This document shows positions 1 to 36,076 of a DNA stretch of 36,076 nucleotides, one piece after another. The stretch lies in IMG/VR virus record IMGVR_UViG_3300033067_002443, positions 1-36,076 of that record. One strand, written 5' to 3'. Made by a program: the position numbers and the translations under genes. How positions within the stretch are numbered: position 1 is the first letter of the stretch; each line of letters starts with the position of its first letter. Source of the DNA: a virus. Taxonomy: Duplodnaviria; Caudoviricetes. Under the pieces are notes generated by a model. It had not been told where the DNA came from and ran no database searches. It saw only the letters and a program-made list of their open reading frames with translations.

Positions 1-287
1 CCAGGCTTGTCGCCGAGCAGCTCAATCTCCGAGACCTCGAGTTCCACGTACGTCTTGCCGTTGTGCTCCTTCGCCGACAGCGTGCCGACCGCCGCAACGC
101 GTCCGCCCTTCAGCAGGTACGGCCGCAGCGACTCCCCGCGTTTCCCCCAGAGCGAGCAGCGGACCCACGTCGTCGGGCCGTCCTTGCGGGACTTCGTGCC
201 CACGGAGAAGCTGCACACCGAGCGCTCCCCCACGAGGCGAATCTCCGCGTCTCCGCCCAGGTTTCCGATGCACGTAGCGTGGATCAT
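1..287 (-). CDS. ssb: Single-stranded DNA-binding protein (3' end runs off the window)
   Basis: Not in the ORF track. Manual translation from ATG 287 (ATGA overlap with the upstream stop) gives MIHATCIGNLGGDAEIRLVGERSVCSFSVGTKSRKDGPTTWVRCSLWGKRGESLRPYLLKGGRVAAVGTL..., which has the SSB OB-fold motifs GNLG.D, W.RC..WGK and L.KG..V.V.G.L. It lies in a recombination operon. Confidence 0.92.
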   Translation of the reverse strand, partial: MIHATCIGNLGGDAEIRLVGERSVCSFSVGTKSRKDGPTTWVRCSLWGKRGESLRPYLLKGGRVAAVGTLSAKEHNGKTYVELEVSEIELLGDKP

Positions 288-1252
288 CGATCGTCTCCCT
301 TCGCCGCGACTTCGCGGACCTGCGTAAAATGCGTCACCTTGAACGGCGCCGAAGCGCCCAACATCTCGGCAGCCTTCTTCGTGTCGAGGCTCGTGCGACG
401 AGACTCCACGAGGGCCAGTCGTCGCCCGTTCGGCAGCGGCAACGGCTCGCGCCGAGCGTACTCGCGAAGCGTCTCCTCAATGCGCTCGAGTACCAGCTTG
501 TACCGCTTGACCTTCTCCCAGGCGTTGCCGGCCTGGTCGGGCGTCAGGGTCGCCAGCTTCGCGTCGACCGATTCGAGCTCGCCGACGAGCGACAGGGCGA
601 GTCGGGTGTGCGCGGGGCAGTGCGGGAGCGCATTGCAGTATTTGCACCACGGACCCGCAGAGACCGACGGCATACCGCCCTGAGCAACCAGGTCTCGCGC
701 GTCTCGGATGCGGCTCGCGAGCTGTCGAAGGTCCGCCCACCACGCGGCTACGTGGAACGCGTCCACCGGCGTCGCGTCGAGCTCGGAGTCATCCAGGTAC
801 GCGATAGCGCCCATGCCCTGGTCGGCCCCGTGGCGCAGGAGCACGGCCATCGTGCCGACGCGGCACTGCCAGTTGTCGCGTGCCGCCGAGACCCGGCCGC
901 GGCTCTTGAAGTCCACCTGCCACCAGACGCCATCACGGCGGCACTCCAGGTCGACCGTCAGCGCGAGTTCCGTTGGCGACAGGGGGCCGTAGTCCCGAGC
1001 GAGGCCGACCCCGATTTCGCGCACCGCCTGCGTCTCCAGGTCGAGCGCGTAGGCCACTTCGTGGCGCACGTCGGTCGCGCCATCGAGCAGGTCACGCACG
1101 ACCGGACGGGAGCGGTCCCCTTCTTCGATGGCCGCATGATTCTCGGTCCCTTTGATAGCGGCCTCCCCCGTGTGTCCCGCCCCCGGGAGGGCGCAGGACG
1201 CAGGGCAGGCCATCGCGCGCTCGACGCCCGACCCCGTGGTACCGACGCTCAC
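284..1252 (-). CDS. PD-(D/E)XK exonuclease, Cas4/RecB-like, with putative Fe-S cysteine cluster
   Basis: KGTENHAAIE, TVDL...VDFKSRG, WQ motif, N-terminal CPAS and C-terminal WCKYC-x5-CP; located between ERF and SSB. Confidence 0.8.
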   Translation of the reverse strand: MSVGTTGSGVERAMACPASCALPGAGHTGEAAIKGTENHAAIEEGDRSRPVVRDLLDGATDVRHEVAYALDLETQAVREIGVGLARDYGPLSPTELALTVDLECRRDGVWWQVDFKSRGRVSAARDNWQCRVGTMAVLLRHGADQGMGAIAYLDDSELDATPVDAFHVAAWWADLRQLASRIRDARDLVAQGGMPSVSAGPWCKYCNALPHCPAHTRLALSLVGELESVDAKLATLTPDQAGNAWEKVKRYKLVLERIEETLREYARREPLPLPNGRRLALVESRRTSLDTKKAAEMLGASAPFKVTHFTQVREVAAKGDDR

Positions 1253-1869
1253 GCGGCACCCGAGAGGCGCTTGGCAGCCTCGGCGCGAAGGGCAAGCAGG
1301 CGCTGTCGCGCGGCCTGGGTGAGCTGGCGCGCGGAGCCGAGCCGAGCCGCTGCCGCGTCCGCCGCTGCGATGTCGTCGCTCGTCTTGGCCGTCGTGTACC
1401 GCTCGGCGAGCTCGTCGATGATGGGCTCGGGGGTGGGTACCGCCGCGGGGCGGGTCTTGGCGGGCATCGTCGCCGTCTGGGCGTCGTCGTCCTCGTCGGA
1501 GGAGATGCCGACAATGGCGGCGAGCGCGTACCGGCGTGCGTAGGACAGCGCCGAGCCGAAGGCCTGCGGGTCCTTCTTCGCGACCGGGAGGAAGAGCTCA
1601 CCGCGGATCCACTCCCCCGACTCGTGCAGGAGCCAGGTCACGACGCACACGCCCGCGTCGCCGTGGGGCGCCGTCGTCTGCACCGTCGAGAGCCCGTGCT
1701 TGGGCAGTACCAGCTGGAGGGCGTCGCGCACGCTGGAGAGCGACGCGTACCGGTTCTTGAAGTGCGGGTTGGTCGCGTCCTTCTTCGCGTCCTTCAGGCT
1801 CGCTTGTGCCGCGGCGAGAGCCTTGGCGAGTGCCCCCAGCGTCGGTGAATGCATCTGCTCCATGGTCAA
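1249..1869 (-). CDS. erf: ERF-family single-strand annealing protein
   Basis: KDATNPHFKNRYASL, LLHESGEWI and DPQAFGSALSYARRYALAAIVGISSDEDDDA are ERF signatures. Confidence 0.92.
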   Translation of the reverse strand: MTMEQMHSPTLGALAKALAAAQASLKDAKKDATNPHFKNRYASLSSVRDALQLVLPKHGLSTVQTTAPHGDAGVCVVTWLLHESGEWIRGELFLPVAKKDPQAFGSALSYARRYALAAIVGISSDEDDDAQTATMPAKTRPAAVPTPEPIIDELAERYTTAKTSDDIAAADAAAARLGSARQLTQAARQRLLALRAEAAKRLSGAA

Positions 1870-2117
1870 CCCACCCTCCGGAAAGCCATCTGCTGCAACT
1901 CCGCGATTTTCCCGTCGCGCTCCTCCAGCTCCTTCTTGAGCCGGGCGATCTCCTGGTCCTTCTCCCAGAGGTCGTCACACATCGCACCGTTCTGCTCGGC
2001 GATGGCCTTCACCTCGCGCCGCAGCTCCCGGTTCTCCAGGTCGATGGCGTGCACCGCGTCACCCATCGAGAGCAGCAGCGCCCGGACCTTGCTCTCGTGG
2101 TCCACCGGGCCGCTCAC
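1866..2117 (-). CDS. Hypothetical coiled-coil protein
   Basis: 83-aa ORF coupled by 4-nt overlaps on both sides; heptad-like E/K/L-rich sequence. Confidence 0.7.
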   Translation of the reverse strand: MSGPVDHESKVRALLLSMGDAVHAIDLENRELRREVKAIAEQNGAMCDDLWEKDQEIARLKKELEERDGKIAELQQMAFRRVG

Positions 2118-2362
2118 TGCGCAGCCTCGTCATGCACGCACACGTCGTCGTCCGACTCGAGCTCATCGCCGAGGTACTCGCTCAGCACCTGGTCCGCGAG
2201 GGCATCACGGTGCCACTCCTCGCCGTTCTCCCAGCGCCTCTCGGCGTCGTAGTCGATGGCAGGGAGGGTGATGCGCTCCTCCGGGGTGGAGTACATCCAG
2301 TCCCGGTCCTCGCAGTCGCAAAACCCGATCTCCTCGCACACACTCGGGCGGGAGCAGCTCAC
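2114..2362 (-). CDS. Hypothetical acidic protein
   Basis: 82-aa ORF with GTGA overlaps within the leftward operon. Confidence 0.65.
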   Translation of the reverse strand: MSCSRPSVCEEIGFCDCEDRDWMYSTPEERITLPAIDYDAERRWENGEEWHRDALADQVLSEYLGDELESDDDVCVHDEAAQ

Positions 2363-2574
2363 GACTTCACCCCGCAGTCACGGCAGCCGCCCTCGGGGTT
2401 GCCCGCGCAGCGGTAGCAGGCCGTTGGAGCGGCCAGCATCGCGTCGATGCGCGCCAACATCGCGTCGCAGGCGGCCATGCCGTCGACGGCTTCGCGGGCC
2501 GTCTGGAGGGCCTCCTGCTCGGCAGGGGTCAGGATGAGTGAGTCGATCGAGAGGGCGGGAGTGCTTCGGTGCAT
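2359..2574 (-). CDS. Hypothetical protein with C-terminal CxxC...CxxC, first gene of the leftward early operon
   Basis: 71 aa, CYRC...CRDC; ATG lies 6 nt downstream of a predicted -10 element. Confidence 0.65.
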   Translation of the reverse strand: MHRSTPALSIDSLILTPAEQEALQTAREAVDGMAACDAMLARIDAMLAAPTACYRCAGNPEGGCRDCGVKS

Positions 2575-2580
2575 TCCCAG

Positions 2581-2614
2581 AGCTTACGCACGGCCGCGTA
2601 CGGGTCAAGGCGTA
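2581..2614 (-). promoter_or_regulatory. PL-like sigma70 promoter overlapped by two TACG-N8-CGTA operator-like palindromes
   Basis: Minus strand TTGACC (2608-2603)-N16-TAAGCT (2586-2581); palindromes at 2585-2600 and 2599-2614. Confidence 0.65.
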
Positions 2615-2632
2615 AAGCGTATGTCTAACGCA

Positions 2633-3274
2633 TCACTGCGAGATACGTACGCTTTTCCGGACACCTTTTGCGTAGGTCGACATGCTGACGCCGCCGGGCC
2701 ACGTGAAAAGCCTCACTCCGTCCTCGATCGTGACCGTGGGCTCGCCACGTTTCGCCGTTTCTGCATCGCGCATCGCAGCCAGATCGCCGCCCTCGTAGAG
2801 CGTGTCCACACGGCTCGCGAGTCCCTCCTTGAAGCCGACGGCGAAAATCGGCCCCTCGGACGTCATGCACCCCATCAGCGACGGCGAGTCCTCGATGTAA
2901 CCCCACTGCTGCGTACAGATTTGTCGCACTTCCTTCGGTGTCGACCCGAGCTCCGGGGCCACGGGGCGCGCTCGGATGCGCTTCCTCTCGGCGGCCCCCT
3001 CATCCGTGGCAACAGTGGGAGCAGGAGCCGGGCTGGGCTGGCGAACGGCCTCGACGAGCTCGGCGTGCTGCCGCTGGCTGGCGGCGGCGGCGCGCTCCTG
3101 CGCTTCGATGGCGTCACACTGCCCGTCCTCGATCGCACTCAAGGCCTGAGTGTTTTGCGTCGAGAAGCTGCGACTGAAGCGATTGCCCGCGACGCGCCGG
3201 CGGCAGGCCTCAGCTTGTGTCTTCGGAGGAGGGACACATGCAACGAGAAGCAGCAAAACCAGGGCCTTGCGCAT
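2633..3274 (-). CDS. Putative lipoprotein co-transcribed with the repressor (superinfection-exclusion candidate)
   Basis: Start re-called to MRKALVLLLLVAC (basic N-terminus, hydrophobic core, lipobox Cys); the start overlaps the repressor stop. Confidence 0.6.
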   Translation of the reverse strand: MRKALVLLLLVACVPPPKTQAEACRRRVAGNRFSRSFSTQNTQALSAIEDGQCDAIEAQERAAAASQRQHAELVEAVRQPSPAPAPTVATDEGAAERKRIRARPVAPELGSTPKEVRQICTQQWGYIEDSPSLMGCMTSEGPIFAVGFKEGLASRVDTLYEGGDLAAMRDAETAKRGEPTVTIEDGVRLFTWPGGVSMSTYAKGVRKSVRISQ

Positions 3275-3753
3275 CACATCTTCCTCATCCGCTCGAGACC
3301 CTTCTCCAGCGCGTCGAGCTTCGACGCCCATTCGGGTGCTGCGAAGTCGCTGTTCCCGAAGAAGCCGGCTCGTGCGGCGGCGATGGTCCACGGCGACCAG
3401 TGCTTCGTGCTCGCGTGGAAGTCGATGCAGACCGTCAGATTCTTGAACGGGTCGTGTCCCGCGACGAGTCCGGCGGCGATGGCGGCGGGGGCGTGCTCGG
3501 CCTCCTTGAAGTCCCCGATGAGGTCCTCGAGCGTCTCCTTGCCATCGAGCACGGCGATCTCGGTCGCGATCTTGGGGGAGGGCGTGTACTCGCCCGCGAT
3601 GAGCTTCGAGATGGTCTGCTGAGACACGCCGAGGGCGAGCGCCATCTTCACCTGCGCGCGCGGCTGCCCCTTGAAGTGCTTGTTCCAGACACGCAGAGCG
3701 GCCTCCTTGATGAGGTCCGCTTGCTCGTCCGTGTACGGTTTTTTCGCAGCCAT
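3274..3753 (-). CDS. CI-like XRE HTH repressor
   Basis: QVKMALALGVSQQTISKLIAGEYTPS HTH; divergent from a Cro-like gene; no S24 peptidase domain is visible. Confidence 0.8.
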   Translation of the reverse strand: MAAKKPYTDEQADLIKEAALRVWNKHFKGQPRAQVKMALALGVSQQTISKLIAGEYTPSPKIATEIAVLDGKETLEDLIGDFKEAEHAPAAIAAGLVAGHDPFKNLTVCIDFHASTKHWSPWTIAAARAGFFGNSDFAAPEWASKLDALEKGLERMRKM

Positions 3754-3775
3754 CTCGGGATCTAATCGCCTCCGC

Positions 3776-3833
3776 ATACGCCTATCAAGCTGTAATCCTT
3801 GCGCCGTACGCCGTGACGCGTTAGGTGTACGTC
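3776..3833. promoter_or_regulatory. cI/cro divergent control region
   Basis: Intergenic and AT-enriched; TTGCGC at 3799-3804; operator-like TACG-N8-CGTT at 3807-3822 resembling the PL palindromes. Confidence 0.5.
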
Positions 3834-4088
3834 ATGGCACCAAAGCGCGGCGGCGTACGCTTGAGGGACTGGCTCCGAGAGGAGCGGAGGACGCAGAAGT
3901 GGTTGGGCGACCAGATCGGCACCCACCAGACCAACGTGAGCGCCTGGATCCTTGGGCGGGCGATCCCGCTCGAGATGGCGCTGGCGATCCGGCGGGTCAC
4001 GGGAATCGCCGTCGAAGCCTGGGCCGAGGAGGCGGAGCCCTCTCGGCCATCGAAACCGCCATCGGCGGGGAAGCAGCGAGCGGCCTGA
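3834..4088 (+). CDS. Cro-like XRE HTH regulator
   Basis: LRDWLREERRTQKWLGDQIGTHQTNVSAWILGRAIPLEMALAIRRVTG, a short HTH protein divergent from the repressor. Confidence 0.82.
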   Translation: MAPKRGGVRLRDWLREERRTQKWLGDQIGTHQTNVSAWILGRAIPLEMALAIRRVTGIAVEAWAEEAEPSRPSKPPSAGKQRAA

Positions 4089-4119
4089 CATCCCTCCCAG
4101 CCTGATCGGGACAAGGGCC

Positions 4120-4147
4120 CGCGTCAGCGCTGAACGCGTCGATTTTT
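4120..4147 (+). terminator. Possible tR1-like intrinsic terminator after cro
   Basis: CGCGT-CAGCGCTGA-ACGCG hairpin followed by TCGA and TTTTT; the U-tract is offset by 4 nt. Confidence 0.35.
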
Positions 4148-4214
4148 CCGTGCGCAGGCTGCGCGCGTGACCAGCACTGCTCCTGCCGGAGTCGTTCAGG
4201 TGTGTGAGGAATAC

Positions 4215-4874
4215 ATGAATCAATCTGCGATGGTGACGACGAAGACAGTCTCGGTCGACGGGTGGAACCTCCTTGTCGGCGATGACGACGAGCCGATGGT
4301 GCTCGACGAGGAGCTTGCGCGGCGGCTCGGCTACGCGCGGCCTCGCAAGGTTCGCGACCTAATTCGCCGGTTGTTCAATGATTCCGACGTACGCCCCACC
4401 GTGGGGCGCACGGTGGTCGGAGTCGCCGAGCGCACGGTGGTGACCTACCACCTCACGGAGGCGCAGGCCCTGAAGGTCATCGCGAAGAGCGACACGGCCG
4501 TCGCTGACGCAATCCTTGACGAGGTGATCGACGTCTTCATCAAGGCGCGCAAAGGCCTGCTCCTCCCCCGAGCCCAGCCACTCTCGCTCGACATCGCCCA
4601 CGGCCCTCGTGTCGGTGACGTGCCGAACGTCCGTGAGGACCTCTCCGCCCTCTGCGCGATGACGGCTCGTGCGTCGGGTCACTCGCTGCGGCGCATCCAC
4701 GGCTTCCTTCGTCGGACGTACCGTGTCCCCGGCATCCATCACATCGCGCTGGTGTTGTATCCCGCGGTCAAGCAGACGCTGGAGGCCATCGGCCTGGGCC
4801 GTCTGCACCTGGCTCGTGCGCTTCCTGCTGCCCCGGTCGACAAGCGCCAGCTCGCGCTCTGGAAGGTGAACTGA
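4215..4874 (+). CDS. Phage antirepressor-like DNA-binding protein
   Basis: GAGGA RBS; VLDEELARRLGYARPRKVRDLIRR...YHLTEAQALKVIAKSDT...EVIDVF resembles phage antirepressor N-terminal domains; position just after cro. Confidence 0.65.
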   Translation: MNQSAMVTTKTVSVDGWNLLVGDDDEPMVLDEELARRLGYARPRKVRDLIRRLFNDSDVRPTVGRTVVGVAERTVVTYHLTEAQALKVIAKSDTAVADAILDEVIDVFIKARKGLLLPRAQPLSLDIAHGPRVGDVPNVREDLSALCAMTARASGHSLRRIHGFLRRTYRVPGIHHIALVLYPAVKQTLEAIGLGRLHLARALPAAPVDKRQLALWKVN

Positions 4875-4993
4875 TGGAGGCCGCCGACAAGCTCGAAGCC
4901 CTCGCCTGGATGCTCGTCGCCATCGGCGTTGCCCTTGGCGCGGTGATCGGCGTCTGCGTCGCTGGCTTCGCCGGCTGGGGGTGCGGGCCGTGA
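4874..4993 (+). CDS. Small membrane protein (39 aa)
   Basis: Below the ORF-track cutoff: MEAADKLEALAWMLVAIGVALGAVIGVCVAGFAGWGCGP; TGATG and GTGA coupling to both neighbours. Confidence 0.55.
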   Translation: MEAADKLEALAWMLVAIGVALGAVIGVCVAGFAGWGCGP

Positions 4994-5175
4994 GCGGGGA
5001 TTTCCTGCTCTTCGCCTTCATGGTGGGGCTGGTGTTCTCGTCAATTCTCCACGGCCTCGGGCGGCTGGTTGATGCGCTGAGGGGGACATGGCTCTTTCAC
5101 CGAAGGCTCCTGGCCCTCGAGAAGAGGGCGGCAGCGCTCCAGGAAGAACTCGCCCACAAGCGGGGCGAGTCGTGA
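4990..5175 (+). CDS. Small membrane protein
   Basis: Hydrophobic N-terminus FLLFAFMVGLVFSSIL and a coiled-coil tail; coupled overlaps. Confidence 0.55.
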   Translation: MSGDFLLFAFMVGLVFSSILHGLGRLVDALRGTWLFHRRLLALEKRAAALQEELAHKRGES

Positions 5176-5414
5176 ACCACGCCGAACGCCTTCGGACGCG
5201 GCTCATGGTCGCCGCGCAGAAGTTTGCCAGCGAGGTGGCTGACGCCGTGCTCGAGGCAACCGGGGAGCAGGGCGAGGCTCCCGCTCCGCCCGTGAAAAGG
5301 CGTCGCGCCCCGACGCGCGTTCCGTCGGTCGTCTCGGCACCCACAACCACTGAGGACCTGGGGGCCGACCGTGCTGCGGCGAACGCGCTCGCCAAGCTAG
5401 GGATCCGGGGATGA
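5172..5414 (+). CDS. Hypothetical protein immediately upstream of the integrase
   Basis: GTG start overlaps the previous stop; its stop overlaps the int ATG. Confidence 0.6.
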   Translation: MNHAERLRTRLMVAAQKFASEVADAVLEATGEQGEAPAPPVKRRRAPTRVPSVVSAPTTTEDLGADRAAANALAKLGIRG

Positions 5415-6604
5415 CTCGCGCACGCAACGCACCTGGAGAGGGCAACGTCGAATCGCTGCCCTCGGGTCGGTTCTCCGTTCGCGTCCCGGTTGGTGGCCAG
5501 GCTGGTCGCCGCCTGCCGGGGACCTACGCCACCTTCGAGGAGGCCGACGCCGTGCGCCGTGCGGCGGTCCGGCAGCTCATCAACGCGGGGCGTGCCGCGG
5601 TCGGTGGGGTGACGTTGCGGGCGTTCGCGTACGCGGCTCTCGACCGGTGGGCCCTCCGCGGGAACCGGAGCATCAGCGACGACAAGAACATGCTCGAGGT
5701 CCACATCGCCACGGCGCACTTCGCCGACTGGCCGATCCAGAACATCCGTCGCGTCGACGTGAAGCGCTGGCGCGACGAACTCCTCCGGAAGAAAGCCGTC
5801 CGCGCCATCACACGAGGGCCGAAGGGGGCGCGCGTCGTCGAGCGCATCGAGACCGATCGACCGCTCGCCCGGCAACGCATCATCAACGTGCTCTCGCTCC
5901 TTCGGCGCGTGTTCAACGAAGCGCTCGAGGACGACCTGGTGGAGGCGAACCCCGCGCTCGAGGTCTACGCCCCGAAGCAGCGTCGGACCGACGAGCCGTG
6001 GACGTACCTCACGCTCGAGGAGCAGCACGCGCTCCTGGCGGTCGTGCCGGAACGAGACAGGCCCCTCGTCGGGTTCATGATCGGAACCGGCATGCGGGAA
6101 GGGGAGGTCTACGCCCTCCGAGCCGAAGACGTCCTGCTGACCGGCGACAACCCAGAGGTGATCGTCCGCTTCGGCAGCCCTGGCAAGCCCCCGAAGAACG
6201 GCCGCATCCGCCGCGTCGCGCTCTTCGGCCTCGGGCTGCTCGCCGCCCAAGAACAGGACGCGCTCTCCCTCCGGCAGCGAAACAAGCTCGGCCTCTTCTT
6301 CCCCGGCGAGCGGGGTGGCCACCGGCCCAAGAAGAAGGCCCCCAAGGGGTGGGCTGGGTGGCTTCGGGCCGCTGGCATCACGCGCCGGGTGCGCGTCCAC
6401 GACCTCCGCCACACGTGCGCCGCTGCCCTCGTCTCCGGGATGTGGGGCCGCGCCTGGAGGCTCGAGGAGGTCCGGGACCAACTGGGCCACTCCACGATCA
6501 AAGTCACGGAGCGGTACGCCCATCTGGCGTCGACAGCGCTCCGAATGGCTGCGCAGGCCACGCCGGGGCCACGAACCCTCATTTTGCCCGAAGAAAGCAG
6601 GTAG
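5411..6604 (+). CDS. int: Tyrosine recombinase / phage integrase
   Basis: TGMREGE (R), PPKNG (K), HDLRHT (HxxR), LGHS and ERY (Y); N-terminal GEGNV...GRF arm-binding-like domain; attP-like tRNA fragment immediately downstream. Confidence 0.95.
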   Translation: MTRARNAPGEGNVESLPSGRFSVRVPVGGQAGRRLPGTYATFEEADAVRRAAVRQLINAGRAAVGGVTLRAFAYAALDRWALRGNRSISDDKNMLEVHIATAHFADWPIQNIRRVDVKRWRDELLRKKAVRAITRGPKGARVVERIETDRPLARQRIINVLSLLRRVFNEALEDDLVEANPALEVYAPKQRRTDEPWTYLTLEEQHALLAVVPERDRPLVGFMIGTGMREGEVYALRAEDVLLTGDNPEVIVRFGSPGKPPKNGRIRRVALFGLGLLAAQEQDALSLRQRNKLGLFFPGERGGHRPKKKAPKGWAGWLRAAGITRRVRVHDLRHTCAAALVSGMWGRAWRLEEVRDQLGHSTIKVTERYAHLASTALRMAAQATPGPRTLILPEESR

Positions 6605-6621
6605 ATCGTGCTCTACGCATT

Positions 6622-6670
6622 CGGTTTCGTAAACCGTAGGTCTCGAGTTCAAATCTCGAAAGTGGCTCCA
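6622..6670 (+). other. attP core: 3' half of tRNA-Thr(CGT)
   Basis: Anticodon arm CGGT-TT[CGT]AA-ACCG, T-arm TCGAG-TTCAAAT-CTCGA, acceptor 3' strand AAGTGGC, discriminator T and CCA. The 5' GCCACTT strand and D-arm are absent. It starts 18 nt after the int stop. Confidence 0.85.
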
Positions 6671-6674
6671 CACT

Positions 6675-6845
6675 TAGGTCACCCCGCGTGGCCTACCGTG
6701 GCATACAGCTCCAGCCACGCGCAACTGCGCGAAACCTGGCGCACCCTTCGGCGACTTCTGGGGCTCACTGAGCCTCGGTCGCCCAGGTGTGTTTCGACGA
6801 AACACGCCTCCGCCCCCTGGACCTACCCCGTCGGCGTGCCGCGGG
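6675..6845 (+). other. Structured non-coding segment downstream of attP (several stem-loops)
   Basis: Stems at 6675-6695, 6718-6731, 6750-6783 (nested GGCGAC/GTCGCC around GGCTCA-C-TGAGCC) and 6785-6809 (AGGTGTGTTTCG-A-CGAAACACGCCT). Confidence 0.55.
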
Positions 6846-6864
6846 TGACCTGCGGGGGTGCGTC

Positions 6865-7077
6865 GTGAGGGCCCCGGTCTGGGTGGTGAAGGTGCGCGGG
6901 CATGGCTCGGTCTCGGCCGACCTGTATTACAGCCTGGCCCTCTACGTTGGCTGGTTCACGACGAACCAGCGAGTCGCCTACCGCTACCATCTTCGTGCAG
7001 ACGCTGAGCGTCGCGCCGCCGAGTTCCCTGGCTCTCGCGTCGTCCGCCTCGTGCCTCGGAAGCGGGGTGGGCGGTGA
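6865..7077 (+). CDS. Hypothetical protein
   Basis: GTG start after GGGGG; WVVKVRG...RVVRLVPRK is typical of small phage ORFs. Confidence 0.55.
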   Translation: MRAPVWVVKVRGHGSVSADLYYSLALYVGWFTTNQRVAYRYHLRADAERRAAEFPGSRVVRLVPRKRGGR

Positions 7078-7153
7078 GTGCACGCAGCGAGATGGCCAGG
7101 ATGGTGCCGTCGACCTGGCACGCCGAGTTGCGCGTGTCGCTCCCGAGGCAACC

Positions 7154-7585
7154 ATGAGGGCCCTCCTCGCCGCCGCCCTCCTCGCCAGCCTCGTGCAGGC
7201 CATGCACGGATGGCTTCCCGACTCCGACCCGGTGGACCTGGCCCGGGCGATTCTCGCGGTCACCGACGACCCGCACGAGATGATGCTGCTCGCGCGTATT
7301 GCTTTCCGAGAAAGCTCCTTCCGTCCCGACGTCGCCGACTGCCGGGTGAAGGGTCGACAAGGTGAGCTCGGCGCATGGCAGATCTTGCCAAGGTCCGCGA
7401 CCGAAGCGTCCCGCCTTTGCGTGTCGCTCGAAGGTGACGCACGGCTCGCGCTCGAGCGAATCCGAGAGAGCGTCGCGGCGTGCCGCCACCTTCGTCCCGA
7501 GTGGCGGTTGGCGATTTACACTCGTGGAAAATGCAACAGCCGTGAAGGCCACAAGCTCTCGGAGGCGCGATGGGTCGCCCCGTGA
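7154..7585 (+). CDS. Secreted lytic-transglycosylase (SLT/lysozyme-like) domain protein
   Basis: Signal peptide MRALLAAALLASLVQA; catalytic motif IAFRESSF, GELGAWQI (GxMQ-like) and LAIY. Confidence 0.65.
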   Translation: MRALLAAALLASLVQAMHGWLPDSDPVDLARAILAVTDDPHEMMLLARIAFRESSFRPDVADCRVKGRQGELGAWQILPRSATEASRLCVSLEGDARLALERIRESVAACRHLRPEWRLAIYTRGKCNSREGHKLSEARWVAP

Positions 7586-8130
7586 GTTTCGAGGAACGCT
7601 TCTGGTCGAAGGTCGGCATCCGCGGCCCGCACGAGTGCTGGCACTGGACAGCATGCCGGGCTCGCTACGGCTACGGGATGATTCGTCACGACGGTCGCAC
7701 GCAACGCGCCCACCGCGTCGCGCTTCTCCTGACCGACGCTCCGCCGCGAGGCCACGCACTACATCACTGCGACGCCCCTTCGTGCTGCAACCCTCTTCAT
7801 TTGTACTGGGGCACCGACGCGGACAATGTTGCCGACCGAGAACGTCGGGGCCGCTCGGGGTCTGCCAAGGGGGACCGGAACGGGTCCCGCAAATACCCAG
7901 ACCGACGCCCGCGAGGGGTTTCGCACGGAGACGCAATACGCCGAGCGACGCCGCGTGGGGATCGGGTGGCTACCGCAAAGCTGAACGACAACATCGTCGC
8001 CTTGGTGTTGCGTGACGACCGCCCCCACGCACATCTCGCTCGCGAGCTAGGCGTCACCCCGAGAACCATCCGACTCATCCGCCTTGGGCAAACCTGGAAA
8101 CACGTCGCTCGCCCGGGGGTGCAGTCGTGA
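7582..8130 (+). CDS. HNH endonuclease with C-terminal HTH (homing-type)
   Basis: ERFWSKV...CWHWT...RAHRVA...HHCDAPSCCNPLHLYWGTDADN; C-terminal AKLND...LARELGVTPRTIRLIRLGQTWKHV. Confidence 0.9.
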   Translation: MSFEERFWSKVGIRGPHECWHWTACRARYGYGMIRHDGRTQRAHRVALLLTDAPPRGHALHHCDAPSCCNPLHLYWGTDADNVADRERRGRSGSAKGDRNGSRKYPDRRPRGVSHGDAIRRATPRGDRVATAKLNDNIVALVLRDDRPHAHLARELGVTPRTIRLIRLGQTWKHVARPGVQS

Positions 8131-8360
8131 AGGTCGCCTCCTATAGCCTCCCTTCCGGCTTCTTCTCCGTGACGTGGCACATCCAGTGGGTCCGCGTTCG
8201 CGAGACCTCCGCGTCGAATTTCCGTGGCTGCCCTGGCTTCGTGGTCGAGCCACGTGATGCCGGGTCGATGGTCTTGCTTGCGGGGGAAACGAAGGCGCTG
8301 TTCTTCGGCAAGGGCGAGCTGGAGCCCTTTCCGCAGGAGGCGACCAATGCGGCTCCCTGA
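8127..8360 (+). CDS. Hypothetical protein
   Basis: 77-aa ORF with GTGA coupling. Confidence 0.55.
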   Translation: MKVASYSLPSGFFSVTWHIQWVRVRETSASNFRGCPGFVVEPRDAGSMVLLAGETKALFFGKGELEPFPQEATNAAP

Positions 8361-8535
8361 AGGCATGACGCGGGAGGTCTGGGAAGCCGTCGGGCGACTT
8401 ACGAGCGACCGGCGCGATCGCGTGCTCGAGCGGAGCGCCATCATCCACGAGGCAACGGGCCTGCCATGGGTGGAGTGCGACCGGCAAGCGCTCGAGGAAG
8501 AGCGGGCGCAGCTCCGCTTGCGGTGGGGCACATGA
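8347..8535 (+). CDS. Hypothetical protein
   Basis: AGGAGG RBS before ATG 8347; ERSAIIHEATGLPWVECDRQA. Confidence 0.6.
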   Translation: MRLPEGMTREVWEAVGRLTSDRRDRVLERSAIIHEATGLPWVECDRQALEEERAQLRLRWGT

Positions 8536-8795
8536 GCGGGCTGTCACTCGAGCAGCGGCTGGCTCAGCGGGGGCTCCTGGGTGCCGTGGAGAAGGTCGCG
8601 CGGCGTCATCACGTGACGATGGGGGAGCTGCTCGGACGGCGCCGGTTCAAGCACATCGTGGCCGCTCGACATTCAGCGTGGCGAGAACTGCGGGCGAAGG
8701 GGTTGAGCTACCCGGCGATCGGCGAGCTCTGGGGTGTGGATCACACGACGGTGTTGGCGGCTTGTCAGAAGCCTGCGGCGGAAGGGGTGCAGTGA
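8532..8795 (+). CDS. DnaA C-terminal (domain IV) HTH protein
   Basis: ELLGRRRFKHIVAARHSAWRELRAKGLSYPAIGELWGVDHTTVLAACQK matches the Bac_DnaA_C pattern (R..AR..A....LS...IG..F..DHTTV). Confidence 0.8.
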   Translation: MSGLSLEQRLAQRGLLGAVEKVARRHHVTMGELLGRRRFKHIVAARHSAWRELRAKGLSYPAIGELWGVDHTTVLAACQKPAAEGVQ

Positions 8796-9634
8796 TGGTT
8801 TGGGCAAAGATCGACGACGAGATTCTGGACAACCCCAAGATCGTCCGCGCGGGCGTCTTCGGGTTCGCCCTTCACGTGGCTGCCATCACGTGGTGCTGCC
8901 GTAACCTGACAGATGGCTTCATACCTACCGCGCGAGTCACAGCGTTACTCACGCTCGACCGTGTCGAGTACGACGTCGCAAATCCACTCGCTCTCATCGA
9001 CGGCCCCGACTCTGGTGGGGGCAACACGGGCCTCCCCGCCCTCGTCATCGCCGACCACCTGGTCAAGGTGGGGCTCTGGGACGACGTCGAAGGAGGGTTC
9101 CAGCTGCACGACTTTCTCCAATTCAATCCGTCACGTGCGGACGTTGAAGCCAAGCGAGAGCAGAACGCCGCGCGCGCCAAGCGGTCACGCACTCAACACG
9201 CTACCGGCGGCGCCAGTCACGCTGCTAGTCACGGCGTGACTCACGCGTTACGTGCGCCCCTTCCCGTACCCGATCCCCTTAACAAATCTCCTGACGGAGA
9301 TTTGTATGGCGCACAGAGCGCGCCCCCCAAGTCGGGGACTCGGATCCCGACGAGGCGCAAGCAAGGCACCGCGTTGCCTGACGACTGGTCCCCCGGTGAT
9401 TCGCTTCAGGCTTGGGCCAGGAGCAAAGGTTTCGATGCCACCGGGCCCGAGCTGGCCAAGTTTCGCGATCACTGGAAGTCCAGAGGGAAGACCATGGTCG
9501 ACTGGGACGCGGCCTACCGGAACTGGTTGCGCAACGCCAGCGATTGGGCCAGGCCCAAGTCGGTCCGCCCGGCAGACATCACGCGGCAGCCTGTCACCGA
9601 TGACCTGCTGGCTCGCTGGACGGGGGAGTCGTGA
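8795..9634 (+). CDS. Phage replication initiator (O-like, C-terminal DnaT-like domain)
   Basis: MVWAKIDD...PK N-terminus, HDFLQFN, C-terminal LPDDWSP...KFRDHW...DWDAAYRNWLRN; followed by a DnaC-like loader; contains iterons. Confidence 0.8.
   Translation: MVWAKIDDEILDNPKIVRAGVFGFALHVAAITWCCRNLTDGFIPTARVTALLTLDRVEYDVANPLALIDGPDSGGGNTGLPALVIADHLVKVGLWDDVEGGFQLHDFLQFNPSRADVEAKREQNAARAKRSRTQHATGGASHAASHGVTHALRAPLPVPDPLNKSPDGDLYGAQSAPPKSGTRIPTRRKQGTALPDDWSPGDSLQAWARSKGFDATGPELAKFRDHWKSRGKTMVDWDAAYRNWLRNASDWARPKSVRPADITRQPVTDDLLARWTGES
9184..9305. repeat. Putative replication origin within the initiator gene: iterons plus an AT-rich inverted repeat
   Basis: (A)GTCACGC-like units at 9184, 9215, 9227 and 9239 (the last three with 12-bp spacing); perfect IR ACAAATCTCC-TGAC-GGAGATTTGT at 9282-9305. 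Confidence 0.6.
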
Positions 9635-10323
9635 TGCTCAAGCTCTCCGACCTCGCTCCGGACATCGCCGCCCTCGTCGAGCGCCAGCAGCAGGAAGCCC
9701 GCGAGCACGAGACCTCGTGCAAGGACCCCAGCTGCGCTCGCTGCCACCCCGAGCAGCCCTCGTCGCCCGTCGCGTTCACCCGAAGCCTGGAGCAGCTGTC
9801 ACGGGAGCGGCTCCTAGCTCACCTGCCGGCAGCGTTCGCCGACGCGAGTTTGACCGCGCCGTGGCTCGTGGCGCTGGTCGGGCCCGATGCCATCCACCAG
9901 GCACGTCGGGCGGTGAACGCGAAGCGCGTGGCGCTCGTCGGCCCTCCGGGGTCGGGCAAGACGTCGCTGGCGATCGCCATGTTCCGCGCAGCCGTTGAAG
10001 GCACGCGGCACTTCGCGGGCTACCGGTACATCTCGAGCCACGCGCTCGCCAAGGCGCGGGCCACGAGCTCGCTCGGCGACGAGGCTCCGCTGGTCGAGCG
10101 TGCGCTGAGCGCGCCGTTGCTCTTGCTCGACGAGCTCGGCGGGGAGGACTCCCGGTATGCCTCGGCGGTCGCGGAGGTGATCTACGAGCGCCATGCCGAG
10201 GCGCTTCCGACGTGGATCACTACCGGCGTTTCGGCCAAGGCGCTTGCCGACCGGTACGGCGGGGGCATCGCTCGACGACTCTTCGAGCATGCGGAGATCT
10301 TCAAGCTCGGGGGCAAGCCGTGA
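9631..10323 (+). CDS. DnaC/IstB-like helicase-loader ATPase
   Basis: Walker A GPPGSGKT, Walker B LLLLDELG, YERH...PTWITT, GIARRL; downstream of the initiator. Confidence 0.88.
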   Translation: MMLKLSDLAPDIAALVERQQQEAREHETSCKDPSCARCHPEQPSSPVAFTRSLEQLSRERLLAHLPAAFADASLTAPWLVALVGPDAIHQARRAVNAKRVALVGPPGSGKTSLAIAMFRAAVEGTRHFAGYRYISSHALAKARATSSLGDEAPLVERALSAPLLLLDELGGEDSRYASAVAEVIYERHAEALPTWITTGVSAKALADRYGGGIARRLFEHAEIFKLGGKP

Positions 10324-11012
10324 TCTCCCTCACCCTGCCCATCCGGACCGTGAGCGAATCCAACGCCCGGGGACACTGGGCCACGAGAGCCCGCCGTGCC
10401 AAGGCCCAACGCCGGGCCGCAGGGCTGGCCGTAAGGGCCGTTTGCCCTCCGGAATGGGTGCGGAGACGCCCGCGACCCAAAACCGCGTCTGAGTGCAACC
10501 TCGCGCCAGCAATCGGCGAGGCAGAATGCCACAATGTGACTGTCACGTTGGTGAGGGTGGCTCCGCGACTGCTCGACGACGACAACCTTCGCGGGGCGCT
10601 GAAGGCCGTGCGTGATGGGGTCGCCGACGCGCTCGGGACCGATGACCGGGACCCGCGGATTCAATGGGCGTACCAGCAACGCAAGCAACCCAAGACATAC
10701 GCGGTAGAGATCCACATGAAACCCACAAGCCTTCCCGAGGTCATTCGTGACAACAGCGACTTGCAAACGCAGAATCATGGGTCATTATCCAGGCACGACA
10801 ATTGCCAAGGAGGGCGCCACCATGCAGCCCATGACACCGCCGAAGGGATACCGAGTGACGCGACGCCCGACCTGCTACCCGATGCAGGACGAGCCGCAGC
10901 TGGTACGGGACGCCAAGGGGCGCGTGCTCGCCGCGATCGAAGCGTGGACGCCGGAGCCTCCGCCCGAGTCTCGGCTGAGCTGAGCAGCCCGATGCTCGCG
11001 GGGGAGGAGTGA
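10320..11012 (+). CDS. RusA-like Holliday junction resolvase (core ends near 10720, with a doubtful C-terminal extension)
   Basis: SESN...HW, VTLVRVAPRLLDDDNLRGALKAVRDGVADALGTDD (D-x-D-N...K...D catalytic pattern). Confidence 0.72.
   Translation: MISLTLPIRTVSESNARGHWATRARRAKAQRRAAGLAVRAVCPPEWVRRRPRPKTASECNLAPAIGEAECHNVTVTLVRVAPRLLDDDNLRGALKAVRDGVADALGTDDRDPRIQWAYQQRKQPKTYAVEIHMKPTSLPEVIRDNSDLQTQNHGSLSRHDNCQGGRHHAAHDTAEGIPSDATPDLLPDAGRAAAGTGRQGARARRDRSVDAGASARVSAELSSPMLAGEE
10791..10806 (+). promoter_or_regulatory. sigma54-type (-24/-12) promoter candidate
   Basis: AGGCACGACAATTGCC versus consensus TGGCACG-N4-TTGC; exact GG-N10-GC spacing; locally AT-enriched. A sigma70-like TTGCAA-N16-CATTAT lies just upstream at 10761-10788. 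Confidence 0.5.
10822..10983 (+). CDS. Hypothetical protein (53 aa) overlapping the RusA ORF tail in another frame
   Basis: AGGAGGG RBS 7 nt before the ATG; MQPMTPPKGYRVTRRPTCYPMQDEPQLVRD... Confidence 0.45.
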   Translation: MQPMTPPKGYRVTRRPTCYPMQDEPQLVRDAKGRVLAAIEAWTPEPPPESRLS

Positions 11013-11224
11013 TGGGCATCCACTGGGCGTGCGCCAAGTGCTTTGAACGTCGGCTCCTCGTTCGGCGAGCCAGCCAACCCGTCGGAAGCAGCAAACGGGC
11101 GTGTTGCTACTGCAACCGCATGCTCGAGCCGTCCGTTGCCGTCGAAGCTGACGGGGACTCGTGGAACGATGCCAACTGCCCGGGCGTCCTTGGCGTGGAC
11201 GAGTGGGCAAGGAGGTACTCGTGA
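11009..11224 (+). CDS. Small Cys-rich (Zn-binding-like) protein
   Basis: GGAGGA RBS; CAKC...CCYC...C. Confidence 0.6.
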   Translation: MMGIHWACAKCFERRLLVRRASQPVGSSKRACCYCNRMLEPSVAVEADGDSWNDANCPGVLGVDEWARRYS

Positions 11225-11226
11225 CG

Positions 11227-11481
11227 ATGAATCGCCACGAACGACGGAAGCAGGCGTCGGTGTCTCGCCATGCGGAAGCGCAGCTCGCGCAACTCGAGCG
11301 GGTCTACCGAGCGTGGACAACTCAGCGCAACGCGGACCTCGAGCAGCACATCCGGGCTGCTATGGACAGGCGTCGTTTCGAGCAGGCCCAGGCCGAAGAG
11401 GCAGAGAGATGGGTCCGGGAGAACCCGGAGGAGGCGGCAGCCTACCGTGCCAAGTACGGGCGCGAGGAGCCGTCGAAGTGA
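11227..11481 (+). CDS. Hypothetical protein
   Basis: AGGAGG RBS; MNRHERRK... helical and charged; coupled to the next gene. Confidence 0.6.
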   Translation: MNRHERRKQASVSRHAEAQLAQLERVYRAWTTQRNADLEQHIRAAMDRRRFEQAQAEEAERWVRENPEEAAAYRAKYGREEPSK

Positions 11482-11957
11482 AACCCCTCTCACGCGAGCG
11501 CGCCCACCAGGTCGACCGCATCGTGGCGGGCATCGTCGAGCGGATGGTCTCCGGCGAATGGGTCGCGGGGAAGAGCCACCGCGAGCTCGCCGAAGCCGAG
11601 AAGGTCAGCGTCGACCGGGTGAAGGACTGGGCGACGGAGGCCGGCAGGTGCCTGCGCATCCTGGCGATGACCGACAAGGAGGACCTCAGGGCTCGCAACC
11701 AAGCCAGGCTGGACATGGTGTTCTCGTCGGCGCTCACCGACGGGGCACACGCGGCCGCCGTGGGCGCGCTGGCAGAGCAGGCGAGGCTCCTCGGCCTGAA
11801 CGCCCCTGAGAAGCACGAGCACGCCGTCGTGGTGGCGCAGTACGAGCAGCTTGCGCCTCCTCAGCAGGCGGCGTGGCTGAGGGAGCGCGCGGCGCGGCTG
11901 CTGGCAGAGGCAGAGCGGCTGGAGACGCTGGCGCTCGAGGGGAGTACGGTGACCTGA
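11478..11957 (+). CDS. Putative terminase small subunit (HTH)
   Basis: N-terminal HTH (HRELAEAEKVSVDRVKDW), helical middle, C-terminal ARLLGLNAPEKHEH typical of TerS-like proteins; adjacent to TerL. Confidence 0.6.
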   Translation: MKPLSRERAHQVDRIVAGIVERMVSGEWVAGKSHRELAEAEKVSVDRVKDWATEAGRCLRILAMTDKEDLRARNQARLDMVFSSALTDGAHAAAVGALAEQARLLGLNAPEKHEHAVVVAQYEQLAPPQQAAWLRERAARLLAEAERLETLALEGSTVT

Positions 11958-12278
11958 ATGAGCTGGTTTGACGGTCTGCTGAATCACAAGAACCTGCCCC
12001 CGGCCATCCCAACGGATGCCCAAGGTGGCATCGGCGTGGATGACGACGGCAACGTCGTCGTCCGAGTGCCAGCTATTCCCATTCTGAACCGGTTCGCCCC
12101 AGGCTCTTCTGGGTTCTGGCGGTGGATTGACGTCCCGCTCGTGGCCGACGGCGTCACGGTCCGCGTTGGTCACGCACGCATGGTGGCGTTGCTCGAGGAG
12201 CTGGCGCGCGACGGCTGGCCTATTGCCACCACTCCCCCTCCGCCCGACGACGAGCCTCTTCCTCCTCGCCCTCAATGA
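11958..12278 (+). CDS. Hypothetical protein overlapping the TerL 3' end tail-to-tail
   Basis: ATG directly after the TerS stop; 106 aa; 59-nt antisense overlap with TerL. Confidence 0.45.
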   Translation: MSWFDGLLNHKNLPPAIPTDAQGGIGVDDDGNVVVRVPAIPILNRFAPGSSGFWRWIDVPLVADGVTVRVGHARMVALLEELARDGWPIATTPPPPDDEPLPPRPQ

Positions 12279-13602
12279 GCGCAGCCTCCATCCGCGCCAG
12301 CTGCTCGGCGTGGCTCGGCGGCTCCTCGGCAGGCGCCTCGTGGTACGCGCTCGCCGCGCGCCATGCGTATAGGCAGCTGTCGGCGCAGTGGTTGTCGAAG
12401 CCCTCGGCCTCCTTGGCGTGGTCCTCGGTCCACGGCAGCTCGAGCCACTCGGCGACGAGGTCGGTGCACCCGGGGTCGACCTTGATGCGACCGCGCTCGA
12501 GCTCGCCGTTGAACAGCGAGATGTACCCGCGCTTGTTCTGCTTGTCGGCGGGGTCGATGGGCAGCGTGAAGCGCTTGCGCGCCTCCTCGGCGTAGCCCTT
12601 CCCCAGCCCGCCCACGTCGGCAACGATGCGCACGGGCTCGTACGCCAGGCTGAGCCGCTTCGCTTCCTCGGCGGCGTCGCTCGGGGTGAGCCCCCGGCGC
12701 TTGCAGCTCTCGACCACGTAGACCGTCGGGTCACCCTCGCGCCAGCCCAGCACCGTGAACGCCGTGGCGTCGGTGAAGCCGTAGTCGATGCCGAGCAGGT
12801 ACGTCGTCAGCTCGGGTGCCTTGGCGAGGTTGCGCACCTCGCTGAAGCTGTAGACGAGCCCGCCCGAGTCGCGCTCCCAGATGCCGTGCTCGAGCTGCCG
12901 CCGCGTCGTGGCGTCGAGGAGGGCTAGCGCCCGCCGGTACTCGTCTTGGTCGAGGTGGGGGTTGTCGACCAGGCTAGCTGCCACGAATCGGCGGTCCACA
13001 TCGGTACTCTCGAGAAAACGACGCTTGACCCACTCGTGCCCAAGGCCTCCCGGGTTGCTAGCAGCTCGCGCGCGCAGAGGAGTCCGTACCCCCTCAGTCC
13101 GGCGCAGACGGGACAGGAGATAGCGATACGGCTGCTCGGGGAACTGGGTGAGCTCGTCCCATCCGAGGAACTGCAGCTCGGCACCTTGGTAGCGGTAGAC
13201 ATCTTTGGCGGTCTCGCAGTAGCCGAACTGGAGCGACGCCCCGCTCGGGAAGGTCCAGCGTTTGTCGCGGTCGTTCCAGCGTGCCCCGGTGCCCTGAAGC
13301 CAGTCGTGCGCGCGGTCCATGATGGCGCCCGGAAGCGAGAGGTCCGCGTACGTCCGCCGGAGGATGAGCGCCGCGTAGCCCGGCACGTGGACGTACTGCA
13401 GCGCCGCCATCAGGAGCGCCGACGACTTGCCGCCGCCGGCAGCACCCCCGTAGAGGGCTTCCAGGCAGTCGAGGGCCAGGAATTCTGCCTGCTTCGGGGT
13501 CGGCTCTTGCGGGATGAAGGACTTGGGCGTGCGCTTGGCGGCGTCACGGAGAATGCGCGCGTCGACCTCGGCGACGAGGGCCAGCTCCGCGGCGGAGAGC
13601 AC
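12220..13602 (-). CDS. terL: Terminase large subunit
   Basis: Q motif PTPKQAEF, Walker A GGAAGGGKS, Walker B LGWDELTQF, coupling motif ASNPGG, RNase-H-like nuclease GIDYG...DNHCADSCLY. Confidence 0.96.
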   Translation of the reverse strand: MLSAAELALVAEVDARILRDAAKRTPKSFIPQEPTPKQAEFLALDCLEALYGGAAGGGKSSALLMAALQYVHVPGYAALILRRTYADLSLPGAIMDRAHDWLQGTGARWNDRDKRWTFPSGASLQFGYCETAKDVYRYQGAELQFLGWDELTQFPEQPYRYLLSRLRRTEGVRTPLRARAASNPGGLGHEWVKRRFLESTDVDRRFVAASLVDNPHLDQDEYRRALALLDATTRRQLEHGIWERDSGGLVYSFSEVRNLAKAPELTTYLLGIDYGFTDATAFTVLGWREGDPTVYVVESCKRRGLTPSDAAEEAKRLSLAYEPVRIVADVGGLGKGYAEEARKRFTLPIDPADKQNKRGYISLFNGELERGRIKVDPGCTDLVAEWLELPWTEDHAKEAEGFDNHCADSCLYAWRAASAYHEAPAEEPPSHAEQLARMEAALIEGEEEEARRRAEGEWWQ

Positions 13603-13603
13603 G

Positions 13604-13792
13604 CTACTCCGAGTCGGCGAGCCGGGTGAGGCGGTCAGCGAAGTACGCCTCGAGCCGCCGCTGGAAGTCCTCGGCGATGCGGCGTGCCTTGTCGCCTGCT
13701 CGGGCGATGGCGCGGCTCCGTCGGTGACTCGCCTGCAGCTTGGCCAGCTTGCGGGTCGCGCGGCGTACGCCCTTGTCAGCGGGCCGGTTCAC
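13604..13792 (-). CDS. Small basic hypothetical protein
   Basis: 62 aa, R/K-rich, coupled between the upstream gene and TerL. Confidence 0.55.
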   Translation of the reverse strand: MNRPADKGVRRATRKLAKLQASHRRSRAIARAGDKARRIAEDFQRRLEAYFADRLTRLADSE

Positions 13793-13989
13793 TTCTTCTT
13801 CTCCTCGACGAGCACCGTCCCCTCGATGACGTTGCTCAGCGGAATGAGCTTCGACGGCCCGCCGTCCACCGGCTTGGCGAGCACGATGCCGCCCTCCAGC
13901 GTCAGCTCCGCCATCGCGGTCGTCACGTGGTTGGTCACCTGCTGCCGAAACGTCACCGCGTCCCGGGTCTTCAGCTGCGAGAGCTTCAT
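13789..13989 (-). CDS. Hypothetical protein (66 aa, Sm/Hfq-like beta pattern possible)
   Basis: AGGAGG RBS; MKLSQLKTRDAVTF...KLIPLSNVIEG. Confidence 0.6.
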   Translation of the reverse strand: MKLSQLKTRDAVTFRQQVTNHVTTAMAELTLEGGIVLAKPVDGGPSKLIPLSNVIEGTVLVEEKKK

Positions 13990-14399
13990 GTCGCGTACCT
14001 CCTGTAGGGCCTGTATTGCCAGTGCTCCGGCAGGCGCAGGCGCGACGCCGCCATCGGGGTCATGTGCGTGTAGTGCTCGACGCCGGGCAGGGCCTGTAAG
14101 AGCGCTGCGCCGTGCCGTGTGCGTCGGAACGAGGACTTGATGAGCATGTAGTGCAGCGCGGGACCCTCGAGCGCCGCCCAGCCAACGATGGCGTCCGGCT
14201 CTTCCTCGAGCGCCGCGACGAGGACCGTCGAGCGGGCGATGAGCTGCACCACCACGGGGTGGTAGTCCACGAAGTAGTCGGCAACGCGGGTGCCGTAGAG
14301 CCGCCAGACCTCGTCGCTCGTCGCGAAGGACCGGAGCCACGACGACAGGACGAAGTTCCGGTCGTGGTCGACCATGTGCCTGAAGACGAGGTCGATCAC
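13986..14399 (-). CDS. GNAT-like acetyltransferase
   Basis: NFVLSSWLRS...AIVGWAALEGPALHYMLIKSSFRRTRHGAALL contains the GNAT motif A pattern (V...R..G.G..L). Confidence 0.6.
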   Translation of the reverse strand: MIDLVFRHMVDHDRNFVLSSWLRSFATSDEVWRLYGTRVADYFVDYHPVVVQLIARSTVLVAALEEEPDAIVGWAALEGPALHYMLIKSSFRRTRHGAALLQALPGVEHYTHMTPMAASRLRLPEHWQYRPYRRYAT

Positions 14400-14632
14400 T
14401 GCGCTGCCGCCGCGTCGTAGTGCTCGAGCATTGCTCGCATCCGCCGGTACAGCGCGGCGCAAGCCTCCTGCTTCGAGGGCTTCCGGACCGCCTGTGGGTC
14501 GGCCTCGTAAAGCCTCAGCGTCAGGTGACTCACGCCCGCCAGCTTGGCGGCGCGCACGAGGGAGATTCCCAGTTGGACCCGTACAGCCTGGTCTCGCACT
14601 GGCGAACATCTTACGCCGGCTAAGTGCGGCAC
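14396..14632 (-). CDS. XRE-like HTH protein heading the terminase cassette (start may be GTG 14599)
   Basis: RVQLGISLVRAAKLAGVSHLTLRLYE HTH. Confidence 0.65.
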   Translation of the reverse strand: MPHLAGVRCSPVRDQAVRVQLGISLVRAAKLAGVSHLTLRLYEADPQAVRKPSKQEACAALYRRMRAMLEHYDAAAAQ

Positions 14633-14702
14633 GATATACGAAAGCTGTATAGCGCAATACGTATCTCACGCCCACGCTAGAGCCGGTATCTCGATAGCGT
14701 GG
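14633..14702. promoter_or_regulatory. Divergent control region between the TerL cassette and the structural operon
   Basis: AT-rich; IR TATAC-N7-GTATA (14635-14651); direct repeat GTATCTC (14661, 14686); stem CCACGCTA/TAGCGTGG (14672-14702) covering the GTG start at 14699. Confidence 0.55.
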
Positions 14703-14941
14703 CGGGTGACATCGAGACGCTGACAGCGCTCTACGATTGGGCGACCGCACGCGGTCTGCCCATCCGGACGCTGCGAGCGGGTGACCTGGAGGTCCATCTC
14801 GATCCGCTGCCGCCTCGCCCGGCACTGCACGCTGACCCTCCCGCAGACCCGCAGGCCGACGCGAGGCACTCTCTGGAAACGCTGCTCCACTCGAGCGGCG
14901 CTGACCCGGTCGCGCTCCTTCGCTTCGGAGGCCCGCGCTAG
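14699..14941 (+). CDS. Hypothetical protein preceding the portal
   Basis: 80 aa; its stop overlaps the portal start. Confidence 0.65.
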   Translation: MAGDIETLTALYDWATARGLPIRTLRAGDLEVHLDPLPPRPALHADPPADPQADARHSLETLLHSSGADPVALLRFGGPR

Positions 14942-16788
14942 TGGAGGCCTACGAGTCGCCCTGGTACGAGGCCGAAGAGGGCGAGGCTCACGGCCCGCTC
15001 GTTCGGACCGTCCGACAAATCTACGAGGCCCAGGCGGGCGCCCGGTTCGCCGACCTCCTCCACGCCGCGCTCTACGGCAACCTCGGCGCCGGCGGCGCAG
15101 CGGCTCCGGCACGGGCGATGGGCGTTCCCTCGCGACTGTCGCTCAACGTCATCCGGAACATGGTTGGCGCGGTCGTGTCGAAGATCGGCGCGAAGAACAA
15201 GCCCAAACCGCGGTTTCTCACGGTCGAAGGTGACTACGAGAAGCGCCAGCAGGCGGAGCTCCTCGACCGGTTCGTGGACGGCGTCTTCTACGAGTCCCGC
15301 GTCTACGCCTCCCTCACCGGCGTCTTCCGCCAGGCTGCGGTCTGGGGCACGGGCGCGCTCAAGGTCTACGACGACGGCCGGAAGGTCTGCGTCGAGCCCA
15401 CGCCGAAGACCGAGCTTCTCGTCGACGAGCTCGAGGGCCAGTACGGCGAGCCGCCGAACCTCTACCAGGTGAAGTACCACGACCGCCGAGCGCTGAAGAA
15501 GCGCTGGGCGAAGGACGACGAGCAGCTGGCAGCGCTCATCGACCGGTGCCCGCGCGAGACCGACGACATGACGGCGGCCCTGAACTCCACGGCCGACCAG
15601 GTGCGGGTCTACGAGGCCTGGCACGTCGACGACGACGGCGACGGGCGGCACGTGCTCGCGATCGACGGCGCGACGTTGCTGGACGAGGAGTGGGACGGCC
15701 CGTTTCCGTTTGCCTTTCTGCAGTGGTCGCGGCCGCTGGCTGGCTTCTGGGGAGTGGGACTCAGCGAAGAGCTGATGGGAATCCAGGCGGAGATCAACAA
15801 GCTCCTGCAGGACATCCAGAAAGCCCACCACCTCATCAAAGGCCACTACCTGGTCGAGCAGGGCGCCAAGATTACGACCGCGCACATCAACAACGACCTC
15901 GCCTCGATCGTGAAGTACACGGGCGTGCCGCCCCAGTACCAGGCGCCGCAGGCGATCGCGCCCGATGTCTACTCGCACCTCTGGCAGCTGTACGCCAAGG
16001 CGTTCGAAATCGCCGGCATCTCGCAACTGAACGCGACCGGACAGAAGCCCGCGGGGCTCGACTCGGGCGCCGCGCAGCGCGCGTACCAGGACATTCAGAC
16101 CGAACGCTTCCTCGAGCTTGGACAGGACTACGAGGAATTCGTCGTCGAGGCCGCGCGCCAGGTCGTGCGGTGTGCCAAGCGCATCGGCGGCGACTACACG
16201 GTTCGCAGCGTCGATCGTCGCGACATCCGCCCGGTGAAGTGGGCGGACATCGAGCTCTCCGACGACGACTACGTGATTCGCGTCTTCCCGACGTCGATGC
16301 TCCCGAGCACGTACGCCGGCAAGGTCCAGTGGGCCGAGGACATGATCAAGGCGAACCTCGCGCCGCCCGAGGACGTCCTCGACATCGTCGACTTCCCCGA
16401 CACCGAGGCCTACGCCCGACGCCGCAACGCCGCGCGCCGTGTCATCGAGCGGAACATCGCGTCGATGCTCCGCGGTGAGCCGGTGACGCCGGAGCCGCTC
16501 GACAACCACGCGCTGGCGCTCCGTCTCGTCAACGAGGCGTACCACGAGGCTCGCCTCGACGGCGTGCCCGACCACCTCCTCGAGCACCTGCGCCGGTACA
16601 TGGCCGACACGCAGGACTTCATGTCCCCGCCGCCTCCGCCACCTCCGCCGCCGGGCGCTGAGATGCCGATGGGAGCGGGGGCGCCTATGCCGCCGCCGGA
16701 CATGGCCGGGCCGATGGGTCCGATGCCTCCGATGGCTCCACCTCCGCCCATGGGTCCCGCACCCATGCCGATGGGACCGCCCCTATGA
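14941..16788 (+). CDS. Portal protein (podovirus type)
   Basis: 615 aa, first large gene of the head operon; LNVIRNMV, WGTGALKVY, VYEAWH, FWGVGL.EEL.GIQ..IN, GLDSGAAQR motifs; Pro/Met-rich tail. Confidence 0.88.
   Translation: MEAYESPWYEAEEGEAHGPLVRTVRQIYEAQAGARFADLLHAALYGNLGAGGAAAPARAMGVPSRLSLNVIRNMVGAVVSKIGAKNKPKPRFLTVEGDYEKRQQAELLDRFVDGVFYESRVYASLTGVFRQAAVWGTGALKVYDDGRKVCVEPTPKTELLVDELEGQYGEPPNLYQVKYHDRRALKKRWAKDDEQLAALIDRCPRETDDMTAALNSTADQVRVYEAWHVDDDGDGRHVLAIDGATLLDEEWDGPFPFAFLQWSRPLAGFWGVGLSEELMGIQAEINKLLQDIQKAHHLIKGHYLVEQGAKITTAHINNDLASIVKYTGVPPQYQAPQAIAPDVYSHLWQLYAKAFEIAGISQLNATGQKPAGLDSGAAQRAYQDIQTERFLELGQDYEEFVVEAARQVVRCAKRIGGDYTVRSVDRRDIRPVKWADIELSDDDYVIRVFPTSMLPSTYAGKVQWAEDMIKANLAPPEDVLDIVDFPDTEAYARRRNAARRVIERNIASMLRGEPVTPEPLDNHALALRLVNEAYHEARLDGVPDHLLEHLRRYMADTQDFMSPPPPPPPPPGAEMPMGAGAPMPPPDMAGPMGPMPPMAPPPPMGPAPMPMGPPL
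16621..16785 (+). repeat. Pro/Met/Gly low-complexity tail of the portal
   Basis: MSPPPPPPPPPGAEMPMGAGAPMPPPDMAGPMGPMPPMAPPPPMGPAPMPMGPPL. Confidence 0.8.
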
Positions 16789-17750
16789 CGATCGATCTCG
16801 CCGCGCTCGAGGCCGCCGCCTCCGAGGTTTTCGGCCCTCCCACGCCCTCCGAGGAGCCCGTCCCGTCGACGGAGCCCGAGGCACCCGCCGAGCCCGAGAA
16901 GCCCGCCGAAGAGCCCGCGAAGGAGCCGGAGAAGCCCGCCGAGGACCCGAAGATCGCCGCGCGCCTGCTCGCCGCCAAGCGACAGGAGATCAAGATCGCC
17001 CAGCAGCGCGCCGAGCTCCGCCAGCTCGAGCAAGCCATCGCCAAGCAGCGCGACGAGCTCGGCCCGACGCGCGAGCTCAAGGCGCAGCTGGAAGCCGCGA
17101 AGGATTCGCCGAGCAAGCTGCTCGAGCTGAGCGGCCTGTCGCCGAAGGACTTTCTGGAGAAGCTCGCTGGCGAGCACGAGCCGGGCGCCCAGGTCGCGAC
17201 CGTCGAGGCCCGCATTGCGCGAGAGCTTGCGGCCACGCGTGCGGAGCTCCAGGCGCTGAAGACGCAGCTGGAGGCACGAGAGACGGCCGCAACGCGAGCC
17301 ACGCTGGATGCCCAGGTCGAGCAGGGCCAGCAGGCGTTCCTCGAGCACGTCGCGTCGTCGGCGGAGCTGTACCCAAACCTCGTCGACCTCTACACGCCCA
17401 GCCGCATCGCCCGCGAAGCACTCGCGGTCGCCGAGCAGCACGGGGCGGCGTACTACAAGAAATTCGGAGAGTACCCGAGCGATTCCGTCATCGCGGAGCA
17501 CCTCGAAGAGGTCGCGAAGCAGGAAGCGGAAGAGCGGCGCGCATGGCAAGCGCGCGTCGGAAAGCCCAGCGAGGGCGGCAGCGGTGAATTGAAGCAGAGG
17601 GCGAAGGTGACAGCCCCAGGTCCGCGCACGCTCACGTCTAAGGCAGCCTCGGAGAAAGCGTCTCCCCCACGCACTTGGGACCAGAACTGGGCGGACGAAG
17701 AGTCGCTCAGGATCCTCGAAGCGGGGCTCAGCTCGAAGCGATCTGCCTGA
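16785..17750 (+). CDS. Capsid scaffolding protein
   Basis: Acidic P/E-rich N-terminus and long coiled coils; located between portal and capsid. Confidence 0.75.
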   Translation: MTIDLAALEAAASEVFGPPTPSEEPVPSTEPEAPAEPEKPAEEPAKEPEKPAEDPKIAARLLAAKRQEIKIAQQRAELRQLEQAIAKQRDELGPTRELKAQLEAAKDSPSKLLELSGLSPKDFLEKLAGEHEPGAQVATVEARIARELAATRAELQALKTQLEARETAATRATLDAQVEQGQQAFLEHVASSAELYPNLVDLYTPSRIAREALAVAEQHGAAYYKKFGEYPSDSVIAEHLEEVAKQEAEERRAWQARVGKPSEGGSGELKQRAKVTAPGPRTLTSKAASEKASPPRTWDQNWADEESLRILEAGLSSKRSA

Positions 17751-17800
17751 ACTGACGAGGGCACGCGCGGTGGCGTCCACCACCTCACGCGGAGTCCACC

Positions 17801-19027
17801 ATGTCTCTCGATATCACCGCACTTACCGCGGTACTCAAGGTTCAGTACACCCAGAAGAAGGTCAACACCCTCTCGTATACCAACAACCCGTTCTGGGCCA
17901 TGCTGCCCAAGCGCACGGACTTCGTTGGTATCAACAAAGTCGTCGCCCTCCGGAATGCCAATCCGCAGGGTCGCGCGTACGACTTCACGAGCGGTCTGAC
18001 CAACGTTTCGCCGTCGGTCTACAACCGGTTCCAGGTCACCCGCGCGAAGGACTACGCCTTCGGCCGCGTGTTCGGCGAGGCCATCGAGGCGTCGGCGAAG
18101 GACGCGGGCTCGTTGCTCGCGGGCCTCAAGGCCGAAATCGACGGCGCGATGTACACCGCCACGCGGTCGCTCGCGAAGGACCTCTTCGGCAACGGCGGTG
18201 GCGCTCGAGGCCAGATCTCCGCCGGCTCCAACGTCGGCACCCCGACCATCACGCTCGCGGACACCTCGCAGATCGTGAACTTCGAGGTCGGCATGAAGCT
18301 CCGTGTCTCGGCCACGGACGGCACGAGCGGCTCGCAGCGCGCGGGCACCGTGACGGTCACCGCGGTCGACCGCGTTGCCGGCACCATCACCGCGTCCGGC
18401 AACTGGACCGCGGGCATCGCGGCGGCTGCAGCGTCCGACTTCATCTTCCAGGACGGCGACTTTGCGGCCACCAACCAGGCCGTGACGGGCCTCGCGGGCT
18501 GGATTCCGGCGACGGCCCCGGGCGCGACGGCGTTCTTCGGCCTCGACCGCTCCAGCGATCCGGTTCGCCTCGGCGGCGTCCGGTACACGACCGGCTCAGG
18601 TGGGCCGATCGAGGAGATCCTCATCGCGACGGCGGCCCTCGTGGTGCGTGAAGGCGGCAAGCCCACCCACGTGTTCATGAACCCGCTCGACGTCGCGAAC
18701 CTCATCATGGCTCTCGGCTCGAAGGTCATCTACGACCGGTCGAAGAGCTTCGACGACCCCGACATCGGCTTCGAGACCGTGAAGTTCATGGGTCCTGCGG
18801 GTGTGATGCAGATCGTCCCCGACCTGAACTGCCCGCGCGGCAAGGGTTGGATGCTGCAGATGGACACGTGGTGCTTCGAGTCGCTCAACGGCGCGCCGCG
18901 GATCCTCAACCTCGACGGCCAGGACATGCTCCGCGACGCCACGGCGGACGCGTACATCTTCCGGATTGGCTACTACGGAAACCTCACCTGCTCTGCCCCC
19001 GGGTGGAACGCCTACTTCGCACTCTGA
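17801..19027 (+). CDS. Major capsid protein
   Basis: 408 aa after the scaffold with GGAG RBS; NPFWAML, LFGNG, GLAGWIP, FFGLDRS, YGNL.C.APG.N; strongly biased codon usage. Confidence 0.85.
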   Translation: MSLDITALTAVLKVQYTQKKVNTLSYTNNPFWAMLPKRTDFVGINKVVALRNANPQGRAYDFTSGLTNVSPSVYNRFQVTRAKDYAFGRVFGEAIEASAKDAGSLLAGLKAEIDGAMYTATRSLAKDLFGNGGGARGQISAGSNVGTPTITLADTSQIVNFEVGMKLRVSATDGTSGSQRAGTVTVTAVDRVAGTITASGNWTAGIAAAAASDFIFQDGDFAATNQAVTGLAGWIPATAPGATAFFGLDRSSDPVRLGGVRYTTGSGGPIEEILIATAALVVREGGKPTHVFMNPLDVANLIMALGSKVIYDRSKSFDDPDIGFETVKFMGPAGVMQIVPDLNCPRGKGWMLQMDTWCFESLNGAPRILNLDGQDMLRDATADAYIFRIGYYGNLTCSAPGWNAYFAL

Positions 19028-19039
19028 GAGGAGGACCCA

Positions 19040-19438
19040 ATGGCGAATCGCACTTGGTACCCCTCGATGTCGTACGGAAGCAGCCGGGTTTATCTCGACT
19101 TCTTCTTCCTCACCAACAACACCTCCACGCCGCTGCTCTCGACGCTCGACGGCGCGGGCATCGACACGGTGGCCTCGTTCAACCGAACGGGCGCCGGCAT
19201 CATCGTCGTCACGCTGAAGGACCCGTTCACGAAGGTGATTCGTGCGGGCGCTGAGCTCGACGACACGGCCAACGACGGCGCGTACGCGACCGTCGGGAAC
19301 ATCGCCAACGAAGGCACCAACTCGGGCATCGCCTTCACCATCCGCCTCCGCGCCGCGGCAGGCACGCTCACCGACTACACGGGCCGCAAGTGCTCCGTCG
19401 GGCTCGTGCTCAAGAACGGCAACTGGGGCGTGAAGTGA
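19040..19438 (+). CDS. Putative capsid decoration / minor head protein
   Basis: GAGGAGG RBS; 132-aa beta-rich T/G/A protein directly after the MCP. Confidence 0.55.
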   Translation: MANRTWYPSMSYGSSRVYLDFFFLTNNTSTPLLSTLDGAGIDTVASFNRTGAGIIVVTLKDPFTKVIRAGAELDDTANDGAYATVGNIANEGTNSGIAFTIRLRAAAGTLTDYTGRKCSVGLVLKNGNWGVK

Positions 19439-19635
19439 AGCCCGAGAAGAAGCCTGCGCTCTCGCTCGTCATCGGGATGGGCAAGGGCAAGGGCGAGGAC
19501 GCCGACGAGGGCGACGACGAGGGCGGGGAGTACTCCGCGATCGTCGACGAACTCGCCGACGTCCTCGGGGTCGCGGACGACAAGAAGCAGGACTTCGCGG
19601 ACGCCTTCAAGGCCGCGGTCATGCACTGCAAGTGA
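19435..19635 (+). CDS. Small acidic hypothetical protein
   Basis: GTG start overlapping the previous stop; KPEKKPALSLVIGMGKGKGEDADEGDD... Confidence 0.6.
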   Translation: MKPEKKPALSLVIGMGKGKGEDADEGDDEGGEYSAIVDELADVLGVADDKKQDFADAFKAAVMHCK

Positions 19636-19647
19636 CCGGAGGCATCC

Positions 19648-20316
19648 GTGGCAAGGACGAGAACCCTCACTGACATGCTCCTGGACATCCGGCAGCGGAC
19701 CAACCAGGAGAACTCGACCTTCGTCACGGATGCCGAGCTCACCGAGTACCTGAACCAGGAGCTCGCCGAACTCTACACCCGCATCGTGCAGGCGCAGGGC
19801 CCGGCGCACTACCGGTCGTCGTCGTCGGTGAGCGTTACCTCGGGCACGGCGCTCTACAGCCTGCCGGCAGACTTATGGCAGGTGCAGCAGGTGGAGGCCG
19901 TCATCGGCGGCGTGACGTGGCGGCTCCGGCCCTTCATGGGCTACGAGCATGCTCCGCTCGCGTCGACGGGACGGCCGCTCGCCTACTACGCGCCGGTGAA
20001 GTACCGCGTGCAGGCGGACCAGATCGAGTTCCTACCCCCGACGCAGACCTTCACCGCGACGGTCTACTACACGAAGGCTCCGCCCCGGCTCTCGGCGGGG
20101 AGCGACACCTTCGACGGGTTCGCGGGCTACGAGGTTGCCGCCATCTACGGCGCGTGCGCCACGGTGCTCGCCAAGGAAGAGAGCGACCCGAGCTTCTACT
20201 CGATGCAGAAGGATCGCATCCTGAAGCACATCGACTCGCTGGCGGGTCAGCGCGACGAGAACGAGCCCGAGCGCGTCCAGGACGTCGACGGCGGGGACCT
20301 GGGGTGGGTCCTCTGA
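19648..20316 (+). CDS. Head-tail adaptor (P22 gp4 / T7 gp11-like gatekeeper)
   Basis: IRQRTNQENSTFVTDAELTEYLNQ, YSLPADL, position after the head genes. Confidence 0.7.
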   Translation: MARTRTLTDMLLDIRQRTNQENSTFVTDAELTEYLNQELAELYTRIVQAQGPAHYRSSSSVSVTSGTALYSLPADLWQVQQVEAVIGGVTWRLRPFMGYEHAPLASTGRPLAYYAPVKYRVQADQIEFLPPTQTFTATVYYTKAPPRLSAGSDTFDGFAGYEVAAIYGACATVLAKEESDPSFYSMQKDRILKHIDSLAGQRDENEPERVQDVDGGDLGWVL

Positions 20317-20633
20317 TGGCGTCCACGAAGCTGGCCCTTCGCCGCGTCCACACGGGCACCTTCACGGGTGACCAGACGCAGCGGCTCGCCCAGCAGGCGG
20401 CGCAGATCACCAACGGCGCGCCGTTTCTCTCGGGCCGACTCCTGAAGCGGGTGGCCATCGGGACGTCGGCGACGACCATCAACCACGGGCTCGGTCGGGC
20501 CTGGCAGGGTTGGTTCCTGACTCGGCTCGGGACGAGCACGACGGTCTACGAGTCGTCGACGCAGCCGGACGCGACCCGGCAGATCGCCCTCCAGGCAGGG
20601 TTCAACATCACCGTGGACCTCTGGATCTTCTGA
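20316..20633 (+). CDS. Virion structural protein, hypothetical
   Basis: Start re-called to ATG 20316; TINHGLGRAWQGW motif; coupled on both sides. Confidence 0.6.
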   Translation: MASTKLALRRVHTGTFTGDQTQRLAQQAAQITNGAPFLSGRLLKRVAIGTSATTINHGLGRAWQGWFLTRLGTSTTVYESSTQPDATRQIALQAGFNITVDLWIF

Positions 20634-23600
20634 TGCCCTTGCAGCGCGCACTCCAGCAGACCGGCTTCCGGTTCGGCGTCCAGGAAGGGACGGACCCGCA
20701 CGCGGTCCCCTTCGGCACTCTGACGCGCGCCGAGAACGTCCGCTGGGCCAAGGCGGGCGCCATCTCCAAGCGCTACGGAACCAGCACGCTTCCCCAGTCG
20801 GTCCAGGGCGGCGGCTCTATCTCGGCGGCCGCCCGGCTCTTCGCTCGCGGCAACGAGCTGAACCTCATCGACGGCACCGACCTCTACGCGTACTCGTCGG
20901 CGCAGGGGAAGTGGAAGAACATCGACCGCGTTCCCGACGTCGGGCTGACCTGGTCGACCCTGCTCGACACGACCTTGGGCGTGCAGTGCGTGGACCACGC
21001 ACTCAGCTCGGGTGGCTACCTCGTCACGGCGTGGACGACGGGCGACCCGCAGACGGCCACCGCTCAGGGCTACTGCTACGTGCAGGTCACCGACAAGGCG
21101 ACGGGCGCGGTCCTGATGCCGGCATCCCGTGTGCAAGCGTTCGCCAACGCGAGCAGCTGCCGCGTGCTCATCTCGGGCACGAACGCGTTCATCCTGACGC
21201 GCGCGGGCGCCAACACCTACGCGTCGTCGATCGACCTGACGACGATGACGCTGAACACGGCTGCTTCCCTCCGTGGCGACGGCAACACGACGTATCTCAG
21301 CTGGGACGCGATGCTCATCGGGTCGAGCATCGTCATCTGTTACGTGGGCCCGGGGCCCGGCATCAAGCTCTACGCGTACTCGTACACGGGACCGTCGACG
21401 TACACGCAAACGGCGACGGGCGGCGTGACGGGTGAGGCGGCGACGCAGTACGGGCCGATCGCCATCGACGGCATTTCCGGCGAGCGGATCTGGGTCGTCT
21501 ACGGCACCCTCGCGCCGAGCATCAAGGTCCGGTTCGCCGCGGTGAGCGACTCGACCCTGGCGCAAACCATCGCGCCGACCGACATCGAGACCGCGTCGGG
21601 CTTCAACAGCTTCGGCAACACCACCGTGAAGCGCATCGACTCCGGCAGCGCGCTCGCGGGCTGGTCCACGGTGCAGGGCCTCAGCGTCCAGCAGCGCGCG
21701 TCGTCGGCGGTCATCACGACGGCACCGGCAGTGACGACAACGAGCCTCCGTGGAACGTGGTGCTCAGCGTTTCTGAGTCGCATCTTCGCGATGGGGTCGA
21801 AGTACTACGCCTTCGTCTCCGACGATGCGACCGCGGGCGTTGCCGTTCCCGGCACGAACAGCGCGCTGGTGGAGATCGAGACGTCCACGAAGGGCTCGCT
21901 CACGACCTACGTACCTCACCGGTACGCGGGGAAGGTCGACCTCCTCATCGCGGGGGCGTACGGCAAGGCTCCGATCGCCTGCCTCCCCGGGCCGATTACG
22001 GCGAGCTCGACGGAGGTGCTCTGCGGGCTGCCGTTCCAGTCGGCGGCGTCGGTCACGTCCACGAACTGGCGCTGCGGCATTCGGCTCGTAAGCTGCACCA
22101 CGGGGGCTTCGCTGCCTACGGACCAGTGGCGCACGGTGACGTACGGTCCTGAAGCCTACGTTGCGGGCCCGGTCCTCTCGGCATGCGACGGCCGGCTTTG
22201 CTTCGACTACGGCGGCTCGAGGGCTCCGGCGTTCCTGTTGGCGACAGCGGCGGGCGGCGGGCAGATGGCGGCGGGGGCGTACCTCTACGCGGCGGTCGCG
22301 GAGTTCCGCTCGAGCGCGGGCATCCTTCACCGATCCGCGACGGTGACCTACCCCACGTCGGTCACGTCGGGGGCGCTCGGCAAAGTGACCCTCGACATCA
22401 TGGGGCTGTCGCTGCAGTCCAAGCAGGACGTCGCGAACGGGGCGCTTGCGGTGAACACGGGTCCGACGCTGCTGGCGCTCTACCGTACCGCTGCGAACGG
22501 GTCCTCGTACTACCGACTGACCGCGGAGCCACGATTCAACATCGCCACGAACGATCCGATGGCGAGCCTCGTGTCTCCGGTCGACACGCGAAACGACACG
22601 GCCATTGACGGCTCGGCGCAGCTTCTGACGACGCAGCCGCTCCTGTACACGACGGGCGGCATCCTCGACGACTACCAGCCCCCGGCGTTCACCACGATGG
22701 TACAGCACCGTTCGCGCCTCTGGGGCGTCGATGGCGGCGGGCGAACCGTGTGGTTCTCGAAGTCCTTTCAGGACGACCCGAGCATCGCGCCCGGGTTTCA
22801 CCCGAACCTTCGCCTCACCTTCGACGCCCCGGTCACGGCGCTCGCGAGCATGGACGACAAGCTCGTGGCCTTCGGGTCGGACTGGATCTCCTACTTCCTC
22901 GGGGAGGGGCCATCGCCCGCGGGCACCGGCTCCGACCTGTCGGGGGAGATCACGATCCAGACCGACGTGGGCTGCACGAACCCGCGGTCGGTCGTGTCGA
23001 TGCCCGACGGCGTCATGTTCCAGTCGGACCGCGGCATCTACCTCCTGACGCGCGCGCTCGAGCTGGTCTGGATCGGGCGACCCATCATGGACACGCTCGC
23101 GAGCTACCCGAACATCACGTCAGCGACCCTCGTGGCGAAGCGGAACGAGATCCGGTTCACGGCCAACAACGCTGCCGGCAGCGCGAGCCGCACGCTGGTG
23201 TGGAACTACGTCGAGAAGCAGTGGAGCGTGAGCCGTTACGCCGGTGACGCGGCGATCGCCGACGCGTGCATGTGGTCCGGGGCCTGGACCTTCGTGACGA
23301 CAGCCGGCCTCGTCTACCAGGAGACGGAGTCGACGTACCTGGACGCGGGCACCTACGTGCCGATGGTCCTCGAGACGGCCTGGATCTCCGCCGCCGGCCC
23401 GCTTGCGTACCACTCCGTTCGGACGATGCAGCTCGAGGGCGTCAGTGCCTCGAACCATGACCTCACGATCGAGTGCGCCTTTGACGGAGAGACGACCTAC
23501 GTGCAGTCGAAGACGTTCGCGGCAGGGACGCCGGTGACGACGATCGGGCCGCTCGAGCAGGCGGAGATCACGATCGGCACGCGACGGAAGTGCCAGCACA

Positions 23601-23740
23601 TCCGCTTCCGCATCTCCGACGCGACGCCGTCGGGAGGGTTCGCGGTCGGCACGGGGCAAGGTCCCGCGCTCGACACGATGGGTATCGAGGTCGGGGTGAA
23701 GCAAGGCTTCGCGGTGAATCCCGCGACGAAGAAGGGGTGA
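20633..23740 (+). CDS. Tail nozzle / tubular protein B-like (P22 gp10 / T7 gp12-like beta-propeller)
   Basis: 1035 aa, beta-rich; LTRAENVRW, RLWGV...VWFS, DVGCTNPRSVVSMPDGVMFQSDRGIYLL, WNYVEKQWS. Confidence 0.75.
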   Translation: MPLQRALQQTGFRFGVQEGTDPHAVPFGTLTRAENVRWAKAGAISKRYGTSTLPQSVQGGGSISAAARLFARGNELNLIDGTDLYAYSSAQGKWKNIDRVPDVGLTWSTLLDTTLGVQCVDHALSSGGYLVTAWTTGDPQTATAQGYCYVQVTDKATGAVLMPASRVQAFANASSCRVLISGTNAFILTRAGANTYASSIDLTTMTLNTAASLRGDGNTTYLSWDAMLIGSSIVICYVGPGPGIKLYAYSYTGPSTYTQTATGGVTGEAATQYGPIAIDGISGERIWVVYGTLAPSIKVRFAAVSDSTLAQTIAPTDIETASGFNSFGNTTVKRIDSGSALAGWSTVQGLSVQQRASSAVITTAPAVTTTSLRGTWCSAFLSRIFAMGSKYYAFVSDDATAGVAVPGTNSALVEIETSTKGSLTTYVPHRYAGKVDLLIAGAYGKAPIACLPGPITASSTEVLCGLPFQSAASVTSTNWRCGIRLVSCTTGASLPTDQWRTVTYGPEAYVAGPVLSACDGRLCFDYGGSRAPAFLLATAAGGGQMAAGAYLYAAVAEFRSSAGILHRSATVTYPTSVTSGALGKVTLDIMGLSLQSKQDVANGALAVNTGPTLLALYRTAANGSSYYRLTAEPRFNIATNDPMASLVSPVDTRNDTAIDGSAQLLTTQPLLYTTGGILDDYQPPAFTTMVQHRSRLWGVDGGGRTVWFSKSFQDDPSIAPGFHPNLRLTFDAPVTALASMDDKLVAFGSDWISYFLGEGPSPAGTGSDLSGEITIQTDVGCTNPRSVVSMPDGVMFQSDRGIYLLTRALELVWIGRPIMDTLASYPNITSATLVAKRNEIRFTANNAAGSASRTLVWNYVEKQWSVSRYAGDAAIADACMWSGAWTFVTTAGLVYQETESTYLDAGTYVPMVLETAWISAAGPLAYHSVRTMQLEGVSASNHDLTIECAFDGETTYVQSKTFAAGTPVTTIGPLEQAEITIGTRRKCQHIRFRISDATPSGGFAVGTGQGPALDTMGIEVGVKQGFAVNPATKKG

Positions 23741-23744
23741 CGGG

Positions 23745-25346
23745 ATGCCTACGTACAACTCGGCTGGGCGCAACATGGAGGGCTCGCGGCTCGACCGCGG
23801 CAGCTTCGGCGGCACTGCCGAGAGCTGGTCGGGACCGAACGGGGAGATCCACGAGGAAGGGTCCGCCCAGAAGGCCACGCAGCGCTACCAGGGCCTCGGC
23901 GCAGCAGCGGCGGCACGTCAGGCGTATCAACCCGACTACCAGTACGCGGCGCAGTCCCGGCAGATGGCGGGGCAGTCCCGGGACCAGCAGGGCCAGGCGC
24001 TCGCGCTGCAGATGGACGCGGCTCGAGGGAACGCGCCGAGCCGGGCGGAGGTTCTCGGCCGGCAGCAGATCGACCAGGGGCTACAGGCTCAGATGGCGGG
24101 CGCTGCTTCGGCTCGTGGCGGCCCGCTCGCCCAGGCGGCAGCGATGCGTCAGGCGCAGACGAATGCGGCGGCGCAGCAGCAGCAGGGCACGCAGCAGCTT
24201 GCGGCGATGCGCGCCGAGGAGATGGCAGGCGCGCGGAACGCGGCGATGGCGGGTGCGTCGGGCATGCGTGCGGGCGACCAGCAGGGGCAGGCGCTCGACC
24301 TGCAGACCACGCAGCAGTGGGCGCAGAACGAGCAGGCTCAGCGGCAGCTGAACCAGCAGGCCCAGATGGGCTACGAGCAAATGGGATGGAACACCCAGAA
24401 GGCGCAGCAGGAGGGGATGCTGCACGCGGACCAGATGTCCCAGCAGCAGTGGGCGCAGCAGGCGCAGCTCGACCAGCACTCGCAGGACCGCGAAACGGGC
24501 GTCATCGGCGGCATCGTCGGCGGCATCGGGTCGGCGGTGGGGCTGTTCTCCGACGAGCGAACGAAGACGCCGCTAGGCTCGCCGAAGCCGGGCGCAAGTT
24601 CGTTCTTTGGAAGCGCGCTCTCGGGCATCGGCAGCAACATCGGCCAGTGGAGTGACGAGGAGACCAAGGACGTCCTCGGCAGCCCCGGCGGAACCACGCA
24701 GCTCGGGGCAGGCGGCGGCATGGACGTCATGGGTAGCCTGAAGGCCAACAGCGACTTCGCGACCAGCTTCGTCAAGAAGCCGGGCGGGGGCGGAGCGATG
24801 GCCTCCCCGATGGCGATGGCGTCCGACGAGCGGACGAAGGAGAGCCCCGAGCAGCTCAAGTCCTGGGCGAAAGGCGAGCTCTCGAAGCTCGGCGCCGCCG
24901 ATGACGGCGACTGGGCACGCGGCGAGCTCGCGCGACTCGAGGCCGGCAAGCGCGCTCCTGCTGCGGTGGGTGGCGCTCCGGATGACGGCGCTTGGGCAAA
25001 GGACCAGCTCGGGCGACTCGCTGCTGCGAAGGGCCTGGCTCCCGCGGTCGACCCGGTGGCCGACGCGAACCGCGCGCAGGCGGCGCAGCCGTACGCGTAC
25101 AAGCCGGAGTTCCGACCGCCCGAGCAGGCGCCCGGGGAGGTGAACGTCGGGCCGATGGCGCAGGACATGGCGAAGAACCCTGTCAGCGCAACCGCGGTGA
25201 AGCGCGATCCGGCGACCGGGATGCTCCTGCTCGACAAGGACAAGCTGGCCAAGGTGCACTCGGCGGGCATCGCCAGCCTGCAGCAGCAGCTCGACCAGAC
25301 GCGCGCGACCCTGGCGGCCCTCGTGGCGCAGCGGGGTGGGAAGTGA
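23745..25346 (+). CDS. Internal virion / DNA-ejection protein with C-terminal Peptidase S74-like domain
   Basis: Q/A/G-rich helical region, glycine-zipper GVIGGIVGGIGSAVG, SDERTK motifs, Y.YK...VGPMAQD...D..L...L.QQL. Confidence 0.65.
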   Translation: MPTYNSAGRNMEGSRLDRGSFGGTAESWSGPNGEIHEEGSAQKATQRYQGLGAAAAARQAYQPDYQYAAQSRQMAGQSRDQQGQALALQMDAARGNAPSRAEVLGRQQIDQGLQAQMAGAASARGGPLAQAAAMRQAQTNAAAQQQQGTQQLAAMRAEEMAGARNAAMAGASGMRAGDQQGQALDLQTTQQWAQNEQAQRQLNQQAQMGYEQMGWNTQKAQQEGMLHADQMSQQQWAQQAQLDQHSQDRETGVIGGIVGGIGSAVGLFSDERTKTPLGSPKPGASSFFGSALSGIGSNIGQWSDEETKDVLGSPGGTTQLGAGGGMDVMGSLKANSDFATSFVKKPGGGGAMASPMAMASDERTKESPEQLKSWAKGELSKLGAADDGDWARGELARLEAGKRAPAAVGGAPDDGAWAKDQLGRLAAAKGLAPAVDPVADANRAQAAQPYAYKPEFRPPEQAPGEVNVGPMAQDMAKNPVSATAVKRDPATGMLLLDKDKLAKVHSAGIASLQQQLDQTRATLAALVAQRGGK

Positions 25347-27052
25347 GCGGCCTCGCGGGCATCTTCGGCATCACCCCGGAGACGGAGGCACGACTCAAGC
25401 GAGCCTTCGGCGACGGCGAGGTCGGACCACCGGCCCCGGGAGCTCCTGCCCCCGTGCAGAACGCTGCCATGGCCGTGCAGCGCGCGGCGACCGCTGGACC
25501 CCAGCTTCAGCCTGTCGTTGCGGCTCCGGGCGGTACCGGCGTGGTCGGCGGCGCGCCTCCGGTCGACGCCTCGCTGCCGGGCGCCAACCCCGGCGTCGCG
25601 AAGCTGACGACGCGGGCCGAGAATGCAGCGGCGCAGTCGGCAGACGGCCAGCCGCAGAGCCTTCCCGAGCCCGAGAACCCGTTCGCCGGGCAGACTCCTG
25701 GCGTCACGGTGCCTGCACACTGGCAGGGCGACCACCGGAAGAAGCAGGTGGAGTACGGCATCGACCCGGCTTCGCTCGCCACCTCTGAGGCTGCACGCGA
25801 CGCAGGCACCGGGTTCGGTCTCCAGGCTGCCAACGCTCGGTACGAGGCGGCGCTTCACAACGAGGCCGTGAACCAGGACTTGATGGCGGCCCGGGCGCAG
25901 ATCGCCAAGCAGGCGGCGGCGCGCCAGGAGGAGCTCGCGATCCAGCGTCAGAACTACGTCGAGGGCGAAAAGGCCAAGCTCGGCGAGATGGCGACGCGAC
26001 TGCAGGCCGATCCGACGACGCAGTACTGGAAAGAGAAGGGCGTGGGCGGCTCGGTGCTCGCGGGTCTCGCGGTCGCCCTCGGTGCGGTCGGGGCGAGCAT
26101 GACCGGTGGGCCGAACCGGGTGCTCGACATGGTCGAGGGGCAGATCAACAAGTCGATCAACGCCAAGCGCGCGGCCTACGCGGATGCCAAGGACGTGTTC
26201 TCGCAGAACCTCGCCGAGTTCGGCGACAGGGCCCGAGCTATCGAGGCCACGAAGGTTGCTCACTGGGACGCGGTCGCGCAGATGCTCGAAGGGCAGAAGG
26301 CGTTCGCGAAGACGAAGGAGCAGCAGGCGAACTACCTCGACCTGAAGCAGAAGATCCTCGAGAAGCGGGCCGAGTCGCTCGATAACTTCGCGAAGCTCAC
26401 CCACAACAAGGTCACCGCGGAGGAGAGCGAGAAGTTCGTTCCTGCGGCAGTGGTCGGCGGCAGCCAGCTCGGCGACACCGGCAAGGACCACCTCTACATC
26501 CCAAGCCTGAAGGGATTCGCGACATCCGACGAGGACGCGAAGCACCTGAAGGAGCACGCGGAACGTACCGCGGTGCTCGACAACACCCTCGCGCGCGCCC
26601 AGGCTATCATCACCAGAGCGGAGAAGGTCCCGGCCTACGACCTCGTCACGAAGCGGAAGCTCCAGAAGGAGCTCGACGCGCTCTCGAACGAGGCGGCGAC
26701 GAAGCGCACGGTCAAGGAAGGTCAGGGCGCGCAGTCGGCGGGGGACAAGGAGATTTCCGACTCCGTCAACGGCATCCTCGGCACGAACCTGTACCTCGAC
26801 CCGCACCTGCCGGGCGGAGGGCTCGCCAACACGAAGGAGCTCATCCAGAACACGCGTCGACGGGCGCAGCAGGAGCACCGGATCGTCGGCGAGATGCGCG
26901 GCATCCAGCAGGGTCAGCTTGCTCCGACGCGTGACGCGAAAGGGAACGTGGTCTTCCGCCGGCAGCTCAACGGCAGCATGAAGCCGGTGTCGAAGGAAAC
27001 GCAGAACTACGACGACCTCATCCAGCCCTTGGCCCCTTCGGGGAAGAAGTAG
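25343..27052 (+). CDS. Internal virion / ejection protein
   Basis: Start re-called to GTG 25343; helical A/K/E-rich with one hydrophobic segment (VLAGLAVALGAVGA). Confidence 0.6.
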   Translation: MSGLAGIFGITPETEARLKRAFGDGEVGPPAPGAPAPVQNAAMAVQRAATAGPQLQPVVAAPGGTGVVGGAPPVDASLPGANPGVAKLTTRAENAAAQSADGQPQSLPEPENPFAGQTPGVTVPAHWQGDHRKKQVEYGIDPASLATSEAARDAGTGFGLQAANARYEAALHNEAVNQDLMAARAQIAKQAAARQEELAIQRQNYVEGEKAKLGEMATRLQADPTTQYWKEKGVGGSVLAGLAVALGAVGASMTGGPNRVLDMVEGQINKSINAKRAAYADAKDVFSQNLAEFGDRARAIEATKVAHWDAVAQMLEGQKAFAKTKEQQANYLDLKQKILEKRAESLDNFAKLTHNKVTAEESEKFVPAAVVGGSQLGDTGKDHLYIPSLKGFATSDEDAKHLKEHAERTAVLDNTLARAQAIITRAEKVPAYDLVTKRKLQKELDALSNEAATKRTVKEGQGAQSAGDKEISDSVNGILGTNLYLDPHLPGGGLANTKELIQNTRRRAQQEHRIVGEMRGIQQGQLAPTRDAKGNVVFRRQLNGSMKPVSKETQNYDDLIQPLAPSGKK

Positions 27053-29452
27053 ATGGCGGATCCCAAGGCGCCGGTTGTCGTTGGTTCCGATGGCGAGATC
27101 GGAACGATCGATCCTCGCTTCGCGCGCGACGCTGTACAGCACAGCGCTCGCTTGGCGACGCCCAAGGAGGTCAAGGCCGAGCAGGCTCGCGTCGACGCGG
27201 AGGCCAAGGCCGCCGAGCTGCGGGATAAGTACGACGTCACGAAGAACCCGGTCCGGGCGATCGGCGCCGCCTACGGCTCGTCGCTGTCGGGCTGGTGGCG
27301 CGGCCTCTCGGGCGGATTGTCGGACCACGCAATTCTCGGCGCTGCCGAGGTCGTCGGCGGCAAGGAGGGGCGGGAGGCGACCCGGCAGCAGCTCGCCGAG
27401 TGGCAGGAGGCGAACCCCGTTCTGTCGACGCTCGAGGAGACCGCAGGCTTCTCCGGGGCCATGGCTCTCGGCGGGGAGGCCCTTGGCGCCGGAGCCGCTG
27501 CGGAAGGGGCCGCTGCTGCCACGCGGGGCGGGTCGACCCTGGGCCGCATCGCGACGCAGGTGGCCCGTGGAGCCGGCGAAGGGGCGCTGTTCAGTGCGGG
27601 CAAGGAGGTCTCCGACTCGGCCATCCAGGACCACGCGCTCACCGGCGAGAAGATGGTCTCGGCGATCGGTCACGGCGCGATGCTGGGAGCGGGCGCGGGC
27701 CTCGTCGCCGGCGTCGGCAGCGAGGCACTTTCGGGCCTGGGACGGCTCCGGGCGCCCAGCCCTGCGGCGACGGAGGCGGCCGTAGCGGGTGAGAGCAAGC
27801 TCGGCACGATGCTTGGCGAGGGCCTGCAGAAGGGCGCCGACATCAAGACCATCAAGGCGCTCGGCGGCTCGGCAGGGGACCTCCGCGCGCTCGAGCGGAA
27901 CGTACCTGGAGGCTTCCGGCGGGTGGCGCAGGACATCCGAGGCGACATCGAGGCGAGCACCGGCAAGACCATCGGCCGGATGGGGCGCGAGGAGCTCCAC
28001 GAGTACGCCCAGAAGCGCCTTCCCGAGCTCGGCGACAAGCTCGGCGGCATGCTTCGGTCGCTCGACGAAGCCGGGACCGGGGTCGCCCCCGACGTGCAGC
28101 GGTTCACGCAGCGCATCGAGTCGGAGCTGCTCCAGGGCAAGGTGCAGCGCCTACCGAGCGGCAAGGTTGTAGCGATGCCCGGCGAGGAGGCGTCGGTTCG
28201 CGCGATCGGCAAGTGGGTGAAGCAGACGCAGGAGGCGTTCGGCGAGGGCGTCACCTTCGAGCAGTGGCAGAAGGCCCGCGTGGCGCTCGACAAGCAGATC
28301 AAGTTCGAGGCGGTCCGCGCCTCCCCCGTGCAGGACACCCTTCGGGGCCTCCGCAGCATCATGGAGAGCGAGCTGGAGACCGCCGGAGAGGCCGCCGCCA
28401 AGACGATGGGGCAGAGCTTCCAGGCCGAGTACCAGGCGACGAAGTCCCTCTACCAGAGCGTCGCCAAGGCTGCGGAGCTCACCGAGCGCGGCGTTGCTCG
28501 CGAGCTCGCCAACAATTCCCTCGGGCTTCGCTCGACCCTGGCGGCCCTCACCGGGCTCTCGGCGGGTGGCCCTGTCGGCGGGGCGGTGCTCGGCCTGGCA
28601 GGGAAGATCGTGCAGGACCGGGGCGACATGATCGCCGCCGATCTGCTCGACCGCGGCGCCGCCATCCTCGGTGTTCGGCGACTCGCAGCCCGCACCGAGC
28701 GGGACATCGCCAAGGGCGTTGGTGAGCTCGTCGGGGTGAAGCCTGCCGCGACCGTGACCGACCTGGCGCCCCCCAAGCGCGGAGCCGACATGCCCATGGG
28801 CGTGAAGGTCTCCGACCCGGTGAAGGCCTTTCCGAAGGTCGCAGCCGCCGTGCAAGAAGCGCAGGCGAACCCGGCTCGCGTCTCCGACCGCATCGGCAAG
28901 GCTCTCGGCCCACTCACCGACACATCCCCGGCGACCGTGGCAGCCGCAAGCGCCGTTGCCGTGAGCGGCGTGAACTACCTCGCCTCGAAGCTTCCGCAGA
29001 TGAAGCGCGACCCCTACGGGCTGCAGCCACACCTCGAACAGCCCCGCGTCAGCGACAGCGAGCGCGCTAGCTTCATGCGCGCCGTGGAGGCCGTGCAAAA
29101 CCCCACGATGGTCCTGACTGCCGCCAAGAAGGGCACCCTCACTCGGGAGCACGTCGAGGCCGTCAAGGCGGTCTACCCGAAGCTGTACGAGGAGATGCGG
29201 AGCCAAGTCTTCACCTCGCTCGTCGAGTCGAAGACGCAGCTCTCGTACGCCCGGCGGGTGCAGCTTGGCATCCTGCTCGACATCCCCACGGACAAGACGC
29301 TTTCGCCCGAATTTATCGCGGCGATCCAAGCGACGTACACGCCCGCCGAGAAGGCAGGCGAAGAGGCTCCTCCGGCAATGCCGAGGGCGACAGAAGCAGC
29401 ACCCACTTTGCAGACGGCGATGCAATCGGCCGCGTCAGGAGGCATGCGATGA
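27053..29452 (+). CDS. Large internal virion / ejection protein
   Basis: 799 aa, Gly/Ala zippers and helical segments; third of three podovirus core-like genes. Confidence 0.6.
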   Translation: MADPKAPVVVGSDGEIGTIDPRFARDAVQHSARLATPKEVKAEQARVDAEAKAAELRDKYDVTKNPVRAIGAAYGSSLSGWWRGLSGGLSDHAILGAAEVVGGKEGREATRQQLAEWQEANPVLSTLEETAGFSGAMALGGEALGAGAAAEGAAAATRGGSTLGRIATQVARGAGEGALFSAGKEVSDSAIQDHALTGEKMVSAIGHGAMLGAGAGLVAGVGSEALSGLGRLRAPSPAATEAAVAGESKLGTMLGEGLQKGADIKTIKALGGSAGDLRALERNVPGGFRRVAQDIRGDIEASTGKTIGRMGREELHEYAQKRLPELGDKLGGMLRSLDEAGTGVAPDVQRFTQRIESELLQGKVQRLPSGKVVAMPGEEASVRAIGKWVKQTQEAFGEGVTFEQWQKARVALDKQIKFEAVRASPVQDTLRGLRSIMESELETAGEAAAKTMGQSFQAEYQATKSLYQSVAKAAELTERGVARELANNSLGLRSTLAALTGLSAGGPVGGAVLGLAGKIVQDRGDMIAADLLDRGAAILGVRRLAARTERDIAKGVGELVGVKPAATVTDLAPPKRGADMPMGVKVSDPVKAFPKVAAAVQEAQANPARVSDRIGKALGPLTDTSPATVAAASAVAVSGVNYLASKLPQMKRDPYGLQPHLEQPRVSDSERASFMRAVEAVQNPTMVLTAAKKGTLTREHVEAVKAVYPKLYEEMRSQVFTSLVESKTQLSYARRVQLGILLDIPTDKTLSPEFIAAIQATYTPAEKAGEEAPPAMPRATEAAPTLQTAMQSAASGGMR

Positions 29453-29868
29453 GCGAGGGAGTATGGACCATTGGGCGTGTGGACATCGGCAACGTCGACT
29501 CTCAGACGTCGACGCCCGCGGACAACTTCAAGCGGCAGACCGGCGTCACCGTCGGTACCGCGGGCATCGTCATCGGCACCGCAGGCAAAGCCGGACGCCT
29601 CTACCGCCTTCGGGTCGTGAACGGAGCGGCGACGGCGTACTTCCTCCAGGTCTTCAACAAGGCAACGGTGCCGGTCAACTCCGACGTCCCGGTCTGGGTG
29701 CAACGCATCGCGGTTTCCAGTGAAGGGGAGATCGACCTCACGAACGTGAACGGGCTCTTCTGCCCACTCGGGATGGGCTTCGCTATCAGCTCGACGCCCT
29801 CGGCGCTGACGCTGGCGATCGCCACGGACATCGCATTTTACGGCGCCATCTACACGCAGAGGGCCTGA
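29449..29868 (+). CDS. Putative tail-associated structural protein
   Basis: 139 aa, beta-rich (GRLYRLRVVN...YFLQVFN...G...AISST), before the receptor-binding gene. Confidence 0.55.
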   Translation: MSEGVWTIGRVDIGNVDSQTSTPADNFKRQTGVTVGTAGIVIGTAGKAGRLYRLRVVNGAATAYFLQVFNKATVPVNSDVPVWVQRIAVSSEGEIDLTNVNGLFCPLGMGFAISSTPSALTLAIATDIAFYGAIYTQRA

Positions 29869-31367
29869 TGCGAGAGCTCCTCTGGCTGATGCGGTCCCGG
29901 TTCGCGCGCGGCGGAGCAACGGCGATGGCGCCGCCTCCGTCGCTCGAGAGCGTCTCGCCGACCTCCGGATCTTCCGGGGGAGGGACCACCATCACCCTGA
30001 GGGGCAATCTCCTGGACGGCGTCACGCGGGTGCTCGTCGACGGCGTCGACTGCACGAACGTCGTCCGCCAGGGGACGCGGCAGTGCCAGGCGGTGACGCC
30101 TGCAGGAGCGCTGGGGGCAGTCACGGTGCAGGCGCTCACGGCAGGTGGAGCGGGCGTCCTGACCGGGGCCTTCACCTACGTGGGCACGGCGCCAACCGTG
30201 ACCAACGTGTCGCCGAGCGCGGGACCCACGGCAGGCGGCACGCCGATTAACGTCACCGGCACGAACTTCACCGGAGCGACCGCGGTGAAGATCAACGGCG
30301 TCGACTGCACGAGCATCATCGTCGTCGGGCCCACGAGCATCACGTGTGTCACTCCCGCCGGCGCGGCAGGAGCTCAGACCTGCGCGGTGACGACGCCGAG
30401 CGGCACGGGCTCGCTCAGCAGCGCGTACACGTACGTCGCGGCGCCCACGGTCACGAGCGTCACGAAGAGCGTCGGCGACACGGCGGGCGGCTACTCGGTC
30501 GATCTCGGCGGCACGAACTTCGTCGGGGTTACGAGCGTCCAGGTCGGCGGCGTGTCGGCCACGAGCGTCGTGGTCAACTCGAGCATCAGCATCACTTGCA
30601 CCTTCCCCGCAGGGTCGGCGGGGGCGGCAACGATTGCTGTCACCGGCACGGGCGGCACCGGGTCGAACGGCGCGCTGTTCACGTACTTCTCGCCGGCGAC
30701 GCTCACCCTTTCCGGGTGGTGGCGCAGCTACGCCGGCACGTCCCCGTGGAACGGCACGGCGAGCGCAGGCTCTTCCGGCTCCAACAGCTGGACGGGTGCA
30801 GGCGGGTCTCTGCCGGCGAACGGCACGGCGCTCAACGGCAAGAGCACCGCGCTCTTCGACGGCACCAACGACGAGATGACGGCGTCGGGCACGCCCACGA
30901 CGTACCTCAGCACGTCGGCGTGGACCATCTCGGTCCTCGTCAGGCTCACGAGTGCGGCGGCCCCGGGCGTCAACGTTTACGACAACGCGGCGCTCCTCAC
31001 CGACGGCAACGCGGCGTTCGGTGCCGACGTGTCGAGCAGCGGGTTCAAGGCTCACATCTACGACGGCGGCACGTACAACGAGACCGCGTGGACGGCGGCG
31101 AGCACGGGTTCGTACCACCTGCTTCAGGCCTACTACGACGGCACGAACATCTACCACCGCGTCGACTCCGGAAGCTGGTCGGCGGGGACTGCGAGCGGGG
31201 CCATCTCGGGCCTCGCGGCGAGCTTCTTCCTGGGCCGCAACTGGAACGGTGGGGCGTTCCTCGCGGGCACGATCGCCGAGGTCATCACCGCGTCGTCGGT
31301 CATCTCCCGCGCGAACCTCGACAACGTCAAAGCCTACGTGAACACCCGATACAACCTGTCGCTTTGA
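29868..31367 (+). CDS. Receptor-binding / tail protein: three IPT/TIG domains plus a ConA/LamG-like domain
   Basis: Three repeats of P.V..VSP..G...GGT.I...G.NF.G...V...G...T....FTY, then ALFDGTND, WTISV, YDGT...VD and FLAGTIAEV...YVNTRY. Confidence 0.8.
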   Translation: MRELLWLMRSRFARGGATAMAPPPSLESVSPTSGSSGGGTTITLRGNLLDGVTRVLVDGVDCTNVVRQGTRQCQAVTPAGALGAVTVQALTAGGAGVLTGAFTYVGTAPTVTNVSPSAGPTAGGTPINVTGTNFTGATAVKINGVDCTSIIVVGPTSITCVTPAGAAGAQTCAVTTPSGTGSLSSAYTYVAAPTVTSVTKSVGDTAGGYSVDLGGTNFVGVTSVQVGGVSATSVVVNSSISITCTFPAGSAGAATIAVTGTGGTGSNGALFTYFSPATLTLSGWWRSYAGTSPWNGTASAGSSGSNSWTGAGGSLPANGTALNGKSTALFDGTNDEMTASGTPTTYLSTSAWTISVLVRLTSAAAPGVNVYDNAALLTDGNAAFGADVSSSGFKAHIYDGGTYNETAWTAASTGSYHLLQAYYDGTNIYHRVDSGSWSAGTASGAISGLAASFFLGRNWNGGAFLAGTIAEVITASSVISRANLDNVKAYVNTRYNLSL

Positions 31368-31374
31368 GGACCCC

Positions 31375-31854
31375 ATGCCTGACGACAAGCCCACCACTCA
31401 GCTCCCAGCCGTCCCCGAGTGGGCCGTGGAGCTCACGCGGCTCGCGAAGACCACGAAGGAAGAGGTCCGCGGGCTGCGCGCCGATGTCGGGCTGGTCGCC
31501 AACGACCTCTCGCTGGTCAAGGAACGGGTCGCCATCATCGAGACTTGGCGGAGCGAGCAGGATTCACGCGTGTCGCGGAATTCGAACCGCGTGCGGGAGC
31601 TCGCCGAGACGACGAGCAGCGTCGACCTGACCGTGCAGGCGAAGCAGAGCGAGATGATTGTCAAGCAGATGGAGCAGGACCGGAAGCAGGACGAGATGCA
31701 CGCCCGCATCGAGAAACTTGCGGCGAGTCAGGAGATCCAGACCGCCATCCTCGCCCGACTCGACAAGCTCACGCAAAACCCGCTCGTCAAGACCGTTGCG
31801 ACCGCCATCGGTACGGCGGTGCTCACGTGGCTCGCAAGCAAAGGACTGAGGTGA
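31375..31854 (+). CDS. Coiled-coil protein with C-terminal membrane anchor (lysis module; holin/spanin-like candidate)
   Basis: GAGGA RBS; coiled coil then VKTVATAIGTAVLTWLA; upstream of the endolysin. Confidence 0.5.
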   Translation: MPDDKPTTQLPAVPEWAVELTRLAKTTKEEVRGLRADVGLVANDLSLVKERVAIIETWRSEQDSRVSRNSNRVRELAETTSSVDLTVQAKQSEMIVKQMEQDRKQDEMHARIEKLAASQEIQTAILARLDKLTQNPLVKTVATAIGTAVLTWLASKGLR

Positions 31855-31857
31855 ATT

Positions 31858-32088
31858 ATGCCCCCTGACATCAAGTGGATCTTTGGCCTCGTCGTCCTGT
31901 TCTTCCTCGCTCTCGCGGGGGCGAACTGCATCGGGTGCAAGCCCGGTGACGCCAAGCCCGCCGCGTACTCCGCCGAGCTCGCCGAGTGCAACCGCTCCGC
32001 CCAGACGCTGCAGGACTCAATCGCCTGCGAGGACCGCGTCAGGGTCCGCTACGGCCGCCCCGTACGCGACGCTGGAGGTGACCGATGA
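31858..32088 (+). CDS. Small membrane lipoprotein-like protein (lysis module)
   Basis: WIFGLVVLFFLALAGANCIGC hydrophobic signal with lipobox-like Cys, and two further Cys. Confidence 0.5.
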   Translation: MPPDIKWIFGLVVLFFLALAGANCIGCKPGDAKPAAYSAELAECNRSAQTLQDSIACEDRVRVRYGRPVRDAGGDR

Positions 32089-32264
32089 GCCCGCTCGGCG
32101 CATTCTCGAAGCTCCCCCCGTGGGCGCTGGACGCCGCCTTCGGCCTTGTCGAAGGCCTGGTCAAGCTCCTGTCGGCCGACGACGACGTCGGGCGTGAGGC
32201 GGCGATGATGGACGCTGCGGAGGCCATGAAGGCGGCTCTCGACCGGAAGAAGTTCGGCCCGTGA
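32085..32264 (+). CDS. Hypothetical protein (59 aa)
   Basis: Below the ORF-track cutoff: GGAGG RBS, MSPLGAFSKLPPWALDAAFGLVEGLVKLLS...; 4-nt overlaps on both sides. Confidence 0.6.
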   Translation: MSPLGAFSKLPPWALDAAFGLVEGLVKLLSADDDVGREAAMMDAAEAMKAALDRKKFGP

Positions 32265-33118
32265 TCCGCGGCCTCGACGCGTCCTCGGTGCAGGGCAAGC
32301 TCCCGTTCGACCAGCTCGGCGAGGAGTATCGCTTCGTCATCCTGAAGGCTGTCCAGGGCAACGACGGCACCGATCCGTGGTTCGAGCGGAACGCGCTTGA
32401 GGCGCTCTCCCGCGGGCTGGAGGTCTTCGCCTACTGCTTCCCGTACCCGTTGCCTCACCTGAAGCCCGAGGAGCAGGCGAAGCGCTTCGTGGACTTCGTG
32501 GGTCGCGTCCTACCCGGCCGACCACTCTTCCTCGACTACGAGTGGCCCGAGGTCGTCCCATCGCATGCGGGAAAGAAGGGCTGGCGCGAATGGGGCTGCA
32601 ACCCGAGGCAGCTGTCAGCCTGGATGCGCGCATGCTCCGCCGAGGTGGAGCGACTCAGCGGCGTTCGGCCGGCGCTCTACACCTACGACTGGTGGTGGGC
32701 ATGCATCCGTGACGGGGCGCCAGCGTACGGGTTCATGGAGTCGGCGGACGTGGCGTGGGCCGCGGACTACCCGCTCTGGATGGCCTGGTACCGCCAGGGG
32801 TGGCCCGCAGTGGGCGACAAGCCGAAGGTGCCCAAGCCGTGGGCGGACTGGACCTTCTGGCAATTCGACGGCAACGCGGGCCTGCGGCTGCCCAACGGCG
32901 CGGACTGCGACTTTTGCGTGTTCAACGGCGACGAGGACGACTTGCGCCGGTTCGCGCGCTGGTCAGAAGCGGACGGCGTGCCGACGGAACGCGAACTCCC
33001 CGCGTGCGGCCCGGTGCAGGAGCCCGACGGCGGGGAGTCGCGGTGGCGTGCGACCAGCGAAGCGGTCGTGGAGGCCGTGCGGGACTTGGTGACCCGGAGG
33101 GCAGGGGAGGACGACTAG
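32261..33118 (+). CDS. GH25 muramidase endolysin
   Basis: IRGLDASSVQG (catalytic D), FVILKA, FLDYE (DxE), YPLWMAWY, WTFWQF, DCD. Confidence 0.88.
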   Translation: MIRGLDASSVQGKLPFDQLGEEYRFVILKAVQGNDGTDPWFERNALEALSRGLEVFAYCFPYPLPHLKPEEQAKRFVDFVGRVLPGRPLFLDYEWPEVVPSHAGKKGWREWGCNPRQLSAWMRACSAEVERLSGVRPALYTYDWWWACIRDGAPAYGFMESADVAWAADYPLWMAWYRQGWPAVGDKPKVPKPWADWTFWQFDGNAGLRLPNGADCDFCVFNGDEDDLRRFARWSEADGVPTERELPACGPVQEPDGGESRWRATSEAVVEAVRDLVTRRAGEDD

Positions 33119-33327
33119 TGCCCGGTCACCTTGCGCGGGGCGGGCGGAGCGACGCACACGCACTCGTGGTCTAGAAGCCGGGCGGTTTCGTGGTCGTTTG
33201 GGCATGCCTGCTTCGAGCAGTCCTCGCTGTTCGCCATCGCAACGGCAAACAGGATGACCGCCAGCACGAGCCCGACGACTCCGCCGATGCCGTAGAGAGC
33301 GAAGTCCCCGTCGCTGGTGTCGATCAC
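33115..33327 (-). CDS. Small membrane protein with Cys-rich tail
   Basis: IGGVVGLVLAVILFAVAM transmembrane segment; C..C...CVC. Confidence 0.6.
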   Translation of the reverse strand: MIDTSDGDFALYGIGGVVGLVLAVILFAVAMANSEDCSKQACPNDHETARLLDHECVCVAPPAPRKVTGH

Positions 33328-33665
33328 TCCCGCACCCCCGCAGCCCGCATCACGGCGAGCCATCGGCAGTCGGGGGCGTGCGCCTCAGGCCCTGGCCTGT
33401 CCTCGTCGGGGTGCTCCCGCCGACAGAAGTGGCACACCACCGGCTGCGAGTCGTGCGAAGGCTCGGGCCACTCCAGGCTCAGCAGCAGACGCGCCATCGC
33501 GGGGGCCGCGGCGGCGAGCTTGGCGCGGGCGTCGACCTCGGGGTCCTCGGGGTCCTCCGGGTCATCCTCGGTGAGAGGTACGTCGAACGTGGCGAGCGCG
33601 CGCCCGCTCGGGTCCCGCACAAGCCCGCTGTCGCTGAACCACTCCTCATCCCAGATCGGCATCAT
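33324..33665 (-). CDS. Hypothetical phage protein (ARAKLAAAAP motif; C-terminal CxxC...H..C)
   Basis: AGGAGG RBS; the 'LAAAAP' motif is common in phage early proteins. Confidence 0.65.
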   Translation of the reverse strand: MMPIWDEEWFSDSGLVRDPSGRALATFDVPLTEDDPEDPEDPEVDARAKLAAAAPAMARLLLSLEWPEPSHDSQPVVCHFCRREHPDEDRPGPEAHAPDCRWLAVMRAAGVRE

Positions 33666-34210
33666 CGTCCTCCTGGCTCCGCTCCGGAGTACCACGCGTG
33701 GTCGACGTGAAGGCTCGTTCGGAGCCGACCTCGCATCACGCGGGCGATGTCATCATCCGTGCTAGCAGACTCCACCCAGCACCTGTGCAGCACCGGCGCG
33801 GGGAGCTCTGTCTCTATCGACTCAAGCAGCCTCATGACGTGCTGACGCATAGCCTGGTTGTGCACGATGTACACGGCGTGGTTGTTGGGGTGCGCCTGAA
33901 GCTGCGCGAGCATCCGCTGCAGCTGCCGCGTGGTTCGGCCGGACTGGCGGTCGCTCACGAGCGGCCACGGCTCCGTGCTCCACTCGCCGAAGAGGAGCAC
34001 CGCGGCGATGGCGCGGGCGGTCGTGCGGGTGAGCGGACGCGTTATCAACTCGATGGTTGCGTACTCCCACATCAGCATGCGCAGCCGCGGCAGTGACCGA
34101 GGCATTGCCCACCAGTCACACTCGAGCAACGCATCCTCGAGCACCTCGCAGGCGTCCAGGTCTTCGCATGCGAGCAGCGCGAGGGGGAGCAGATGGGCGG
34201 GAGGGGTCAT
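33662..34210 (-). CDS. Hypothetical protein with a degenerate P-loop-like C-terminal half
   Basis: Start re-called to ATG 34210 (ATGA overlap); DRQSGRTTRQL...AVYIVHN...VDHA. Confidence 0.5.
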   Translation of the reverse strand: MTPPAHLLPLALLACEDLDACEVLEDALLECDWWAMPRSLPRLRMLMWEYATIELITRPLTRTTARAIAAVLLFGEWSTEPWPLVSDRQSGRTTRQLQRMLAQLQAHPNNHAVYIVHNQAMRQHVMRLLESIETELPAPVLHRCWVESASTDDDIARVMRGRLRTSLHVDHAWYSGAEPGGR

Positions 34211-34407
34211 CGATGCAGCCTTTCGCGCGAGCACCAACGCGTGGACACGAGCGGCCAGCGAGCCGCCTCTTCCCGACGCTCTTTGCAGACGAGCGCGACT
34301 AGCCCGCGGCGAGCCATCTCCTCCGACTCGGCGGGACAGAACCAGCGCACGCCGCTGTCGGGGATCTGGAAGACCCACCATGCGCGCTCTTCGTGGTCGG
34401 GCGTCAT
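34207..34407 (-). CDS. Hypothetical protein
   Basis: 66 aa, coupled overlaps. Confidence 0.55.
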
Positions 34408-34919
34408 CGTGTGGGGTCCTTTGGGGCGAGTCGCCTGGGCTTCCGTCTGTTTCTGGCTTGCTCACTTGGCGTCGCCCATCGGCAGTTCCCGGGCTCATAG
34501 TCTCCGCTGCCCTCGATGCGGTCGATCGTCTTCCCGGCAGGGCGCTCACCCATGTCGGAAACAAAGTGCTCGAACAACATCCAGCGTTCACACACCTTGA
34601 TCCCACGACCGCCGTAGTACTCCCAGTTCGGCGCGTTCGGGTTGGTGCAGCGAGCGAGCATGCTGCACCAGGTATGGTAGGTCGGCGAGCGAGACGAAGA
34701 CCACTTCGCCTTCTTCGCAGCGCACCCGCGGCAGCGAGCCTTCCCGGGGACCAGTGGCGCGGGGCAAAATGGGCAGACCCCCCGCAGCTTCTTCGCTGCT
34801 CGACGCGACCTAGACGCGTCGAGACAACGCCTACACCGCCGGTGCTCTCCCGCGCATGCGCCGCAGTCGATACAAAGACCGGCTGCCATCCGCCTCTCCC
34901 GCCACGGGCGCGCCGTCAC
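34404..34919 (-). CDS. HNH-type homing endonuclease with N-terminal Zn fingers
   Basis: [12 protein letters not shown]...[12 protein letters not shown]...[14 protein letters not shown]....[13 protein letters not shown]; four CxxC pairs at the N-terminus. Confidence 0.85.
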
Positions 34920-35128
34920 TTGTAATCCCCCCGCTCGATCGCGTCCGCAGCAAGCGCCCACGCCTCCGCGTCGCGGTACCGCTCAGGCTTCAGCGCCTCC
35001 GCCCGCAGCCACGCCACGATGCGCTTCACCGTCTCGGCTTCGGTCCGCTCCGACCGCTTCCTGAGCGCACACAGATAGCACTCGCTGTCGCGCTCGCCGG
35101 CCCCGCACCATTCGCATACGTCGCTCAC
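34916..35128 (-). CDS. Hypothetical protein with CxxC...CxxC
   Basis: CEWC...CYLC, IVAWLR...ADAIERG; GTGA coupling. Confidence 0.6.
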
Positions 35129-35550
35129 CGCGACCCCCGCCACGCGTCGAGGGCGCCATCCAGCGCAGCCCCGCACGGCCGCTCGCCGGAGTTGAAGCGA
35201 CGGAACGCGCTTGCGGCCTCAGCGACGGCTCGCAGCGCGCGGAGCTCGCGGTGTGCGCCGTCACGTGCGTTCTCCGCAGCGGCGGCGCGCGCACCGAGTT
35301 CGCGGTACCCGTCGAGTCGTTGATCCGCCGCGCGCTCGACAAACCAGCGCACCTGTCCCTCCAGCTCCCGCACGCGTGCGAGGAGGGCGGGGAGCGCGTT
35401 GCGGGCGGCTGCGATGAGGCGAGCGTCGGTCGGCATCACGTCCGCGCATATCCCGAGCACCATCCACCCTTTGACGGTGCAGAAATATGGCGACCAGCGC
35501 CCGCCCGTCGCCTCCCGCTCGAGGCGCTCCAGCTCGTCGAGGTCGATCAT
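35125..35550 (-). CDS. Ead/Ea22-like early protein
   Basis: MIDLDELERLEREATGGRW...DARLIAAARNALPALLARVRELE. Confidence 0.75.
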   Translation of the reverse strand: MIDLDELERLEREATGGRWSPYFCTVKGWMVLGICADVMPTDARLIAAARNALPALLARVRELEGQVRWFVERAADQRLDGYRELGARAAAAENARDGAHRELRALRAVAEAASAFRRFNSGERPCGAALDGALDAWRGSR

Positions 35551-35813
35551 CGGGCCGGCCCCAAGTGCGAGGCCCACGCCGCTTCGTCCACGTCGTACTG
35601 TTGGACGACCATCAGCGGGTGCAGGCGAATGGTCCCGCCCTCGTCGAGGATCGTGTTCTTCGTCGGACCGCTGTAGAGCTGCCCGAGACCCTTCGTCGTC
35701 CCCCACCGCCGAAAGGTCTTCGCGCGGCGAATCACCACCTCGTCGCCCTCCCGCTGGACGTCGCCAACGTGAACCCATCCCCGCTGCACCACCACGATTC
35801 GCACCGCCATCAT
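35547..35813 (-). CDS. Conserved phage hypothetical protein
   Basis: IVVVQRGWVHVG...RRWGTTKGLGQL..GP; coupled to the Gly-X repeat gene. Confidence 0.7.
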   Translation of the reverse strand: MMAVRIVVVQRGWVHVGDVQREGDEVVIRRAKTFRRWGTTKGLGQLYSGPTKNTILDEGGTIRLHPLMVVQQYDVDEAAWASHLGPAR

Positions 35814-36076
35814 TTGCCTCCGTTGCCGTCGCCGTAGCCGTAGCCGTAGCCGTAGCCGTAGCCGTAGCCGTCGCCGTAGCCGTCGCCGTAGCCGTAGCCG
35901 TAGCCGTAGCCGTAGCCGTCGCCGTTGCCGTTGCCGTTGCCGTCGCCGTCGCCGTAGCCGTAGCCGTAGCCGTCGCCGTAGCCGTCGCCGTTGCCGTTGC
36001 CGTTGCCGTCGCCGTAGCCGTCGCCGTTGCCGTTGCCGTTGCCGTCGCCGTAGCCGATCTCCACCGCCTCCACGTC
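35810..36076 (-). CDS. Gly-(Tyr/Asp/Asn) repeat protein (5' end probably outside the window)
   Basis: The frame is open to the window edge (DVEAVEI-GYGDGNGNGNGD...); its stop overlaps the next ATG. Confidence 0.7.
   Translation of the reverse strand, partial: DVEAVEIGYGDGNGNGNGDGYGDGNGNGNGDGYGDGYGYGYGDGDGNGNGNGDGYGYGYGYGYGDGYGDGYGYGYGYGYGYGDGNGGK
35822..36055 (-). repeat. Hexanucleotide tandem repeat (GGC-DAC)x39, D = A/G/T
   Basis: Uninterrupted GCCGTA/GCCGTC/GCCGTT units on the + strand. Confidence 0.95.

What the first reader, a model, noticed from the sequence alone, without database searches (positions are those of the whole stretch)
3834..10323. Integrase and attP sit inside the Cro operon: possible excision-gated lytic switch
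Seen: cro, the antirepressor-like gene, three small genes and int all run rightward, and from the antirepressor to int they are chained by stop/start overlaps. The tRNA-Thr attP core follows 18 nt after int. The same-strand transglycosylase, HNH, DnaA-C, initiator, loader and RusA genes continue beyond it. Established: in lambdoid layouts int/attP lie at the end of the leftward arm, so PR stays joined to the replication genes in the prophage. Inference: integration here cuts the operon, leaving PR-cro-ant-int at the attR end and the replication genes at the attL end behind the host tRNA. Derepression would first make only Cro, Ant and Int. Replication genes would be joined to PR only after circularisation, enforcing excision before replication. 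This differs from att-in-gene switches such as Mx8 (attP in int) and mycobacteriophage BPs (attP in the repressor).
Basis: partly seen in the sequence, partly recalled or inferred. Interest (0 to 1): 0.8.

Follow-up and report, generated by a model that had tools for sequence, protein, structure and literature searches.

The report
Attachment site splits phage early operon
In this uncultured phage, likely of myxobacteria, the integrase gene and its tRNA docking site sit in the middle of the gene chain that runs from the lytic switch to the replication genes, so inserting into the host would cut that chain and likely keep replication off until the phage has excised; myxophage Mx8 has the same layout, and the transposon Tn916 has a proven control of this kind.

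Summary
Observation confirmed. cro, an antirepressor-like gene, three small genes, an intact tyrosine integrase, a 49-bp exact copy of a Polyangiales tRNA-Thr(CGT) 3' part (6622-6670) and the initiator/loader/RusA genes all run rightward. Of 16 junctions, 14 overlap.

Added here: an open frame (6608-6868), in frame with int behind its stop, crosses the core and overlaps the next gene. The closest virion relative runs cro to rep with no integrase. Operator-like boxes lie at the PL/PR positions, none between attP and the initiator.

Integration would leave cro-ant-int at attR and replication behind the host tRNA. No attL/attR of this phage was found, but two integrated Polyangiales elements show this split state, one in the same tRNA.

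Excision-gated replication is plausible (about 0.5) and untested; a second promoter is the main rival. The claimed difference from Mx8 is mostly wrong: Mx8 also has int/attP upstream of same-strand initiator and dnaC. Four of 17 classifiable integrase relatives are split, 13 classical. The mechanism is proven in Tn916. The scan noted this idea before on other DNA (e1-6029387 and others). New variant of a known kind.

The parts
2585..2614 (.). Two operator-like palindromes (TACGC-N6-GCGTA) over a leftward sigma70-like promoter (PL position); context for the switch
   Evidence: motif read from these same sites, so post hoc
2633..3277 (-). Lipoprotein-like gene overlapping the cI stop (possible exclusion gene, inferred)
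   Evidence: sequence; no family above cut-off
3274..3753 (-). cI-like repressor, HTH_3, 159 aa, no S24 peptidase domain found
3807..3822 (.). Operator-like palindrome just upstream of cro (PR position)
3834..4088 (+). cro-like HTH gene
4089..4214 (+). Only long gap in the rightward chain; holds 2 of the window's 5 CGTTCAG heptamers (LexA half-site-like), no full SOS box
4215..4874 (+). Antirepressor-like gene
   Evidence: PHROG Ant, E=3e-4
4874..5175 (+). Two small hydrophobic genes (4874-4993, 4990-5175); the second is absent in L113
5172..5414 (+). 80-aa gene abutting int, with a conserved N-terminal stretch; candidate directionality factor (inferred, no known family)
5411..6604 (+). Tyrosine integrase; R229, K262, H330, R333, H360, Y369 invariant in 24 close relatives; 71 synonymous vs 12 non-synonymous changed codons against L113
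6556..6572 (-). Two GTGGCC repeats in the int 3' end; candidate P arm-type sites
   Evidence: inferred role
6608..6868 (+). Bridge ORF (86 codons): in frame with int, starts 3 nt after its stop, crosses the core, overlaps the next start; also open in L113 and L114; not conserved as protein
6622..6670 (+). attP core = 3' part of tRNA-Thr(CGT)
6675..6703 (+). Conserved inverted repeat (-11.7 kcal/mol as RNA, no U tail) whose right half is the first of two direct GTGGC(C/A) repeats; candidate P' arm sites and/or insulator hairpin
6865..8795 (+). Overlapping genes after attP: 6865-7077 (weak homologue lies between cro and rep in G302), 7074-7157, SLT-like 7154-7585, HNH 7570-8130, 8127-8360, 8347-8535, DnaA_C HTH 8532-8795
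8795..9634 (+). Replication initiator
9634..10323 (+). DnaC-like helicase loader
10320..11012 (+). RusA-like resolvase

Best explanation
The integrase and a tRNA-Thr attP lie inside one rightward gene chain from cro to the replication genes; integration would cut it, and the replication genes would likely get their promoter back only after excision, as in Tn916. Steps. (1) Shown: layout, overlaps, intact integrase, core identical to a Polyangiales tRNA-Thr(CGT). (2) Follows from tyrosine-recombinase geometry: the prophage reads host tRNA, P', SLT, HNH, initiator, loader ... cI | cro, ant, small genes, int, attR. (3) Inferred: on derepression, transcription from PR (or from a promoter in the cro-ant gap) makes Cro, Ant, the 80-aa partner and Int, then runs off into host DNA. 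Excision re-forms attP and the same transcript reaches the initiator, so the order is excise, then replicate. (4) More speculative: in the circle, ribosomes leaving int restart at 6608 and cover attP and the P' hairpin. At attL that start is gone, so RNA from the host tRNA promoter enters P' untranslated and is stopped (Rho or hairpin), which insulates the replication arm.
For: 14 of 16 junctions overlap, and with the bridge ORF the coding chain has no gap over 3 nt from ant to rusA. G302, the closest virion relative (major capsid 78%), has cI|cro, small genes, initiator, DnaB with no integrase between, and a weak homologue of the first post-attP gene lies in that stretch (E=2e-5), so the post-attP genes look like Cro-operon genes. 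Operator-like boxes at <=1 mismatch: 4 in the window (chance mean 0.84; 1 of 100 shuffles reached 4), three at PL/PR and one at 311; none in 6671-8795 even at 2 mismatches. No sigma70-like promoter or intrinsic terminator was called between cro and rep. The core carries compensatory T-stem changes in L113, and these variants match whole host tRNA-Thr genes in 10 of 401 Polyangiales genomes. The split state is seen integrated in G420 (tRNA-Ser: ImmA-like, cI | small RHH-like gene, int at one end; initiator, primase, DnaB at the other) and G426 (same tRNA-Thr; int at one end, primase at the other). Tested precedent: Tn916 (PMC11658703 passages).
Against: No attL/attR of this phage was found. There are no transcript data. 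The promoter scans are weak here: the tool's scan finds neither PL nor PR, and my looser scan finds only PL, so a promoter after attP, above all one needing an activator or another sigma factor, is not excluded. The operator motif was read from the sites it then found. In G426 an excisionase-like gene lies on the far side of att with the primase (E=2e-5), which suggests that arm can be expressed while integrated, so a split layout need not be a gate. 13 of 17 classifiable relatives use the classical layout, so the split is not required. The bridge ORF has 4 synonymous vs 20 non-synonymous changed codons and poor codon usage; it is open by chance with p about 0.11 (window) and 0.19 (L114). In L117 the in-frame continuation stops before the core, and att-inside-int also occurs in classical layouts. 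The strong fold of 6600-6870 (z -4.6) is not kept in L113 or L114 (z -1.1, -1.2).
Confidence: 0.5

Rival explanations
1. Integration splits the chain, but the replication arm has its own promoter in P' or among the genes before the initiator, turned on in trans (Cro, Ant, the DnaA_C HTH protein or another sigma factor). The integrase module merely landed between cro and rep, and order is not enforced.
For: 6671-6864 is the only stretch after attP with room for a promoter. G426 has an excisionase-like gene on the far side of att. The module is absent from this position in G302, and the layout label needs 5 changes on the integrase tree, as expected of a mobile module.
Against: No operator-like box and no sigma70-like promoter in 6671-8795; genes from 6865 on overlap without gaps.
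Confidence: 0.28
2. In the prophage the host tRNA-Thr promoter, which points into P', drives the replication arm once a phage antiterminator is made, so replication could start in situ.
For: The core is co-oriented with the arm, the host terminator behind the tRNA in L002 would be left at attR, and P' has a hairpin but no U tail.
Against: In L119 and L034 the core is inverted, so no tRNA promoter points into the arm, yet the split is the same. No antiterminator family was found among the genes scanned.
Confidence: 0.1
3. The layout acts mainly at infection: Int is made from the early transcript, and integration itself shuts off replication and commits the cell to lysogeny. This is compatible with the best explanation.
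For: int is not in the cI unit, and no CII-like gene or separate int promoter was found. Integration-dependent switches are known in mycobacteriophages (Broussard 2013; only its reference-list entry was seen; content recalled).
Against: No data on timing; the phage has a conventional divergent cI/cro pair with operator-like boxes.
Confidence: 0.12

Closest known systems
Myxococcus phage Mx8 (NC_003085; review PMC6070905 passages)
   Same: uoi-int/attP lie on one strand between imm and the HNH, initiator and dnaC genes, so integration splits the same kind of run.
   Different: Mx8 attP is inside int and integration changes the Int C-terminus; here Int stops 17 nt before the core and stays whole. 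The integrases are distant (long branch). A divergent cI/cro pair is clear here but was not detected in the Mx8 genes scanned. The passages read do not mention replication control.
Tn916 (ICE): excision-coupled expression from Porf7 with insulator T1 and antiterminator canT (PMC11658703 passages)
   Same: Promoter and int at one end, replication genes at the other; expression only after circularisation; need to insulate from host promoters.
   Different: A conjugative element with rolling-circle replication and many target sites, where the control is proven. Here it is a tailed phage with a cI/cro switch and a tRNA target, with no intrinsic terminator or antiterminator identified.
Classical lambdoid layout, e.g. 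P22 with delayed excision and lateral transduction (PMC8575938 passages)
   Same: Divergent cI/cro, leftward Erf/exonuclease arm, rightward initiator-loader-RusA arm.
   Different: There int/attP end the leftward arm and replication can begin in situ; here the layout would prevent that if no second promoter exists.
Helper-embedded PICIs (PMC10111431, abstract only)
   Same: Excision is needed before an interrupted phage gene is expressed.
   Different: There a satellite interrupts its helper's late gene; here the phage's own attP interrupts its own early run.

Membership tests
tRNA-targeting tyrosine integrase system | Catalytic R-K-H-R-H/W-Y set | tested here: met
   invariant in 24 aligned sequences; PF00589
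tRNA-targeting tyrosine integrase system | attP core duplicating a host tRNA 3' part next to int | tested here: met
tRNA-targeting tyrosine integrase system | attL/attR junctions of this phage in a host | tested here: inconclusive
   none found; another element uses the same tRNA in G426
tRNA-targeting tyrosine integrase system | Recognisable excisionase | tested here: inconclusive
   5172-5414 has no family or solved relative but co-occurs with int
Mx8-type att-in-integrase switch | Core inside the int reading frame | tested here: not met
   int stops at 6604, core starts at 6622; only an in-frame continuation behind the stop crosses it
Mx8-type layout | int/attP upstream of same-strand initiator and loader | tested here: met
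Tn916-type excision-coupled expression | Promoter and replication genes physically separated when integrated | tested here: inconclusive
   true for PR by geometry; absence of a second promoter rests only on weak scans
Tn916-type excision-coupled expression | Transcript crossing attP after excision | not testable with these tools
   only contigs were available
Tn916-type excision-coupled expression | Insulating terminator at the element end | tested here: inconclusive
   conserved hairpin without U tail; no terminator called
Repressor-splitting switch (mycobacteriophage BPs type, recalled) | attP inside the repressor gene | tested here: not met
   cI 3753-3274 lies about 2.9 kb from the core
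LexA-controlled antirepressor induction | SOS box upstream of ant | tested here: inconclusive
   M. xanthus box: only chance-level matches; two CGTTCAG half-sites in the gap, a heptamer conserved in 4 of 5 Polyangiales lexA promoters

The most novel reading that the evidence does not exclude
A ribosome-gated attachment-site switch in a tailed phage. In the circle, ribosomes restart behind the int stop (or read through it) and cover attP, letting the Cro transcript reach the replication genes. Integration removes both the promoter and that start, so one crossover both unplugs replication and insulates it from the host tRNA promoter. This hard-wires excision before replication and rules out lateral transduction, in a design that recurs among myxobacterial phages.
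Probability: 0.2. Interest if true: 0.75.

Novelty: new variant of a known kind. Interest (0 to 1): 0.5.

Why it matters
When a prophage excises relative to when it replicates decides whether it amplifies and transduces flanking host DNA, and the P22 paper calls this timing unresolved (PMC8575938). A layout that makes replication depend on excision would fix the order by gene position alone and could be read from genomes. It is testable now in Mx8, a cultured phage with the same layout. The principle is already proven in Tn916, so the gain is its extension to tailed phages.

Tried and rejected
Integrated copies of this phage.
- The exact core gave 1 locus in genome contigs, a whole host tRNA, and 0 in viral contigs.
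- Integrase relatives occur in 43 of 301 order-level genomes, best 47% identical in the top hit, and in 1 of 88 family-level genomes; none is this phage.
- 6 of 21 listed runs were laid. No phage-host junction appears in the rows shown; the tables were cut. X2 breaks at the core, where other tRNAs share it.
- No RNA holder was listed; this says nothing about expression.

Relatives that gave no layout.
- The single-protein integrase scan of viral contigs found nothing.
- 12 of the 25 loci gene-called could not be classified, and L129 duplicates L047.
- G131, G093, G186, G229, G133, G042, G298, G009, G300, G192 and others were islands, fragments or unreadable. G339 holds two one-strand satellites that I did not classify.
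- No att core was found in G324 or G325 with my tRNA probes. G324's end-to-end join is assumed from the tandem repeat at both ends.

Other tests.
- A conserved RNA structure across P' is rejected, except for the first hairpin.
- A conserved bridge protein is rejected.
- P' is only mildly C-rich (17 of 281 windows as high), so there is no case for a rut site.
- No full SOS box was found.
- The one-clade tree test did not finish.

Literature. 'split operon' with 'phage P2' gave 0 papers; 'separated from its promoter' 0; 'read-through attP' 0. In some searches no listed paper held 'split operon' or 'only after excision'. The original Mx8 and BPs papers are not held, so a printed statement of this idea for Mx8 cannot be excluded. 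An old 'split-operon' model for P2 int is recalled only.
Full report
What the window is. The window is a whole 36,076-base virus record, linear and estimated 94% complete. Its right end is a 12-nt tandem repeat and leftward genes lie at both ends, so it is most likely a circle opened there. It has portal, capsid, terminase and endolysin genes, a leftward Erf/exonuclease arm and a divergent cI/cro pair. The likely host order is Polyangiales, from the tRNA match.

Observation. From ant to int every junction is a stop/start overlap; of 16 junctions from cro to rusA, 14 overlap. Bases 6622-6670 equal the 3' 49 bases of a complete tRNA-Thr(CGT) gene in a Polyangiales MAG. The integrase keeps its catalytic residues in 24 aligned sequences and is under purifying selection (71 synonymous vs 12 non-synonymous changed codons against L113). 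The int-core-P' order is kept in L113 (97% integrase identity) and L114 (74%), with compensatory changes in the tRNA T-stem in L113. It is also seen in contigs of 4 of the 6 runs laid, one probably the source. GTGGC(C/A) repeats flank the core on both sides, as arm-type sites would (role inferred).

Integration geometry. The core is co-oriented with int, so crossover restores the host tRNA in front of P' and leaves cro-ant-int facing out at attR. I found no junction of this phage itself. Core variants match tRNA-Thr genes in 10 of 401 Polyangiales genomes. In one, G426, a 15.5-kb element sits in that tRNA with int facing out at one end and primase genes facing in at the other. G420 holds a 16-kb element in tRNA-Ser with an ImmA-like gene, cI, a divergent small gene and int at one end, and an initiator of the same family as ours, primase and DnaB at the other. 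The split state therefore exists in hosts, but in satellite-like elements with distant integrases.

Is it one transcription unit? For:
- G302, the closest virion relative (capsid 78%), runs cI | cro, small genes, initiator, DnaB with no integrase in between. One of those small genes weakly resembles the first gene after our attP. G302 is 90% complete, so where its integrase lies is unknown.
- A palindrome TACGC-N6-GCGTA occurs twice over the leftward promoter and once before cro, plus once at 311; none lies in 6671-8795 even at two mismatches. The motif is post hoc.
- No sigma70-like promoter or intrinsic terminator was called between cro and rep.
Against:
- These scans miss PR itself, so they are weak evidence.
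- In G426 an excisionase-like gene lies beyond att, which suggests such arms can have their own promoter.
- The 126-nt cro-ant gap holds two LexA half-site-like heptamers but no full box. CI shows no self-cleavage domain, so induction through Ant from a promoter in this gap is possible. That promoter would still be upstream of attP.

The bridge ORF. Three bases behind the int stop and in the same frame, an 86-codon ORF crosses the core and ends overlapping the next start; the other two frames are closed. L113 (one 3-base indel) and L114 (54 codons) have the same arrangement. It is not conserved as protein (4 synonymous vs 20 non-synonymous), and chance openness is about 0.11 and 0.19. In 9 of 13 relatives checked the core lies inside the int frame itself, Mx8-style, including 5 with classical layouts; in L117 the continuation stops before the core. 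The simplest reading is a relic of an integrase tail. A role in carrying ribosomes over attP, and so in insulating the arm from the host tRNA promoter once the start is cut off, is my inference.

How common. Of 17 integrase-family loci I could classify, 4 are split (L034, L037/G324, L038/G325, L119) and 13 classical, with int ending the recombination arm or lying opposite the replication arm. L119's upstream side is missing, G324's join is assumed, and G033 and G303 were read from translations rather than family scans. In L119 and L034 the core is inverted relative to int. A tree of 22 integrases needs 5 changes of layout (bootstrap 4-6; 32 of 500 shuffles as low), but its well-supported branches force only one, so repeated origin is suggested, not shown.

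What is known. The Mx8 record shows imm, mox, uoi, int, HNH, initiator and dnaC on one strand, and the review passages place attP inside int (PMC6070905). In Tn916, replication and transfer genes are silent while integrated because they are separated from Porf7; they are expressed after circularisation, with an insulating terminator and an antiterminator (PMC11658703 passages). P22 shows the opposite programme, replication in situ before excision (PMC8575938 passages). A 2026 myxophage preprint has no occurrence of 'attP' in its main text (10.64898/2026.09.14.751636 passages; supplements not seen). My searches found no paper stating this control for a tailed phage, but the original Mx8 papers are not held. 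The scan's own notes record the same idea in four other genomes; these are leads, not support.

Verdict. The feature is real and integration almost certainly splits the run (about 0.85). That this enforces excision before replication is about even odds (0.5); a second promoter is the main rival (0.28). It works like Tn916 if true, shares its layout with Mx8, and is not a member of the att-in-int or att-in-repressor switches. New variant of a known kind; interest 0.5.

Noticed in passing
window 12220-13602 (-): The terminase large subunit gene is inverted relative to G302 (76% identical DNA), ending a short leftward operon instead of following the likely small subunit 11478-11957; no convincing flanking inverted repeat was found.
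   Followed up: partly
window 2608-2574 (-) and 3798-3834 (+): The promoter-like sites at PL and PR end 6-7 nt before an ATG, which suggests leaderless transcripts.
   Followed up: no
window 9220-9260: Short repeated and palindromic motifs inside the initiator gene may be the origin, as in lambda O.
   Followed up: no
window 35772-36076: 12-nt tandem repeat encoding a Gly-Asp/Asn-Tyr repeat protein at the contig end; G302 has a similar gene.
   Followed up: no
G420:C626 about 18400-34600; G426:C86 6842-22362; G339:C173 about 174900-201600: Integrated 10-16 kb satellite-like elements in tRNA-Ser, tRNA-Thr and tRNA-Val of Polyangiales; G420 and G426 carry a detached integrase-tail-like ORF at the far att.
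   Followed up: partly
L325-L328, upstream of lexA: 4 of 5 Polyangiales lexA promoters share TTGAC, a spacer ending CGTTCAG, then TAG; a lead for the SOS box of this order.
   Followed up: partly
L002 2820-3330: A transposase-like remnant abuts the host tRNA-Thr, whose acceptor stem has one mismatch; this copy may itself be a recombined site.
   Followed up: no
L034 8135-8371: An integrase-like fragment lies directly before the full integrase gene.
   Followed up: no
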